Below are positions 1 through 64,000 of a stretch of DNA of 64,000 nucleotides, piece by piece (the stretch's first letter is position 1; each line of letters begins with the position of its first letter). Both the position numbers and the translations under genes were made by a program. The notes under the pieces were generated by a model. The model made no database searches. It saw only the letters and a program-made list of their open reading frames with translations, and had not been told where the DNA came from. The stretch covers positions 158,418-222,417 of the forward strand of contig CAKVMI010000003.1 of assembly GCA_934772525.1 (NCBI GenBank), given 5' to 3'. This DNA comes from an uncultured Clostridia bacterium (GTDB taxonomy: Bacteria; Bacillota; Clostridia; Christensenellales; UBA1242).

Positions 1-1788
1 TTCAGTTTCTAGTGCCGAAATTTCCTTTTCTACCTTTTTTGCACGTGCTTCTTTTTTTGCTCGCTCTTTATTTAGAAGATACTCATTAACTTTTGGTTTT
101 TCTTCTTCAACTTCTTTATTTATATTTTTGATTTCTTCAATGGTTTCTTCTTTTAAAGTTTTTGGTTCTACCGCACTTCGTTCTTCTTTTGCTTTCATCT
201 CTTCATAATTAGATTTTATAAATTCTGCCTTGCCGTTTTCAAATTTAATTAAACTAGTTGCAAGTTTTTTTACAAAATATCTATCGTGAGATACAAAAAG
301 AATTGTCCCTTTATATTTCAAAAGCATATTTTCAAGGGCTTCTTTACCAACAATATCTAAGTGGTTTGTTGGTTCATCTAGTATTAGTAAATTAGGGCGT
401 CTTTTAAATATTTTACAAAGTGCAAGTCTTACAAGTTCGCCTCCAGATAATTCTTGCAAATTTTTAAAAACATCATCTTGCGTAAACATAAACGACCCTA
501 AGTCGGTACGGGCTTCGGTTAATGTTAAATCGGGAAACTCATGTGTGTAGTTATCTAAAACCGTTTGGTCGCACACATTTGCCGTTACTGTTTGCTGGTC
601 AAAGTATCCTATATCCAAACTTGTACCAAATACGACCTTGCCACCAAGTGGCGGAACCTTACCCATAATAGTTTTGAGTAGAGTACTTTTTCCGCAACCA
701 TTACCACCAATTATGCCAAGGCGTTCCCCCTTATTTAGTCTAAAACTAATAGTTGCAAGCGGTTTATCATATCCCAAAACCAACTCTTCGGCTCTTAGCA
801 CCATTGTAGAACTTTCTCGCATTGGGTCGGTGTTTGCATGAAAGGCTCGCATATCTGCACTTTCGGGTTTTTCTACCACTTCCATTCGGTCAATTTGCTT
901 TAACTTACTTTGTGCCATTGTGGCTTTTGTTGCTTTGTATCTAAATCTATCCGCTAGGGTTTGAAGTCTATTTACTTCGGCAGTATAAGCGTTATAGTCT
1001 TTTAATTGCTTTTGATACTCGGCTTCTTTAATTTCTACAAATTTTGAATAGTTGCCAGCGTACCTTTTAATTTTTCCACGCTCTATTTCATATACTACAT
1101 TTACAAATTTATCCAAAAACGCTCTATCGTGCGAAACAACTATAACTGCCTTTTTATAGTCTGCAAGGTAACTTTCTAGCCACTCTATTGCTAAAATATC
1201 CAAGTGGTTTGTTGGTTCGTCTAGTATTAAAATATCAGGTTTTGAAAGCAATAATTTTATAAGCGCAATTTTGGTTCGCTGGCCACCCGAAAATTCACCA
1301 ATCTTTTTTTGCTTATCTTCTTCGCTAAAGCCAAAATTTTTGAGTGCTTTATTGTATTCTTTTTTGTATGTAAACCCGCCAAGTCGGTCAAAATCTTCAC
1401 ATAGTCTTGTATACTTTTCAATAAGTTTTGCATTAGAGTTATGTTCAAGTTCCTTTTCAAGTTCGGTCATTTTATTTTTTGTATCCAAAATGTTAGAGTA
1501 TGCTTTTAGCACCTCACTTTCAAGCGTTGCGTTATCGTCATCAAAGGTTATTTGCTTAATTTGACCAACCTTAAACGACCCCGTCTTTTCTATTCGGTTA
1601 ATTTTAGTGCTTTCGTCTACCTTATCTATTTCTTGTTCACCGGTAATTACCCTAATTAATGTAGATTTACCGCAACCATTTCGCCCAATTAGGGCAACCT
1701 TATCGGTATCATTTACTTCAAAATTAATATGAGATAAAACGGTTTTTTCGCCAAACGAAACACTAACGTCATTAAGTCTTATTTTCAT
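1..1788 (-). CDS. ABC-F family ATPase (tandem ABC domains); its C-terminal end lies beyond the window start
   Basis: Absent from the ORF track because it runs off the edge. Minus-strand translation from the ATG at 1786-1788 gives MKIRLNDVSVSFGEKTV... It has two Walker A motifs (GRNGCGKST, GGNGCGKST), two signature/Walker B blocks (FSGGQRTK...ILILDEPTNHLD, LSGGELVR...LLILDEPTNHLD) and a K/E-rich tail. Confidence 0.85.
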   Translation of the reverse strand, partial: MKIRLNDVSVSFGEKTVLSHINFEVNDTDKVALIGRNGCGKSTLIRVITGEQEIDKVDESTKINRIEKTGSFKVGQIKQITFDDDNATLESEVLKAYSNILDTKNKMTELEKELEHNSNAKLIEKYTRLCEDFDRLGGFTYKKEYNKALKNFGFSEEDKQKKIGEFSGGQRTKIALIKLLLSKPDILILDEPTNHLDILAIEWLESYLADYKKAVIVVSHDRAFLDKFVNVVYEIERGKIKRYAGNYSKFVEIKEAEYQKQLKDYNAYTAEVNRLQTLADRFRYKATKATMAQSKLKQIDRMEVVEKPESADMRAFHANTDPMRESSTMVLRAEELVLGYDKPLATISFRLNKGERLGIIGGNGCGKSTLLKTIMGKVPPLGGKVVFGTSLDIGYFDQQTVTANVCDQTVLDNYTHEFPDLTLTEARTDLGSFMFTQDDVFKNLQELSGGELVRLALCKIFKRRPNLLILDEPTNHLDIVGKEALENMLLKYKGTILFVSHDRYFVKKLATSLIKFENGKAEFIKSNYEEMKAKEERSAVEPKTLKEETIEEIKNINKEVEEEKPKVNEYLLNKERAKKEARAKKVEKEISALETE

Positions 1789-1847
1789 AACGTTAGTATT
1801 ATATCAAACGGAAATTAATTTAGCAAGTGCTAAATGAATTGCTTTAT

Positions 1848-3182
1848 TTAAATTTGCCCTTTTTGATGTATTTTATTTAATTCTAGAATTACTTTTGCTA
1901 TAGTTTCAGCATACAGCGTGCTAAGCGACAAACTTTCGGACTCTACCATAACCCGAATAACCTTTTCGGTTCCGCTTTTTCGAACTACCACACGCCCGAA
2001 ATCTCCAAGGCTTGCAGAAACCGAATTTATTACAGCCTTTAATTCATACGACTCTATAATTTCATCGCCAAAATTTGTAGCACAATTAATTGTTTTTTGT
2101 GGAAGTGTTTCGGCATCCATTAAAATATCTAACTTCTCGCCAGTAATCTTTAATACTTCAGCCAAAATTAAAGACGCAAGTATTCCGTCCGACACCGACT
2201 GATAATCGGATAAAATAATATGACCCGATACTTCGCCCCCAAGATTTGCTCCAATTTCTGCCATTTTTTCTGACACATTACGGTCTCCCACGCTTGAGAT
2301 AATAGCACCCACGCCACGTATTTTTAATTGGTTTAAAATTCCGCCATTTGAAAGAGTTGTACAAACAATTAAATTTTGCTTTAATTTGCCAAGGGAATGT
2401 AAATAATTTGCTAAAACATACATTATGGTATCGCCGTCATAAACTTTACCACTCATTGACACTACAATTACTCTATCCGCATCGCCGTCGTACGCAAAAC
2501 CGCAATCGGCATTTTCTTCTAGTACCCGCTGAACCAACAGTTCGGGATGCAATGCTCCAACACCTTCATTTATAAATACTCCACTTGGATTGTTAGATAT
2601 TGACACCACTTCGGCACCTAAGTTTTTGAAAACTCTTTCGGTAACTGCTGAACCCGCCCCGTTAGCGTTATCTAGCACAATTTTTAAGCCGTCAAGCGTT
2701 ACGCTCGTTACATTTTCTAAAAACTCAGCGTAAATTTCCACATTTTCAGGACAAGTGTAATATTCTCCCGCTTTTGAATAATCTAGAGTGATGGGTTCTA
2801 ACATAAATCGCTCTATCTCTTCTTCTTCAGAAATGCAAAGTTCTTCGCCTGCTTTATTAAAAATCTTAAACCCATTAAAAATATTTATGTTATGCGACGC
2901 CGTAACAACCACACCAAAATCTGCATTAAGTACTTTAGTTAAAAAAGATACCCCCGCCGTAGGGCAAACTCCAATATCTAAAATTGTTCCGCCCATACTT
3001 AAAATGCCTAAAGACACCGAATGCGAAAGGATACCCCCGCTAGGTCTGGTATCACGCGCTAGAACCACACGTGGATTAGCACGATATTTAGATAGTGCCA
3101 CCCCAAGTTTAAACGCTAATTCACAATTTATATCCTTTCCCACTTCCCCACGTATTCCGCTTGTTCCAAAATATTTCGTCAT
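1848..3182 (-). CDS. glmM: phosphoglucosamine mutase
   Basis: 444-aa ORF. It has the N-terminal MTKYFGTSGIRG, the phosphoserine loop TASHN and the metal loop YDGDADR, and is collinear with GlmM-type phosphohexomutases. Confidence 0.85.
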   Translation of the reverse strand: MTKYFGTSGIRGEVGKDINCELAFKLGVALSKYRANPRVVLARDTRPSGGILSHSVSLGILSMGGTILDIGVCPTAGVSFLTKVLNADFGVVVTASHNINIFNGFKIFNKAGEELCISEEEEIERFMLEPITLDYSKAGEYYTCPENVEIYAEFLENVTSVTLDGLKIVLDNANGAGSAVTERVFKNLGAEVVSISNNPSGVFINEGVGALHPELLVQRVLEENADCGFAYDGDADRVIVVSMSGKVYDGDTIMYVLANYLHSLGKLKQNLIVCTTLSNGGILNQLKIRGVGAIISSVGDRNVSEKMAEIGANLGGEVSGHIILSDYQSVSDGILASLILAEVLKITGEKLDILMDAETLPQKTINCATNFGDEIIESYELKAVINSVSASLGDFGRVVVRKSGTEKVIRVMVESESLSLSTLYAETIAKVILELNKIHQKGQI

Positions 3183-3318
3183 CTTTAACTCCTTTTATTT
3201 ACTATATGCCGTAACTTTTAGTTTGGTTTACCCTGCAAAACTAAAAAGCTAAAAAAGACTAGTAAATGGTTTTAATTTGTGTTATAATTAAAAAACTAAA
3301 AAAACAAAAGGTATATTT

Positions 3319-5154
3319 ATGGAAGAAACCCCATTTATGCATTTATGCAATAATTTAGATAGCGCTCGCTTTGTTGGACCCGACGACTTAGTAAAAACTT
3401 TTAAAGAAACATTTAAAAAAGTTCTAAAAAGAATGGATGCATATTTTTTGGAACACGATTACTATTCTATAGTAGACTATGGTGCAATAGTTGAACAAAT
3501 TTTGAATAGTGATGGATATTACCGCTTTTGTGTAGATAACACACTCAAAAAAATCACATCGTTAGGAAAGTGTTGTTTTCCCAGCGAAAATGGTTCTTAT
3601 ATTTTATTGTACGAATATACACTAAATAACCCAACTTACAGAGAAACTGTTTTGTGCCACGAATTTATCCATATGCTTTCCCGTAGTTTTAAGCAAAAAC
3701 TTGTATTAAAAAAGGGCGAAAAAAAGATAATAAATACAAAATTTTTATCAAAAGAAAATTATGGTTCTGTTGAGATAAATAACCTAACTAAACACACATT
3801 CAAAAGAGATAATTCAGAAAATCCATTTTTTTTTAAACTAATTTCTGAAGGCTTTACCGAACTACTATGTAATAAAATTTACCCTGACGCTCCTTATACC
3901 TATTTTGGTTACCGAAAACTTGTACATCTATTAAACTCATTAACCGGAGAAGAAAATAATATACAAGATTTTTTGCGTGGTGAATTTGGCGATTTAATAT
4001 CTATCATAGGAAAGCCCGAATTCTTGAGAATTTTACAAAAGTCTGTTCCCTTAAACGACGCTATGCAAGAACACTTTGACCGAATAACCGAACACAAAGA
4101 ATTTTCCGATATGCAACTGGCTATTGTAATACCGGCACTTAAGGGCATTCAAGAAAACCCAAACAACTTCAATGCAAAAAATATTATAAATTTTTGCGGT
4201 TCGCTTGGAGTAAATGCAAGCGAAATGTTAAATGAGTTTGCTCCACGCATCTTTACAATAAATTCGCTTAAAGAAATGCTAAATGATCTAATAGAACAAA
4301 AAACTAAACACAATGAAGATTCCACATCAAAGTTTAAAGAACTTTTGATATATTCACTTTTTTATGCGGACAAACTTTCAAAATGCAAATATTTATCACT
4401 TCTAAATGCAGATATTCTAAATTACGAGAAAAACACTTTGTTGGAAGAATTAGGCTTACCAAACACAACCGACGGCAAAACATATAGAGCAAACATTAAA
4501 AAAGCCGAGCAACGTCGCCAAGAGCTATTGGATGAATGTACCAACTTGCTAGATAATTTTGATTGTTTACCATACTTAAAAATTATCGCTAAACGTTGCG
4601 GTTTAGAAAACGTTAGAAGCATAAAATTATTGAAATTTGAAAAAGATAAAAAATTTTTACTATTAGACGTCGACGGGTATGAACCTATATATTTGCCAAT
4701 TAGTAAAGATGAATTGCTTGTTCGTACAAAGTCAACTACCAAAATAGGAAAAGCGGTACCACTATACAGCACCAAATTGGACGAAGATGACTTAAGCGAA
4801 GTTATGTATAATACGGGCGAAAAAGTAAATAAGGACTCTACGCTGATCACATTTATGGACAATACAAAACTTGTAGAGTTTACAGATAAAAATAATAAGG
4901 CCCGTTTTGGAATTCCCGTTTTACCGACATCCGCCAAAGATAGTTCTAAAATTTTAGAGATTGAATCAGCTTCTTTATATTCCGCAGAAAATGACGAAAT
5001 AAAATGTTTAATTGAAACAGAACCCCGTGAAAATATAGATAATATTTTAGACACATACATAAATAGGTTATTTACCCCAACCGAAACCCCCACCGAAATT
5101 TTGGATGCAACGGATGATCTTTTCGAAAAACAACAAAAGAAAAATATACAATAA
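3319..5154 (+). CDS. hypothetical 611-aa protein with a single HExxH motif (CHEFIHM)
   Basis: Long uninterrupted ORF with an A-rich coding strand. It has no signal peptide or TM segment. The only recognisable motif is HEFIH at about residue 115. Confidence 0.6.
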   Translation: MEETPFMHLCNNLDSARFVGPDDLVKTFKETFKKVLKRMDAYFLEHDYYSIVDYGAIVEQILNSDGYYRFCVDNTLKKITSLGKCCFPSENGSYILLYEYTLNNPTYRETVLCHEFIHMLSRSFKQKLVLKKGEKKIINTKFLSKENYGSVEINNLTKHTFKRDNSENPFFFKLISEGFTELLCNKIYPDAPYTYFGYRKLVHLLNSLTGEENNIQDFLRGEFGDLISIIGKPEFLRILQKSVPLNDAMQEHFDRITEHKEFSDMQLAIVIPALKGIQENPNNFNAKNIINFCGSLGVNASEMLNEFAPRIFTINSLKEMLNDLIEQKTKHNEDSTSKFKELLIYSLFYADKLSKCKYLSLLNADILNYEKNTLLEELGLPNTTDGKTYRANIKKAEQRRQELLDECTNLLDNFDCLPYLKIIAKRCGLENVRSIKLLKFEKDKKFLLLDVDGYEPIYLPISKDELLVRTKSTTKIGKAVPLYSTKLDEDDLSEVMYNTGEKVNKDSTLITFMDNTKLVEFTDKNNKARFGIPVLPTSAKDSSKILEIESASLYSAENDEIKCLIETEPRENIDNILDTYINRLFTPTETPTEILDATDDLFEKQQKKNIQ

Positions 5155-5474
5155 ATCGCAAAGAAAGTAGCAATAAAAACCACCGCTACCCGCTTCGACG
5201 ACCCAAACAGTGCAAGCAAGTAATTAGAAAGAGAAAAGAAAGAGTAAAATAACTAAATGTAAGATTAAAACTCGACAAGAAGTATATGGAGTTTGTTATA
5301 AGGAAAGTACGGAAACTCTAGTACCGGTTGCCACCGCTAACTAGTAAAAAAACCAATGTGGTAAACTAATAAAACAGAAATAAAAAACTTAAAAAACATT
5401 AAAGAGTATAAACACAAAAGAACTATTGAAAATTTAGAAAAATCTAAACTTAAAATAGTTCTTTTTGCTATAAA

Positions 5475-6110
5475 TTAATTTTTGTAAGTAATTTGTTGAG
5501 CCAAAAGGTCACGAATTTGAGATAGTAACTCTTCTTCTTTGTTCTTTTCAGCATTCTTGGTTGCTTCTTCTTCAGCCTTTTTCTTGGCTTCTTCTTCAGC
5601 TTTAGCCTTTTCATTTTCTTCAGCCTTAGCCTTCTTTTCTGCTTGGTATTCTGCCCAAACTTCCTTGAATGCACGGTTTTCAGCCTTAGCTTTTGCACGG
5701 CATTCTCTCTTTTCTTCACGCTTAGACTTATTGTTAATTTCGTCTACGGCTTCCTTCATTAAAGCGTTTGCCTTCATGCAAGCCTTTAAAATTAAGAATA
5801 GAACTAATGCTATTAGGAAGAAGTTAATAATTGCAGTAATAAAAGCGCCCCAGTCTATGTAAATACTTTTTGCAAGGTCAAGTTCGCCGTTTGCATCATA
5901 TGCTTTACGCAAAAATGTGTATGCTTTTTCTAGTCCGTTACCGCTATCTCCGCCAGCTGAAAGTATCCAGTTGATAAATGGCATAATGATTTTATTTGTA
6001 AGAGCTGTAACAATAGAACTAAATGCACCACCTATGATAACACCGACAGCCATATCTACAACATTGCCACGACTGATAAATTCTTTAAATTCTTTAAAAA
6101 ACTTTTTCAT
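5475..6110 (-). CDS. mscL: large-conductance mechanosensitive channel MscL with a K/E/A-rich insertion before the C-terminal helix
   Basis: N-terminus MKKFFKEFKEFISRGNVVDMAVGVIIGGAF and C-terminal EELLSQIRDLL match MscL. At 211 aa it is longer than the usual 130-150 aa. Confidence 0.85.
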   Translation of the reverse strand: MKKFFKEFKEFISRGNVVDMAVGVIIGGAFSSIVTALTNKIIMPFINWILSAGGDSGNGLEKAYTFLRKAYDANGELDLAKSIYIDWGAFITAIINFFLIALVLFLILKACMKANALMKEAVDEINNKSKREEKRECRAKAKAENRAFKEVWAEYQAEKKAKAEENEKAKAEEEAKKKAEEEATKNAEKNKEEELLSQIRDLLAQQITYKN

Positions 6111-6274
6111 ATTCTCTCCTTTTCAAATTTTGTAATCGTTTGATATTTTATCACATTTTTCTCGAATATCAATAAAATTTTGACAATCTTCTAATAAAAA
6201 ATAAAAAAATAGAAAGAAATACAATAATTTAAATTAAAATTGTTCTCTTTCTATTCTATTTTGCATTTTAAATT

Positions 6275-7663
6275 TTAGTATTGGCAGTTTAATGGAGTTC
6301 TTGGGAATGGTATGCAATCACGGATGTTATCTACGCCGGTTAGATACATAACTAGTCTTTCAAAGCCCATACCAAAGCCAGAATGGATGCATGAGCCAAA
6401 CTTTCTTAAGTTTAGATACCAGTCAATAGGTTCGGTGTCTACGCCAAGTTCTTTGCAACGAGCTATAATCTTTTCGTAATTTTCTTCTCTTTGACTACCA
6501 CCCATCAACTCTCCAGCACCTGGAACTTCTAGGTCTACACCAGCAACGGTTTTGCCGTCAGCATTTTGCTTCATATAGAATGACTTAATATCCTTTGGCC
6601 AGTTTTTAATAAATACAGGACCATCAAAATATTCAGTTATATATTTTTCGTGTTCTTTTGAAATATCTCCGCCTTGAACTGGTTCAAATTCCCACTTAAC
6701 ATCGGCCTTTTGTAAGATATCTATAACTTCAGCGTGGTCTATACGGGTAAACTTACTTGTAAGCAATTTTTCTAGTTTTGCAATTAAGCCCTTATCTACA
6801 AATTGATTTAAGAATTCCATTTCATCACGGCAAGTTGTTAGGACTTCCTTTACAACGCTCTTTAGCATTTCTTCTTCGATGTCCATAAGTTCGTCCAAGT
6901 CACAAAATGCGATTTCTGGTTCTATCATCCAAAATTCGTTTGCATGGTATTTGGTGTTAGAATTTTCAGTTCTGAATGTTGGCCCAAAGGTATAAATTTT
7001 GTTAAATGCAAGTGCAAACGCTTCGCCATGAAGTTGACCTGAACCCGTGATGTATGCGGTTTTGCCAAATAAGTCTTGCGACATATCCGCACTGCCATCT
7101 TTATTTTTTGGAATATTGTTTAAGTCTAGTGTAGTAACCTTAAACATTTGGTCAGAGCCTTCGCAATCGGCTGTAGTGATTAGTGGAGTGTTTACATAAA
7201 CATATCCATTTTGTTGGAAGTACTTATGTATTGCCATTGCTGCTACACTTCTAATTCTAAACACGGCTTGGAAAAGGTTAGAACGTGGTCTAAGGTAAGC
7301 AATATTTCTTAAATATTCTACCGAATGATATTTCTTCTGCAAAGGGTATTCGTTATCTGTTGCACAGAAAATTTGTACATCGGTTGCAACGATTTCAAAA
7401 GGCTGTTTGTTTTCTGGTGTGCACTTTAAAGTACCTTGAACTATTACTGTAGAACCCGCATTTAGTTTTGCAATCTCTTCGTAATTTTTTAAAGTGTTAT
7501 CAAAAATTATTTGAACGGGTTTAAAGCAAGTGCCGTCGGTTAATGTGCAAAAGCCGAAATCTTTGCTATTTCTAACGCTTTTTACCCAACCAGCCACTTT
7601 CACTAAACTGCCATCTAATTCGCTATATTTTTCATTTAATATTTTTACATCTGTTCTTTTCAT
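6275..7663 (-). CDS. asnS: asparagine--tRNA ligase
   Basis: Class II core FGPTFRTENSNTKYHANEFWMIEPEIAF and C-terminal GFGMGFERL. The ATG at 7663 (MKRTD) is preferred because GGAG lies 7 nt upstream; the ORF-track start at 7675 is a TTG. Confidence 0.9.
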   Translation of the reverse strand: MKRTDVKILNEKYSELDGSLVKVAGWVKSVRNSKDFGFCTLTDGTCFKPVQIIFDNTLKNYEEIAKLNAGSTVIVQGTLKCTPENKQPFEIVATDVQIFCATDNEYPLQKKYHSVEYLRNIAYLRPRSNLFQAVFRIRSVAAMAIHKYFQQNGYVYVNTPLITTADCEGSDQMFKVTTLDLNNIPKNKDGSADMSQDLFGKTAYITGSGQLHGEAFALAFNKIYTFGPTFRTENSNTKYHANEFWMIEPEIAFCDLDELMDIEEEMLKSVVKEVLTTCRDEMEFLNQFVDKGLIAKLEKLLTSKFTRIDHAEVIDILQKADVKWEFEPVQGGDISKEHEKYITEYFDGPVFIKNWPKDIKSFYMKQNADGKTVAGVDLEVPGAGELMGGSQREENYEKIIARCKELGVDTEPIDWYLNLRKFGSCIHSGFGMGFERLVMYLTGVDNIRDCIPFPRTPLNCQY

Positions 7664-7824
7664 AATTTGCTCCAAATTAGTAAATTTTAGTTTATTTTAG
7701 CACACAATTCACAGTTTCTGCAAGTGTTATTGTGTTTAATTTGCTATTAATTAATTTTTATATTCATTTTATTTAATACAAATCTCGCCCGCTACGGCAT
7801 TACTCTTTTTCATAGTTTCTCCTT

Positions 7825-7862
7825 AAAATAAAAATCACCATTTAGTGAACCCCAAATGATGA
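7825..7862 (-). terminator. stem-loop plus U-run inside the asnS 5' leader (attenuator or sRNA terminator)
   Basis: On the minus strand, UCAUCAUUU-GGGGUUCACU-AAAUGGUGA is followed by UUUUUAUUUU. Confidence 0.45.
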
Positions 7863-7978
7863 CTTGTTATTTTTTATAGCCAAAAGGAACTCACTAACTA
7901 TTTAGTAAGATTAGATTATTATTGCAATTATTTAATTCAGCAAAAAACATAACCATAGTATTTCCTTTTTATGCATTT

Positions 7979-8007
7979 ATATTAGCACCAAAAAATTAGT
8001 TTGTCAA
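7979..8007 (-). promoter_or_regulatory. putative sigma-A promoter driving the asnS leader
   Basis: The minus strand reads TTGACA, a 17-nt spacer ending TGC, then TAATAT. Confidence 0.4.
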
Positions 8008-8275
8008 TTATTTGGCTTAAACTTAAATAATTTCAGTGCTGAAGTGTGCTTTTTATTTTACAATTATCATATTGCCCATTATTTTAAATATCTCTAATAT
8101 TTATTTTACACAATTTAATTGCAAATATTGTTAAATATCAAACATTTATCTCTTAAGTTAATTATAAAGCTTTGAAATGGTTGCCGAAAATTTAGTTATT
8201 TTTTTTTAAGTTAACTCATTATTTTGATATATTTTTTAAAATGCAGTATAATTAACATTATTAGAGGTAATTTAT

Positions 8276-8941
8276 ATGTATAGTTTTTTATTTAGTAAAA
8301 TTAATGATGTTAGTGAGTCAAATTTGAAAATTTGTAGGCAATATATTAAAAATGATAAAATAGTTGTGTTTCCTTGGACTTTTGCAAGTGAATCAAATTT
8401 AGATGAAGTGAATATAGATTTTTTTTGTTCTGGTGGAAAGCATTATGAAAAATATGTTTCGCAGTTAAGCTTGTTAGGATTTAATAGAGAGAATATAAAA
8501 ATAATTAACCCCTACTTGGTTACAAAAGATGAAATTAAAGATATTTTAGATAATAGTACTTATGCATTTATTCCTGGTGGAAATCCAGAAATGTTTATGA
8601 CTTTAGCAATTAGACTTGGAGTTTTGGACTTTTTTACCAACTATAAAGGCAATATGATTGGTGAAAGCGCCGGCAGTGATTTGCAATTTGAACTATACCA
8701 AATACCAAAATTTAATAATTTTTATGACTGCTCATCTTATTATAACGGGTTTGGTTTAATAAAGGGACAATATATTGTTGATGTACACTCTCAAAAAAAC
8801 AAAAAATATTTAAATGAATTAACCCGATTGGCTCGTATGAAAAACTTAAAGATTTTGACAATAGATAACAATTCTTGTGTTATTGTTAATAGACAAAATA
8901 GTGATATAATCAAAATTGGAAATGTTAGTGAAGTTGAATAG
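8276..8941 (+). CDS. peptidase S51 (dipeptidase E)-like protein
   Basis: 221 aa with an AGAGG RBS. FIPGGNPEMF and GESAGSD blocks resemble the S51 GGN / G-x-SAG nucleophile motifs. Confidence 0.45.
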   Translation: MYSFLFSKINDVSESNLKICRQYIKNDKIVVFPWTFASESNLDEVNIDFFCSGGKHYEKYVSQLSLLGFNRENIKIINPYLVTKDEIKDILDNSTYAFIPGGNPEMFMTLAIRLGVLDFFTNYKGNMIGESAGSDLQFELYQIPKFNNFYDCSSYYNGFGLIKGQYIVDVHSQKNKKYLNELTRLARMKNLKILTIDNNSCVIVNRQNSDIIKIGNVSEVE

Positions 8942-9011
8942 TCTTTTAATTACAATATCATCTATATATCAATAAATTAATTGACACTCAAAAAATATAC
9001 GGCAAAATAAA

Positions 9012-9050
9012 AAACCGCATTGGAGATATATTCCAAGACGGTTTTTTGTT
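9012..9050 (+). terminator. rho-independent terminator of the S51-like gene
   Basis: ACCG-CA-TTGGA...TCCAA-GA-CGGT stem followed by TTTTTTG. Confidence 0.5.
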
Positions 9051-9051
9051 T

Positions 9052-9198
9052 TCTTAAACAAATTTGTTTAAATTGTTTTTTTGCTTTGTTTAAACATCTT
9101 TTTGCTTGTTTAGCTGTTTTTCGTTTGTTTAAACGGCTTTCTACTTGTTTAATTTACTTTTTGCTTTGCTTAAGCAAATTTTTGCTTTACTTGTTTTC
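9052..9198. repeat. degenerate tandem repeat with a period of about 20 bp (TTTTTGCTTTGTTTAAAC-like): five clear copies plus two degenerate ones
   Basis: The TTGTTTA core recurs at 9064, 9086, 9106, 9125 and 9145 (spacing 22, 20, 19, 20), each preceded by a T-run. The block starts with the 18-bp palindrome TTAAACAAATTTGTTTAA. Confidence 0.6.
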
Positions 9199-9633
9199 TT
9201 CAGTTTTTTCAGCGGTTTCAGATGAACCAACTTCTTCTTCTTCGTTTTCTGCTTCTTCAGCGCAATCTTCACACTCGCAATCATCATGACAACAGCAGTG
9301 GAATTCTGAATCTTTTGAGCAAAGTGCCAAAATTGCAAATACTACAAATGTAACGATTTTGCAAATTGAAATAATGCTACTAAAGATAGAATATGCTCTG
9401 AACATTTCAGAACTTGCACCAAATAATCCATTTAGTGAAGACCAAAGTGCAGTAAATGCAGATAGTGCTAAAAAGATTACTGAAACTACAAATACCTTTT
9501 TGTTTTCGGCTCTTAGTTCTTCATCTTCGCAGTTTAAAAATACAAAACCGCCTACAAGTGCGTAACAAATAGCACTAACATAGCCACTTACCCATAATAG
9601 TAATTTTGCCCAAGGCTTTTTGATATCTATCAT
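9187..9633 (-). CDS. multi-pass membrane protein with a Cys-rich acidic C-terminal tail
   Basis: 148 aa with several hydrophobic helices, then HCCCHDDCECEDCAEEAENEEEE. Confidence 0.6.
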   Translation of the reverse strand: MIDIKKPWAKLLLWVSGYVSAICYALVGGFVFLNCEDEELRAENKKVFVVSVIFLALSAFTALWSSLNGLFGASSEMFRAYSIFSSIISICKIVTFVVFAILALCSKDSEFHCCCHDDCECEDCAEEAENEEEEVGSSETAEKTEENK

Positions 9634-9742
9634 AAAAAAATCTCCTTATTTAATTATACTACGATTTTACAAAAAAATTGATAATTTGTCAACAACCCGC
9701 TAATAAAAAAACTTCCACAATTTTGATGGAAGTTAATTTTAA

Positions 9743-9925
9743 TTAACCATTCTTACGGTTTCTTTTTCTAGCGGCTTCTGACTTCATTTTCTTTTTAACG
9801 CCTGGCTTAACATAAGCTTCCTTCTTACGGATATCTCCGATAATTCCGTCTTTTTGGCATTTTCTCTTAAAACGCTTGATTGCGCTATCTAGAGATTCGT
9901 TTTCACCTAGTTTTACGGTACTCAT
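9743..9925 (-). CDS. rpsU: 30S ribosomal protein S21
   Basis: MSTVKLGENESLDSAIKRFKRKCQKDGI... The ATG at 9925 follows a GGGGTGA RBS. The longer track ORF starts further upstream and is unlikely to be real. Confidence 0.9.
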   Translation of the reverse strand: MSTVKLGENESLDSAIKRFKRKCQKDGIIGDIRKKEAYVKPGVKKKMKSEAARKRNRKNG

Positions 9926-10101
9926 TACTAATTTCACCCCGCTTTTTGTAAAATTCCTGTGATATTTTAACACCTATATAGTAATATTGTCAAGGGTTTA
10001 ACACAAAATTTTCACAAAAAGTAAAAAATAACGCTTGTTAAGTTGGCTTAAAAAATTGAAGACAAACTGAAGTTATTTTTAAAATGCATTAACCCAAAAC
10101 A

Positions 10102-10500
10102 CTAATTTAATCTTAAAAGGTTACAAACTGCATGCAAATCGTCTTGTTTGTAGTTTGCAAATTTTTTATTTTCTGGTAATACGGATGGTAAAATGTGGTA
10201 GTGTAAATGCATTACCGATTGGCCAGAACTTTCGCCATTATTTACGACAATTTGAACGCCGTCAAAACCTAAATTATTTACATAATGCTCGGCAATTTTT
10301 TTGGTATACATTGTAATTAAATTGAGTTTATCTTGTGGGGTTTTTAAAAAGTTTTGAGTATGCTCTTTTAGTACCACCAAAGTATGACCTAAGCAATCTG
10401 CTGAAATATCCAAAAATGCCAAGCAATTTTCATCTTCAAAAACTTTGTAACTTGGGATATCTCCCTTTACGATTTTACAAAAAATACAATCGTTATTCAT
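10102..10500 (-). CDS. HIT-family nucleotide hydrolase
   Basis: CIFCKI N-terminus and histidine triad HLHYHILP. Confidence 0.85.
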   Translation of the reverse strand: MNNDCIFCKIVKGDIPSYKVFEDENCLAFLDISADCLGHTLVVLKEHTQNFLKTPQDKLNLITMYTKKIAEHYVNNLGFDGVQIVVNNGESSGQSVMHLHYHILPSVLPENKKFANYKQDDLHAVCNLLRLN

Positions 10501-11761
10501 AAATTATTTCTCCTTTCATTCCGTCTTTAAATGGTTCTATTAACCTGACATTAACCACTTTGTTTATAAGTGCAATGCAGTCACTTTTTATGTAACACTT
10601 GATGTAACCCTTGGTGTAGCCTTCTAAAAATCCATTTTGGGTAGTTTCTATAAGGACTTCGTCAGTGACGCCTATATTTTCTTTCAAGAACTTATTTTTT
10701 TGTGCGACTTCAAGTTCGGTCATTTTTGCTACCCTGTTCTTTACAATCGAGCCATTAAGTATTCCCCATTTTTCTGCCACCGTGCCATCACGCTTACTAT
10801 ATGGAAAAATGTGCATAAATGCGAAATTGCACTTTTTAACAAAGTCTAAACTATTGTTAAATTCTTCTTCCGTTTCGGTTGGAAAACCAACTATTATGTC
10901 GGTAGATATTGTTGCATTTGGGAAGTAACTACGAATCTTTTCAACCGCTTGCATATATTCTGCCGTTGTATATTTTCGATTCATCTTTTTTAGCGTACTA
11001 TCGTCGCCCGATTGAAGTGCTAAGTGAAAGAATGGACAAAATGCTGGTAACTTTTGAAGTGCGGACAACAATTCGTCTGTAAGGGTTCCCATTTCAAAGG
11101 AAGAAAAACGAAGTCTAACCCCAGGATACATTTTAAATAAATTTACCACATCTACCAGTGTGCATTGTGGGTTTAAATCTTTCCCGAAGCCTGCAATATT
11201 TATGCCAACTAATACGACTTCTAGTGAGTTTTTTGTAACAATATCTAATTCGTTACTAATTGACGAAAGCGTTCTACTACGTTCCCTACCCCTTGTGTAT
11301 GGAATAATGCAATAAGTACAAAAGTTGTTGCAACCGTCTTGAATTTTTATAAACGAGCGAATTCGGTTTCCCGAAATTAAAAAGTTGTCGTTATATTCCC
11401 TTTCTTCGGGGTAATTTGCAAGACCAGTAAAATCACTTAAAATTGCATCCACAATTTTTTCTTTACTGGATGTTCCGAGCACTGCTTTTACATTTGGTCT
11501 ATTTACGTAACTTTCTCTATGCAGTTTACTAGAGCAACCCATAATATAGATTTTTGCGTTGGGATTAATTTTGTTTATCTTTGCAATAATTCCCCTAGAT
11601 TTATGTTCGGCTTCGTTGGTCACTGCACAAGTATTAATAACGTAAACATCAGCAAACTCGAGTGTGGTTGTGGTATCACCATACTCTTTTAGTTTATTTA
11701 TTATCGCTTCACTCTCATAATAATTTACCTTACAACCTAAGGTATAAACGCAAAATTTCAT
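10493..11761 (-). CDS. mtaB: tRNA methylthiotransferase (MtaB-type radical SAM MTTase)
   Basis: Radical SAM CNNFCTYC with an N-terminal MTTase Cys triad. It sits in the conserved rsmE-mtaB context and overlaps the HIT gene by 8 nt. Confidence 0.8.
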   Translation of the reverse strand: MKFCVYTLGCKVNYYESEAIINKLKEYGDTTTTLEFADVYVINTCAVTNEAEHKSRGIIAKINKINPNAKIYIMGCSSKLHRESYVNRPNVKAVLGTSSKEKIVDAILSDFTGLANYPEEREYNDNFLISGNRIRSFIKIQDGCNNFCTYCIIPYTRGRERSRTLSSISNELDIVTKNSLEVVLVGINIAGFGKDLNPQCTLVDVVNLFKMYPGVRLRFSSFEMGTLTDELLSALQKLPAFCPFFHLALQSGDDSTLKKMNRKYTTAEYMQAVEKIRSYFPNATISTDIIVGFPTETEEEFNNSLDFVKKCNFAFMHIFPYSKRDGTVAEKWGILNGSIVKNRVAKMTELEVAQKNKFLKENIGVTDEVLIETTQNGFLEGYTKGYIKCYIKSDCIALINKVVNVRLIEPFKDGMKGEIIYE

Positions 11762-11764
11762 ATC

Positions 11765-12481
11765 CTAAACCTTTAAACTGTCACTAAGTACGCTACAAAC
11801 AAAAAGCCCCGCCGTTTCGGTACGCAAAATTCTTTTACCCAAACTTATACTAGTTGCTCCCGCTTTCAAAATTGTTTCAATTTCCGAACTATCAAAGCCA
11901 CCTTCGGGTCCTACAATAACGCCAACCGACTTTATGCCGTTGTACTCACCTAAAACTTCTTGAATATTTTTGTTGTCTTCACGGGTATTGCAAAGAAGCG
12001 TTACATCAAATTGCTTTAAAATAGCGGGTAATTCCTTTATGGTTATACACTCGCTAATATTTAAAATGGTGCTACGCTTACATTGTTTGCTTGCGGAAAT
12101 TGCAATTTTTTCTAGTCTTGCAAGTTTACCCGTATTTTGTTTTACATCACAATTTTTTAAGTATATTGGGATAAGGGCAGTTGCACCAATTTCGGAGATT
12201 TTTTGGGTAATGAGTTCTAGTTTATCTGCCTTGCACAGTGCTTGAATAAGCGTAATTGAAATTGTAGGGTTTGCGGTGTTTTCGGTCTTTTCTAAAACCT
12301 CAAACGTGGCGGAATTTTTTGACAAACCCGTAATTTTGCAGTGGTAATCAAAATTATCGCCATTAAACCCAATAAATTCATCACCGACATTCATTCTTAA
12401 CACATTTTTTAAGTGGTTAAATTCATCGCCCGAAAGCGTTAATAAATTTAACCCGTCCGAACCCAAAAAAAATCTTCGCAT
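11765..12481 (-). CDS. rsmE: 16S rRNA (uracil1498-N3)-methyltransferase
   Basis: MRRFF N-terminus, GPEGGF and the LGKRILRTETA SPOUT knot motif. Confidence 0.85.
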   Translation of the reverse strand: MRRFFLGSDGLNLLTLSGDEFNHLKNVLRMNVGDEFIGFNGDNFDYHCKITGLSKNSATFEVLEKTENTANPTISITLIQALCKADKLELITQKISEIGATALIPIYLKNCDVKQNTGKLARLEKIAISASKQCKRSTILNISECITIKELPAILKQFDVTLLCNTREDNKNIQEVLGEYNGIKSVGVIVGPEGGFDSSEIETILKAGATSISLGKRILRTETAGLFVCSVLSDSLKV

Positions 12482-12503
12482 ACATCTTTCCTTTTTAATT
12501 TTT

Positions 12504-13601
12504 TTAAACGTTAAACCTAAATACTATTACGTCGCCGTCTTTTACGACATAGTCTTTGCCTTCCATACGAACCTTTCCAGCGTCCTTTGCATTTGCAACA
12601 CTGCCATATTTTACAAGGTCATCATAACTTACAACTTCGGCTTTAATAAAGCCCTTTTCAAAATCTGAATGGATTTTTCCCGCTGCTCCCGGAGCCTTGG
12701 TGCCGTCTAAAATTGTCCACGCCCTAACTTCTTTTTCGCCCGCAGTTAAATACGAAATTTGACCAAGTAACTTGTAGCCTAGTTTAATAATTCTATTTAG
12801 TCCACTAGTTTTTAAGCCCAAGTCTTCTAAAAATAGTTGGCGGTCGGCTGGGTCTAGTTCGGTTAACTCTTGCTCTACTTTTGCAGAAATCACCAAAACT
12901 TCGCTACCTTCCTTTTTTGCATATTCCTTAACTAAACGAACGTACTCTAGGCTGTCTTCATCCTTTTTTAAATCGGCTTCTGCAATATTGCACGCATAAA
13001 TTACAGGTTTATCTGTAATTAAAAACAATGACTTTACAAACTTTTTGTCGTCATCTGAAAATTGTATTGTTTTAGCGAGTTTCCCATTATTTAGTGCTTC
13101 AATTATTGTATCTACAATTTTTAGTTGGCTTGCACCTTCTTTATCTCCAGCCCTTGCAGACTTTTCAAACCTAACTCTTTGCTTTGTTAGACTTTCAAGG
13201 TCGGATAAAAGAAGTTCGGTGTTTATAACTTCAATATCTCGTATTGGGTCTACCTTACCATCTACATGGATAATGTTTTCATCATCAAAACATCTGACAA
13301 CTTGTACTATTGCGTCACACTCTCTAATAGACGCCAAAAATTGGTTGCCCAAACCTTCGCCCTTACTTGCACCCTTTACAAGACCTGCAATATCTACAAA
13401 CTTTAAACTTGCTGGGGTTATTTTTTGTGTGTTATACATTTTGCCTAAAACGTTTAACCTTTCGTCTGGCACATCTACTATTCCTATATTTGGTTCTATT
13501 GTGCAAAATGGATAGTTTGCACTTTCTGCACCCGCATTTGTAAGTGCGTTAAATAATGTACTTTTTCCTACATTTGGTAATCCTACTAGTCCTAATTCCA
13601 T
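12504..13601 (-). CDS. ychF: ribosome-binding ATPase YchF
   Basis: G1 motif GLPNVGKSTLFNALT, 365 aa, and the typical C-terminal GKDYVVKDGDVIVFRFNV. Confidence 0.9.
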   Translation of the reverse strand: MELGLVGLPNVGKSTLFNALTNAGAESANYPFCTIEPNIGIVDVPDERLNVLGKMYNTQKITPASLKFVDIAGLVKGASKGEGLGNQFLASIRECDAIVQVVRCFDDENIIHVDGKVDPIRDIEVINTELLLSDLESLTKQRVRFEKSARAGDKEGASQLKIVDTIIEALNNGKLAKTIQFSDDDKKFVKSLFLITDKPVIYACNIAEADLKKDEDSLEYVRLVKEYAKKEGSEVLVISAKVEQELTELDPADRQLFLEDLGLKTSGLNRIIKLGYKLLGQISYLTAGEKEVRAWTILDGTKAPGAAGKIHSDFEKGFIKAEVVSYDDLVKYGSVANAKDAGKVRMEGKDYVVKDGDVIVFRFNV

Positions 13602-13829
13602 ATTAATCTCCTAAAAATTTTTCGCTTGCTATTATACTATACTTGAAATTAAAAATAAAGTAAATTTGAATTTTTGTAGTATTTATATGCTTTACAAAGT
13701 GGAAGTTTTGCAAGTTAGACCAACCGATCCAAAAATTTTTTTTAAAAAACAGTTTGAAAACCCACAAATTTTAGTGTAAAATAAATTTGATAAAATTTCA
13801 GACGAAAAAATAAAAAGTTGGAGAATAAT

Positions 13830-14579
13830 ATGGAAATTATAGAAAACAAAATTTGTAATCATTCGTCAAGAATTTTTGTGCCGAAAGACCCAAAAGAAGT
13901 GCTTATTGCCATTCACGGCTTTGCTGGAGATAAAAATAGTTCGGTAATTATTGCAATTGCAAAAAATTTGGTGGCGTTAGGGATTTGCACAATTTCGTTT
14001 GAACTTCCTTGTCACGGAGCCGATGCGTGCAATTCAAATCTTAATTTTTTTGACTGCATAAATAGTGTTGCTGAAATTATAAATTTTGCAGAAAACACAT
14101 ACAAAAATTTGCCAATATCAATATTTGCAACAAGTTTTGGTGCCTTTTTGATTTTAAATTATCTAAAAACTTGCGATAAAAAATTTAAAGCGGTTATTTT
14201 ACGTTCCCCCGCTATAGATATGCCAAACATTTTGGTTAATAAAATTTTACCCAAACACAATCTTAGTTTAATTGACCTTAATAAAACACAGAATTTAGGA
14301 TACGGAAACCCATTATATGTAGATAAAAAATTTATTGTCGACTTGTATTCAAATGCATTAGATAATAGTTTCAGTGAACCAAATAACACATATTTTATTT
14401 TGCAAGGACTAAAAGATGACATTGTAGACCCAAATTATGTATTTGATTTTTGCGAAAAACATTTTAAAAACAGATTTTTTCTTTATAAATTTGAAAACGC
14501 CGACCACCGCTATAAAAATCCTGGCGAGTTGGAACAAATTGTAAACATCACTCGCAATATTTTGACTAGGACTAAATAA
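13830..14579 (+). CDS. alpha/beta hydrolase fold protein
   Basis: HGFAGDKNS oxyanion region, nucleophile elbow ATSFG and a C-terminal DH. The ATG at 13830 follows GGAG; the track start at 13818 is a TTG overlapping the RBS. Confidence 0.6.
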   Translation: MEIIENKICNHSSRIFVPKDPKEVLIAIHGFAGDKNSSVIIAIAKNLVALGICTISFELPCHGADACNSNLNFFDCINSVAEIINFAENTYKNLPISIFATSFGAFLILNYLKTCDKKFKAVILRSPAIDMPNILVNKILPKHNLSLIDLNKTQNLGYGNPLYVDKKFIVDLYSNALDNSFSEPNNTYFILQGLKDDIVDPNYVFDFCEKHFKNRFFLYKFENADHRYKNPGELEQIVNITRNILTRTK

Positions 14580-14619
14580 ACTTTATTTCAATACCATCTT
14601 TTATATAGGAGGTGAAATT

Positions 14620-16173
14620 ATGTTTGAAGTGAGAAATTTATCTATTACTACACTTTCGGGAAGAAAAATTTTAGAAAATGTGAGTTTTTTGGCTAATGAC
14701 GGAGATAACATCGCTATCATTGGAGAAGAAGGCAACGGGAAAACCACACTTCTTCGGGCTATAGTTAATAGAGAATCTCTTTCGGGTTCTTTTATTGTAA
14801 ACGGGACCATAAAGACCGACTCAAATAATATCGGATACTTAGAACAAATTTTAGACCCCGCTTGGAACGACTTAACGGCTTTAGACTACATACTGCAAGA
14901 CACTCCTACTTCCGAACCCAATTACGAGATATATAATGACTTTGGAGATATTGCTCAAATTGTAAGTCAATTTGGTTTAAAGGAAGATTTTTTGGATGGC
15001 GTTCAACCTATTGGCACTTTATCGGGTGGCGAAAAAGTTAAATTACAACTATTAAAATTAATGTATAAAAAGCCAACATTAATATTAATGGACGAACCAA
15101 CAAATGATTTAGATATTTCGACCCTAGAATTTTTGGAAGACTTTATAAACAAAAAAAACTGTCCTATTATATATGTTTCGCACGATGAAACTCTTTTGGA
15201 GCATACAGCAAATCACATTTTGCACTTGGAACAGATTAAAAGAAAAACCGAACCACGAGCAACATTTGCAACCGCCACATACACCGAATATGTAACGGAA
15301 CGGCTTGCATCCATTGAAAAACAAGACCAAATTGCAACACAAGAACAAGCCGAAAGAAAAGAACAACTAAGAATAACCAATGAAATTAAGGGTCGAATTC
15401 AGCAAGCAAACCCTGGGCGAACCAACTCAATGAGAGCAGTTATTGCAAGGGAAGCAAGATGGGAGCGAACAAAGGTAACCGAACATACCGATACCGAAGA
15501 CAGCATAAAAGTAAGATTTTTTAATAAAACAACTCTTCCTAATCAAAAAGTCGTTTTAAATATGTCGCTTCCTGAACTTTCTATAAATGGCAGAGTGCTT
15601 GCAAAAGATATCAAATTGGATATTGTAGGCCCCACAAAAGTTGTAATTGTTGGTAATAACGGCTGTGGCAAAAGCACATTTTTAAAACAAATTGTTAACT
15701 ATTACTCAACAAACGACATTAGCGGAATTAAAGTATCGTATATGCCACAAAATTATGATGATTTTTTAAACCTAAACGAAACTCCTTTAGACTTTTTGTG
15801 TAAAGATGCAGACAAAGAAGAAAAGGAAATGGTTAGAAAAACATTGGGCAGATTAAAATTTACATCCGACGAAATGACCACCGAAATTAAAAGACTTTCT
15901 GGCGGACAAAGAGCAAAAATCTACTTAACTAAAATAATGCTAAGCGATAGCAATGTTTTAATTTTAGACGAACCTACAAGAAACTTAAGCCCTTTATCAA
16001 ACCCTGCCGTTAGAAGTTTATTTTCGTCATACGGTGGAGCCATTATAAGCATATCTCATGATAGAAAATTTATATCCGAAGTTTTTGATGAAGCGTACGA
16101 ATTAACCAAAAATGGACTTAAAAATGCCGATTATTTACTAAAAGAAAACAACAACTCGAGTTTGGAGTCTTAA
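14620..16173 (+). CDS. ABC-F family ATPase, 517 aa with no TM domain
   Basis: Strong AGGAGG RBS. Walker A motifs are GEEGNGKTT and GNNGCGKST; signatures are LSGGEKVK and LSGGQRAK. The interdomain linker is basic and Q/E/R-rich. Confidence 0.85.
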   Translation: MFEVRNLSITTLSGRKILENVSFLANDGDNIAIIGEEGNGKTTLLRAIVNRESLSGSFIVNGTIKTDSNNIGYLEQILDPAWNDLTALDYILQDTPTSEPNYEIYNDFGDIAQIVSQFGLKEDFLDGVQPIGTLSGGEKVKLQLLKLMYKKPTLILMDEPTNDLDISTLEFLEDFINKKNCPIIYVSHDETLLEHTANHILHLEQIKRKTEPRATFATATYTEYVTERLASIEKQDQIATQEQAERKEQLRITNEIKGRIQQANPGRTNSMRAVIAREARWERTKVTEHTDTEDSIKVRFFNKTTLPNQKVVLNMSLPELSINGRVLAKDIKLDIVGPTKVVIVGNNGCGKSTFLKQIVNYYSTNDISGIKVSYMPQNYDDFLNLNETPLDFLCKDADKEEKEMVRKTLGRLKFTSDEMTTEIKRLSGGQRAKIYLTKIMLSDSNVLILDEPTRNLSPLSNPAVRSLFSSYGGAIISISHDRKFISEVFDEAYELTKNGLKNADYLLKENNNSSLES

Positions 16174-16185
16174 TGAAAAAGTGAA

Positions 16186-16227
16186 CCGATAAATAAATAT
16201 AATTGGTTCACTTTTTTTAATTTACCG
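16186..16227. terminator. bidirectional terminator between the ABC-F gene and ybaK
   Basis: AAGTGAACC...GGTTCACTT stem flanked by an A-run and a T-run. Confidence 0.6.
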
Positions 16228-16291
16228 ATTGCGATTTAATGTAAAATGTATTATTGTATTCGTATTATTTTTGTATTTGGATTGGGTGGGG

Positions 16292-16774
16292 TTATTGGTG
16301 AATGGTTAGGTCGGCTAGAGCGAAATTTATTACCTTTTTTAAGTCGCTCAAACTAACTTCCACTTGGTACCCTATTTTTCCGCCCGAAAAGATTATAGTA
16401 TCAAAATTTTCGGAAGATGAATCTATAACCGTTTTAAATTGTTTTTTCATACCGATAGGGGAACACCCGCCGTGGATGTAACCAGTTAATGGCAATAAGT
16501 CTTTGCTTTTTAACATTTCAATGCTTTTTTCGGCGACCGCCTTTGCACATTTTTTTAAATCCATTTCGGCATCTACCGGAATTAAAAATACATAGTTTTG
16601 TCCGCTTTTACCGACGGTCACTAGCGTTTTAAAAACTTTTTCGGGGTCTTGACCTAAAACCTTTGCAACGTCGCTTCCGCTAATTGCACCGCTACCGAGG
16701 TAATTATATTGATTATATTTAATTTTCTTTTGGTCTAAAATTCTCATTACATTTGTTTTTTCTTCTGTTTTCAT
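16292..16774 (-). CDS. ybaK: Cys-tRNA(Pro)/Cys-tRNA(Cys) deacylase YbaK
   Basis: 160 aa. TNVMRILDQKKIKY at the N-terminus and the GGCSPIG motif are typical of YbaK/EbsC. Confidence 0.8.
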   Translation of the reverse strand: MKTEEKTNVMRILDQKKIKYNQYNYLGSGAISGSDVAKVLGQDPEKVFKTLVTVGKSGQNYVFLIPVDAEMDLKKCAKAVAEKSIEMLKSKDLLPLTGYIHGGCSPIGMKKQFKTVIDSSSENFDTIIFSGGKIGYQVEVSLSDLKKVINFALADLTIHQ

Positions 16775-16879
16775 TTTGTTTCCTTTATTTTAGTACTAAT
16801 ATGATTATACATACCAAAGTTAATTTTTGCAAATTAAAAACCCGTTTCGTTATTTGAAACGGGAAATTAAAATTAATTT

Positions 16880-17338
16880 TTATCTAGACTTAGTGTCGTA
16901 TAATCGGCTTTTTGGAGTAGATACGGTGTTACCTAATTTACAATTACACTTTTTGTCTGGATTTGTTTCGGGACAATTACACTTTTTAGTGCGGGAAGTT
17001 TTACATCCGCAATTTTTGTTTTGTGCCGTTGTTTTGGTACGATTCCCGAGCTTTGCTGAACAACCTTTAGTTCTGGTGCCTGTACTTAATTTTGCAGAGC
17101 ACGCCTTGGTTTTAGTGCCACAAGCTTTGGTAGATGCACTTATCTTTACACCTACTTTTTGCTTCGCACAACAGTTTTTTGTGCTAGATTTTGTAGTTGA
17201 ACCTGAGCACGCTTTTGTTTTTGTGGAGCAATTTCTAGTTCTTGTAGAACTTGACTTTGCTGAGCACCCACGAGTGCTTACCTTAGCACTACAAGACTTA
17301 ACCTTACTTGAACCACACGCTTTTTGTTTTGTTGCCAT
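16880..17338 (-). CDS. highly basic Cys/Lys/Ser/Thr-rich low-complexity protein (152 aa, 16 Cys)
   Basis: A consensus AGGAGG RBS lies 7 nt before the ATG. It contains repeated K-x-C-S/G-x-K units (KACG, KSCS, RGCS, KACS, KGCS) and C-terminal CGC/CNC/CNC motifs. Confidence 0.6.
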   Translation of the reverse strand: MATKQKACGSSKVKSCSAKVSTRGCSAKSSSTRTRNCSTKTKACSGSTTKSSTKNCCAKQKVGVKISASTKACGTKTKACSAKLSTGTRTKGCSAKLGNRTKTTAQNKNCGCKTSRTKKCNCPETNPDKKCNCKLGNTVSTPKSRLYDTKSR

Positions 17339-17403
17339 AATTTACCTCCTAAAATAAAATATTCTGGCACTACTATTTTGAGAAAATTTGACAAATTTAT
17401 TCA

Positions 17404-19017
17404 TTATTTTACAAAATTTAGTCCTGCACCCTTAACAAACTGAAATGGGTCATAAATTAGAATACATTTATTTTCACAATACTTTTTTAGCGTGGAGATG
17501 ATTTTTGAAGAGTATAAACTTAAACTTTCTTCCATTTTTATATAAACGATTTCGGCGTCCGAAAGAATTGCTCTAGTAATATTTAAAAGCGTAAGTAATA
17601 CTTTATTTTCTATATTACTTGCAAAATCTATTTGGTCTTGTGGAAGAGACTCAATAATTTTTTCAGCACCAAGAGAGTTTAATATTTCAATTATTTTTTC
17701 TTCGTCATTTTGAATGATTTGTAGGTTTTCAATTATGTTATCCTTAAACATTTCGTTTTCGTTTGTAACTGGCATAAACTTTTCTACCAAATTAAGACAA
17801 TCTAACTGTTTGCCGTTTTTTATTAGTTTAAACTTTTCTTGTTTTTCCGCATTGAAAACCCAAGCAAACTTTTTATCTTGAAAAACATATATTTTATTTA
17901 ATTCCAATTCAATTTTTTGGGTGGAAGTATCGTTTAGTATGAAATTCTTTTCACTTGTGATTGTTAAAATAATACTAGGTGGCGAATTGGATTTTGTGTT
18001 AAAAGTGGTATCTTTTTCTGTAGATTTTACGTCTTGAGGGTCGGATAAAGTAACGCTTGTATCCGCCTTTTTGTCTTGGTTTCCACAATTTAAAAATTCA
18101 TTAATTCGCTTTACCTTTTCATCCAGTTCAGATATTTCAATGGTAAAATCAAAGGCGTTTTCGGTGAGTTTTACAAAGGAAGTCGAGTAATCTATAAGCA
18201 CCAAGAATATTGAAAGTGGCAAAACCAGATTGTTAAACTCAAAATAACAGACCATAAAAACAACCGAAAGCATTGTATACCAGTAAATTTGGATAAAATT
18301 ATCCTTTATAGAACGCTTAGAATAAAGAGTATTGTAACTATTTACATACCCCTTTAGTCTTCGCTCTTGCTCTAATAAAACGGGCGAATTTAAGTTGTAT
18401 TTATTGATGACATCGCTCATATTTATTATTTCATCTGTTTTTCGTGCCGTTGCCATTTCGTTTGCTTGCATTATGCTACTACTTTTTTGCTTAGTGTGGT
18501 TGTACATTAGTAAAAGCGAATACCCCACCGCACTCATAATAACTAACATCACCCCAACAACGTAACTATAACAAAAAATTATGACTAGTAGCACAATAAA
18601 CTTTATTAGGCTTGCCGTTCTTAAAATAATGGTATCTAGAAAAGTTGCCACACCAAATATATCACTATTGATACAGTAATCAAGTTTAACATTATCTACT
18701 TTCTTTTCTTTAGTTAATAGCACCGACTCTGACACTTTGCGTTGAAGCGAAATATAAGTGCCAGAAATAAGTCCCGTATAATTAGAATAATTTATGTGCC
18801 ACGCTATATGCTCCATTATTATTAGCCCCAAGTTTATAGCAAGCCAAATAAGTGCAAGTGTAGTGCTATGCACCGACGCATTACTAATAAATGAAGACAG
18901 TGCAATTGGTTCGGTTATTGCACAAACTAAAATAACAACATTTGTTAGCACACTTACTGCCATTAGCCGATTTTCTGTAACAACTAGTTTTTTCCATTCT
19001 TTAAGTGTTTTTATCAT
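17404..19017 (-). CDS. type I ABC exporter homolog with a fully degenerate nucleotide-binding domain
   Basis: 537 aa with a six-helix TMD. The C-terminal domain is collinear with an ABC NBD (MFKDNIIENL, IIESLPQDQID, TRAILSDAEIVYIKMEES) but lacks Walker A, LSGGQ, Walker B DE and the H-loop. Confidence 0.65.
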   Translation of the reverse strand: MIKTLKEWKKLVVTENRLMAVSVLTNVVILVCAITEPIALSSFISNASVHSTTLALIWLAINLGLIIMEHIAWHINYSNYTGLISGTYISLQRKVSESVLLTKEKKVDNVKLDYCINSDIFGVATFLDTIILRTASLIKFIVLLVIIFCYSYVVGVMLVIMSAVGYSLLLMYNHTKQKSSSIMQANEMATARKTDEIINMSDVINKYNLNSPVLLEQERRLKGYVNSYNTLYSKRSIKDNFIQIYWYTMLSVVFMVCYFEFNNLVLPLSIFLVLIDYSTSFVKLTENAFDFTIEISELDEKVKRINEFLNCGNQDKKADTSVTLSDPQDVKSTEKDTTFNTKSNSPPSIILTITSEKNFILNDTSTQKIELELNKIYVFQDKKFAWVFNAEKQEKFKLIKNGKQLDCLNLVEKFMPVTNENEMFKDNIIENLQIIQNDEEKIIEILNSLGAEKIIESLPQDQIDFASNIENKVLLTLLNITRAILSDAEIVYIKMEESLSLYSSKIISTLKKYCENKCILIYDPFQFVKGAGLNFVK

Positions 19018-19110
19018 AAATCTCCACCAAATTTAAGTTGTAAATATATCATTATTATGTTATAATCACTTAAAAATAATCAATATTTGAATTGATTTTA
19101 GGAGAAATAT

Positions 19111-19668
19111 ATGTTTGCAAGTTACAAAGTTATGTGGAAGTACGCATTTAACTTCTATTCTTTAGAAAATAAAAAGACCTTTTGGCAAGCATTTGGCTTG
19201 CATTTTGCCATATTACTACTAGTGTGGCTTGGTGGAGCACTTTGGGCACCACTACTAATACTTGCACTTTTGTATTCTGTATGTAGCCTTGTACCCGTAA
19301 TTTCACTTGCGGTTAGAAGATTACACGATACCGACACCACTGGGCTATACCTATTTATGATTTTTATACCAATTGCGGGAATTGTATTTGTAACACTAAA
19401 ACTACTAGAAAAATCTAATTATAACCCTGAAAAAATAAAGGTAAAAGACGAAACAAAACCCGACTCTAGTAATTTTGAAAACACCCCAAAAGAAACTTCA
19501 CCCGATGTGACAAAGAACGAAAGTTCCAAGCCTAAAGACATCGATAATTTGAACGAAAATTCACAACATAACGAAACGGACACCGACAAAATAATCAACG
19601 AAAACGCAAGTTCTGAAAACGAAGATATTAATAATTTAAACGAGACTTCACAACATTCAACCACTTAA
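19111..19668 (+). CDS. DUF805-like membrane protein with an N/E/S-rich repeat tail
   Basis: The RRLHDTD motif between TM helices is typical of DUF805. The tail carries two copies of D-I-(D/N)-N-L-N-E-(N/T)-S-Q-H. Confidence 0.6.
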   Translation: MFASYKVMWKYAFNFYSLENKKTFWQAFGLHFAILLLVWLGGALWAPLLILALLYSVCSLVPVISLAVRRLHDTDTTGLYLFMIFIPIAGIVFVTLKLLEKSNYNPEKIKVKDETKPDSSNFENTPKETSPDVTKNESSKPKDIDNLNENSQHNETDTDKIINENASSENEDINNLNETSQHSTT

Positions 19669-19688
19669 AAAATTTTTCGAAATAATAA

Positions 19689-20012
19689 TTGACATTCAAA
19701 ATAAATTATGAAAAAGAGTACGGCAAAGCATCAGATTGTATAGAAGATGGTGAATGGCACCACATTGTCGAACAACAAACAGTTGAAAAAGGAATTAATA
19801 CAGGAACAAGTGTTTACAACTCTCAAAATACCGTTGCCATTTCTAAAAATTTACACCATAAAATCTCTGGATATTACTCGTCTCTTTATAAAAATGGTCA
19901 AACTTTTAGACAATATGTAAATACATTGCCATACGAACAACAATATGCTGAGGGTTTAAGGGTTTTATCTGAATTAGCAAAGCAGTTTGGAGAAACTGTA
20001 ATATGGCTTTAA
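19689..20012 (+). CDS. orphan C-terminal xHH-type (WHH/AHH-like) HNH/EndoVII-fold nuclease toxin module
   Basis: GEWHHIVEQ ... NTVAISKNLHHKISGYY fits the HH-N-H pattern of polymorphic-toxin nucleases. The ORF opens with TTG, has no RBS and has no N-terminal delivery domain. Confidence 0.5.
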   Translation: MTFKINYEKEYGKASDCIEDGEWHHIVEQQTVEKGINTGTSVYNSQNTVAISKNLHHKISGYYSSLYKNGQTFRQYVNTLPYEQQYAEGLRVLSELAKQFGETVIWL

Positions 20013-20030
20013 GCTTTAAAAGGATTAATT

Positions 20031-20456
20031 ATGAAAAAAACAATAGAAAATACAATACAACAATTTATTGATGACACAATATTCTTAAGCAATTATTTAA
20101 AAGTTGAGAATCTATCAAACACTGATTATGATGCAAAACTTACAGTAAAAATTGGCAAAAGGATAGAAAACAATGCCACTTATATTATTCAGAATGGCGG
20201 AGTTGAACAATTCTTAAAATTATTAGACAATGAAAACATTGCTGTTGCATCTTCAGCTGCTGAATATTTATATCCGTTATATCCGTCAAGATGCATAGAA
20301 ATTATTTCTAAACGTGCAAAAAGCATTAAAAACCCCTTGGACAGAAAGCGTGAAGAAGACTTAATTGAAGGATTAGAGAAAGATAAGGCTTTCTTTACAG
20401 GTCATTTTAAAACCATATATGGCAAAGAAGATTATAAAAGTTTATCAAGAGAATAA
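20031..20456 (+). CDS. putative cognate immunity protein (helical, DUF2019/HEAT-like)
   Basis: It starts 19 nt after the toxin stop and has an AAGGA RBS. It is a paralog of the 20552 gene, sharing LKLL-D/H-E/D-N, V-S, LYPLYP, I-x-N/D-PL-D/E, R, D-x-I-x-G and FK-x-x-Y. Confidence 0.5.
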   Translation: MKKTIENTIQQFIDDTIFLSNYLKVENLSNTDYDAKLTVKIGKRIENNATYIIQNGGVEQFLKLLDNENIAVASSAAEYLYPLYPSRCIEIISKRAKSIKNPLDRKREEDLIEGLEKDKAFFTGHFKTIYGKEDYKSLSRE

Positions 20457-20459
20457 TTT

Positions 20460-20540
20460 TATGAGCAACAATATGCAAAAGGACTAGAAGTATTAAAAAT
20501 GTTTGCAGAACAATTAGGCGAAAAAATTATTTGGTTATAA
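20460..20540 (+). pseudogene. 26-codon remnant of a second toxin C-terminus
   Basis: It translates to YEQQYAKGLEVLKMFAEQLGEKIIWL*, against YEQQYAEGLRVLSELAKQFGETVIWL* at the end of the 19689 ORF. There is no start codon. Confidence 0.6.
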
Positions 20541-20551
20541 AGGATTCAAAC

Positions 20552-20995
20552 ATGCAAAAAACTTTAGATTTAAAAATTAATGAATTAAAAAAATTAATTA
20601 TTAAATTGCATAGCATTAATGAAATACAAAACGATTTTTCAAAACATAATGTCAAAGAGAGTTTAACACTTGGCTCAAAGTTCAATAAATTACTAAATGA
20701 AATTTTAAATTCAGAAACTGGAATACAAAAATTAATAAAATTAATGCATGACGAAAATCCCGTGGTTAGTTTTGTTATTTCCAGAAATTTATTCCCGTTG
20801 TATCCAACCGAAACTATGTCAATTATGAAGCATTATGCAGAAAGAATTGATGACCCGTTAGAAAAAATGCGTGTAAACGATGTCATTACGGGATTTGAAT
20901 CTAAACAGTTAGTATTTATGAATCAATTTAAAAAATTATACAATACTGACAATTTAGATGAATTAAATCGTGAATCAAAGAGAAAGTGTAAATAG
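20552..20995 (+). CDS. second immunity-protein paralog
   Basis: The ATG at 20552 follows an AAGGA RBS, the same geometry as cassette 1. It is homologous to the 20031 product. Confidence 0.5.
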   Translation: MQKTLDLKINELKKLIIKLHSINEIQNDFSKHNVKESLTLGSKFNKLLNEILNSETGIQKLIKLMHDENPVVSFVISRNLFPLYPTETMSIMKHYAERIDDPLEKMRVNDVITGFESKQLVFMNQFKKLYNTDNLDELNRESKRKCK

Positions 20996-21172
20996 TATTT
21001 ATGTAAAATAATTTAACTTATAATTTTACTAAAATTAGCCGAGAGTTTATATAAAGTGATGGGATAAAAATATTTACTCTTGCATATATGCAGTAAAACA
21101 ATATGTTATTTATAATTCCGTTTAACTTGTGCTATACTAACTTAGTTTATACAAAACTTAAATTTATCTTTT

Positions 21173-21196
21173 CCACCAGCACAGCTGGTGGTTTTT
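21173..21196 (+). terminator. rho-independent terminator after the toxin/immunity cassettes
   Basis: CCACCAGC-ACA-GCTGGTGG followed by TTTTT. Confidence 0.7.
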
Positions 21197-21206
21197 ATTT
21201 CATAGT

Positions 21207-21247
21207 AAAAAGCGAAAGTGTTAAGCTTACCAACACTTTCGCTTTTG
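21207..21247. terminator. bidirectional terminator (serves the minus-strand 141-aa gene)
   Basis: 12-bp stem AGCGAAAGTGTT...AACACTTTCGCT flanked by A5 and T-rich runs. Confidence 0.65.
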
Positions 21248-21359
21248 TTTGCCTTTATCTAATTAATATATGAATACTTGTTTTATGGATACTATGTTTA
21301 TGGGGCGAAGTTAAACTAATTTATATTAAAATAAGCACCCATTAAAGTGATATGATATA

Positions 21360-21785
21360 TTATTTTGTAGATTCATCGTCATCTATACCCAAAGACAATT
21401 TATCTATATAACGCGATGCAGATGCGATTTGCGATGAACTTTTTCTATTTTCATCTTCATTTAAAGTTTTTATAGCACCTTTTAGCCAAGGATATGGCAT
21501 TTGACCAATTTTAGTCTTAGCAAATTTATCCCCACCATTAGTATATTTTTGTTCATTTAATACACAAAACAAACTAGAAATATCACAAATTCTTAGTAAA
21601 TCTTCCTTTACTTCCGGTGTTTGAATAATCCAAAAATCGTCATCACAAATTGAATTTGCGAAATCTATAACTTGCTTTGAAAATTGGTTTAGTTCGTTCA
21701 ATAAATACACTTTTTTTCCTGTATTTTCAAATTCTCTAATTATTTTGTAAATCATAATACTACTTGGATTTGATGGTGTTGACAT
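21360..21785 (-). CDS. hypothetical 141-aa protein
   Basis: Intact ORF with a GGAGAA-type RBS. No motif was recognised. Confidence 0.5.
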   Translation of the reverse strand: MSTPSNPSSIMIYKIIREFENTGKKVYLLNELNQFSKQVIDFANSICDDDFWIIQTPEVKEDLLRICDISSLFCVLNEQKYTNGGDKFAKTKIGQMPYPWLKGAIKTLNEDENRKSSSQIASASRYIDKLSLGIDDDESTK

Positions 21786-21962
21786 AGTTTTCTCCTTAGA
21801 TATTTTTCCTTAAATATATAAGCATTATAACTTATTAATGAAATTGATTCAATAGCTTGATATAAATAAATTTTGACAACTAATTTAAATTTTATATTTT
21901 TGATTAAGTTCTAGAGTGCTTGCTTTTAGCATAAATTCTTATGTTTTGTAGATTTAAAAGAC

Positions 21963-21992
21963 AAAAACCCCATAAATTACTCTGGGGTTTTT
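21963..21992. terminator. bidirectional terminator downstream of the degV-lipoprotein operon
   Basis: AAAACCCCA...TGGGGTTTT stem. Confidence 0.6.
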
Positions 21993-22011
21993 GTTGAAAT
22001 TTGTAATTTTT

Positions 22012-22200
22012 TGGATATAGTTTTTAACAATAATTTAAAAACTGTTGAAAAGTGGTTTTTGTAAACTAGATAGTTTTTAACAATTGTTTATAATTCTGTT
22101 AAAATATTGATTTTTATAAATTGGGTAGTTTTTAACAATTATTTATATTTTTGTCAAAAAGTAGTTTTAACAACTATTCAAAAGTCTGTTAAAAAGCAAT
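22012..22200. repeat. about four tandem units of about 55 bp, each carrying the inverted pair GTTTTTAACAAT ... CTGTTAAAA
   Basis: GTTTTTAACAAT occurs at 22020, 22073 and 22128 (GTTTTAACAAC at 22164). The partners are TGTTGAAAAG at 22043, CTGTTAAAAT at 22096, TGTCAAAAAG at 22152 and CTGTTAAAAAG at 22186. Confidence 0.7.
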
Positions 22201-22787
22201 TATTTATGTTCACCGAATACTTCAATTTGCTTTAGTCTTATACTTAATTTTTCAGCTACAGAATTTTCTTCTTTATAAGAAGTGTCGTCTATTTCTAGCG
22301 TGAAAGTTGGAGCAGTTTTATCTTGAACGGTTCCATTTATGTAAAATACTAGTTTAGTTTCAGTACCTGCAATCATTTCCAAACTGGTTTTGCCAGATAC
22401 GAAACAATACAAATCGTTTTTACTATCAAAATACGCCTTATCTTCAGCAACATCTTTAATGTTAGTGATTTTAAAATCGAAATCTAAGATGCAATCTTTA
22501 TTTGAAACAAAGGTGTATTCTACCCTATAAATTGACATATATGCAATCCACTTAAGATTGCCGGTTAGGGTTACTTTGGTTAATTGAATAGAACTTGCGT
22601 CATCTGAAAATAAGTCAGCCATACTAATTGTGCTAGATTTTGTTTTGCCATAACTTGTATAACTTACAGTATCCGCAAAATATGTAGCGTTAGCTATTGG
22701 TTTTTCCGCTTTTCCGCAAGCAACCATACATATGCTAATTACCCCCATTAAGATGCCACAAACAATGCCCTTTATGAGTCTTTTCAT
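22200..22787 (-). CDS. lipoprotein, function unknown
   Basis: Signal peptide with lipobox ICMVAC-G; 195 aa. Confidence 0.7.
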   Translation of the reverse strand: MKRLIKGIVCGILMGVISICMVACGKAEKPIANATYFADTVSYTSYGKTKSSTISMADLFSDDASSIQLTKVTLTGNLKWIAYMSIYRVEYTFVSNKDCILDFDFKITNIKDVAEDKAYFDSKNDLYCFVSGKTSLEMIAGTETKLVFYINGTVQDKTAPTFTLEIDDTSYKEENSVAEKLSIRLKQIEVFGEHK

Positions 22788-23650
22788 TAGTATTTTCCCC
22801 CGTCATTAATGTAAAGTAGTCCAAGTGTCCCTTTGCCACAATGGGTACAAATTACGCTATTTGCAAGTGATGGAATAACTTCTTCAAATATTCCCTTGCT
22901 TTTTACATATTCTACAATTTCATTTAGAACATCTTCATCCATTTCTGTATGGGTAATAAAACAACGCTTTGGGTCTGGGTTATTATATAGTGCTAGTGTA
23001 TCATCAACATATTTCTTTAATACGACCGATGGTTTACCACGATATTTTTCTTGTGCTACTATTTTGCCGTCTACTAATTGTAATTTTGGCTTTAATTTTA
23101 ATAGGTTTGCACCAAAGGCCGCAAGCATAGAGCATCTTCCGCCCTTGTATAAAAATTCTAATGTATCTACTACAAATGAAGTTTGACCAGCATACGCTCT
23201 ATGTGTAATTATTTCTGCAACTTCTTTTGCCGACTTTCCTTGGTCTACAAGTTCCTTTGCACAAAGAGTTAAAAGAAGAGTTCCTGTAGAAAGCACTCTG
23301 CCGTCTATAACTAAAACCTTATCTTTACCAATTTGTTCGGCTGCACTTTGGGCATTTTTGCAAATACAAGAAAGGTGTGTAGAGATTGAAACGTGTACAA
23401 TTTGGTCGTACCCTTCATTTAAAAAACCTTCGAAAAATTCTTTAAAATCTTCTACGCTACGTGCTGCTGACTTTGGTAATTTTTTTGTTTCTTTTACATA
23501 TTTATATATGTCATCATTTGTAATATTTACAGTATCGTAATATTCTTCTCCATTCAAATTTACAATTTGTGGCAAATATCCAATATCGTGGGAATCAAAA
23601 AACTCCTTGGTTTCATCTGCTGTTGAATCTGTTGTTACTTTTATCTTCAT
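22787..23650 (-). CDS. DegV family fatty-acid-binding protein
   Basis: MKIKVTTDSTADETKEFFDSHDIGYLPQIVNLNGEEYYD and overall DegV collinearity. Confidence 0.85.
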   Translation of the reverse strand: MKIKVTTDSTADETKEFFDSHDIGYLPQIVNLNGEEYYDTVNITNDDIYKYVKETKKLPKSAARSVEDFKEFFEGFLNEGYDQIVHVSISTHLSCICKNAQSAAEQIGKDKVLVIDGRVLSTGTLLLTLCAKELVDQGKSAKEVAEIITHRAYAGQTSFVVDTLEFLYKGGRCSMLAAFGANLLKLKPKLQLVDGKIVAQEKYRGKPSVVLKKYVDDTLALYNNPDPKRCFITHTEMDEDVLNEIVEYVKSKGIFEEVIPSLANSVICTHCGKGTLGLLYINDGGKY

Positions 23651-23661
23651 AATTGTTCTCC

Positions 23662-25104
23662 TTAAAATAAATATCCTTTCTTAATTGAGTAAAATATTGC
23701 TGGCAATAGTCCGCTATCATAGGTTTTGTGTATTTTTACCTTACCTATTATATCATCTACCGAAACCAAACCAAAATATTTGCTATCATTACTAATGGTT
23801 CGGTTATCGCCAAGCACAAAAACTTTTCCTTTTGGTACACTTATTACACTCTCACTTACCACTTTAGTGTTATAAAAAACCTCTTTTTCTACCGCTTGAA
23901 AGGCAAGTATCATAACGCCCGCTTCGTCACTTTCGGTAGTTAAATCTAGTTCATTTCTGACCCCTGTTTCGGTATCTTCTTCGTATATTAAGTTGCCATA
24001 TGCCTTAGACTGCAAATTTGCAAGTGAATCAATTTTGGTTGTTATATAGTCTTCATTTAGTCTTTCGCCATTTAAATATAAAACATACTCAGCGTAATAT
24101 ACTCCAAGACCACCACCCGTGGATACCCAATACAATTTTTTGCTATATCTTACAAACTGAATTGTATCTCCGCCCGTTGCAACCACCCTTTTTATAAAGG
24201 ACTTGCTTTCTGACGAACTGTCATAATTTGTAGCGTCTATAACTATGATATCGTTTTTTTCTACCTTTTGCGTTCTTTGTAAATACACTACATCATACTT
24301 AGTTGCACCGACATTGTTATTTATAGTCGGTTCCATACTGGCACCTTCTACCATAACGGGCATAAGTAAAATATTAAATGTAAATAGTGATGTTATAAAA
24401 TAAATACCAACAACTATCGTAAAGGCAAACCACCAATTTATTGGTTTTGTTTGTGGAACTCCGACGAATATAGTTTTATTATTTAAAATTCGTTCATTTT
24501 CAGCACCACTCCAACTATATTCATCTAATTCGGGTGTGTAGTTTATCTTTCTTGAGTCATCATGAACGGACGAATGATAAACATTAAATTCGGGGTCTAC
24601 ATTATAGTCTTCGGCCGTTAATTCTGAATTGTTTTTATTGCTTTCCAACCTTTCGCTATTTAGATTATTAGATTCAAAATTATCTGTACTTAAACTATTG
24701 TCTTTTACGGTTTCTGAACCCAGTGTATCTATATAGAAAGGCGTTTCTTTTAGGCTCTCATTATTACCTTCATTTTGCGAAATAATTTCGTTTTGCGTAT
24801 TAAAATTTTCTGCACTTATATTACCAATTTCGCTATTATTAGACAATTCTTCATTCTTTTCCAAAATACCACTTATATTTAAGTCTTCATTAATTATTTT
24901 TGATTTATCTATTGTGCTACCATTATTTTCTTTAAATTCTTGGTTTGAACTTAAATCTAAATTACTTGTATTAATTGCGTCATTTTCTGAATCTGAAAAC
25001 ACAAAATCAATAGACGAAGTTTCGTCTACTGGTTTTAGGTTTTCATCGTTATTAAGTTGTGCTACTGGTGGCTCTTCGCCACCAGTACTAAACTTATCGT
25101 CCAT
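23662..25104 (-). CDS. lepB: signal peptidase I with a roughly 220-aa N/S/E-rich N-terminal extension
   Basis: Catalytic boxes GASMEPT and VLGDNRTISNDSKYFG follow a single TM (WWFAFTIVVGIYFITSLF). Residues 1-220 are low complexity. Confidence 0.8.
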   Translation of the reverse strand: MDDKFSTGGEEPPVAQLNNDENLKPVDETSSIDFVFSDSENDAINTSNLDLSSNQEFKENNGSTIDKSKIINEDLNISGILEKNEELSNNSEIGNISAENFNTQNEIISQNEGNNESLKETPFYIDTLGSETVKDNSLSTDNFESNNLNSERLESNKNNSELTAEDYNVDPEFNVYHSSVHDDSRKINYTPELDEYSWSGAENERILNNKTIFVGVPQTKPINWWFAFTIVVGIYFITSLFTFNILLMPVMVEGASMEPTINNNVGATKYDVVYLQRTQKVEKNDIIVIDATNYDSSSESKSFIKRVVATGGDTIQFVRYSKKLYWVSTGGGLGVYYAEYVLYLNGERLNEDYITTKIDSLANLQSKAYGNLIYEEDTETGVRNELDLTTESDEAGVMILAFQAVEKEVFYNTKVVSESVISVPKGKVFVLGDNRTISNDSKYFGLVSVDDIIGKVKIHKTYDSGLLPAIFYSIKKGYLF

Positions 25105-25415
25105 TATCTTACCTTAATATCCTTTCTTTCAATTTGCAAAATTAGTGCAACGGCAACTAAGATTGTTCCAACGATTGTTGTAGAAATTGTCCATGGAGTT
25201 AATCCCATAACTGCATTTAGGTGTCCATTCTTTTTTAAAATTGCTTCTTGAACCAAGCCTTTACCCGTTACTGTAAATTCGCTTTCTGGAATTGGAACTT
25301 CGGTTGTATTGTACCCTACCACTTGAGTTAGGGTAATTATACCTAAAATTAGTGAAAGTGCAAGAACTCCAAGCCCAACATACATTAATATTTTTGATAA
25401 CTTTTTTCTATCCAT
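25104..25415 (-). CDS. small two-TM membrane protein
   Basis: 103 aa. It is translationally coupled to its neighbours through overlapping start and stop codons. Confidence 0.5.
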   Translation of the reverse strand: MDRKKLSKILMYVGLGVLALSLILGIITLTQVVGYNTTEVPIPESEFTVTGKGLVQEAILKKNGHLNAVMGLTPWTISTTIVGTILVAVALILQIERKDIKVR

Positions 25416-25993
25416 TATACTAGCCCCCTTACAAAGTTGTAAAGTTTGGTGGTATCTCCTTGAACGGAAAGCGGATAATAGATTTCGCTATCTCCCGTTT
25501 TTTCCGTTTCGTTTATATACTTATTATCTATTGAATAATAAATATCTATATCTTTAACGCCCGAAACTTCGTTTAGGTTAAATATTAAAGAATTGATGTA
25601 TACAACTCTAGAATTGCCATCACGCCAGATTATTAGCTTTTGGGCTTTTGCAAAGTTTAACTCTACATAAAGCCCATTATCTAAATTATAACTACTCCAC
25701 TCTGGTGCTTCTAAATTTTCGCTTAAATTTGGATTAATGTAATCATCTTCTGCAATTTCTTCTAAATTAGATTTTTTGAATGTATCATTATACACTCGCA
25801 TAAACTCGTCGAAATTATCGGTACCATCTTCTATTGTTTGTTTTGCAGATTGTGAATTAAAGTAAATTTTAATTGTTTTAGGCGTATCAAAATTTAATGC
25901 GCTTGATGTTGTTCTACAAGCAAAGCATATTAAACTAACTATTACTATTACCGCCATTCCACAAATTATTGGAAGTATTATTTTGTTTTTCAT
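25415..25993 (-). CDS. membrane-anchored hypothetical protein
   Basis: 192 aa with an N-terminal TM/signal anchor. It lies in the ftsH operon. Confidence 0.5.
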   Translation of the reverse strand: MKNKIILPIICGMAVIVIVSLICFACRTTSSALNFDTPKTIKIYFNSQSAKQTIEDGTDNFDEFMRVYNDTFKKSNLEEIAEDDYINPNLSENLEAPEWSSYNLDNGLYVELNFAKAQKLIIWRDGNSRVVYINSLIFNLNEVSGVKDIDIYYSIDNKYINETEKTGDSEIYYPLSVQGDTTKLYNFVRGLV

Positions 25994-25998
25994 TTGAG

Positions 25999-28080
25999 TT
26001 ATTTTTTCCTTGAATTGTTTTTAGTTTTTTCAATAGCGTCCGAAAAACTTTCGCTAATGTCATCACCTTTTAATACTTCTCTTTCGGCTGGGTTTGTGCT
26101 TGCACTCTTTTCCCCCGATTGAGCGTCTGTTTTTATGATATTTGATTTTAAGCCGTCTACCAATTCTTCCGTAGTAGTACTTACTTCATTCTCTTCAGTT
26201 TTTGCTAAACTTTCATCTATGTGCTTTATTACTTCTTCACTGGTTGCACCATTCATAATCATATCAACTTCATTTGAATAGATTGTTTCTTTTTGCAATA
26301 GTACATTTGCCATTGTTTCAAGTTTAGATTTATTTTCGGTAATAATACGTTCAGACTCCGCTTCACACTGGTTTAAAATAGACTTAATTTCTTCATCTAT
26401 TAAACTTGCGTAATGTTCGGAGTATGTTGCCCTTTCCATATAATCTTTACCTAAAAAATATGAGTTTTCACTGCCTAAATGCATCAAGCCCGTTTTATTG
26501 CCCATACCCCATTCGGTAACCATTTTTCGAGCAATTCCGGTTGCTCTTTCTATGTCGTTAGATGCACCCGTTGTGTAGTCGCCTATAAATATTTCTTCGG
26601 CTTTTCTACCACTTAGCATCATTGTGATAGTATCTAACAATTTTGTTCTAGATATATGAGTATCGTCAGTATCGGGTCTACTAACTGTATAACCAGCAGC
26701 GCTTCCACGTGGTACTATACTTACTTCGTGAATTGGGTCGCTATTTTTTACAAGTCTTCCTACAACGGCGTGACCAGATTCGTGGAATGCGGTAATTCTT
26801 TTATCCTTATCGGTAATTACTCTACTCTTCTTTTGTGGTCCCATTGTAACTTTATCTATGCCTTCGCTAATATCACGCATATCAATACATTTTTTGTTAT
26901 CACGTGCAGCTAAAATTGCCGATTCATTTAATAGGTTTTCCAGTTCTGCACCAGTAAATCCACTTGTGACTCTGGCAACTTGTTTGAAGTCTACATCGCT
27001 TGCAAACTTTTTATTCCTTGCATGTACATTTAAAATTTCTTCTCTGCCCTTTACATCTGGGACGTGAATATATATTTGACGGTCGAATCTACCCGGTCTT
27101 AAAAGTGCTGGATCCAAAATGTCTACACGGTTGGTTGCTGCAATTACAATTATTCCTTCATTGGTTTCAAAACCATCCATCTGAACTAGTAATTGGTTTA
27201 GAGTTTGTTCTCTTTCATCACTGCCACCGCCCATACCAGTTCCACGCTGGCGACCAATTGCATCTATTTCATCTATAAACACAATACATGGTGCGTTCTT
27301 TTTTGCTTTGTCAAACAAATCACGAACTCTGCTTGCACCTACACCAACGTATAATTCCATAAAGTCGGAACCGCTGATTGTAAAGAATGGAACATTCGCT
27401 TCGCCCGCTATTGCTTTTGCTAGTAATGTTTTACCCGTTCCAGGAGGACCTACCATTAGTACGCCCCTTGGAATTCTTGCACCCATTTGAGTAAATTTAT
27501 ATGGGCTTTTTAAAAATTCTACAATTTCACGAACTTCTGCCTTTTCTTCATCTGCACCTGCAACATCTGAAAAACGAACGGTGCTTAGTGCAACCCTTGC
27601 TCTATTTTTTATAAAATCCATACCTTGCTTGTTGGTTTTACCAATTTGACGAGCAAATATGTAAATTATTAGAATAGCTCCGCCAATCATAACTATTGGC
27701 ATTATTATGTATCCCCACGAGAAGTCTGAAACTATTGTGCTTGTTTTATCTACTTTTATAGTTGCGGTTTTGTTGTACTCATCTATTATTTCATTGATTG
27801 AGTCGCTAAGTCCTGGTCCTATGTAATAGACATTACCGCCCGCTTCCTTTTTATAGAACACTTCAATATAGTTGCTACTAAAATTTACGCTTTCAATTTT
27901 TTCAGCTAATATATCTGTTTTAAATTGAGCTTCGCCAATCTCCTTTTTACTTGTCCAAGTTGTTATAAAAAATAACATAACTACAAGCCCTACAAGGAGT
28001 ACTAGTGACAATATATTTCTTATTGTAGAAGGCTTTGAAGTGTAATTATACTTATCGCCCTGTTTGTTGTTATTTTCCAA
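25999..28080 (-). CDS. ftsH: ATP-dependent zinc metalloprotease FtsH
   Basis: Walker [10 protein letters not shown], Walker B IVFIDEID, zinc site HESGHA and two N-terminal TMs. Confidence 0.95.
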
Positions 28081-28238
28081 AAAAAATTATCCTCCAAAAT
28101 CTATTATTAATAATATAATATATCTTATCATATTATTAGAATACTTTCAATCAAATTACGGGCATAAATTTAAAATTTCGTTAAAATTTCATTTGACTAT
28201 CCTTCATTTTTTGTTAAAATTTAATAAAAGGAGTAAAT

Positions 28239-29000
28239 ATGTTTACTTATATTGATGCAATCATAATAGCAATAGTTTTAATATCTGTAATTATAGGCAT
28301 ATTCAGCGGATTTATTCGTTCCCTTACCAGATTTTGCGGGTTCTTTGTAAAAATTTTAATTTCGTTCTTTTTGTGTAAGCCCATTGCAACACTGCTTTCA
28401 GACAAGACCGCTTTAGGGGATAGTATGCTAAATAAGTTTACCGACTGGGCATCCGGACTTGGCGAAAATTTTAATGTAAACCTTAAAACCGTCGACCACG
28501 AAAATTTAAGTTCATTTATAAAAGATAGTTTGGGTCAAGCAAATATTCCAAAAATATTTAGAGGAATTGTTTCGGGATTATTAAATATCACGCCCGAACA
28601 AATCGCCGGAACGGAATCTATCACCCTTGCCGAAATTGTCGGTAAAGCAGTTTCTACCCTAATATTAATTGTATGCTGTTTTGTTGCTATTTATATTTTA
28701 CTTAGCATTATAATTTGGATATTAAATAGAATAGAACGCAAAATTTTGAAAACCACGAAAATTTTAAGTAAAATTGATAGAACACTTGGTGGGGTGGTTG
28801 GACTACTTTCTGCAGTGGAACTATTGTTTACAATTTGTTTGGTTTTATCTATTTTTAGAAATTCTAGTTTATTTGAAAATTTCTTTACAACATTAAATAA
28901 TTCGGTTATTGGTTCGCCGGTATCAAAATTTATGTTTAGTTTGGTTGATAAAAACTTTGATATATCGGCAACAGTTAATGAATGGATTACATCGAAATAA
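28239..29000 (+). CDS. CvpA-family membrane protein
   Basis: N-terminus MFTYIDAIIIAIVLISVIIGIFSGFIRSL is typical of CvpA; four or five TMs. Confidence 0.55.
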   Translation: MFTYIDAIIIAIVLISVIIGIFSGFIRSLTRFCGFFVKILISFFLCKPIATLLSDKTALGDSMLNKFTDWASGLGENFNVNLKTVDHENLSSFIKDSLGQANIPKIFRGIVSGLLNITPEQIAGTESITLAEIVGKAVSTLILIVCCFVAIYILLSIIIWILNRIERKILKTTKILSKIDRTLGGVVGLLSAVELLFTICLVLSIFRNSSLFENFFTTLNNSVIGSPVSKFMFSLVDKNFDISATVNEWITSK

Positions 29001-29277
29001 AATATCTTTTAAGGATTTGCATTAATTTGCAAGTCTTTTTTTTAATTTTTTGGTTAAGTTTAAAGTTAGTTTTCAACTTTTAATGTTAAAAAATTATTTT
29101 TGTTTTAATAAATTTTTGTTATGAAATCATAACAATATTTCTAATTTTGTTTGTAAAATATTTTGCGAATAGTTATTTTAAGAGTGCTTAATTTAAAAGG
29201 ATTTAAGACGTGTTTAATTTGTGAAAACTTTGTAAATTTGCCGTGAAACAAATTGCATTTTTTATATTTATTTTTAA

Positions 29278-29293
29278 TGTTTCACGTGAAACA
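29278..29293. promoter_or_regulatory. parS site 1 (TGTTTCACGTGAAACA)
   Basis: Exact palindromic match to the ParB/Spo0J parS consensus. Confidence 0.85.
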
Positions 29294-29567
29294 TTTTTCA
29301 ACACCAATGTTGAAAACTCGTGAAATTAATTTTGTTAATTTGGTCGATTGTACGGGATTTCATTTTACATTTTTTGTTCTGTTTTTTGAATATGCGATTT
29401 TTAACAATTTTGGGTTGGTGTTATATTTGTTAATTTTTAGGTTTTTACGTTTAGAATATTTTGTATTCGGGTATCATGGTTGCTATTTTTTGTTTTCGAT
29501 TTTTAACTATGATACTCTATTCACTAGAAGCCTTTTTATATTTTTTGATTGTTTATATTCTTACCAT

Positions 29568-29583
29568 TGTTTCACGTGAAACA
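29568..29583. promoter_or_regulatory. parS site 2
   Basis: Identical 16-mer. Confidence 0.85.
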
Positions 29584-29843
29584 TTTTTTATTTTATGATT
29601 ACTTTATGTATTGCATCAATTTTATTTATGGTGCATATTTAAGATTCATATTATCTACAAGGGCAATGATTTTTATTTTGTGGTTTGCGTGTGCTTATAA
29701 TTACAAAAACTTGATAAAAAATGTATTATAAGTTTTGCAAGAGTGTTTATTTATCTTATTAAATATAATTTAATACTTAAAACACATACAGAATGTTAAA
29801 ATTTGTAATTTATTGTATTTATTAAATAATATATTAGTTAAAA

Positions 29844-29859
29844 TGTTTCACGTGAAACA
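29844..29859. promoter_or_regulatory. parS site 3
   Basis: Identical 16-mer. Confidence 0.85.
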
Positions 29860-30030
29860 TTTTTTTGTTTAAAACTACGTTTATTGTTTTGTAACTATAG
29901 TTATTTATCTTATTTGAAACTAATTAGTACATATTGGTATTATTATTTACTATAATTCATCTGGTGAAAATTTTTTATGTAATATAAATATATCCTATCT
30001 AATTGTTAATAACTTAATATACTTCTGTAA

Positions 30031-30046
30031 TGTTTCACGTGAAACA
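30031..30046. promoter_or_regulatory. parS site 4
   Basis: Identical 16-mer. Confidence 0.85.
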
Positions 30047-30304
30047 TTTATTACTTTCCTTCTATCGTTTATTAAGTAAGTTGCAGGCAAAAGCCACAAA
30101 ACCAATTAAATACTGGCTTATCTAGTGATAATATCACGCTAGGGAAGTAGTATTTACTTCAGAAAAGTATTACTATAAACGAATTTAAAAACGTCATTAA
30201 AAACAATATTAATTTAATTACCCGTAGAAAACACGCAAGTATTTAATGTAGAATACTATTACATTTATGTTATATCAGCACAATATTATCTAAGGTACCC
30301 ATAA

Positions 30305-30320
30305 TGTTTCACGTGAAACA
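30305..30320. promoter_or_regulatory. parS site 5
   Basis: Identical 16-mer. Confidence 0.85.
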
Positions 30321-30492
30321 TTATCTATAATATGTATTAATTCTATTGCACCAGACAACAACTATACGGGTAGCCGATACCTAATGACACAAATTAATAA
30401 ACATCATACCCAAGCCATATAGCATGATAACAATGCATACGCTCAAAGGTAAAACTAGCTATGGCAACAGTCACTCAATTGATAAATGTAAA

Positions 30493-30508
30493 TGTTTCAC
30501 GTGAAACA
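30493..30508. promoter_or_regulatory. parS site 6
   Basis: Identical 16-mer. Confidence 0.85.
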
Positions 30509-30610
30509 TTTGTATTGCAAATTCAGAAAAAAATAGTGCAAGTATATTCTAAAATAAGCATCTGCACCCACATTTTTATTGGTAAAATATGCACAATCGC
30601 AAGTTTACAA

Positions 30611-30632
30611 TTGTCGAACATATGTTCGACAA
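30611..30632. promoter_or_regulatory. perfect 22-bp palindrome containing a LexA (Cheo/DinR) box, CGAACATATGTTCG
   Basis: TTGTCGAACATATGTTCGACAA. The core matches the Gram-positive SOS box CGAACN4GTTCG. Each half also reads as a Spo0A-type TGTCGAA. Confidence 0.5.
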
Positions 30633-30918
30633 AGCCGAATTGGGAAGTTTACGCTGTTCGGTCGATAAATTATTCATAAGGCATATTACTTGCCAAAAAC
30701 GGGCAAATTTGGGGCTATTTCATTTTTGATATATTTTGCGAATAGTTTATAAATTTTAGTCGTTTGTTCCTAAAAATTTTCTGTTCGAGCAAAAAATCTT
30801 TATCGCACAACAAAAATATTTGTCAACAAATTTAAAAATTTTTATTTTTCGGTATTGAAATTTTTTACAAAATGTGTTAATATTACCACCACAATTAAAT
30901 TAAGGGGGACAATTTAAA

Positions 30919-31764
30919 TTGGAAAATAATAACTATACGGTTGAAGACCGTTTAATAAAATATAACAATTCGGTTTTCCGCAACAGTATAAAGGTTGGAT
31001 TTGCTAACTTAAAAATAAAAAACGCCGGGACTTTACACAATTTAAAGAATAAAATTTTAACACCATTCTGTGGCAATGAATCTATTGAAGCAAAATCTGC
31101 AAGCGAAAGATATAAAGCCTATCAAGAAAATTATCTAAATAAACTTGGTGGCAAAAAAGGTGTTGCAAACCTTACACATAACGAGTCTAGAGGGAAAGAC
31201 CTGGTAACCGAATCAATTTTATTAATGCATAACGAAATTCCATATCTAGTTAGCAAAACTACAAAAGTCTTTTATGACCCAGAACACCCAAATATATATA
31301 GTGAAAAGGTTATCCGAACCTATCGTGGGCTTATGACAACCAAATTTGGCCGTTTTCAGTATTTTGATATAGAGCGAACCGACCACACACTTTTTTATTT
31401 CGATAAGTCAGTTAGTTCATTTGCAAACTTTAAAGTGTACACGGATATTTCCTCTACAAAACTAATTTTAGGTAAAAAGCATTTTAGAGCAACTTACGAT
31501 AACCAACTTTCTTCTAAAACTAATTATTTTGAAGCAAATAAAGATACCTGCCTGCAAGCGTACAATAGCGAAGTTGGTTTGAATGGAAAAATTGAAAGCG
31601 TTAAAAACAGCTTACAAAAACAATTTGAAAGCACTCTAGTAAAAGCGGAAGACGTAGAAATTACCAATACGTTAGAGCAACTAATTGCAAAAGAATTAAA
31701 TAGAAATTCAGCCACTTTAGAAACCAACAATAATCTGTCTTCAATTATTAACCCAGAAATATAG
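30919..31764 (+). CDS. hypothetical 281-aa protein (TTG start)
   Basis: Upstream lie a TTGAAA-17-TAATAT promoter-like element (about 30856-30884) and an AAGGGGGA RBS. No motif was recognised. Confidence 0.5.
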   Translation: MENNNYTVEDRLIKYNNSVFRNSIKVGFANLKIKNAGTLHNLKNKILTPFCGNESIEAKSASERYKAYQENYLNKLGGKKGVANLTHNESRGKDLVTESILLMHNEIPYLVSKTTKVFYDPEHPNIYSEKVIRTYRGLMTTKFGRFQYFDIERTDHTLFYFDKSVSSFANFKVYTDISSTKLILGKKHFRATYDNQLSSKTNYFEANKDTCLQAYNSEVGLNGKIESVKNSLQKQFESTLVKAEDVEITNTLEQLIAKELNRNSATLETNNNLSSIINPEI

Positions 31765-31768
31765 CAAG

Positions 31769-31802
31769 GTTTTTAACAATTTACTAAAAACTTGTTAAAA
31801 AC
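31769..31802. repeat. perfect 11-bp inverted repeat GTTTTTAACAA-N12-TTGTTAAAAAC
   Basis: Read directly; it lies just after the stop of the 30919 gene. Confidence 0.7.
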
Positions 31803-32118
31803 ACTTTAGCACACAGAATACTTTAATCAATTTAAATAGAATCAAAAAATAAAATAGGAAGAAATCAATATTTTCTTCCTATTTATTTTATTTAAAGTGA
31901 AAAAAATTTATTTATCAAAGATATAAAAATTTTTCGATTCAATTTGTTTTCGTAATTTTATAAGGTATTATATAATTAAATTAAATAAAACACATCTTTT
32001 CAACAACCAAAAAAAGTGTCTTTAAATGGTGTGATTTAATTATTGGCATACCTATAACCATCTGGGACATTGCTTATTTGGGACACCAATCATACAACTA
32101 TATTATAAGGATTTATGT

Positions 32119-32541
32119 ATGAGCGTATATTATGTAATAGGAAGCGATTCCGAAATTAAAAATATTGATAAACTAAATTTGGGATTCGAAAAAACTACAA
32201 ACTTAAAAAACTATATTACAAATTGTGATTTTAACAAAAAGTTCTATTATGTTTCTGACCCTGTTTTATTTGAACTAGGTTTCGACATAAAAAATCTTAA
32301 TAATTTTTATGTTGATGAAAACAAAAATAGAATGATTAACTTTATTGATTTTTTAAAGACTAACATAAATAATAGTTCGATAGAATTTTATAAATTTTGG
32401 TCAATTTTTAATGGAACAGAAAAGACTGGAAACGACGTAAATTATATATATCAAGAGATTTCATATAACTTAAAAGACTTCCGTCTTCCAGATGATAAAT
32501 TCCAATTTGACTTTAATACTAAATATATTTTTTATCTCTAA
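32119..32541 (+). CDS. hypothetical 140-aa protein
   Basis: Intact ORF with an AAGGA RBS. It is N/K/F-rich and no motif was recognised. Confidence 0.5.
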   Translation: MSVYYVIGSDSEIKNIDKLNLGFEKTTNLKNYITNCDFNKKFYYVSDPVLFELGFDIKNLNNFYVDENKNRMINFIDFLKTNINNSSIEFYKFWSIFNGTEKTGNDVNYIYQEISYNLKDFRLPDDKFQFDFNTKYIFYL

Positions 32542-32556
32542 AATATTATTCCAACA

Positions 32557-32597
32557 AAAACACCGCCTATATTGCTTAAATTTAGGTGGTGTTTTAA
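32557..32597. terminator. bidirectional terminator between the 32119 gene and parB
   Basis: AAACACCGCCTA...TAGGTGGTGTTT stem. Confidence 0.6.
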
Positions 32598-32630
32598 TTT
32601 TTCTATGAAACTTAATTATTTTGGTTAATT

Positions 32631-33644
32631 CTATCTATGTAAAATATTATAAATTCTATCTAGGTCATCCTTTGAATAGTATTCAATAATAATTTTACCT
32701 TTGCGGTCGTTTCCTTGAATAGATGCCTTTGTAGAGAACATCCTTTGAAGTTGAGTGGTAAAATCTTGCAATTCTAAACTTTGTACATAGGATGCTTTTC
32801 TTTTTGGAACTTGGTTTGTGCTTATCATATTTTGAATATACTTTTCTAGTTCTCTTACACTTGCCTTGCTTTGAACCGCCATAAGGGCTGTTTTTAACTG
32901 CAATTCACGGTCTTCTATTCCTACAAGGACTTTACCATGTCCGGCAGTTAACTCGCCTCTTTCGATCATTTTTACAATCTCCGGGCGAAGCGCTAAAAGT
33001 CTTAATGTGTTTGTAACTGCCGTACGGCTTTTGCCAATTTTTTCAGCAATTTCTTCTTGAGTTAAATTAAATCTTTCTACCAATTCTTTTATTGCAAATG
33101 CTGATTCTATAGGGTTTAAGTCTTCTCTTTGAAGGTTTTCAATTAAAGAGATTTCGGCAATTTCTTGTTCGGTGTATCTCTTAATAATTGCGGGAATAGT
33201 TTTTAGTCCTGCAAGTTTACTTGCTCTAAAACGTCTTTCACCTGAAACTATCATATACCTATCGCCCTTTTTAACAAGAATAATAGGTTGAATAACGCCA
33301 TGTGCTTTTATGCTTTGTGCAAGTTCATTAAGTGCATTTTCATTAAAGTTTTTACGAGGTTGTCCGATATTTCGGTCAATTAGTCCTAGTGGAATTTCTC
33401 GTGGGGTAGGGTCGCCTGGCACTTCAACAATTTTTTCTACAATCTTTTCTACCGGCTTCTCTACAATCTTTTCAACTATTTTTTCTACTGGCTTTTCTAC
33501 AATCTTTTCCACAACCTTTGGCTCGGTAGCAACCGAACTAGTCTTTGCTGGGGTTTCTTTTTTAGGGGTCATAACCAAATCTTCTGGTTCGTCATCAATA
33601 CCACCAAATAGTGCATCAAGCCCCCTTCCTAAACGTGAACTCAT
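32631..33644 (-). CDS. parB: chromosome partitioning protein ParB/Spo0J with an (EKIV/EKPV)n repeat insertion
   Basis: N-terminal LGRGLDALF, ParB box GERRFRAS and an HTH (QEEIAEKIGKSRTAVTN). Residues 44-74 are VEKIVEKPVEKIVEKIVEKPVEKIVEKIVE. Confidence 0.9.
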   Translation of the reverse strand: MSSRLGRGLDALFGGIDDEPEDLVMTPKKETPAKTSSVATEPKVVEKIVEKPVEKIVEKIVEKPVEKIVEKIVEVPGDPTPREIPLGLIDRNIGQPRKNFNENALNELAQSIKAHGVIQPIILVKKGDRYMIVSGERRFRASKLAGLKTIPAIIKRYTEQEIAEISLIENLQREDLNPIESAFAIKELVERFNLTQEEIAEKIGKSRTAVTNTLRLLALRPEIVKMIERGELTAGHGKVLVGIEDRELQLKTALMAVQSKASVRELEKYIQNMISTNQVPKRKASYVQSLELQDFTTQLQRMFSTKASIQGNDRKGKIIIEYYSKDDLDRIYNILHR

Positions 33645-34456
33645 TATTTCTTAGCCCTCCTTTTATCATCTACAGCTGGCTTTTTGTAAGCAATTCCATT
33701 TTTTGTAAGAATTTCTTCGGCAAGACTCATATAAGACTTAGCACCTACGCAAGATTTATCGTACATGCAAATAGGAAGTCCGTGGCTTGGCGCTTCGGCT
33801 AAACGAATGTTACGTGGAATAGTAGTTTCATAAACGCTATTTGTAAAATGCTTTTTAATTTCGGCTGAAACTTGTTGACCCAAACTTGAACGATTATCCT
33901 TCATTGTAAGCAATACACCTTCAATTTGAATATCTGGGTTAAGTTTTTTCTTAATTAGTCTAATGGTATTCATTAGTTGACTTAAACCTTCTAGTGCGAA
34001 GAATTCACATTGGATAGGTATTAAAACCGAATCGGCACTAGTTAATGCGTTAATTGTTAAAAGCCCAAGAGATGGTGGACAGTCTATTGTAATAAAATCA
34101 TAACTGTCTCGTACCTTATCTAATAATCTTTTAATAATTTTCTCACGAGATTCCATATAAACCATTTCAACTTCAGCACCGGCAAGTTCGTTGTTTGCTG
34201 GAAGGATATCAAACCCTTCTATTGGCGAATGTTGAATAACTTCTTCTATGGTAGCATCTCCAACTATCAAATCATAAACCGACTTCATATCGGCATTTTT
34301 TCTAACCCCAACACCACTACTGGCATTTCCTTGTGGGTCAATATCAATCAGCAAGACCTTTTTGCCAAGACTTGCAAGGGAAGCGGAAGTGTTTACACAA
34401 CTAGTTGTTTTGCCAACTCCGCCCTTTTGGTTCGCAAATGCGATTATCTTTCCCAT
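33644..34456 (-). CDS. parA: ParA/Soj partition ATPase
   Basis: Deviant Walker A NQKGGVGKTT. Its stop overlaps the parB start (TAATG). Confidence 0.9.
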   Translation of the reverse strand: MGKIIAFANQKGGVGKTTSCVNTSASLASLGKKVLLIDIDPQGNASSGVGVRKNADMKSVYDLIVGDATIEEVIQHSPIEGFDILPANNELAGAEVEMVYMESREKIIKRLLDKVRDSYDFITIDCPPSLGLLTINALTSADSVLIPIQCEFFALEGLSQLMNTIRLIKKKLNPDIQIEGVLLTMKDNRSSLGQQVSAEIKKHFTNSVYETTIPRNIRLAEAPSHGLPICMYDKSCVGAKSYMSLAEEILTKNGIAYKKPAVDDKRRAKK

Positions 34457-34803
34457 TTTCTGCTCCTTAACTTAGTAATTTATATTAATATTATAACAAA
34501 CTAAACCAGCACCGCCAACAGTTTAAACAAATCTTTTTGAAAAAACGCAAAATTTTTTTGCTTTTAATTTTGTTTTATCATAAATTTAACAAAAAATTGG
34601 TAATTGATTTACATTTAAACTAACTTTTGGTATAATAATTCTGTTGAAACTAATAAACTGAAGGTTCATTTTAAGTATTTTTATTGTATCAAGGTTCATC
34701 TTTTGATACGCTAATCTTTGCTCACCTTGAAAAAATGTTTATATAAATTGAATCTTCCGCTTTACAAAAAATCTTCTACTAGTTTTAACAAAATAATTTT
34801 TAT

Positions 34804-34880
34804 GCTCTCGTAGTTCAACTGGATAGAGCGTTCGGCTTCGAACCGAAATGTTGCGGGTTCAAGTCCTGCCGAGAGCGCCA
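34804..34880 (+). tRNA. tRNA-Arg (anticodon UCG)
   Basis: Hand-folded cloverleaf: acceptor GCTCTCG/CGAGAGC, D stem GTTC/GAGC, anticodon stem TTCGG/CCGAA with loop CT-TCG-AA, T arm GCGGG-TTCAAGT-CCTGC, and an encoded CCA. Confidence 0.9.
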
Positions 34881-34925
34881 AGTAAACAAGCAGCCAAGAG
34901 CTGGCACATTTGAAACTATCGAAAT

Positions 34926-34966
34926 AAAAAAGGAACAATGCAAATTTTATGCAAAGTTCCTTTTTT
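34926..34966. terminator. bidirectional terminator after the tRNA and after the 370-aa gene
   Basis: AAAAAGGAAC...GTTCCTTTTT stem. Confidence 0.6.
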
Positions 34967-35018
34967 GATGGTTATAAAATTCATTAACTAGTGGAGCGTA
35001 TTTTTTGCTTTAGTTATT

Positions 35019-36131
35019 TTACAAATTCACTAAAATGCTTTTTACTCTTGGCATAAAGACATTATATATATTCACAAGTTCGTTTGTCACCTTTTCTACA
35101 TCAAGGTCAAAATCATAACTTGTTGTATTATAAAGTAGGTCATTTACTCGGCAAGAGCCTGTTTTCCTGTAATATTTTCCAAATCTGCCAATTCTTGTTG
35201 CTATTTTATTGTAATTTCTATCCCAAACAAGCTCATAACCAATTTGGTTTTCAATCTCGTTTTTCTGAAAATAAAGTCTTTCATAAATATTTTTTGCATC
35301 TGCACTCGGAAAGAAAACGCAAATATCTTTTAAATATCCGTTTACAACTCTTGCGTTTACCATAATCTTATTGAATGACAAATCGCTTGTTTTACGAATA
35401 TCAAAATGTTCACAATTATTTTTGTATTTTACAACAAAATCTGAGTAATTTATTTTAAAATATTCTGCTAATTTATTAAAGAAATCTCTTCTTATCTTTT
35501 CTTCATCACCTATTTCAGAAACTTTCATTTCTATTTCGGGACAAGTATTTTTCAATTTTGAAGAAACCACCATATTACGCGGATTTGTTTGAATATTATC
35601 CAAAGCTTCATTTTCCTTGTCGTAAATTTCTATGCCACAATCTTCATAGGCTTTTAGCGGATTTTCACGATGTTTCCTATATCCCAAAGCATTTAATTGT
35701 TTGTCTTCATCCTTTGTTATCCAACAAAGTCGTTGCATTGCGATAAGTTCTTTAATTTTTTCTACATCTAATTTACCTTCTTCACAAAGCTCAAGCAATT
35801 TAGTTTTGAAATCGAAAGCTGTCGTCATGTGTTCATCTACAAAATGTTGATGAACTACAATTCTTGTCCCGTCATTTGTTTTAACTGAACTCAACCAGTC
35901 ATAATCCCTTATGTCTTTGCCTGTCAAATTATAAAATTCGGTATAAGCTTTTACACTTGCCAAATGTTTTGGAAATTTTGATAAAACCCACTCGTCGTGA
36001 CTTGCCCTGTCAAATATCCACTTATTCGCAACTGTAGGATTGTGAACCATTGCTTGGGTATAATCTAGCAGCATCTTGCACCAAGTATCAAAATCCTTTT
36101 CCTTATCTTTAATTTTCTTATTGGTATTCAT
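35019..36131 (-). CDS. hypothetical 370-aa protein (C-terminal half DUF4268-like by eye)
   Basis: Intact ORF with a GGAGAAAA RBS. The N-terminal half has HQHFVDEH and CWITKDEDKQLN blocks of unclear meaning. Confidence 0.5.
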   Translation of the reverse strand: MNTNKKIKDKEKDFDTWCKMLLDYTQAMVHNPTVANKWIFDRASHDEWVLSKFPKHLASVKAYTEFYNLTGKDIRDYDWLSSVKTNDGTRIVVHQHFVDEHMTTAFDFKTKLLELCEEGKLDVEKIKELIAMQRLCWITKDEDKQLNALGYRKHRENPLKAYEDCGIEIYDKENEALDNIQTNPRNMVVSSKLKNTCPEIEMKVSEIGDEEKIRRDFFNKLAEYFKINYSDFVVKYKNNCEHFDIRKTSDLSFNKIMVNARVVNGYLKDICVFFPSADAKNIYERLYFQKNEIENQIGYELVWDRNYNKIATRIGRFGKYYRKTGSCRVNDLLYNTTSYDFDLDVEKVTNELVNIYNVFMPRVKSILVNL

Positions 36132-36269
36132 AATTTTTTCTCCTTTTTGTATATAAAATACACTATAAGGTATTTCGATGGATAATTTATATTTTTATTC
36201 AAAAAACTTAAACAGCAGGTCCCATAATAGCAAAATTCATAAATTATTTATCTTCATCAGACTTTATTT

Positions 36270-37073
36270 CTAATAAATCTTTATTGTTTGCATTGAGTGG
36301 GGAATTGCCTTTTTGCCGGTTTCTTCTTCAAACCTTTTTTGCATCACTAGCAACACTTCCACCACGACGAGCAATCTTCTTATTTTTTTCAAAAGTCTTT
36401 GTATTTTCTTGTTTTGAAATCGTTGTTGTAGTGACTTCTGCAAGTATATTAAGGACAAGTTCAATATTTGTCATATTGTCACGCAAATTTTCTTTTTTCA
36501 AGCCTTTTAATTGTTTGTATTCTTTCACACTCATTCCAGACCATGCCTTTGTCATTTCATTTGAGAGTATCGCATAATCTTTTTCTTTTGTTATACCATG
36601 ATTTTTCCATTCATCGGTAAGTTCTTTTCGCATTTCAATGGTTTGAAGTCTTTGATTTATCCAACCTTCTGTATATCCTTTTTCACGATAAAAATCTGCG
36701 CCACGAACAATCGCCTTTTCTGGATCGGCAATTTCATCAAGCCTTTCGCTACCAACTTGTGCAAGCCACATTTTAAAAGGTTCCACTTTCTTACTTGGAA
36801 TAGATTGAACAAGACGAAGTAAATCTTTTGTGTTGACAACATCGGTTAGTCTTGATTTGCCATCTTTCGCAATCATTCTCAACTGTCCGATTTTTTCGGG
36901 CAGTCCACTTCCTTCATCTTTTAATTTAATTTTTAAATCATTCCAATATTTTCTAGGTTGGACACTACCTATCAATGCTTCAATTACATCAACAGCAGAA
37001 AAATACCAATCTTCTTCCGTTTCATTCCATTGTGTTCTGATTTTTTATCTTCAAAAACCTTAATATTAGACAT
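36270..37073 (-). pseudogene. Bro-N / DinD-like (DNA-damage-inducible protein D family) gene disrupted by two homopolymer frameshifts
   Basis: The ATG at 37073 gives MSNIKVFEDKK and then leaves the frame at an A6 run (plus-strand T6, 37041-37046). Adding one A restores IRTQWNETEEDWYFSAVDVIEALIGSVQPRKYW, continuous with ORF 36328-36975. A second A6 run (36335-36340) truncates the C-terminal GGSVASDAK-RFEEETGKKAI tail. Confidence 0.65.
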
Positions 37074-37551
37074 ATTATTCTCCTATAAATAAATTATATC
37101 ACATAATTTAAAAATTCGCATTTATTTAGTTCAATAAAAATAAAATTGGCACCCTAGACTTGTTCTTGTCTTAATACAAGTCAGTGCCTCTACGCTTTGA
37201 TAGGCAAATACACACCTATCAACAAAAACCACTTTAACCATAATTGATTAAGTGCTTATATTTTATTAGTTTAAAACAGCATTAACAAAGGACTTCATTT
37301 ATTTACTAAAAAACCAGGACTCGCAGTTTAATGATATTGCATTGCAAGCCTTACCGGTCTTGGAGTGTATCTTTTTATTCAATTATAAGTTAAAGTAAAT
37401 ATTTTTTAATTTAATAAAATAAGAAATGGTTAAACAATCATGATTGGAATTTTTATTTTTCGCACCAGAGATTAAATTTTGTATTTGGTTGACAATCGGT
37501 AATTTTTTTTGATATTATAGGAAAGTAAAAATTTAATAATGGAGAAATTAT

Positions 37552-37992
37552 ATGAGTAATTTTGAAGAATTTAGTTATGTAATGATTAAGCCAACCTATC
37601 TTGACCACAAAGACGAAATCAAGAGCCGTCTAGAAACAATCGGCGGTTCAATTTTAGAAGAAAAGACCCTAAAGATGACCAAGGATAAATTAAAAGAGCA
37701 TTACGCTCACATTGCAGACAAGCCATTTTACCCAGAAGTAGAAGAGTATATGTTAAGTGGCGATTGCTATGCTATGCTAGTTGCAGGAAGTAACGGAATA
37801 ATCGCAAAAATTAGAGAAATTGTTGGGCCAACCAAAAACTCACCAAAGGGAACCATTCGTGGCGACTTTATGCACGAAAACGCAAACAGTTCTGCAAACG
37901 TAATTCACGCATCTGACGCTAGAGATACCGCTAACGCAGAAATTGAAAGATTTTTCGGGAGCGAAATTTTTAATCAATACCATAACAATTAG
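37552..37992 (+). CDS. ndk: nucleoside diphosphate kinase
   Basis: FSYVMIKP, GPTKNSPKGTIRGDF and the active-site NVIHASD. Confidence 0.9.
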   Translation: MSNFEEFSYVMIKPTYLDHKDEIKSRLETIGGSILEEKTLKMTKDKLKEHYAHIADKPFYPEVEEYMLSGDCYAMLVAGSNGIIAKIREIVGPTKNSPKGTIRGDFMHENANSSANVIHASDARDTANAEIERFFGSEIFNQYHNN

Positions 37993-37998
37993 TTTTTT

Positions 37999-38038
37999 AA
38001 CCACGCTTATGACTTTAGGTTTTTGGCGTGGTTTTTTG
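37999..38038 (+). terminator. ndk terminator
   Basis: AACCACGC...GCGTGGTT followed by TTTTT. Confidence 0.65.
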
Positions 38039-38431
38039 TTGGCAAATTGTTTATTTTACCAATATCCCAACTAAAAAAATTCAATATATTTCAATAAAGT
38101 TTGGTTCCACCTACTTTTCTAGACTAAACATTTTACAAAGGCAAGATGTGATTTAAAAAAGTTTACTGATTATATTTTTAGTGATAAGTATGCATGGAAT
38201 GGTAAAAAGGATTTATTTGAAAACGATAAAACAAAAATATTTTTAAACCGCTTTAAGGATACAAACAATTATTCGCTTCAACATAATGTTATTAATTAGT
38301 TTACTTCTAGCAATTCAAATGTTTATAATCTTACTAGCACTGAAAGAGAATAATTTAACGATTGTGTAAAAAGAATTTAAAACTACAAAAATTTATTATA
38401 CAAAAATCTTAATATATGATACAATAATCTT

Positions 38432-38929
38432 ATGAAAAACAAAAACATTAAAAAAAGAGTTCAAATAAATTTAATAATTGCCATACTTCTAGCAGTCGGT
38501 TTTGTTGGTGGTATCCCACTTATAATTATCTCAGCAACAAAGGGGTTTACCTTTGGCTTGATTGTAGGTATTATACTAGTCGTTGCAGGTTTTTACGGGA
38601 CACCTATGCAGTTTATTCATTTTGCAAACCTAAAAGCAACTGCAAGAGTTATAGATTGCGTTTTAATTGAAAATATTTACGCCGTATCTGAAATTGCAGA
38701 ACACTTGCAAGATAACGAGAAAAATATTGCCGAAAAAATTACCTACGCCGTAAACCACGAATATTTATTAGGTTATAAATTTGATGGCACCACTCTTAGC
38801 GCTAATAACAATAAAAAAGTAACTCGCTCAGCAAGTCAATCTAATAAGTGTCCAAACTGTGGTGGAGCACTTGAACGTGACGAATACGGCTCACATTGTC
38901 CATATTGTAACGCAACATTTTTAGATTAA
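38432..38929 (+). CDS. two-TM membrane protein with a C-terminal zinc ribbon
   Basis: 165 aa with CPNCGG...CPYC at the C-terminus. It has its own terminator at about 38985-39012. Confidence 0.55.
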   Translation: MKNKNIKKRVQINLIIAILLAVGFVGGIPLIIISATKGFTFGLIVGIILVVAGFYGTPMQFIHFANLKATARVIDCVLIENIYAVSEIAEHLQDNEKNIAEKITYAVNHEYLLGYKFDGTTLSANNNKKVTRSASQSNKCPNCGGALERDEYGSHCPYCNATFLD

Positions 38930-39158
38930 AAAATTTCGCTCGTGATAATGAAGTGAACCTTCTAAAATTTTCAAACTTTGGTGTACACCCACAATTTGTG
39001 GGCGGTTTTTTGTTGTTAAAAATTTATTTTTTTGTTTAGTAAAGGCTTTTAAAACTCTTAAAAAAAAACCTTGCCTTCACCCCTAAAAAGCCATAAGACT
39101 TGACAAATTTCACATTTTGTGATAAATTATATGCAATTAAAAGTTAAGGGCTTTTAAA

Positions 39159-39167
39159 GGGGGGGGG
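39159..39167 (+). repeat. G9 homopolymer at the ribosome-binding site of the 39176 gene
   Basis: Counted directly as AAAGGGGGGGGGAACTATTTATG. It is the only long G run in the window. Confidence 0.9.
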
Positions 39168-39175
39168 AACTATTT

Positions 39176-39772
39176 ATGTCAAACAATCAAACACTTGACT
39201 ATTCATCGCTAGTCAGTACTTTAACTGACGTTATTTGTGATGATTCATTTTCGTTGGAAGAAAAATCTAATTGGACAATTAAATTTTTAGCCGAACAACT
39301 AGGATTGACCGGTTCAAAAACTTGCATCGCTGACATCTTCGATGCATTTAGAAAAAAGACTATAGAATACGCTAAAGACCGTAAAGTTACCGCAACCGAT
39401 TGCGTAAAAACCATTAATAATTTGCGAAGATGTTCTAGAGTATTTTTATGTAGGGATGAGTCTTTAAGTTATAAAGCACATAAACAATGTACAATTTTAA
39501 ACTCTAGATTCTCGGAATTTGCACACACAATACAACAAAATGCCCGCGAAAAATTTCTATCCATAAAATCAAGACAAGAACCACTTCGCTCAGCTATGTC
39601 GGATATTCCCGAATTAAATAACGCACAAAAAATCAAAGGAAAACTACGCCACCCAGGAAGAGTTACATTATATAAACATGATGGCGAAAATTTAAAAACT
39701 CGTTTAAATTCCTCAAAAAGGCGAAAACTAATGGATGCCTGTGAATTTTTAGATGAAGACGAAAATTTTTAA
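39176..39772 (+). CDS. hypothetical 198-aa protein
   Basis: Intact ORF. No motif was recognised. Confidence 0.5.
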   Translation: MSNNQTLDYSSLVSTLTDVICDDSFSLEEKSNWTIKFLAEQLGLTGSKTCIADIFDAFRKKTIEYAKDRKVTATDCVKTINNLRRCSRVFLCRDESLSYKAHKQCTILNSRFSEFAHTIQQNAREKFLSIKSRQEPLRSAMSDIPELNNAQKIKGKLRHPGRVTLYKHDGENLKTRLNSSKRRKLMDACEFLDEDENF

Positions 39773-39830
39773 TAGCGTTAAGCGTTAAATAAATAAAATT
39801 AATAACTGAGTTTTCAGTTTAGGAGAAATT

Positions 39831-40697
39831 ATGAATAATAATGAATCAACATTTATTGGCTACGACGAATTTGCTAAGAAGTTTACAAAACTTAAGAAAG
39901 ATGTTCGCCAAAGATTAATTGAAAGAGAAGACCTAAAGGAAAAATCTATTAACAGTCCACGTTCAATTTTAACAGAACAAATAAAGACATCTATTGAAGA
40001 CGCTGCAGAATCCGAATCAATAAGAAGAGTTATTACCGAAACAATCGCTACATACCTAAAAGATATTGATGCTCCTTACCGCATTAAAATACAAGCACTA
40101 ATAGAACCCGATGTTTATAAAGAAATTATGGAACATCTAAACAGATTAGAAAAGACTAATAAAAAGTCACTCGCTTCTGCAAAGGAAGCCTTGATAAATA
40201 AGTATATGACATCATCCGTTCTTTCTACAATGGTAAGTAGAAGTTTCCAAAATTGTTTTACCGAAAAGTGTACAAAATGTGGAACCGACGCTTATTACCG
40301 TTATACAACAAATTATAGAGCAGGTGCATTGATTGAGGGAATAGGAGTCGCTCTTATCAGCACTTCTTCAAAAGAACTTAGTTCAGAAAATGGGGGATAT
40401 TTTTATATCCAAGATGCCATAGCCTACACCAGTTTATTACAGAAAAAACAAGAAAAACATTTGCGTAGAATTGTTGGTGACAGTAAACTTCCTTCAATTA
40501 TTAGAAAAGCCAAACAACGCCAAATCGGGAATAGGGGTTTCTACACAATAAACCGAAATTCGTATTTAACAATGGGAGATTCTTCGGCTATGTGCAAATT
40601 TGCAAACTTTAAAGAGTTTTTCAGTACAGTTTGCGCCGCTCCTTCAACGGTTTCAATCTTAACCGCTATGCAAAGTGAATCTGAATCCGAACAATAG
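39831..40697 (+). CDS. hypothetical 288-aa protein
   Basis: AGGAGA RBS. It probably forms an operon with 39176. There is a single CTKCG pair. No family was recognised. Confidence 0.5.
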   Translation: MNNNESTFIGYDEFAKKFTKLKKDVRQRLIEREDLKEKSINSPRSILTEQIKTSIEDAAESESIRRVITETIATYLKDIDAPYRIKIQALIEPDVYKEIMEHLNRLEKTNKKSLASAKEALINKYMTSSVLSTMVSRSFQNCFTEKCTKCGTDAYYRYTTNYRAGALIEGIGVALISTSSKELSSENGGYFYIQDAIAYTSLLQKKQEKHLRRIVGDSKLPSIIRKAKQRQIGNRGFYTINRNSYLTMGDSSAMCKFANFKEFFSTVCAAPSTVSILTAMQSESESEQ

Positions 40698-40880
40698 TTT
40701 TATTAATTGTAAAATCAATAATAAAATTATCATCAGTTTTGAGTAACATTCACTTGTTTCGTCCCCCCAGACATTTTCAAGTGAATTTCCAAAACATAAC
40801 ATTTGCTCAGTTTACATAATTTTTTACTGGGGAGTAAAAAGACCTGGAATATACAATTTCTAGGTCTTTTTATTTGCTTT

Positions 40881-41519
40881 TTATACTACGCTTGAGGTTT
40901 CATCTTGATTTTCGGCAAGGCTAATACTACTAATACTTATTTCATAAGCGGTCTTAATCTCGTCCGTTCCGTCTTCGTGCTTTTTGGTATAGTTTCGGCT
41001 TTGAATTCTGCCTAGTAGCGTTACCTTTTCGCCAACTTGCAAACTATTTACAAACCTTGCATTTCTGCCCCAAGCAATACATGGAATATAGTCGCTTTTA
41101 TTATACGCACGATTTACCGCTATTAAGCAATCGCATATTTCTCTACCAAATGGGGTGGTTCTATAAATTGGTTGCTTACATAAAAATCCTGTTAAACTAA
41201 TAGTATTGGAGTTTTCTTGGTCTATATCTCCCGTTAATTCCTTTGCAAAAAGGGTTAATACCAATTTACTTTTGCCATCTACAAGTTTATTATAACTTCT
41301 AAATTCGCCGTCTATAGTTACACTATCTCCAACTTTTACATTATTTAAAAGTCTTTCGGAAACCGTAACTGGTATTGTGTCACTTTCGGCGGATAGTCTT
41401 GGAACTTCAAGTTTCATATCATAAAAACCTTCGCCCAAAATTAAATGGCTAAACTTTGGTTCTTCTGATACCTTTCCAGAGCACCTGGCTAAATTGTTTT
41501 TTTCGTAATTTGTGTTCAT
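40881..41519 (-). CDS. tandem OB-fold single-stranded-DNA-binding-like protein
   Basis: Two repeats fit the SSB-like pattern: N-x-(A/I)-x-(C/L)-x-G, an internal R-x-S or R-x-Y with D(T/Y)IP, VGD/VGE-x-VT, and a closing G-(E/R)-(F/I)-(R/Q)-S-(Y/R)-N. There is no acidic SSB tail consensus. Confidence 0.45.
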   Translation of the reverse strand: MNTNYEKNNLARCSGKVSEEPKFSHLILGEGFYDMKLEVPRLSAESDTIPVTVSERLLNNVKVGDSVTIDGEFRSYNKLVDGKSKLVLTLFAKELTGDIDQENSNTISLTGFLCKQPIYRTTPFGREICDCLIAVNRAYNKSDYIPCIAWGRNARFVNSLQVGEKVTLLGRIQSRNYTKKHEDGTDEIKTAYEISISSISLAENQDETSSVV

Positions 41520-41546
41520 AAAAATTCTCCTTTAAATGTGTTTTTA

Positions 41547-42314
41547 TTATTTATTTTTTACTTGTATGCCGTCATTTCGAATGGTATAGTTTTCGTGATA
41601 AATTAGGTCGGATACGTGAACTAAGGTGTAACCTTGTTCGGTTAATGTGTCTATAATTACTGGCAACGCTTCTACTATATGGTCACTATTATTATGAAAC
41701 AATATAATGCTTCCATTTTCTACGTTTGGAGTAATTCTTGCCATCATTTGTGAAGTATCTAAGCCCTTCCAGTCTAGCGAATCTACACTCCATTGAATTG
41801 GTTTTATGTTCATATTTTCGGCTACCGTTACAAGAGTATCGTTATAGTCGCCATAGGGTGGTCTAAATAGAGTTACATCTTTTCCCGTAATGTTTTTAAT
41901 TTTATCCACACTTGTTTGAAGTTCGGCTTGCATCTGACTTGCAGATAATTTTGACATATATGGATGAGTGTTAGAATGAGTTCCAATCTCTATTCCGCTA
42001 GAATCTAAGGTCTTTACAAGGTCGGGGTATTTATCTACCCAAAAACCTACTAAAAAGAATGTTGCTGTTACATTTTTCTCCTTTAATATATTAATTATTT
42101 TTACGGTTTCATCACTGCCATACGCTGCATCAAAAGTGATGGCAATTTCCTTTTTGTCCGTTTCTACCCCGTAAATTGGTAGTTTTCTTTCGGCGTAACC
42201 CATATATACACTTGCACTAGTAGACTTATATACCGCCATACTCATTACAACAAGTGCAACCATTACGCAAGCCAGAATTTTAAAAGGTCTAGAATTAATG
42301 CAAAAAAATTTCAT
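41547..42314 (-). CDS. polysaccharide deacetylase (NodB homology domain)
   Basis: TFDAAYGSD, ATFFLVG and GTHSNTHP motifs with an N-terminal signal anchor. The second ATG is preferred because of its GGAG spacing. Confidence 0.8.
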   Translation of the reverse strand: MKFFCINSRPFKILACVMVALVVMSMAVYKSTSASVYMGYAERKLPIYGVETDKKEIAITFDAAYGSDETVKIINILKEKNVTATFFLVGFWVDKYPDLVKTLDSSGIEIGTHSNTHPYMSKLSASQMQAELQTSVDKIKNITGKDVTLFRPPYGDYNDTLVTVAENMNIKPIQWSVDSLDWKGLDTSQMMARITPNVENGSIILFHNNSDHIVEALPVIIDTLTEQGYTLVHVSDLIYHENYTIRNDGIQVKNK

Positions 42315-42495
42315 ATACATCTCCTAATTATAATGATTTATTTTGTTTTACCTTCATAGAAAAACAAAGAATTTTGCCGAAGTTTGTAAACCCACAAGCA
42401 TTCTTTATTAGTAAATGTTATGTTGCATTCAAAAAAATATGCATATCAAAAATGGAAGAAGGTAATTTCTTCCATTTTTATTTGACTTTATTTAT

Positions 42496-42876
42496 TTACA
42501 TTTCTCTTTCTATTTCTGTATCCGTGTCTTCGCTAGTTTTTACCGATATTACTTTTAAAAGTTTCTTTTCGTCGTTGGTTTTTACCGCTTCGTCGTAAGT
42601 TTTTAATAGTTCATCATCCGACGCACAAAATCTTAGCGGAACTTTTGGGGTTAAACCATCTATATATTCATCTTGTAATTTTTTTACCGACATTTTGTTC
42701 ATATTATAATCTACAAAAAAGTATATAATACTAAAGACGTTAATAACACCCGCCAATATAATTACGGGATAAATATCCGATAATTTTAAGTCGGTCAACT
42801 CTATAATTGTGATTGAAAACAAAAGTACAATAGCCGACACAAAAAACATAATGAAAAGAGATTTTGTTTTCCCCAT
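42496..42876 (-). CDS. small membrane protein
   Basis: The ATG at 42876 (MGKTKSLF) follows AGGAGAG; two TMs. Confidence 0.45.
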   Translation of the reverse strand: MGKTKSLFIMFFVSAIVLLFSITIIELTDLKLSDIYPVIILAGVINVFSIIYFFVDYNMNKMSVKKLQDEYIDGLTPKVPLRFCASDDELLKTYDEAVKTNDEKKLLKVISVKTSEDTDTEIEREM

Positions 42877-43180
42877 ACGCTCTCCTATACTAACTATACT
42901 TAAAGTATACTTTAATCTCAAAACTTTGTCAATTACTACAATTAACTGGAAATATTTAATTTTCTATAATTTTCTCGAATTTTATCTAGTCTTTTTAATT
43001 AATCTTTGTTTATTATCTTTTAAAAGCAAAAATTTGCATTATAAATCATTAATCTAGGCTTTCACATCCTGCTTTGATAATTTTAGTCATTTTCGGTTAA
43101 AATTCGACCTTGCAATAATTCCAAATTAAACTTTATTTGTGTTAAAATGGGCATAATTTCAATTTAAAAAGGAGTATATT

Positions 43181-43540
43181 ATGCAAAGCACCAATAAAAC
43201 CGAAATAGAAACCAAGGATGATATTTTATCTAAGTTTATTAAAAAAGCCAAGAAAAAACTTTCGGGCGGGGAAGAAGAAAAGGATAATCTAAAAAATACA
43301 ACAAACCCAACTCCCGCTACCAATTATAAATTTATAAAATCAAACCGCAAAGTGGCGTATGAGAATTTAAAAAGCAAGGTAAAAACCTTACTTTCTAAAA
43401 ATCCTAATTGTATCGACCCTATTACAAAACTTATCGTTCATTCAGAGTACGACAATTTGCCCGAGAGTGCTAAGGAGCGTTATATTTTAAATCTTTCAAA
43501 AATGTATAATGAAATTTTATCCGAACTTGATGTAGGTTAA
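43181..43540 (+). CDS. hypothetical K-rich 119-aa protein
   Basis: AAGGAG RBS. No motif was recognised. Confidence 0.45.
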   Translation: MQSTNKTEIETKDDILSKFIKKAKKKLSGGEEEKDNLKNTTNPTPATNYKFIKSNRKVAYENLKSKVKTLLSKNPNCIDPITKLIVHSEYDNLPESAKERYILNLSKMYNEILSELDVG

Positions 43541-44757
43541 AATTCCTTAAACTTCTTTTTAATAAATACCCTAAATATTTTAGGTTTTCTTCGTTGTTCG
43601 TTGTAATAATATTTGCAAGTTTTTCTTTCTTCGATATTTTCTTCGGTTATCATTTTTTTTAGAATGCCTAGTAACACATTAGATAATTCCTTTCTAGAAT
43701 CTCTTTCTAATTTTACTGTTGGGTTTAAAAGTTTATATCTTGCATCGTCTATTTTTATGTACGGAGCATCGTCATATACTTTTTTATTTATACTATACAT
43801 ATATTCACAATGCTTAATCATTTCACGCAAATCACTAGGAGTCAACTTTCGCATACACACATCGGTTATTTTGTTAATTAGTTTTGGGTACAAATCGGGG
43901 TCTTCTGGATGACTTATACCTACCTTTACTTGTGTGATAAATATAGTGTCATACGTTCTTAGATGCTTTCTTAGCCACACCCCTAAACAAATCAATTCTT
44001 CGCGAGATAAAAAAGTTTTTGGTTGCTCAAATACAATTCGTCCATAAACATCCAAATTTAGACCCTTTTGGTCATAGAGCGCTTTCGCTTGGTCGTAATC
44101 TTCTTGAGTTGGCTTTTTATATGGATAAATACTTCTAAATAGTGTGTTTGGGTCAAACTCGGTATTTAACATAGTATTTGGTCTAGACCCATCCATTTGT
44201 TGGTAATCTTCTAAAACTGGCGAAACGGGACAATTTGTGCTAGCACTACCTTTGGTAGCCATATTAAGTTCATCAATATTTTTGGATGAAATTACCGTTC
44301 CGGGTTTTAAACAATTATTGTGCTGAAATGTACTCGCTTGCTCTTTTTTTTGCTCACTGCATTCATTTTTATTATCACTAAATAGATTATTTTTAGTGTC
44401 ACCATTTTCCTTTCTACTATGCAATTCTTTAATTACTGCAAATCGATCTTCTTCTTTTAATTGCTCAATTTTATCTATGCCGTTACCAAAACTAATTGGC
44501 TCCATAAATCTGCTTTGACGGTAAATATTCGGATTTTTTGCTGGAACGGAATTATAAAGGACTCCGTCATCCCCAACAAAAATATCCCCTTCTTTTGGAC
44601 GCCCTGGGCGTCTTTTTACTACTTCGCCATTTTTTAGAACATACTTTGGCTTTGGGCCACGTTTTGGAATATGCTTTTTAATTTCCGACCTATCTTCTTG
44701 CATAAACTCCAAAATTTTTCCACGCTTTAATAATTTTGATTTTTGATGATTCGTCAT
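43537..44757 (-). CDS. hypothetical 406-aa protein with N-terminal AT-hook-like motifs
   Basis: PKRGPKPK (aa 31-38) and KRRPGRPKE (aa 48-56). The rest is unrecognised. Confidence 0.55.
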   Translation of the reverse strand: MTNHQKSKLLKRGKILEFMQEDRSEIKKHIPKRGPKPKYVLKNGEVVKRRPGRPKEGDIFVGDDGVLYNSVPAKNPNIYRQSRFMEPISFGNGIDKIEQLKEEDRFAVIKELHSRKENGDTKNNLFSDNKNECSEQKKEQASTFQHNNCLKPGTVISSKNIDELNMATKGSASTNCPVSPVLEDYQQMDGSRPNTMLNTEFDPNTLFRSIYPYKKPTQEDYDQAKALYDQKGLNLDVYGRIVFEQPKTFLSREELICLGVWLRKHLRTYDTIFITQVKVGISHPEDPDLYPKLINKITDVCMRKLTPSDLREMIKHCEYMYSINKKVYDDAPYIKIDDARYKLLNPTVKLERDSRKELSNVLLGILKKMITEENIEERKTCKYYYNEQRRKPKIFRVFIKKKFKEF

Positions 44758-44766
44758 ACTAAACTC

Positions 44767-46620
44767 CTATTTTAGGTTAAATAAAAGTACACTAATATCC
44801 GCAGGGCTTACGCCACTTATTCTAGACGCTTGCCCAATTGTTAATGGTTTAACTTCATTTAATTTTTGTTGTGCTTCAATTCTTAGCCCCAAAATAGTAG
44901 AATAATCTAGGTCTTTACTTAGTGGACGATTTTCTAGTTTGCGGTTTTTCTCTACTACTTGTAATTGCTTTTCAATGTAACCACTATATTTAACTTCAAT
45001 ATTTATTTCATCTATTACATCTATAGTAAAATCATTAAAAATACCAAATCTTTCATTTAATAATCTTGCACTTAGGTTTGTTCTTTTTATTAATGTTTCT
45101 ACACTAATTCCAGTTACTATGGTTGCTTCATTTCGTTCGGTCAAAAAGTCGTTCATTTCCTTGGTTGGCTTCATAATTCTTTTTAGAACTTCTTTTGCTC
45201 TTTCCATTTCAGCGCATTTATGCTTAAACCTATTGTACCTTTCATCGGTTACAAGCCCAACTTGTCTTCCAATTTCGGTTAAACGCATATCGGCATTATC
45301 TTGACGCAATAATAACCTATATTCCGCTCTACTAGTCATCATTCTGTATGGCTCATTAGTTCCCTTGGTTACAAGGTCATCTATCAGTACCCCTATATAA
45401 CTCGAATCTCTTGATAAAACTATCTCGTCCATATTTCGTACATACAAACTAGCGTTAATTCCAGCAACAATTCCTTGTGCGCCCGCTTCTTCGTATCCAC
45501 TGGTTCCATTTATTTGCCCCGCTGTATAAATGCCTTTTACCTTTTTAAATCCAAGCGTTGGAAATAGGTCGGTGCAATCAATAGCATCGTACTCTATTGC
45601 ATAACCAAACTTTAAAATTTTAGTTTTTTCAAGCCCTAAAATGCTTGCAACCATTTGCTCTTGAATATCTTTTGGCATAGATGTACTCATACCTTGCAAA
45701 TAGATACTATCGTTTCGAATGGTTTCGGGTTCCAAAAATATTTGATGACGCTCTTTGTCCTTAAATCTTACAATTTTAGTTTCAATACTTGGACAATACC
45801 TTGGGCCAATTCCCACAATAGTTCCACTGTACATTGGAGCTTTATCTAGGTTATCCAAAATGATTTTATGAGTGTTTAAATTAGTGTATCCAAGATAGCA
45901 ACTCAAAATATTTTTTGGCTTAAAGTCGGACATATATGAAAAGGTTTGAATATTATCTTCGCCCTTTTGCTCAATAAACTTCGAGTAATCTATAGTGTCG
46001 TGGTCTAAGCGGGGTGGTGTACCCGTTTTAAACCTAACTACCTTAAAACCTAGGTCTATTAAACTTTTAGTTAAATTTTTACTATTACTAAAGCCCGCGG
46101 GGCCAGAGTCTTTTATAATCTCACCCGTAATTGTTCTACTGTTTAAATATACGCCTGTACATATTACAACTGCTTTAGTTTTAAACTCTCTACCATCCGC
46201 CGTTTTAACGCCCGTTACCTTTTCGCCATCGCTTATTATTTCACTTGCTTCACCTTCGGTAATATCTAGGTTTGGTTGGTTTTTTAGCACATCTAACATA
46301 ATACTATGATAAAGGTCTTTATCTACTTGTGCACGCAAACTATGAACGGCTGGACCCTTGCTTTCATTAAGTAATCTTAGTTGCAAGGTTGCAAGGTCTG
46401 CAGATACACCCATTTGCCCGCCAAGAGCATCTATTTCGCTTACAAGTTGACCCTTTGCCGTACCACCAATACTTGGATTACAAGCCAAAAAACTTACGCC
46501 GTTAAAATCTAGCGTAATTAATAGTGTTTTTACACCCGTTCTACTAAGTGCAAGCGTTGCTTCAACGCCCGCATGTCCACCACCTATTACAATGGCTTCA
46601 TAAACATTTTTTTCTTCCAT
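44767..46620 (-). CDS. mnmG: tRNA uridine 5-carboxymethylaminomethyl modification enzyme MnmG (GidA)
   Basis: FAD motif VIGGGHAGVEA; 617 aa collinear with GidA. Confidence 0.95.
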   Translation of the reverse strand: MEEKNVYEAIVIGGGHAGVEATLALSRTGVKTLLITLDFNGVSFLACNPSIGGTAKGQLVSEIDALGGQMGVSADLATLQLRLLNESKGPAVHSLRAQVDKDLYHSIMLDVLKNQPNLDITEGEASEIISDGEKVTGVKTADGREFKTKAVVICTGVYLNSRTITGEIIKDSGPAGFSNSKNLTKSLIDLGFKVVRFKTGTPPRLDHDTIDYSKFIEQKGEDNIQTFSYMSDFKPKNILSCYLGYTNLNTHKIILDNLDKAPMYSGTIVGIGPRYCPSIETKIVRFKDKERHQIFLEPETIRNDSIYLQGMSTSMPKDIQEQMVASILGLEKTKILKFGYAIEYDAIDCTDLFPTLGFKKVKGIYTAGQINGTSGYEEAGAQGIVAGINASLYVRNMDEIVLSRDSSYIGVLIDDLVTKGTNEPYRMMTSRAEYRLLLRQDNADMRLTEIGRQVGLVTDERYNRFKHKCAEMERAKEVLKRIMKPTKEMNDFLTERNEATIVTGISVETLIKRTNLSARLLNERFGIFNDFTIDVIDEINIEVKYSGYIEKQLQVVEKNRKLENRPLSKDLDYSTILGLRIEAQQKLNEVKPLTIGQASRISGVSPADISVLLFNLK

Positions 46621-46629
46621 TTTTATTCC

Positions 46630-47982
46630 TTATTTACCCAAACAGAACTTACTAAATACACTATCTAGTATGGTTTCATTTGAAGTATTTCCCGTAATTT
46701 CTCCAAGTTTTACATAAGCTTCATTTAAGTCTACTGAGACGGCATCAAGGGTCGTTCTATTTAACCCATCTAACGCCAAAATTAAACTTTGCTTTGCCTT
46801 TTGAAGTGCATCAAAGTGACGGGTTGACGTAATTATCAAGCCATCTCCTTGTACACGTCCCTTTATAACAAGTTCGTATATAGACTGCTTAATTTTATCT
46901 ATGCCTTCGCCCGTCACGCAAGAAGTGTAAATGCCATCTTTTTTACGAACACCAGTATATTTATCCACCTTATTATAAATGGTTAAATATTTTTTTCCGC
47001 TTAGCATACTTAATATTTTTGCGTCTTCTGAATCTAAACACTTAGAACTATCCACAATAAATAGTACAATGTCTGCTTTATTTATCAAATCTATACTCTT
47101 TTTTACACCCAGAAGTTCTACTACATTATCGGTATTTCTAATTCCCGCAGTATCCAAAATATTAACCTTTATGCCGTTTACTTCAAAGGCGTCTTCAATT
47201 ACATCTCTTGTGGTTCCCGCAATATCGGTTACAATGGCTTTATCCTTATTAAGCAAGGCGTTTAATAGTGAAGATTTACCAACATTAGGTTTACCAATCA
47301 AGCAAGCATTTATTCCGCTTGAAATTAATGCACCGCTTGAATATGTACTAATCAAACTATCAATATCGGCAATTAATTCATTCAGCCCACTTTTTAGTTT
47401 GGTTTCTTCCATATACTCAATGTCTTCTTCAGGGTAATCAAAACTCACTTCAACTTCGCTAATAAGGTCTACAACTTTCTTTTGATATTCGTTAATTTTT
47501 TTTGTAAGTCCGCCATCCGAAATCGTTTTATTTGCCTTAATTTCAGCGTCCGATGTGGCATTTATTAAACCTATCATACCTTCGGCTTCACAAAGTGACA
47601 TCTTTCCATTTAAAAATGCACGTAACGAAAACTCTCCGTTTCGTGCCAACCTTGCGCCCTTTTCAATGCACGCTTCAATTACTCTATTTGTGAGTTTAAC
47701 TCCGCCATGACACTGAAATTCTACCGTAGTTTCGCCCGTAAAACTTTTGTTATCAAACACTACGCAAAGTGCGGTATCCGAAACCTTTTCCGACTTAAAT
47801 TCACCAAGGACCAACTCTCTTTTTCTAAATTCCGACGGCTTTTTTCCGCCCTTACTCAAAAATAGCGAATCGGCAATTTTTACGGCGTCCGTTCCACTAA
47901 TTCTTACAATACCAATGCCACCAGCACCAACAGGGGTAGACAGTGCAACAATGGTATCCTTTAACCCAAAATTATCTAACAT
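46630..47982 (-). CDS. mnmE: tRNA modification GTPase MnmE (TrmE)
   Basis: G domain GKPNVGKSSLLN, DTAGIR and the C-terminal CLGK. Confidence 0.95.
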   Translation of the reverse strand: MLDNFGLKDTIVALSTPVGAGGIGIVRISGTDAVKIADSLFLSKGGKKPSEFRKRELVLGEFKSEKVSDTALCVVFDNKSFTGETTVEFQCHGGVKLTNRVIEACIEKGARLARNGEFSLRAFLNGKMSLCEAEGMIGLINATSDAEIKANKTISDGGLTKKINEYQKKVVDLISEVEVSFDYPEEDIEYMEETKLKSGLNELIADIDSLISTYSSGALISSGINACLIGKPNVGKSSLLNALLNKDKAIVTDIAGTTRDVIEDAFEVNGIKVNILDTAGIRNTDNVVELLGVKKSIDLINKADIVLFIVDSSKCLDSEDAKILSMLSGKKYLTIYNKVDKYTGVRKKDGIYTSCVTGEGIDKIKQSIYELVIKGRVQGDGLIITSTRHFDALQKAKQSLILALDGLNRTTLDAVSVDLNEAYVKLGEITGNTSNETILDSVFSKFCLGK

Positions 47983-48092
47983 AATTTCCCCTAAAAATAT
48001 ATAAATAGTTCACTTTCACCAAACTTTTATGCTATTTTATAATCAAAATGTAAATATGTCAATTATTTATTAATAATTTAATAAAAATAATG

Positions 48093-48121
48093 TTGACAAA
48101 AAAGCGTTTGTAATTTATAAT
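48093..48121 (+). promoter_or_regulatory. consensus sigma-A promoter of the rpmH operon
   Basis: TTGACA (48093-48098), a 17-nt spacer, then TATAAT (48116-48121). Confidence 0.7.
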
Positions 48122-48194
48122 AACCCTTGTTCAAAATACAAGTACAGGCCTTTTTGAGCCTTGCTTCATATAAATAATTAAAGGAGAGAAGTGA

Positions 48195-48329
48195 ATGAAA
48201 AGAACTTACCAACCAAAAAAAGCAACCCGTAATAAAGTTCATGGTTTTCGTGAAAGAATGGCTACTAAGGGTGGCAGAAATGTATTAAAAAGACGCCGTA
48301 ACAAAGGTCGCAAAAGATTAACATACTAA
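48195..48329 (+). CDS. rpmH: 50S ribosomal protein L34
   Basis: 44 aa, [44 protein letters not shown], with an AAGGAGAG RBS. It is below the ORF-track length cutoff. Confidence 0.9.
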
Positions 48330-48351
48330 TTAACTTTTTAAAGGGGAAAAT

Positions 48352-48693
48352 ATGTTAAGTAAACCTTTAAGAATGAAACGCAACACCCAGTTTAACTATA
48401 CCTTTAAAAATGGCAAATACGAGCAACTTGGTTGTCTTGCAATAGTTACCAACAAAAAAAGGTATCGTGAGCAAAAAATAGGTGTTGTTGTTAACAAAAA
48501 AATAGGTAACAGCGTTACAAGAAATCGTACGAAGAGACTTTTGCGAGAAGCCATTAGGTCAAACCTAGAATTCATAAAAAAAGATATAGACATCTTATTG
48601 GTCGCAAGAATTGGTATAGACAAGTGGGACTATGCAAAAATCAATTCGTGCTTAAAAGAACTATTGAAAAAATCTAATGTGCTAATTGTTTAA
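48352..48693 (+). CDS. rnpA: RNase P protein component
   Basis: 113 aa, basic, with the KKIGNSVTRNRTKRLLRE RNR motif, immediately after rpmH. Confidence 0.85.
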   Translation: MLSKPLRMKRNTQFNYTFKNGKYEQLGCLAIVTNKKRYREQKIGVVVNKKIGNSVTRNRTKRLLREAIRSNLEFIKKDIDILLVARIGIDKWDYAKINSCLKELLKKSNVLIV

Positions 48694-48751
48694 TAATTTT
48701 TAGCGTAGTAGATTTTTTTTGTTATCTAATAAATTTTAAGGGGCAAACTCT

Positions 48752-48991
48752 ATGAAAAGACTTTTAATAAAACTTATTTTAGTTTACCAAAAGTTTTCGG
48801 CCCATAAACCTAATAAATGCCGAATGAGTCCAACTTGTTCAAACTATGCAATAGTTGCATTAAATAGATTTGGGGTAATTTCAGGCTCGTGGCTTATTAT
48901 TAAAAGGCTTTTTAGATGTGGTTTTTCACGCGGGGTACAAGTGGATAACGTTCCACACAACATAAAAGGAGATTTTAAATGGCTAATATAA
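48752..48991 (+). CDS. yidD: membrane protein insertion efficiency factor YidD
   Basis: CRMSPTCSNYA and RLFRC motifs. Confidence 0.85.
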   Translation: MKRLLIKLILVYQKFSAHKPNKCRMSPTCSNYAIVALNRFGVISGSWLIIKRLFRCGFSRGVQVDNVPHNIKGDFKWLI

Positions 48992-50106
48992 CCAATCTAC
49001 TATTAGAAGTAGCAAAACCTTCGGGTTGGTGGGCTTCTATATATTACTGGCTAGAAAGTTTTATACTAAACTACGGCTGGACAATTTTAATATTTACAAT
49101 ATTTGTAAAACTACTAATGACCCCGTTAGACTTTTTTAATAGATATTCATCTAGAAAAAATACCTTTATTCAAAAGCGTCTAACCGGTCAAGTTCAAAAA
49201 ATTAACGAAAAATACAAAAACAATCGTGAAAAAGCAAATGCCGAAACTCAAGCACTTTATAAAAGAGAAGGCTACAATATGTTTGGAACTTGTATTTTTT
49301 CGCTTCTAAACATTGTACTAACTTTATTCGTATTTATCTCATTTTTTAACACTCTTCGAAATATAAGTGCATACAAGATGGTAGAACAATACACCATTTT
49401 AGATAGTACCTATACCGAGTGCCAAACCAAAGGCTTAACCAAAGAACAAACAGATGAAATACTTATTCAAAAGTATGATGAAATCTCTAAGGATAACCAC
49501 TGGTTATGGGTTAAAAACATTTGGAAGAACGATTCAAGCGTTTCGATTGTTCCAGATTACACCGCACTAAAAAATGCAACTAGTTCAGCAAGTGACAAAA
49601 AATGGCGTGACACCTATTTTAATTCCGAGAATGAATTATACATTGCCGAAGACCGCTACAACGAAATAATGACACCAATCATAAATGCAAACACGGGTTG
49701 GAACGGTTACTTTATATTAGCAATTCTTGCAGGCGTACTAAGTTTTCTATCTCAGTTTATTGCAGAACTATCCAACAAATCTAAAAAAGCAAAAGATATT
49801 CAATCTTCGTCTCCAACCGATATGCAAATGCAAACTACTATGAAGGTTATGAAACTTATTCTTCCTGCAGTCTCTGTAATCTTTGCATTATCTAACCCAG
49901 CAGCGTTTGGTATCTACCTAATTACAAGTTCACTAATGGGTATTATTACAAACTTCTTAATTGGCTTAATTGTAGCAAAGATGACTAGAAAGGAAGAAGA
50001 CAAATATTTAGCATATCTAGAAAAAGAAGCAATAAATAATTTAAAAAGACAAAAAAAGCAACCACCACAAATGGTAAACTACAAACCAATTATCAAAAAG
50101 TTTTAA
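48979..50106 (+). CDS. yidC: YidC/Oxa1 family membrane insertase
   Basis: Position after yidD, multi-TM, KLLMTPL helix and a basic C-terminal tail. Confidence 0.85.
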   Translation: MANITNLLLEVAKPSGWWASIYYWLESFILNYGWTILIFTIFVKLLMTPLDFFNRYSSRKNTFIQKRLTGQVQKINEKYKNNREKANAETQALYKREGYNMFGTCIFSLLNIVLTLFVFISFFNTLRNISAYKMVEQYTILDSTYTECQTKGLTKEQTDEILIQKYDEISKDNHWLWVKNIWKNDSSVSIVPDYTALKNATSSASDKKWRDTYFNSENELYIAEDRYNEIMTPIINANTGWNGYFILAILAGVLSFLSQFIAELSNKSKKAKDIQSSSPTDMQMQTTMKVMKLILPAVSVIFALSNPAAFGIYLITSSLMGIITNFLIGLIVAKMTRKEEDKYLAYLEKEAINNLKRQKKQPPQMVNYKPIIKKF

Positions 50107-50168
50107 TATAACAAAATAAATTAACTAACTAGTTTAAACCACATTTTTTTAAGTCATAGGAGAAAATT

Positions 50169-50813
50169 ATGAATTCAATAGAAATTTCAGCAAAGAATGT
50201 AGACCAAGCAATAGAAATAGGTCTTTTTAAACTAAATGCAACCCGAGACGATGTAAATATAGTTGTTCTAAACGAAGGCGGTCTTTTTGATAAAGCTAAA
50301 GTTAGAATGGTTCTAAAAAGCGAAGTCGCAAATATGACCGAAGTAGAACAAATTATAGCCGAATTTACCCAAAAGATGGGACTAGAAGTTATTCCTACCG
50401 TTACCGAAACCGAAGACGAAATTTTAGTAGATTACGCTGGAAAAGACTTAGGTTGCATTATTGGTAAACATGGTGACGCGTTAGACGCTCTTCAATATCT
50501 TCTAAATTGCATTTTAAATAAACACAAAAAGCATTCCGAATACAAAAAGGTTAGGGTAGATTGCTCTGGATACCGTGAAAAGCGTGAAGGAACCCTAAAG
50601 GTTTTAGCACATCGTATGGCAGATAAGGCAATTAAGGAACGACGTCCTTCAAAACTAGAACCTATGAACGCATATGAAAGAAAAATAATTCACTTAGCAC
50701 TAGAAGGCAGGGGGGACGTTTCAACCGTTTCTCAAAACGAAGAACCACACCGATACATTACAATCATTCCATCAAATATGGACGAAAAGTATAAGCGAGA
50801 TTTTAACGATTAA
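50169..50813 (+). CDS. khpB: Jag/KhpB RNA-binding protein (KH + R3H)
   Basis: Jag_N start, KH GxxG (IGKHGD) and R3H (YERKIIHLAL). Confidence 0.85.
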   Translation: MNSIEISAKNVDQAIEIGLFKLNATRDDVNIVVLNEGGLFDKAKVRMVLKSEVANMTEVEQIIAEFTQKMGLEVIPTVTETEDEILVDYAGKDLGCIIGKHGDALDALQYLLNCILNKHKKHSEYKKVRVDCSGYREKREGTLKVLAHRMADKAIKERRPSKLEPMNAYERKIIHLALEGRGDVSTVSQNEEPHRYITIIPSNMDEKYKRDFND

Positions 50814-50832
50814 TTTTTATTCGCTACTTTCA

Positions 50833-50868
50833 AGTAACCACTTAAAGATTTAAGTTGGTTACTTTTTT
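50833..50868 (+). terminator. rpmH-operon terminator
   Basis: AGTAACCACTT...AAGTTGGTTACT followed by TTTTTT. Confidence 0.7.
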
Positions 50869-52290
50869 ATGCTTAAAAATTCCCTTCGTTTTATTATTTT
50901 TTACCGCCTTTATTAAGCCATTTAGTGTAATTGTTTTAACTTATTTAAAATCTATTCGAAGATTTTTCGTTTAATAAATTTATTAATTAAAACCCACAAA
51001 ACCCAGTGTCAATTTTGGAAAAATATTAACTTTTATTATTCGTTTAATCTATCATTTTTACACTTTGCACCACCCTTAATTACCGCTATTAATTTTGTTT
51101 TGAATAATTTATCGTCCAATCTTACACTCGTCAAAACGGGGCTATTTTAACGCTGATTTGATTTGTAGATAACTTTAACATAAGTACTTTTATGGCTTTG
51201 ATGTATCCAAGATTTGTAAAATAAATTCTTTTTTATTATAACTGATTTTATCCGGTTTTTAACTTCTTTAAGTTTCTCTTTTTTTTGTTAAAAAACTTCT
51301 CTTTATTCGATAGCGTTTATCTAGTTTTAATGGCTTCAGAGTTTCTTTAATCACCAATAATTAATATTTTTAATCTGGACATTTCTTTCAATTTTTTGTA
51401 CTTTAATGCAACTAGATTTTGTTGTAAAAATATTTTGTTTTAACAAAGTTTATCTTGTTTTTGGCATTAGTGTTTCTATGTTTACCAGACATTTATTGGT
51501 AACTAAGACAATTTTTGGTATTAAAACTGTGGGCTGTTTTTTTTCCTTTAAATTGTCTATTATTGCGTTCATTTGTTAGTATTCGTCCATTTGTATCTAA
51601 TCGTCATTTGTGTTCTTGAAAAGCTTTCTTTATTCCCGGGAAGAAAGAATTTAGCGTGGGGTTTAAATGTAAGTTGGCATTTTTTTGCTTCCTTACGCTT
51701 TTTACTTAGTTAAGTTTAAAGTGCTTAAACGAAAATTTTTGCCCCTAAATCTTAACTATTTGCATTGTATCATACACTAGTTTCTTTTGCACGAAATTGT
51801 GTCACTTTTTATTTCACATAACGCTCAAACCCTTTATTTTAAAGGGAAAAAAGTTTTTGCAATATTTTATAAATTAATTAATTATTTAATAAAATATGCA
51901 TTCTAGCGTTTTTATTAGTTGCACAGTAAAAGTAATTAGTTCCTATAATTTTTAACTTTTGCAATAGTTCATTTACTCTCTTTATTTACATACTCTTCTT
52001 TTGGAATTCAAATACAATTTTAGAAACAATTTTAGAACTCATTTAATAAACTCTCTCCATAACTTTACTTTTTGGAACTAAAAAATGAAGATAGTATTTT
52101 TGTCACGCATTTTATTATGCAAGTTTAAAATTGCTATCCCTTCGTTAATTTTCTTTAAACCAAACTACTATTCACTTTTAAAACTCTCAAAAACTTTTCT
52201 TCTTTTTCTTTTTCTTATATCTTTTTCTTTTAACTTCTTTTATTATATATATTTTTATTTTTTTTATAAGGTTTTTTATTTATAGGTTTA

Positions 52291-52380
52291 CAGATTTTGA
52301 CAGATTTTGCCCATTTTTGCCAGTTTTTGCCCATTTTCGTCAGATTTTGCCCATTTTCGTCAGTTTTTGTCCATTTTCGT
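52291..52380. repeat. nine consecutive 10-bp units (4.5 copies of the 20-mer CAGWTTTTGCCCATTTTCGT) with exactly phased T-tracts
   Basis: cagattttga cagattttgc ccatttttgc cagtttttgc ccattttcgt cagattttgc ccattttcgt cagtttttgt ccattttcgt. Confidence 0.85.
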
Positions 52381-53081
52381 TCAATGGTATTTTTTATTTT
52401 CTCAAAAAATTTATCAAAATTTATAATTTCAAATATTTTTTCAATTCATCTAAAAATTTAAATTAGCGTCAAAATTAATTTGTTTTTAAAAATCATACAT
52501 CAATAATTTATTCAAATCAATACAAAAAAAACGATTTATTAAATGTGGTGCAAAATTTAAAAACTTATAAACTAATTTTCAATAATATTTTTAACCGCTG
52601 TTAAAATTCCACTAATCAAAATTATTTTAAAATTAACTGCCACATTTTTTATATTCAAATTTCATTCTTAACAACAATACAATTTTTACTACATATCTGA
52701 ATTTATCATTTAATCAATTTTTATAAAAAACATTTCACAGATTGTAAATTACCAATTCCATTTCCTAAAAATCCACACAATATTTACCCATTAGTTTACA
52801 TATATTTTATTTTTTTTACCAATCATTAGCTTCATCATTTTTATTTCATACCAATCATTAGCTCATATATTATATATAAAAATAATAGTTCAAGTCCAAA
52901 ATAATTTATGGCTTTCGTGGGGTTTTACTGACTATTTTTGACCTTTCTAAACTTATAAATTTTATCCACTTTTATGTTGAAAAAATGTTGAAAACCTAAG
53001 ATAATTTTTCAGTAAAACAAGTTGTAATTTCATTCACTTTTTTAACAATTCATTATACTATTTTTATAAAAATTTCATCAC

Positions 53082-53113
53082 AAAAAAATAGGTAATAGGA
53101 TTGTCCTATTACC
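53082..53113 (-). terminator. terminator of the 53188 membrane-protein gene / dnaA-dnaN unit
   Basis: Perfect 10-bp stem GGTAATAGGA-TTG-TCCTATTACC, followed by a U-run on the minus strand. Confidence 0.6.
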
Positions 53114-53187
53114 AAAATAAAAAAACTTTTACTAATTTTTTTACGCCAATTTCAATTTAAACTAATTTCACCAAAGCGCATTTTTTA

Positions 53188-53868
53188 TTATTCTGCTGGT
53201 TCTACATCAATTAAACATGCGTTTATAATTTTTTTATCTCCCTTTAGTGATAGATAAAACACAATGTTTATAATAATAGAACCCACTCCGGCGTACAAGC
53301 AATTTAAAGCAACCTTACCAAATAAGTAAAAGCCTGTCTCAAATATAAGCGAAACTAAATACTTCACAAGTTCAATTATAAACGCTCCAGCAATAGTAAA
53401 TACAAATGCAAAAATACATACAACAATTGCTTTTGCTTTTACTCTATTGCTCTCATTTTTTAGGTAATTGTAATATACCGAAACCCCGATAATTGCAAGC
53501 ATTAAGCCTATTAACATACTAGCAAACAAGTTCAACACAAAGTAGTTATATAGCCCAAAAATATTAAACACATTCAAAAGCATAAATATTGCAATATAAA
53601 ACCCAATCGCAAGCCAATCTTTTAAGTTCACCCTTTTATTTTTAATTAAATAACTAAAAAGGTATAAACACAACGCAGTCACAAGCGAAAACACAAAACT
53701 TTTAACCATTCCTTTAGCGAATATGTTAGAAGTATGACTTATAACCGCCACATTAGACATTATTGCAATCAATAAATCAAGTGCAAACAAAAGACCCAAA
53801 ATTGTTAAAAGCACAATTTCAGATGAATCAAACAACTTTTCTTCAAGTTTGCCACTACGATTACTCAT
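53188..53868 (-). CDS. polytopic membrane protein, function unknown
   Basis: About six TMs. The ATG at 53868 (MSNRSGK) follows a GGGGA RBS; the track start at 53955 is unlikely. Confidence 0.55.
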   Translation of the reverse strand: MSNRSGKLEEKLFDSSEIVLLTILGLLFALDLLIAIMSNVAVISHTSNIFAKGMVKSFVFSLVTALCLYLFSYLIKNKRVNLKDWLAIGFYIAIFMLLNVFNIFGLYNYFVLNLFASMLIGLMLAIIGVSVYYNYLKNESNRVKAKAIVVCIFAFVFTIAGAFIIELVKYLVSLIFETGFYLFGKVALNCLYAGVGSIIINIVFYLSLKGDKKIINACLIDVEPAE

Positions 53869-54429
53869 GTTTTTGTTTTCCCCACTATTATTTTGCCAAA
53901 AGATAACCTTTTTAATTTTAAATAATAAATTTTGAACCAAAAAAATATAACTCAAAAGTTACTCTTAAAATTAAAAATTCTTTTAGAATTCACAACAAAT
54001 TACCACTTTAGCATTAAGCGGAAGATGGGGAATAGTTATTCCACAAGTTCCACTTTCTTTTTTTAAGTGTAACCTAAGTATAATCTAAAAAAATTTTTTG
54101 TAAAGGTTTTTTTAACACCAATTCCATTTTCTGTTAAAATAGACGAATTTTGGACATTTTAAAATAATTTTTATTTTTTTGTTGACAAATTTTATTTTCT
54201 GAAGTTTTCAACACTTTTTCAACACCCACTTTAAAAGTGTTCAAAACTGAGCACTTTTTAGATTGCGGAGGCTCTCAGACGATTTGTGGTAGAATTTTTA
54301 ATATTAAAAAATTATATTTATAATATAATTGCACCATTAAATTTTGAGAGAGATTGTTCTAGCGTTAACTTTTTTCGATTTAATTTTAATAATTTAACAG
54401 TCACTTGTCAAGTTGTTAAAATTAATCAC

Positions 54430-54461
54430 AAAAAAACCCGAAGGGTTAATTTCCTTCGGGG
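54430..54461 (-). terminator. dnaN terminator
   Basis: CCCGAAGG...CCTTCGGG stem, then U7 on the minus strand. Confidence 0.7.
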
Positions 54462-54478
54462 TAACTTAATCATTTTTT

Positions 54479-55582
54479 TTAGTTTACAATTCGTACTGGT
54501 AAAATCAAATATAAGTACTCACTATTTTCAGTAGCAGTAATTGTACAAGGAGCAATAGGAGAAGTAAAGTTAATGTTTACATATTCATCACTAATGCTTT
54601 TTAAACTTTCACTAAAGTATCTTGCGTTAAATGCAACCGTCAATTCTTTACCTTTTGTGTTAATAGAAATCTTTTCGGTAATGTTTCCAAGGTCAGATGA
54701 ACTTGATACACTCATAATGTCTTCTTTTATATCAAAAGTAATCAAATTGTTCTTATTTAATCTTGCAAGTAAACTTGCTCTTTCAATAGCTTCTTCCAAA
54801 AATCTCTTAGCAACGGTAACAACTGTTGTAGTAGATACCGGAATAACTTGCTTGTAGTTAATAAAATCACCATCAAGTAATCTTGTTATAATCTTTGTTT
54901 CGTCTACATTAATCAAAATGTAATTCTTTTGAATGAAGATTTCAATTTCTTCATCATCATCGCCAATAATTTTACTAATCTCAGCTAAACTTCTTGCTGG
55001 GCAGATAAATGTAAATGATGAAGTGCTTCTAATTGGCTTAGAGCAAACCGCCATTCTATATCCGTCTAGAGCAATACCCGTTATTTTATCTGGAGTAACT
55101 TCCATAAGTACACCCTTTAAAATTGGTCTTGCGTCATCATAAGATGCTGAGAAAATTGTTTTTGCTATCAAATCTCTAAAATCATTTTGCTTAATTTTAA
55201 TAGAATCTGCATTTTCAATCTTTTTAATTTCTGGAAATTCACTTACTGGTAAACTTTGTAAGTAACCTTCAGAGTCGGTATATTTAATTTTTATTTTATT
55301 TTCATCTGGATTTTTTGTAATTTCGATTTTTTCGTTGTTTAACTTCTTTATAAGTTCAGCAAAGAACCTACCAGCAACAACCGTTTCACCTTCAATCTTT
55401 ACATCTGCTACAATACGTTTTTCAATACTAAGTTCCAAGTCAGTAGCTTGTAATGTTAGTACATCATTTTCAGCTTTTAGTTTAATGCCTTCTAAAATTG
55501 GATTTGTAGACCTAATAGCAGTTGCTTTTAAAACAGTATTTACTGCTTCACTAAGTTCAAATCCGTCACAAATCAGTTTCAT
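54479..55582 (-). CDS. dnaN: DNA polymerase III beta sliding clamp
   Basis: 367 aa, three-domain collinearity, MKLICDGFELSEAVNTV start and position after dnaA. Confidence 0.95.
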   Translation of the reverse strand: MKLICDGFELSEAVNTVLKATAIRSTNPILEGIKLKAENDVLTLQATDLELSIEKRIVADVKIEGETVVAGRFFAELIKKLNNEKIEITKNPDENKIKIKYTDSEGYLQSLPVSEFPEIKKIENADSIKIKQNDFRDLIAKTIFSASYDDARPILKGVLMEVTPDKITGIALDGYRMAVCSKPIRSTSSFTFICPARSLAEISKIIGDDDEEIEIFIQKNYILINVDETKIITRLLDGDFINYKQVIPVSTTTVVTVAKRFLEEAIERASLLARLNKNNLITFDIKEDIMSVSSSSDLGNITEKISINTKGKELTVAFNARYFSESLKSISDEYVNINFTSPIAPCTITATENSEYLYLILPVRIVN

Positions 55583-55787
55583 TTGTTTTCTCCTTTATAT
55601 ATAACAATTTATTTTTATTTTTTAGTTAGTAATAGTAATAGTAGGGAGTGTTGAAATGTTGAAATCTAGCTCTATCCCTTTATTTTAAATGATTTTTGAG
55701 ACTAAAAACTATGTTAAAAACTTTTTAAACTTTTTAACACTATGTTAAAAACTTGTTTAAAAACTAATTTTCAAAGAACAACTTTAC

Positions 55788-57188
55788 CTAATCTAACTTA
55801 GCACCGCAAAGTCCTTTAATATCCTTAATTTGCGTTTCTAGTAATTTATTTGTTTTAAGTTCGCTTGCCACCTTATTTTTACAATAAATAACGGTTGCAT
55901 GGTCCTTTCCAAATATCTTACCAATAGAAGTATACGGCATATTCATCAGTTCGTCAAGTAGATACATCGCAATTTGTCTTGCATATGATAATTCCTTTCT
56001 TCTATCCTTGCCAAGTAGTTGGTTTTTACTAATTTCAAAATAAGAACAAACTTTTTCTAAAATTTTATCACTATCATACGTAACCTTTGTAACAGTTATG
56101 TAATTTTTTAGTGCTTCTTTTGCTACATCAATTGTCACTTTTGGCTTTTTTAGTAGCCCCGCATAAAATACACATCTAGATAAAAAGCCTTCAAGTTCCC
56201 TAACATTACTAGTCATAGCTTCCGAAATATATTGCAAAACTTCATCATCTACAACTTGTCGGTCTATTATGCACTTTTTCTTCAAAATCGCAATTCTGGT
56301 TTCTATCTCCGGCACTCCAATATCGGTAATTAAACCCCATTCAAACCTACTTCTAAGCCTTTCTTCTAGTGGGTTAATTTCCTTTGGTGGTCTATCCGAA
56401 CTTAACACAATTTGCTTATTTTGACTAGTTAGTGCATTAAATGTGTGGAAAAATTCTTCTTGTACTCTAGGTTTTCCAATAATAGATTGCACGTCATCAA
56501 CAATTAATACATCGGCATTTCTATACTTGTTTCTAAACCCGGAGTTCAAATTTAACTCATTTTTACCAACCGTTTCAATAAACTCGTTGGTAAATTGCTC
56601 GGTTGTTACATAAACAACATTAAGTTCAGGTTTATTTTCGGTAATGTAATTGCCAATTGCATGTAAAATGTGTGTTTTTCCAAGACCAACACCACCATAA
56701 ACAAACAGTGGGTTGTAATTAGTACCAGGGTTTTCGGCAACCGCCTTTGCAGCAGCTACTGTAAACTCGTTACTCGGACCTACAACATAGTTGTCAAAAG
56801 TAAATTTCGGGTTAAAAGCGTAAGAATTTGCTCTTTTTGGCTTTTTAGTTGCCTTAATTACATCACTTTTCTCAAGCAATTCCTTTTCCTTCATAGTTTC
56901 GGTGTAATTTTCATCACCTTCTACCACAATTTCAAAAGAATTTACTTCATTTGTAACTTCTCTTATTGAACTCGTTATAATGTCAACATAACTCTTATTA
57001 ATTACCGACTTTGCACCCTCAGTTTTAGAACGAAGTATCAGAGCATCACCACGTACCATAACAGGTTCTAATACCTTTATCCACACATCAAACGTCAGTG
57101 CAGAAGTTTTCGAAACTATTACTTCTTTGGCATCTTCCCAAATTTTTACATAGTCGATAGAGTTAGATTTTGCTTTTGTTTTCTTCAT
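55788..57188 (-). CDS. dnaA: chromosomal replication initiator DnaA
   Basis: Walker A GGVGLGKTH, box VII and domain IV KDHATVIY. The ATG at 57188 (MKKTKAK) is preferred over the upstream track start. Confidence 0.95.
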   Translation of the reverse strand: MKKTKAKSNSIDYVKIWEDAKEVIVSKTSALTFDVWIKVLEPVMVRGDALILRSKTEGAKSVINKSYVDIITSSIREVTNEVNSFEIVVEGDENYTETMKEKELLEKSDVIKATKKPKRANSYAFNPKFTFDNYVVGPSNEFTVAAAKAVAENPGTNYNPLFVYGGVGLGKTHILHAIGNYITENKPELNVVYVTTEQFTNEFIETVGKNELNLNSGFRNKYRNADVLIVDDVQSIIGKPRVQEEFFHTFNALTSQNKQIVLSSDRPPKEINPLEERLRSRFEWGLITDIGVPEIETRIAILKKKCIIDRQVVDDEVLQYISEAMTSNVRELEGFLSRCVFYAGLLKKPKVTIDVAKEALKNYITVTKVTYDSDKILEKVCSYFEISKNQLLGKDRRKELSYARQIAMYLLDELMNMPYTSIGKIFGKDHATVIYCKNKVASELKTNKLLETQIKDIKGLCGAKLD

Positions 57189-57840
57189 TTTACCTATCCT
57201 TAAATCTACTCTACTATTATTATAATTTATATTTTTAATATAAATACTTGCATTTAAAAACAACTAAATACAAAAAATAAATTAATAATAATTATAAATA
57301 TTATAAACTAATTTGCCAGATTTTGCAAGTACTAGTGTACATTTTATCTGACCTTTTGCATTAATCTTTTTAAATCTCTTGCATAAAAAAAACGTTATTA
57401 ACTTGCGTTACAAAAACCTTTTCATCAAATCATTACCAAATTTTATTAACTTACTATATAATTAATTTTTATATTAATTATAAATAAAATTAATATAATA
57501 AAAAAATTTTTCCCGTGCAATAAATTGCATTTGCAATATAAAAAATATATATATATTATTATAAAATGCACTTATCCGTAAATCAAATCATCATTTGTTT
57601 TATAAATTATATTTATATTAATATATAATACGCTTGTCCGTGTTATAAGTTATTTTTATATTATATTAAATATTAATTAATTTTTAACGGCAGTTGTGCT
57701 TGTTGCGTAATAAGTGTAAGCATATAAAACTATTTACTTATAATTTTATTTTTTAATTTAAATAACTATTAATAAATAATATAAATATTATTTATAGTTA
57801 TATATATATTATAATAGTTATAATATTGATATTTTATTTA

Positions 57841-57890
57841 ATAAAAATCTGCCCCCAATATCAATATAAAAATCCGCCCCCAATATCAAT
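57841..57890. repeat. two tandem 25-bp copies of ATAAAAATC(T/C)GCCCCCAATATCAAT
   Basis: Read directly; there is one mismatch between the copies. Confidence 0.9.
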
Positions 57891-58406
57891 TGCATAATCA
57901 GGCGTATGCATACACACTCACACCTAAAATTAATATTACGCGTACGCATACTCACACACGCGTATAATTAATTTTACACACACGCATGCGTACACACACC
58001 CCTAATAATAATATCACGCATGAACATACTCACGCACACATACACGCTCCTAATAACAATTACTAGGCATATGCGTACATACACGCCTAATATTAATATT
58101 ACACGTACGCCTAAACGCATGCACCTAAAAATAATATTAGATGCACCCGCCTAGTAATAATACTAGACGCGCACCCGTTTATAATAATTAATACTAGGAG
58201 TGCATACACGTATACGCCCCTAAAATTAACATTACGCATACGAAAGCACGCACGCCCCTAAAAATAATATTAGGCGTACCCGCCTAGTATCAATACTAGA
58301 TGCATACGTGCGCATACGCTCCTAATAATAAATACTAGGCACGCCCACGCATACCCGCCCCTAATAATAAATACTAGGCACGCGCACGTACGTACGCCCC
58401 TAATTA
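57891..58406. repeat. degenerate array of 13 units: CCTA-AT-rich palindrome-TAGG alternating with G+C-rich purine/pyrimidine-alternating tracts
   Basis: CCTA anchors lie at about 57922, 57999, 58048, 58086, 58110, 58124, 58150, 58218, 58257, 58283, 58320, 58359 and 58398. The last four are regularly spaced at 37-39 bp. Confidence 0.8.
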
Positions 58407-58614
58407 TTATTATTTATTATATATTGTATTTATTAACATAAAGTCCATAATTCACTGTGGAAAAGTTTTATTTTTATAAAGTTTTCAACAATTTTTAAAC
58501 GATTGTTAAAAATAATTTTCAGTAAAATTAAATCTATAAAATACAAAAAATAGTTGTTTATTTTTTATAAAAATTATAAAATAATTATACTTAAAAAAAC
58601 TCAAGGAAATTACA

Positions 58615-59706
58615 ATGAAAATCAATAAATTAAAATTGCAAAACTTTCGAAATTATGAGCAAATTGAAGTGGAGTTTGGCGAAAATGTTAATTGTTTAGT
58701 GGGTCGAAACGCACAAGGAAAAACCAACCTAGTAGAGCCGATTTATATAATTAGCGCATTAAAGTCATTCAGAAATAGTAAGCTTGTAGATTGTATAGAA
58801 GACACTAAAGACTCCGCCAAAATTATAGCAAATATTAGTTCAGTGGTTGGCACCAAAACTATAGAATATACCATTAATAAAGATGGCACAAACGAGTACT
58901 TGGTAAACCACAACAAAATCACAAAAAAGCGTGATATGTACGGGCATTCATACGCCGTAATATTTTCGCCCGACGAATTAAAGTTGGTTAAGGGTTCTCC
59001 CGATGTCAGACGTGACTTTTTGGATACCGACATTTGTCAAATTAGTAACATCTATTCCGATTTACTAGACCGATACGATAAGGTTTTGCAAAGCCGAAAC
59101 AAACTTTTAAAATTTTCAAAATCTCGTGATAAATTAAACGCAGAATTAGATGTTTGGGACATTTCGCTTGCAACTCTTGGTGCTCAAATTACTAAAACAC
59201 GTGAAAATTTTGTGGCAAATATCACACGTCACGCCGAAAAAATTATGCAACATTTATCCAAAAACGCCGAAACTTTAACCGTTAGTTACATTGGAATAAA
59301 TGGCGAAACCAAGGACGAAAAATGTGAAAATTTACTATCTGCATTAAAGTTTAATAGAGCCAAAGATATAGAACTAGGTTACACTTCTATTGGCCCACAT
59401 CGTGATGAAGTTAAGTTTTTTATAAACGGATTAGAAGTAAAACCATTCGCTTCCCAGGGGCAACAACGTTCGGTAGTTTTAGCACTAAAACTTGCCGAAA
59501 TGGAAGCAATAAAAGAAGTAAAAGAAGAGCCGATTTTAATTTTAGACGATGTATTTAGTGAACTAGATTCCACTCGTCAAAAACTACTTTTAGAATATCT
59601 TTCGGGAAAACAAGTCTTCATAACTTGCACAAATTTTAGAAAAAACGACCTTCAAAATCTGACAAAATTCAGAATAAAAAACGCAAAAATAGTCGCCGAA
59701 AATTAA
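58615..59706 (+). CDS. recF: DNA replication/repair protein RecF
   Basis: Walker A GRNAQGKTN, signature SQGQQRS and Walker B ILILDDV. Confidence 0.9.
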   Translation: MKINKLKLQNFRNYEQIEVEFGENVNCLVGRNAQGKTNLVEPIYIISALKSFRNSKLVDCIEDTKDSAKIIANISSVVGTKTIEYTINKDGTNEYLVNHNKITKKRDMYGHSYAVIFSPDELKLVKGSPDVRRDFLDTDICQISNIYSDLLDRYDKVLQSRNKLLKFSKSRDKLNAELDVWDISLATLGAQITKTRENFVANITRHAEKIMQHLSKNAETLTVSYIGINGETKDEKCENLLSALKFNRAKDIELGYTSIGPHRDEVKFFINGLEVKPFASQGQQRSVVLALKLAEMEAIKEVKEEPILILDDVFSELDSTRQKLLLEYLSGKQVFITCTNFRKNDLQNLTKFRIKNAKIVAEN

Positions 59707-59773
59707 AAAATATTTTTACGACACTTGCCACGCTACGTTATCATTAAATTTGGTCAATATATTTTTCAATAAC

Positions 59774-59820
59774 GCCCCAATTTGTCAAAAAAGTGCAAAT
59801 TTGGGGCTAATTTTTTTATT
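59774..59820 (+). terminator. recF terminator
   Basis: GCCCCAATTTG...CAAATTTGGGGC followed by a T7 run. Confidence 0.65.
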
Positions 59821-59876
59821 AAGTTTTAAAATTTGCTTTCTTTTTTTATAAAATTGTGCTATAATTACAAGCGTAA

Positions 59877-61814
<1,938 letters not shown>

Positions 61815-61825
61815 GGAGGTAGAGC

Positions 61826-64000
61826 ATGGCGAAAAAAAGAGATTATAGTGCAGAACATGACAAAATTATAGATAACACCAAATATCTAGACGTCGAAATT
61901 AATGACGAAATGAAAAAGTCTTTCATTAGTTATGCTATGGCAGTTAACGTATCACGTGCAATTCCAGATGTAAGAGATGGTTTAAAACCTGTTCATAGAA
62001 GAATACTTTATTCTATGGGTGAGTTAGGTTTATTCAATGATAAGCCACATCGTAAATGTGCCAGAATTGTCGGTGATGTTTTGGGTAAGTACCACCCACA
62101 CGGAGATAGTGCAGTTTATTTTGCATTAGTAAGGCTTGCACAAGACTTTACTATTCGTTGTCCATTAGTAGATGGTCACGGAAACTTTGGTTCGATTGAT
62201 GGTGACCCACCAGCAGCGCAACGTTACACAGAAGCAAGACTTAGTAAAATTGCCGGCGAAATGCTAAGAGATATAGATAAAGAAACGGTAGATTTTTATC
62301 CAAACTTTGATGAAACTCTAGAACAACCTTGCGTTTTACCATCAAGATTTCCAAACCTACTAGTTAATGGTTCGGATGGTATTGCGGTTGGTATGGCTAC
62401 AAATATTCCACCACACAACTTAGGTGAAGTTTGTAACGCCGTTGTAGCAATGCTAGAAAACCCAGAAATTACTGTGGATGAACTTATGAATTATATCCCA
62501 GCTCCAGACTTCCCAACAGGTGCATTAATTATGGGAAGAGCGGGAATTCGTCAAGCCTATCGTACTGGTCGTGGCGGAATTGTTATTAGAGCGAAAACCG
62601 AAATAGAAGAAGAACCAAATGGCAAAAGCCGTATTATAGTAACTGAAATTCCTTACCAAGTAAATAAAGCCGAACTTATTGTAACAATTGCAAATTTGGT
62701 TAAAAACAAAAAGATTGAAGGTATTACCGATATCAAAGAAGAGTCCGACCGTAATGGTATGAGAATTGTAATTGAAGTAAGAAAGGACGTTCAAGCAAAT
62801 GTAATATTAAATACATTATATAAACACACCGCACTTCAATCTTCATTCGGCGTAATAATGTTAGCCCTTGTAAATGGCGAACCAAGAGTTCTAAATTTAA
62901 AGGAAATGCTTTATTATTACATAGAGCATCAAAAACAAGTAATTGTTAGAAGAACTAAGTACGATTTAAACCGTGCCGAAGAAAGAGAACATATTGTAAA
63001 GGGTTTAGTAATAGCACTTGCAAATATAGATAAAGTTATCAAAATTATTAAGGCTTCTAGCGATAAGTTTGTAGCGTGCGATAAATTGATGGAAAACTTC
63101 AATTTAAGCGAAAAGCAAGCAAATGCCATTTTGGATATGCGTCTACAAAGATTAACTTCTCTAGAAGTTGAAAAACTAAAAGAAGAACTTGTAGAACTTG
63201 GCAAAACTATAGCCGAATTAAAATCTATTTTAAATAGTGACCAAAAGGTTGTAGATATCATAAAAACCGAAATTACCGAAATTAGAGATAAATATCCTCA
63301 AGAACGTAAGACTGAGATTGTAACTGACTATTCAGAACTAGATATTGCCGATTTAATTGAAAAACAAGACGTAGTAGTTAGTATGACTCACTATGGTTAT
63401 ATAAAGAGAGTTCCAGTATCTGAATACAAAGCACAAAAGCGTGGCGGTAAGGGTATGATTGCTCATAAGCCAAAGGAAGAAGACTTTGTAGAAAACCTAT
63501 TTATAACCAATACTCATAATGACATTATGTTCTTTACAAACTTAGGTAAGGTTTACTCTATTAAGGGTTACGAAATTCCAGAAGGTCAAAAACAAGCCAA
63601 GGGTAGAGCAATAGTTAATCTATTAGAACTACAAGAAAATGAAAAGGTTACCGCCGTTATTCCACTAACTGATGATATGGAAGGAAACCTAATTCAAGCA
63701 ACTCGAAATGGTATTGTTAAAAAGACCGCACTAGATGAGTATAAAAAGATTAGACGTGTAGGTAAAATAGCAATTAACCTAGATGAAGGCGACGAACTTA
63801 TCTCCGTTCAAATTACATCGGGTAGAGATGAAATCCTTCTTGCAACCCACGAAGGTAAATGTATTAAGTTTAGCGAAGAAGAACTTAGAACTCTTTCTCG
63901 TGATACTCGTGGAGTTAAGTGTATTGCTCTTGAAAAGAAAGACTATGTTGTAGATATGATTGCAATTAAGCCAAACCACAGCATCTTAACAGTTACCGAA
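61826..64000 (+). CDS. gyrA: DNA gyrase subunit A (3' end beyond the window)
   Basis: Not in the ORF track because it runs off the edge. The ATG at 61826 follows AAGGAGG. It reads [14 protein letters not shown]..., with HPHGDSAVY and the catalytic-Tyr region [10 protein letters not shown]. Confidence 0.95.

Follow-up and report, generated by a model that had tools for sequence, protein, structure and literature searches.

Why would a bacterial chromosome carry six copies of one perfect palindrome in a block of DNA without genes, near a parA-parB operon and the origin of replication? The array in question lies in a 64-kb stretch of DNA from an uncultured member of the gut Clostridia (hereafter the window), and an earlier sequence-only reading had taken the palindrome for the chromosomal ParB/Spo0J site and had likened the array to a plasmid centromere. 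The locus raises two questions, namely what the array does and how unusual it is.

Six perfect parS sites in one compact array

The 16-mer TGTTTCACGTGAAACA occurs in six exact copies in the 64-kb window, starting at positions 29278, 29568, 29844, 30031, 30305 and 30493, with start-to-start spacings of 290, 276, 187, 274 and 188 bp. The six sites span 1.23 kb, or about one site per 245 bp. All of these 16-bp palindromes match the parS consensus tGTTNCACGTGAAACa perfectly, and five of the six extend to the perfect 20-bp palindrome AATGTTTCACGTGAAACATT, namely parS1 (29276–29295), parS3 (29842–29861), parS4 (30029–30048), parS5 (30303–30322) and parS6 (30491–30510). The remaining site, parS2 (29566–29585), has a perfect 16-bp core and a single mismatch in the 20-mer (ATTG...). 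With up to two mismatches allowed, 0.08 matches to TGTTTCACGTGAAACA would be expected by chance in 64 kb against the six observed, and none of 100 shuffled windows reached six matches. No further match at this threshold was found outside the array within the window. A looser search, which allowed three mismatches and any base (N) at the two variable positions of the consensus, added four scattered weak matches in the window, as would be expected by chance. The flanks of about 8 kb past either end of the window, available from conspecific contigs, contained no parS copies either, bringing the scanned DNA to about 80 kb in total; as the scan covered only this part of the genome, additional parS sites may lie elsewhere.

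Repeat searches showed that the copies have no sequence in common beyond the palindrome itself and a few AT-rich bases beside it, and no long-period tandem repeat was detected in the window array. The spacings across this array and those of the relatives described below (105–330 bp) had no shared period, with helical phasing judged by eye. The positions and spacings of the six perfect 16-mers, the extension of five of them to 20 bp and the non-repeated DNA between copies, all reported in the sequence-only reading, were reproduced by these searches.

Canonical ParA and ParB are encoded beside the array

The ParB encoded 2.1 kb from the array (32631–33644, minus strand, 337 aa) contains the Pfam domains ParB_N (E = 7.7e-32), HTH_ParB (1.5e-34) and ParB_C (5.6e-06), together with the motifs LGRGLDALF, GERRFRAS and ENLQREDLNPIE. 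ParA is encoded directly upstream in the same operon (33644–34456, minus strand), with a stop that overlaps the parB start; it is a Soj-type Walker ATPase of 270 aa, with Pfam matches to AAA_31 (9.1e-71), CbiA and ParA. Hence, Pfam bears out both genes of the operon that had been proposed at this distance. In an alignment with 19 homologues, the LGRGL N-terminal peptide, the GERRxRA CTP-binding motif, the ENLQREDLNPIE box and the helix-turn-helix region were invariant or near-invariant. In this alignment the protein stood out only by a low-complexity insertion, (VEKI/VEKP)n, which lies in its N-terminal linker and accounts for the extra length of about 40 aa. The closest relatives of solved structure were M. 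xanthus ParB, Thermus and B. subtilis Spo0J, and the H. pylori and Caulobacter ParB-parS complexes; KorB, too, appeared among the relatives of solved structure. The protein passes the NCBIfam ParB domain model. An identity as Noc was considered and rejected, given a score of 212.7 bits against the 315-bit Noc cut-off and a site that is parS and not the Noc-binding site (NBS), a palindrome of the type ATTTCCCGGGAAAT. An exact consensus match with a canonical ParA/ParB pair beside it thus agrees with the assignment of the palindrome to the chromosomal ParB/Spo0J type.

A gene-free island on the left flank of the origin

The array is contained in an AT-rich island (29001–30918, 21–29% GC) between cvpA (28239–29000, plus strand) and orf281 (30919–31764, plus strand), which encodes 281 aa of no assigned family and reads away from the array; the host genome itself is low in GC (~32%). 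No ORF longer than 108 aa was found in the island, and the ORFs present are T-rich frames running through the parS sites, in line with the earlier description of a 1.9-kb stretch lacking any credible ORF. No tRNA was found in the same interval, and an Rfam scan of the island returned no family even at E = 1, the sole entry being RsaJ with 17 bits against a threshold of 100 bits. A hidden gene or RNA in the island could be ruled out on the grounds of the short T-rich ORFs, the lack of Rfam matches and spacers that are unconserved relative to locus L001 (see below). A terminator-like hairpin followed by a T-run lies 3' of cvpA (29011–29038, plus strand) and would halt read-through transcription into the array.

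The surrounding genes, assigned by Pfam as was cvpA, are ftsH (25999–28080, minus) on the left and, beyond parAB, ssb (40881–41519, minus), mnmG (44767–46620, minus), mnmE (46630–47982, minus), yidC (48979–50106, plus), dnaN (54479–55582, minus), dnaA (55788–57263, minus), recF (58615–59706, plus) and gyrB (59910–61814, plus). The synteny mnmG-mnmE-yidC-dnaN-dnaA-recF-gyrB indicates an origin-proximal location. Cumulative GC skew decreases along the window to a minimum near 58–59 kb, and this turning point identifies the window as the left flank of oriC. A DnaA-box search revealed no clear cluster, and the placement of oriC rests on GC skew and gene order. On this basis, 25.3 kb separate the array from the nearer end of dnaA and about 27–28 kb from the probable oriC, close to the distance of about 27 kb from dnaA given in the earlier reading. 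An identical GyrB was found in many samples, including a Hadza gut metagenome, on contigs of up to 1.2 Mb.

The array is kept in related genomes

ParB homologues were traced to their contigs via exact-protein look-ups, and parS sites were counted in each locus. In a second genome of the same species (L088, ParB 100% identical), five perfect sites and one with a single core substitution were found at spacings of 188, 274, 187, 277 and 288 bp; the substituted site corresponds to parS2, the one site whose 20-mer is imperfect in the window as well. A locus with an orf281 87% identical to that of the window (L097) had five perfect sites in the same cvpA/orf281 gap (299, 281, 277 and 188 bp), and loci from four independent samples with ParB 89% identical (L001–L004) had six perfect sites in this gap (187, 199, 165, 175–176 and 267 bp). 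At 88% ParB identity, L091 showed at least three perfect sites (320 and 330 bp) on a contig that starts inside a site; here an orf281 homologue lies downstream of the array and parAB is inverted relative to it. L092 (78%) had at least two sites, 105 bp apart, where the contig ends. Among more distant relatives, L005 and L006 (68%) carry five perfect sites (135, 157, 117 and 121 bp) filling a 640-bp gap between convergent parB and cvpA, L007 (65%) has one site at the contig end, and L093 (62%) has three copies of the variant TGTTTCACGTGGAACA in the same parB/cvpA gap (121 and 122 bp). By these sequence comparisons the array is a stable trait of the clade, with a site number that varies from 3 to 6. 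The sequence-only reading had proposed checking whether the gene desert and site number are conserved in related genomes: the array is kept at the same locus, and the number of sites is not fixed.

These loci also bear on the idea that the palindrome is a dispersed REP- or MITE-like repeat, or an assembly artefact, with a coincidental likeness to parS. Such an origin would fit a palindrome that is short, perfect and set in AT-rich intergenic DNA, and it would fit several metagenomic contigs whose ends coincide with such arrays or lie close to them (L007, L091, L092 and L094). However, the palindrome agrees with the parS consensus at every position, no extra copies were found in the approximately 80 kb of the species or outside the arrays in the 20-kb loci of relatives, and independent samples and assemblers yielded the same array. 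The near-identical arrays in L088, L097 and L001–L004 argue directly against an assembly artefact, and we find this explanation scarcely credible.

Gene order in the relatives is equally relevant to the possibility that the array serves as centromere not to the chromosome but to an integrated plasmid, ICE or prophage. Plasmid centromeres such as F sopC are dedicated non-coding arrays of ParB-type sites beside a partition operon, and the array recalls them in being dense, iterated, non-coding and adjacent to parAB. Genes encoding DUF4268 and Bro-N proteins by a nearby tRNA-Arg also look like small mobile insertions, and they are missing in L001–L004. Against this, the synteny cvpA-ftsH / array / parBA / ndk-ssb-mnmG extends to relatives with a ParB as little as 62% identical, the interval from cvpA to parA contains no integrase gene and none for replication or conjugation, and the ParB groups with chromosomal ParB/Spo0J proteins. 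Plasmid arrays consist of regular tandem units with plasmid-specific sequences, in contrast to the window array with its irregular spacings of 187–290 bp, unrelated spacers, chromosomal consensus and chromosomal context. The likeness to a plasmid centromere drawn in the earlier reading therefore does not hold, given the chromosomal consensus, the housekeeping synteny and the lack of a regular repeat unit, and an origin from a mobile element appears highly improbable.

Selection acts on the sites while the spacers drift

The DNA identity between the window and L001 was 78–83% for parB, parA, cvpA and ftsH. The five spacers compared with L001 were like shuffled sequence (z from -0.5 to 1.7), while all 20-mers were identical. 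Between the window and L097, three spacers could be aligned, with 73–76% identity (z = 14–20), from which we estimate a neutral expectation of about 26 changes per 100 bp; in all five L097 sites the 16-bp core is intact, as are the AA/TT bases next to it. A set of 20 sites from the clade shows near-invariance of the two flanking bases on either side (AA...TT) and a strong bias in the next two (A...T), giving the 24-bp clade consensus AAAATGTTTCACGTGAAACATTTT. Judged from these alignments, strong purifying selection is confined to the parS sites while the spacers drift.

The comparisons also offer hints as to how such arrays form. In L093, a 121-bp unit is repeated 2.2 times with 88% identity, each copy carrying a parS, and all three sites carry one common A-to-G variant. 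This tandem unit implies that arrays of the clade grow by duplication of a parS-bearing unit, and it suggests that they arose in this way; the tandem-duplication signature itself was seen only in the distant L093 and is absent from the window array. Site number then shifts by remodelling inside the array, as the sequences indicate: the array centre around parS3 has been remodelled between the window, with six sites, and L097, with five. Individual sites are redundant, because one of them has decayed in the conspecific strain L088. The relatives thus provide a small evolutionary series that runs from birth by duplication through spacer drift to gain, loss and decay of sites, with the 20-bp palindrome fixed throughout.

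A chromosomal centromere as the favoured function

From the sites, the encoded partners, the position near the origin and the pattern of conservation, we consider the six-site array to be a chromosomal centromere that would load the ParB encoded next to it, with a probability of about 0.88. ParB binding, CTP-dependent loading, ParA interaction and SMC recruitment at the array are steps that we infer by analogy, the mechanism being taken from the established ParABS/CTP-clamp model (PMC8357415, PMC7083940, PMC5815017). ParB dimers would read each 16–20-bp palindrome through their helix-turn-helix domain, and parS binding would make the N-terminal gate close in a CTP-dependent manner. The clamp so formed would then depart from parS and slide along the flanking DNA, and the vacated site would reload. 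Six sites in 1.23 kb could raise the loading flux from one chromosomal point to as much as about six times that of a single site, assuming that there is a benefit over one site; a single parS is enough for segregation in C. glutamicum (PMC7083940) and P. aeruginosa. The predicted outcome is one concentrated ParB focus that would serve both as ParA cargo and as the SMC entry point, located left of oriC at a distance of about 27 kb. SMC complexes collide when their loading sites lie far apart (PMC8357415), and a single tight cluster would avoid such collisions. Redundancy among the parS sites would allow a single site to decay, as in the conspecific strain. The non-coding placement would also keep RNA polymerase off the loading zone, with the cvpA terminator on one side and orf281 diverging on the other; given a conserved minus-strand promoter-like site aimed at the array, a transcription-free loading zone is not an airtight reading.

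The intergenic position of all parS sites could also suit an array that acts mainly as a regulatory operator bank, in which sliding ParB clamps would silence the orf281, cvpA/ftsH and parAB promoters in the manner of KorB, and segregation would be secondary. KorB is among the solved relatives of the window ParB, as mentioned above, parS6 lies about 350 bp upstream of a promoter-like site of orf281 (30855–30883), and the intergenic parS3 and parS4 of P. aeruginosa repress adjacent genes (PMC7022226). However, the relatives with ParB identities of 62–68% hold three to five sites between the convergent ends of parB and cvpA, where neither orf281 nor a promoter is present. Moreover, six perfect sites far exceed the needs of an operator, and canonical chromosomal ParA and ParB in combination with the origin position suit segregation. 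A mainly regulatory function is therefore rather improbable, and a regulatory and a segregation role of the array are compatible with each other.

As a centromere, the array would leave the current ParABS model unchanged. What it would illustrate is the compactness possible in a natural chromosomal centromere, with six perfect sites in a gene-free block of 1.2 kb in an uncultured gut lineage. It would also be a convenient natural substrate for single-molecule studies of cooperation or interference between neighbouring parS sites in ParB-CTP loading.

The densest of the parS clusters compared, within a continuum

How far the array departs from other chromosomes was estimated with a ParB-alignment scan of species-representative genomes, from which 80 diverse loci were listed, mostly from Clostridia and with 35–56% ParB identity. 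Sites were counted with at most one mismatch and with N allowed at consensus positions 5 and 12, and the maximum number in any 1.5 kb was recorded. Among the 80 loci listed, this maximum was 0 in 29 loci, 1 in 18, 2 in 21, 3 in 9, 4 in 2 and 5 in 1, and no locus reached 6. Hence, at least two sites within 1.5 kb were present in 33/80 of the loci listed and at least three in 12/80, and the one locus with five sites (1/80) had them adjoining parAB. In this locus, L073 from a Lachnospiraceae MAG, the sites are spaced at 184, 184, 178 and 306 bp, and the array occupies a 1-kb gap directly upstream of parA that contains no ORF of 70 aa or more, apart from short overlaps at the edges. The two loci with four sites each (L009 and L013) carry them in gaps downstream of parB. 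Like the window, these three Clostridia MAGs thus combine four to five consensus sites (at most one mismatch) within 0.45–1.4 kb with a position adjoining parAB, directly upstream of parA or downstream of parB, in gaps without long ORFs; they differ from the window in having fewer sites, some of them imperfect. We found no description of these Clostridia MAG clusters in the literature.

Clustering of parS (within 5–40 kb) is described for most bacteria in PMC8357415, with scattering restricted to a few lineages including Bacilli. Together with the 33 of 80 listed loci that have at least two sites in 1.5 kb, this reverses the premise of the sequence-only reading that dispersal is usual for parS sites on chromosomes: according to the published work, clustering prevails and scatter is peculiar to Bacilli. 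B. subtilis Spo0J/parS shares the 16-bp consensus and the ParB family with the window, but its eight to ten sites are distributed over about 0.75 Mb, an exception among bacteria (PMC8357415), in contrast to the one compact array seen here. C. glutamicum has ten identical 16-bp parS sites of the B. subtilis type in 35 kb, nine of the ten intergenic (Böhm et al. 2020, PMC7083940), and resembles the window in that identical consensus sites form a single cluster some tens of kb away from oriC (73 kb in that case; PMC7083940). Its cluster has been verified experimentally as a ParB nucleation and SMC loading hub (PMC7083940). With about one site per 3.5 kb, distributed between genes, this verified cluster differs from the window array, which has about one per 245 bp in a single island and is known from sequence. 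In Caulobacter crescentus, at least five parS sites are clustered near parAB on one chromosome arm close to ori (Tran et al. 2018, PMC5815017). ParB covers about 10 kb around parS in this species, and added sites are best tolerated beside the existing cluster (PMC5815017), a tolerance that would explain how clusters grow. The Caulobacter sites vary in sequence and affinity and some lie within genes, whereas those of the window are all perfect and lie in a gene-free stretch.

Clustered parS sites beside parAB were thus already known, and what is new is a particularly compact member of this group. The window array is the densest among the loci compared and occupies the upper tail of a continuum, not a separate category, and its exceptional status had been overstated. 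Tight parS clustering beside parAB appears to be common in Clostridia, and the array argues for this.

Conserved motifs at the edges of the island

Two further units flank the array in the same orientation, each consisting of an inverted repeat, about 22 nt and the 16-mer TATTTTGCGAATAGTT. The left-edge unit (29116–29174, plus strand) starts with the palindrome TTGTTATGAAATCATAACAA (29116–29135) and ends with TATTTTGCGAATAGTT at 29159–29174. In the right-edge unit (30694–30747, plus strand), the inverted repeat is TTGCCAAAAACGGGCAA (near 30694–30710) and TATTTTGCGAATAGTT is found at 30732–30747. Beyond these two edges, TATTTTGCGAATAGTT occurs nowhere else in the 64-kb window, and it is kept in L001, L088, L097 and L091 despite their scrambled spacers. 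A consensus RNA fold was sought for the edge units and none was found. These conserved non-parS motifs are unexplained by the centromere model.

The right-edge unit overlaps the -35 element of the conserved minus-strand promoter-like site (30696–30669), which has the form TTGRCA, 16 nt, AATAAW, with conserved hexamers and a spacer that is not conserved. This promoter is aimed at parS6, and downstream of it lies CGAACATATGTTCG (30615–30628), which we take to be a perfect Firmicute-type LexA box. Located between the array and orf281, it is the sole CGAACNNNNGTTCG match in the 64-kb window, and its conservation was seen in three lineages. The putative 140-nt transcript containing the LexA box folds no better than shuffled sequences (z = -1.3).

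The neighbouring orf281 is an orphan: just two homologues were found in databases, and no family in Pfam, PHROGs or NCBIfam matched. It evolves fast, with 45% identity where ParB has 89%, and 30% where ParB has 88%. The edge motifs, the LexA box and the promoter may represent ordinary regulation of orf281. A more elaborate alternative would treat the island as a bounded and regulated centromere module under SOS control, in which a factor bound at the edges would confine the ParB clamps or mark the loading zone; we consider this unlikely. If it were true, DNA damage would alter centromere activity via SOS-controlled transcription, a small RNA or orf281. In every relative that carries both the edge motifs and the LexA motif, orf281 adjoins the array.

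Conserved elements at the edges of the parS array

The parS array carries two edge units in direct orientation (29116-29174 and 30694-30747), each composed of an inverted repeat, a stretch of ~22 nt and then TATTTTGCGAATAGTT, a 16-mer that was absent from the window outside these two units and is kept in relatives with orf281. A candidate LexA/SOS box, CGAACATATGTTCG, a perfect match to the Firmicute-type consensus, lies beside the array within the palindrome TTGTCGAACATATGTTCGACAA (30611-30632). In the 64 kb, CGAACNNNNGTTCG matched once, at this candidate box, which precedes orf281 by ~290 bp and is 105 bp away from the last parS site, parS6. The box is kept in all of L001 (ParB 89% identical), L091 (88%) and L097 (orf281 87% identical).

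A sigma-70-like promoter (TTGGCA, 16 nt, AATAAT) was found on the minus strand at 30669-30696, directed across the candidate LexA box toward the parS array. Its hexamers, though not its spacer, are kept in L001 and L091. Downstream of it, a hairpin followed by U7 is present near 30563-30522, and a transcript of ~140 nt starting at this promoter could end there. The fold z-score of the putative transcript was only -1.3, and no conserved ORF was found downstream of the promoter.

Variable genes around the parAB operon

The gene adjoining the array, orf281 (30919-31764, plus strand), encodes a 281-aa orphan with no family in Pfam, PHROGs or NCBIfam and only two database homologues. It is 45% identical to its L001 counterpart, compared with 89% for ParB, and has thus evolved much faster than its neighbours. 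The window, L001, L091 and L097 all have orf281 adjoining the array; relatives with ParB identities of 62-68% lack the gene. Between orf281 and parB lies a 140-aa ORF without a family (32119-32541, plus strand). L088 and L089, contigs of the same species, carry this ORF, and it is missing from L001-L004 (ParB 89%) and L097, a distribution that marks it as a recent insertion.

ParB itself contains a low-complexity (VEKIVEKP)n insertion (33400-33600, parB codons ~17-80) in the linker from the ParA-interacting N-terminal peptide to the CTP-binding domain. The insertion is common to the 85-89% relatives and missing in relatives of roughly 300 aa.

On the other side of the operon, in the region 34804-36975, two minus-strand genes come after a tRNA-Arg(TCG): one encodes a DUF4268 protein (35019-36131) and the other a Bro-N/phrog_15286 protein (36328-36975). 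Neither gene was present in the parA-ndk interval of L001-L004, and L088 carries a different gene set at the tRNA-Arg-side position. The pair beside the tRNA-Arg resembles a small insertion that is mobile or derives from a phage.

parS arrays in other loci

In L093, a ParB 62% relative, a 121-bp unit is repeated 2.2 times at 88% identity (10930-11195), and every unit carries the parS variant TGTTTCACGTGGAACA; this is a young array, observed shortly after its duplication. Unrelated Clostridia MAGs have 4-5 consensus parS sites directly beside parAB in gaps without long ORFs (Lachnospiraceae MAG L073, 8026-8893; L009, 9414-9872; L013, 11599-13010). The spacing in L073 is close to 184 bp, and TRF found no long-period repeat at this cluster. 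Several metagenomic contigs of the clade (L007, L091, L092 and L094) begin or end at or near a parS array, suggesting that short-read assemblies break at such arrays and that MAGs under-represent them.

Gene order at the origin region

Within 54479-59706, the GC-skew minimum lies at a 1.35-kb gap (57264-58614), from which dnaA and dnaN diverge on the minus strand and recF and gyrB on the plus strand. DnaA boxes in this gap showed no obvious clustering. The usual dnaA-dnaN-recF-gyrB order is split in this way in the window and also in L005, L007, L098 and L099.

Follow-up and report, generated by a model that had tools for sequence, protein, structure and literature searches.

An uncultured gut Clostridia bacterium carries a 566-bp stretch of degenerate tandem repeats in its dnaA-recF spacer, at positions 57841-58406 of the window (the whole 64,000-nucleotide stretch of DNA analyzed here). 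On balance, we favor reading this array as a non-coding minisatellite that is specific to the species lineage and evolves slowly. As it is missing in the closest species and located outside the module that opens the origin, it most likely represents a lineage-specific repeat expansion and not a new origin component.

Locus and architecture of the repeat array

Judged by their translations and the Pfam families of the called genes, dnaA spans 55788-57188 on the minus strand and recF 58615-59706 on the plus strand, and dnaN, dnaA, recF, gyrB, and gyrA are the gene neighbors of the array. The spacer separating the divergent dnaA and recF-gyrB-gyrA units is greatly enlarged, and the array fills its promoter-distal part; the GC skew changes sign in this same region. 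A first-pass annotation had placed it in the dnaA-recF spacer, which is borne out, and had given its sequence and coordinates correctly. The switch in composition described there is real, with a G+C content of 0.41 over the array and locally up to 0.47 versus 0.13-0.19 in the flanking spacer. The array contains no ORF of at least 50 aa. Other near-origin spacers are enlarged in this species too, the gene-free interval 50814-53188 measuring 2.4 kb versus 0.2-0.5 kb in relatives.

The array opens with two tandem 25-mers and continues with about 13 units (Table 1), in agreement with the earlier description. Tandem Repeats Finder reports a period of 38 at 57908-58039 and of 39 at 58313-58404; start-to-start distances range from 14 to 78 bp, with 37-39 bp being the commonest. 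Its head-to-tail units (periods 25, 38, and 39) fall within the ~10-100 bp typical of minisatellites and VNTRs. The best-conserved unit motif is aCaCGCCCCTAAtAaTAAtAtTA, and about 15 direct copies of a CGCCCCTAA(T/A)A motif are found if the 25-mers are included, whose motif CGCCCC(T/C)AATAT is similar to the junction motif of the units. The C/A-rich strand of the array is the sense strand of recF. The units are mutually 60-80% identical, and their AT cores are better conserved than their G+C tracts (3/57 versus 29/149 differences). This difference counts against a minisatellite, with mutation bias as an alternative cause. A duplicated 92-nt block points to array growth by the copying of multi-unit blocks.

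Table 1. Coordinates of array parts and of nearby origin features in the window
Feature	Start	End	Strand	Description
Origin unwinding module (not part of the array)	55627	55665	+	TAGTAATAGTAATAGTAG (six DnaA-trios), GGAG, TGTTGAAATGTTGAAAT (tandem DnaA boxes); AT-rich stretch ahead
Predicted dnaA promoter	57300	57328	-	TTGCAA-17-TATAAT (promoter scan); array begins ~510 bp upstream
25-mer pair	57841	57890	+	Two tandem 25-bp copies of ATAAAAATC(T/C)GCCCCCAATATCAAT; Tandem Repeats Finder period 25, 2.0 copies, 96% match
Unit array	57891	58406	+	~13 degenerate units; AT-rich core CCTAA-AT-rich-TA(G)G, then C/A-rich alternating purine/pyrimidine tract
Higher-order duplication	58079	58303	+	92-nt block 58079-58170 again at 58212-58303; 79% identical, 133 bp apart (repeat search, alignment)
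Two most regular units, 39 bp each	58321	58398	+	CCTAATAATAAATACTAGG, then 20-nt alternating tract
Right boundary	58399	58420	+	Last CCCCTAAT motif copy passes into unique AT-rich spacer CCTAATTATTATTATTT
DnaA-box-like pair right of the array	58456	58490	.	TGTGGAAAA (58456-58464) and TTTTCAACA (58482-58490); both kept in L083 and L091

The array lies outside the conserved origin module

A basal unwinding system is made up of tandem DnaA boxes, a short G+C spacer, at least three DnaA-trios (5'-TAG/TAA-3'), and an AT-rich stretch (PMC8287927). By match to this published motif definition, we assigned the unwinding module to a site in the dnaA-dnaN spacer, 2.2 kb from the array on the other side of dnaA; its six DnaA-trios are of the TAG/TAA type. 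The module is kept in 10 of the 10 related species sampled and is inverted in L144. DnaA boxes in this clade appear to be of the TTTTCAACA / TGTTGAAAA type, and the canonical box TTATCCACA forms no cluster anywhere in the window. Neither TTATCCACA nor the clade variant TTTTCAACA is found in 57841-58406 with up to one mismatch, the nearest boxes being those at 58456 and 58482, and a module of tandem DnaA boxes and DnaA-trios is likewise absent from the array. On the dnaA side, the hexamers at 57300-57328 probably represent the dnaA promoter, and a TTGCAAGT motif beside dnaA is also present in the spacers of relatives.

The first-pass annotation had taken the AT-rich stretch adjoining the array for a candidate unwinding region and had suggested a role for the array in initiation or origin sequestration. 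This stretch is not the best candidate. A role in initiation or sequestration is unsupported, as the array has no DnaA box, the module is conserved elsewhere, and nine of ten related species have no array. Absence from close relatives with equivalent origins, which the annotation itself had named as evidence against its proposal, is indeed what we found. None of the features of an oriC core (DnaA boxes, unwinding module, conservation among related origins) is present in the array, which stands outside the conserved machinery of initiation.

Variation between strains

Two variant alleles of the array, L091 and L083, were recovered from sequence assembled from other samples, and it is thus not an assembly artifact. 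The window contains two 25-mers and ~13 units, L091 one 25-mer and 13 units with 19 substitutions, and L083 one 25-mer and 5-6 units; the single 25-mer copy in both alleles is ATAAAAATCCGCCCCTAATATAAAT. As in VNTRs, the number of units varies within the species (13, 13, and 5-6 in the three strains, all from short-read assemblies, in which a collapse of L083 is possible). Identity between the window and L091 is 96.5% in the array, 96.7% in recF, and 96.9% in the AT-rich spacer. The array diverges between strains about as much as its neighbors do and shows no sign of constraint or hypermutation. Transitions and transversions number 30:16 in the G+C tracts and ~78:60 in the flanks, with no real difference by eye at these small counts. 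Selection for alternation was considered as well and set aside, the transition and transversion counts being too few for significance.

The strains differ by ~3.5% and the units of the array by 20-40%, which indicates that the array has persisted for far longer than the strains have been separate. This persistence contrasts with the relatives, whose dnaA-recF spacer stays very short.

We envision head-to-tail copying of a ~38-bp two-part unit, either through slippage during replication or through unequal recombination. The founding unit would have combined an AT-rich, partly palindromic core with a C/A-rich alternating purine/pyrimidine tract, such as remains of (CA)n or (CG)n microsatellites after transitions. 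Growth would have included one 133-bp block duplication, and the copies would then have diverged to 60-80% identity. The array most likely has no sequence-specific job, and any effect that it has would be physical: it may form a spacer prone to Z-DNA and small hairpins, which would absorb some of the negative supercoiling between two divergent promoters.

A second array of the same design in L138

Relatives were gathered by exact-protein look-ups (n = 12), and ten related species were used to score array presence. Representative genomes in GTDB include no close relative, the best DnaA match being 43-45% identical. The array is absent in 9 of the 10 related species, including the nearest relatives L084 and L144. 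Where the gene arrangement is kept, the dnaA-recF spacers of these nine species are 131-289 bp long with 12-24% G+C; L145 is rearranged upstream of dnaA.

L138, a non-sister species, likewise carries an array in its dnaA-recF spacer, alike in design but different from that of the window. This second array is 282 bp long with 63% G+C and 82% alternating steps, is interrupted by GTTAAC, has alternating tracts of up to 30 bp and periods of 36-45 bp, and ends ~75 bp ahead of the recF start codon with GCACCTAATAATAAAT, which resembles the right boundary of the window array. The closest relatives of L138 have no such array. Both arrays have alternation and high G+C in common, but their sequences differ. 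As for homology, they share 14 10-mers versus 5.4 after shuffling (p ~0.006), and their longest common word of 12 nt is not significant. Among 152 loci totaling 1.45 Mb, dense alternating-tract arrays are found only in the array species and in L138.

If neutral, two arrays of the same design at one site would imply either two independent gains or an old element that was lost many times. Such a history fits better if something favors this kind of sequence there. An island of 41% G+C (63% in L138) in intergenic DNA of ~15% G+C should also be eroded by mutation. The L138 array, the age of the array, and a G+C content against the local trend were counted against a minisatellite origin.

Alternating tracts and supercoiling

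In the array, purines and pyrimidines alternate strictly over 10 nt or more in 13 runs (10-25 nt, 206 nt in total); 24 such runs are found in the remaining 63.4 kb of the window. When the array was shuffled with its dinucleotides preserved, 5.9 +/- 1.9 runs and 71 +/- 22 nt were obtained, and 0 of 1000 shuffles reached the observed values. The alternation noted in the first-pass annotation is therefore genuine, and its description of the pattern as Z-DNA-prone holds for the G+C-rich tracts, as far as their sequence goes. By sequence, all 13 tracts fit the pattern of Z-DNA-forming DNA (alternation over ~10 bp or more, rich in CG and CA/TG steps), their average B-Z cost being 0.9-1.5 kcal per dinucleotide. 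Crude two-state estimates place the B-Z thresholds at sigma -0.041 to -0.050, with the lowest for the right-hand tract GCACGCGCACGTACGTACGC (58378-58397), and melting of pure-AT flanks at -0.043 to -0.046. These values are close, and the tracts could thus compete with melting.

It is possible, although rather unlikely, that the array represents a supercoil-responsive element, in which the tracts would flip to Z-DNA and the AT cores would extrude small hairpins under the negative supercoiling generated by divergent transcription, thereby buffering superhelicity at nearby promoters and at the origin. Supercoil sensing had been suggested in the first-pass annotation, and the second array at this site in the non-sister species L138 is the one indirect support for that idea. 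Alternation far above chance and unique within 64 kb would be expected of such an element, as would B-Z thresholds that rival those for melting of the AT flanks and a location between the likely dnaA promoter and the recF-gyrB-gyrA genes. The confinement of dense arrays to two of the species surveyed, their likeness in alternation and high G+C and not in sequence, and the position of the L138 array just ahead of recF point in the same direction. Gyrase promoters respond to supercoiling, and Z-DNA reportedly forms in vivo upstream of active promoters (work of Rahmouni and Wells). One study describes inhibition of the Escherichia coli gyrA promoter by transcription-coupled negative supercoiling (PMC6170449), which we also count in favor of such an element. 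The absence of the array from nine of ten related species and the presence of just 5-6 units in one strain argue against it, and alternation-preserving transitions are not significantly in excess. The estimated thresholds are also above the average unconstrained superhelicity in vivo of about -0.03, the stems of the AT cores comprise merely 6-7 mostly A-T pairs, and the periods are out of helical phase in the window (38-39 bp) as well as in L138 (36-45 bp).

A more far-reaching version would hold that arrays of Z-DNA-prone tracts alternating with short AT palindromes arose or were kept at least two times in the dnaA-recF spacer of this clade as a supercoil capacitor. The capacitor would absorb transcription-generated negative supercoils through B-Z and hairpin transitions, and initiator and gyrase expression, possibly along with the opening of the origin 2 kb away, would be tied to local DNA topology. 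We regard this version as doubtful.

Palindromic cores as candidate protein-binding sites

The first-pass annotation had described AT-rich palindromes bracketed by CCTA...TAGG in each unit. The array indeed contains 13 CCTA and 8 CTAG motifs but only 5 TAGG; some units lack the full bracket, and TTAC terminates several of the cores. Palindromy of the cores exceeds that of shuffles (5.9 versus 3.9 complementary pairs), but only modestly, as neighboring AT-rich 20-mers reach 5.0. The argument that CTAG is a rare tetranucleotide is wrong for the host genome, where CTAG is over-represented (173 observed versus 125 +/- 10 expected).

It is improbable that the array serves as a series of sites bound by a sequence-specific, probably dimeric protein, which would titrate or organize a regulator beside dnaA in the manner of iterons or operators. 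The sites would be the cores CCTAA-N8-TTAGG and CTAGTA-N4-TACTAG or the direct repeat CGCCCCTAATAATAA. Within the window, only the array contains exact copies of CTAGTA-N4-TACTAG (two) and CCTAA-N8-TTAGG (one), for which 0.02 and 0.23 occurrences are expected, respectively. Read off the sequence, the two palindrome types differ by an A-to-G change in the left arm and, correspondingly, by a T-to-C change in the right. Binding sites would also be consistent with the ~15 direct motif copies and with AT cores that vary less between units than the G+C tracts. Many units are, however, hybrid or imperfect palindromes barely above neighboring AT-rich DNA, and their spacing is irregular and, being mostly 38-39 bp, out of helical phase. 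No candidate gene adjoins the array, which is flanked by dnaA and recF, and a conserved 226-aa protein encoded downstream of dnaN is also present in array-free species. The core of the L138 array, GTTAAC, is different, which makes one shared binding factor unlikely. Canonical centromere sites are located elsewhere: the 16-bp parS palindrome TGTTNCACGTGAAACA is absent from the array, and six perfect copies cluster at 29278-30508. A ParB-parS centromere was rejected on these grounds.

Transcription and mobile elements as alternative origins

We consider it very unlikely that the array acts as a transcribed element, with its G/U-rich minus strand forming a structured RNA or terminator-like hairpins that would shield the dnaA promoter from leftward transcription. 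The minus strand does contain eight terminator-like hairpins versus 1.0 expected, and its RNA folds with z = -11.6 relative to shuffles, but strong folding is accounted for by G/U-rich repeats full of short palindromes. The tails of the hairpins are interrupted AT runs and not U-tracts, no gene reads leftward into the array, no convincing minus-strand promoter is found on its right side, and T-rich tails are missing altogether from the L138 array. Searches of Rfam returned nothing at the gathering threshold; the sub-threshold matches are eukaryotic miRNA hairpins (E >= 0.036) and represent noise.

We give hardly any credence to the idea that the array belongs to a dispersed family of selfish repeats (REP/BIME, MITE, or RPE-like) or is the remnant of an integrated plasmid or phage origin. 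Selfish elements of this kind resemble G+C-rich palindromic clusters in AT-rich spacers, and an enlarged spacer with an AT-rich part and direct repeats is reminiscent of iteron-type origins. A search for further copies, as proposed in the first-pass annotation, however, turned up neither a second copy nor a significant fragment in the remaining 63.4 kb of the window, only chance 11-13-mers (k-mer comparison and blastn-short). PLSDB (72,556 plasmids) and INPHARED (50,697 phages) contain no match by blastn in distant mode. Pattern scans of IMG/VR gave 0, 0, and 7 matches, the latter being single chance 18-mers in ordinary sequence of 37-48% G+C, and a core-motif scan of a metagenome collection gave 46 single chance matches and no arrays, which shows only that the species is absent from that collection. 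Among the 25 longest inverted-repeat pairs listed, none brackets 57841-58406, and only AT-rich low-complexity pairs are present; no rep or integrase gene lies alongside. Arrays of alternating tracts at bacterial origins are not described in the literature searched. The statement that no equivalent has been described therefore stands for Rfam, the plasmid and phage collections, IMG/VR, and this literature.

Two further candidates were discarded. A CRISPR array, with near-identical direct repeats of 24-48 bp and unique spacers of about equal length, does not match a full period of just 38-39 bp in which both halves are degenerate and related between units, and no cas gene is found among the immediate neighbors dnaN, dnaA, recF, gyrB, and gyrA. 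An iteron-type origin or plasmid-type centromere does not match spacings of 14-78 bp, mostly 38-39 bp, with no flanking rep or par gene.

Comparison with known repeat systems

We compared the array to repeat systems for which similar features have been described. It is most similar in form to intergenic minisatellites and VNTRs such as the mycobacterial MIRU-VNTRs, with which it shares head-to-tail degenerate units of tens of base pairs, an intergenic location, a strain-variable number of units, and a likely origin by slippage or unequal recombination. MIRU-VNTRs form a dispersed family, whereas the array is a single locus as far as visible; its unit is two-part (AT core and G+C alternating tract), it is old, with units 60-80% identical, and an array of the same design is found at the same site in a second species. 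Iterons (P1, RK2, and the 12-mers and 39-mers of Vibrio chromosome 2) likewise consist of many direct repeats of a short motif that adjoin AT-rich DNA and an initiator gene, and a unit length near 39 bp is shared as well. In contrast to these, the array has no nearby Rep-type initiator or cognate gene, its spacing is irregular and off helical phase, it is absent in sister species, and the DnaA boxes and unwinding module are located elsewhere. The basal unwinding system (PMC8287927) belongs to the same origin region, but the array has none of its defining motifs, and a textbook copy is found 2.2 kb away.

The array resembles the (CG)n and (CA)n tracts used as supercoiling probes in its strict alternation over 10-25 bp and in its position between divergent promoters. 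Such Z-DNA tracts are said to have served Rahmouni and Wells as in vivo probes of transcription-driven supercoiling. The array differs in having 13 predicted Z-prone tracts, which as natural mixed sequence including TA steps should be less Z-prone than (CG)n. Yeast mitochondrial DNA contains short G+C-rich palindromic clusters in AT-rich spacers, which are dispersed, mobile, and strain-variable, and some of which are linked to origins. Like these GC clusters and the ori/rep elements, the array is a G+C-rich, palindrome-rich, strain-variable island in an AT-rich spacer, but the yeast elements belong to a eukaryotic organelle and have no sequence relationship to the array, which is one tandem locus. 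The REP/BIME elements of enterobacteria are gyrase-binding extragenic palindromes linked to DNA topology; they number in the hundreds, are dispersed, and for the most part sit at gene 3' ends. The array is similarly extragenic, imperfectly palindromic, and G+C-rich for its context, and REP elements sometimes form tandem clusters, but no dispersal is seen for the array, which lies between two promoters.

Implications

If the array is only a minisatellite, it would provide a strain-typing marker for an uncultured gut bacterium and a warning that a conspicuous repeat beside dnaA need not be oriC. In this clade, it is instead the dnaA-dnaN spacer, with its conserved DnaA-box pair and DnaA-trios, that reveals the working origin module. 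The idea of arrayed non-B DNA as a sensor or buffer of supercoiling has to date been studied mostly by means of artificial (CG)n inserts. If the structural reading were true, the array would represent a natural bacterial case, sensing or buffering supercoiling between the initiator and gyrase genes. It is the analogous array at the same site in the non-sister species L138 that keeps the finding from being trivial and makes the question worth a modest follow-up.

Structure and Composition of the Array

The repeat array reported in the dnaA-recF spacer by the first-pass annotation has the sequence described, and its unusual composition is a real feature of this DNA. Its G+C content is 0.41 overall and up to 0.47 locally, that of the surrounding spacer is 0.13-0.19, and its + strand is markedly C/A-rich (A 208, C 160, T 128, G 70). 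Tandem Repeats Finder recovered the tandem 25-bp pair claimed earlier (96% match) together with two longer-period repeats, and a repeat search detected a higher-order duplication inside the array (79% identity, offset 133 bp). The proposed alternating tracts are likewise well supported. Runs of at least 10 nt in which purines and pyrimidines strictly alternate number 13 (206 nt in total) in the array and 24 in the remaining 63.4 kb. Dinucleotide-preserving shuffles of the array gave 5.9 +/- 1.9 runs and 71 +/- 22 nt, with 0 of 1000 attaining the observed values. Other parts of the description held less well. The CCTA...TAGG bracketing ascribed to every unit is incomplete: TAGG or CTAG closes no more than about half of the AT cores. 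The cores, described as hairpin-capable palindromes, are so to a modest degree, with 5.9 complementary pairs versus 3.9 in shuffled sequence and 5.0 in adjacent AT-rich 20-mers. CTAG, taken to be rare, is over-represented in this genome (173 observed versus 125 +/- 10 expected).

Features of the array and its surroundings in the window
Feature	Position	Strand	Remarks
parS cluster	29278-30508		perfect sites at 29278, 29568, 29844, 30031, 30305 and 30493
Gene-free stretch	50814-53188		2.4 kb, 24% G+C, no ORF of at least 100 aa
Iteron-like tandem array	52294-52380		CAGATTTTGCCCATTTTCGT x4; 10-bp sub-period, about nine copies
DnaA-box-like pair	52974-52994		ATGTTGAAAAA x2
226-aa protein gene	53188-53868	-	no Pfam match; directly downstream of dnaN
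DnaA-box-like pair	54205-54225		TTTTCAACACT x2
dnaN	54479-55582	-	
Trio-and-box module	55627-55665	+	dnaA-dnaN spacer
dnaA	55788-57188	-	
Probable dnaA promoter	57328-57300	-	TTGCAA-17-TATAAT; conserved beside dnaA in relatives
Array	57841-58406		
25-bp tandem pair	57841-57890		2 x 25 bp
Period-38 repeat	57908-58039		Tandem Repeats Finder
Higher-order duplication	58079-58170, 58212-58303		
Period-39 repeat	58313-58404		Tandem Repeats Finder
Box pair	58456-58490		TTTTCAACA type
recF	58615-59706	+	
gyrB	59910-61814	+	gyrA next

No ORF of at least 50 aa runs across the array, and Rfam returned no family for it, merely sub-threshold miRNA-hairpin noise. A search for further copies had been suggested; none lie elsewhere within the 64-kb window. 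There were no matches in plasmids, phages or IMG/VR, and a metagenome scan gave single chance matches only. We rejected a CRISPR array (too short a period, with degeneracy in both halves) and an iteron-type origin (irregular, out-of-phase spacing and no rep gene). The - strand of the array contains eight terminator-like hairpins versus 1.0 expected and shows strong RNA folding (z = -11.6). A terminator or RNA reading of this strand was rejected: the tails are not U-tracts, there is no read-in from the right, and the array of a related species, L138, has no such tails. A ParB centromere was also rejected for the array; six perfect canonical parS sites (TGTTTCACGTGAAACA) cluster elsewhere in the window. 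They span 1.23 kb inside a 1.9-kb gene-free stretch of 25% G+C and form an unusually tight tandem centromere cluster; even with up to 3 mismatches allowed, about 0.5 matches are expected in the entire window. By Pfam, neither flanking ORF is ParA or ParB: one is CvpA-like, and no family was assigned to its counterpart.

The Array and the Conserved Origin

GC skew is negative until ~58.4 kb and positive past that point, which places the origin in this neighborhood. The window is matched by a 330-kb ENA metagenome scaffold (L081) and by a Logan assembly (L082; 100% identity across 13.4 kb), and representative genomes include no close relative (top DnaA match, 43-45% identity). The gene order at 48352-62000 is rnpA, yidC and jag (+), dnaN and dnaA (-), then recF, gyrB and gyrA (+), with the dnaA-dnaN block and a 220-234-aa gene inverted versus the usual Firmicute order. 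This inversion is clade-wide (also in L084, L086, L088 and L138-L143). The 226-aa gene keeps its position (220-234 aa) in most sampled relatives and may be an uncharacterized origin-linked gene. The gap between it and jag, which contains the iteron-like array, is 2.4 kb in the window versus 0.2-0.5 kb in relatives.

[quoted passage not shown] Judged by its sequence, the module in the dnaA-dnaN spacer matches this system: an AT-rich stretch is followed by TAGTAATAGTAATAGTAG (six DnaA-trios), GGAG and TGTTGAAATGTTGAAAT, the tandem boxes being TGTTGAAAT x2. Nearly every base of the module is kept in the sampled relatives (ten species), and the unwinding site would thus be 2.2 kb away from the array, on the opposite side of dnaA. 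A box scan found no DnaA box inside the array, which together with this distance argues against its proposed role as an initiation element. The probable dnaA promoter is about 510 bp from the array.

DnaA boxes of this clade appear from their sequences to be TTTTCAACA/TGTTGAAAA and not TTATCCACA. Further pairs of the TTTTCAACA type occur at three places in the window, two of them exact 11-bp tandem pairs. With TTATCCACT at 52962, these two extend the DnaA-box clusters over ~5.5 kb around dnaA-dnaN. In the related species L144, the dnaA-dnaN spacer (2584-3120) measures 535 bp and holds the trio-and-box module inverted (CTACTATTACTATTACTA), with two copies of TTTTCAACA upstream. The origin module here has perhaps been inverted or rearranged locally.

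Distribution among Related Species

The identity of DnaA homologues falls off gradually from 99% to 56%, and we compared the dnaA locus in ten related species. Nine of these species have the divergent recF/dnaA-dnaN arrangement. The exception is L145, with a rearrangement upstream of dnaA; the long AT-rich region there contains no such array.

The dnaA-recF spacer in the window species and its relatives
Locus	DnaA identity to window	Spacer	Array
Window		1426 bp	yes
L084	85%	289 bp	none
L144	80%	about 172 bp	none
L086	79%	135 bp	none
L138	78-80%	561 bp	different array
L088	76%	172 bp	none
L139	73%	175 bp	none
L141/L142	71%	144 bp	none
L143	67%	131 bp	none

The short spacers of the relatives (12-24% G+C) contain no alternating tracts. 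The array is missing from close relatives with equivalent origins, the outcome that the first-pass annotation itself said would count against an origin-specific element. Among 152 loci (1.45 Mb), dense alternating G+C tracts were found only in the window species and in L138. On balance, we lean toward reading the array as a minisatellite outside the conserved origin, specific to this lineage, slow to evolve and variable in copy number, in a promoter-distal spacer that has expanded.

The L138 array (1975-2256, read on the - strand) comprises 282 bp of 63% G+C in a locus of 33% G+C, with 82% alternating steps. Its seven units of 36-45 bp each carry an alternating CA/CG tract with a GTTAAC palindrome at the end, and it stops ~75 bp ahead of the recF start codon. 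The two arrays agree in the orientation of their C/A-rich strand relative to recF, and their right ends are similar (GCACCTAATAATAAAT in L138). The two share 14 10-mers versus 5.4 in shuffled sequence (p about 0.006); their longest common word, 12 nt, is not significant. In a neighbor-joining tree of DnaA, the window species and L138 are non-sisters, and the nearest relatives of each have no array.

Variation between Strains

Within the species, we compared the window with two further strains, L091 and L083. In L091 the array consists of a single 25-mer and 13 units ordered as in the window, differing from the window array by 19 substitutions and an indel of 1 bp. The L083 array has one 25-mer and just 5-6 units, consistent with deletions between related units. 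Identity between window and L091 is 96.5% in the array, 96.9% in the AT-rich spacer, 97.6% in the right-hand spacer and 96.7% in recF. The array thus changes at about the local background rate and, on these alignments, is neither constrained nor hypermutable. Transitions, the alternation-preserving changes, outnumber transversions 30:16 in the G+C tracts versus about 78:60 in the flanks, judged by eye a slight, non-significant excess. Divergence between units is 20-40% and greatly exceeds that between strains, which makes the duplications old when set against the spread of the species.

Across 55788-59706, dnaA is 99.4% identical between window and L091, and divergence is much greater in recF and in the spacer (about 96.5-97% identity); a recombination boundary may lie at the dnaA promoter or close to it. 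The AT-rich portion of the L091 spacer also carries an extra insertion of ~105 bp (~2560-2665, - strand reading) with its own short alternating tract, ATGCGTACGTGCTACG.

Possible Roles of the Array

A structural, supercoil-buffering role for the array is in our estimate unlikely. We made a crude two-state estimate of B-Z transition and melting, using textbook parameter values, for single tracts in a 5-10-kb domain. It places the B-Z thresholds of the array tracts at sigma -0.038 to -0.050 and melting of the pure-AT flanks (40-100 bp) at -0.038 to -0.046; given this overlap, the tracts could compete with AT melting on naked DNA. Average unconstrained supercoiling in vivo is below the level needed for either event here, and a transition would thus hinge on transient, transcription-driven supercoiling. 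Divergent transcription of dnaA and recF-gyrBA could concentrate negative supercoils at the array. Gyrase promoters are known to respond to transcription-driven negative supercoiling (PMC6170449).

A protein-binding role seems to us slightly less probable still. Room for either role is left by three observations, which also keep the result from being trivial: a non-sister species carries a comparable array at this site, the window array has persisted for long relative to the strains, and a G+C-rich island is maintained amid DNA of ~15% G+C.
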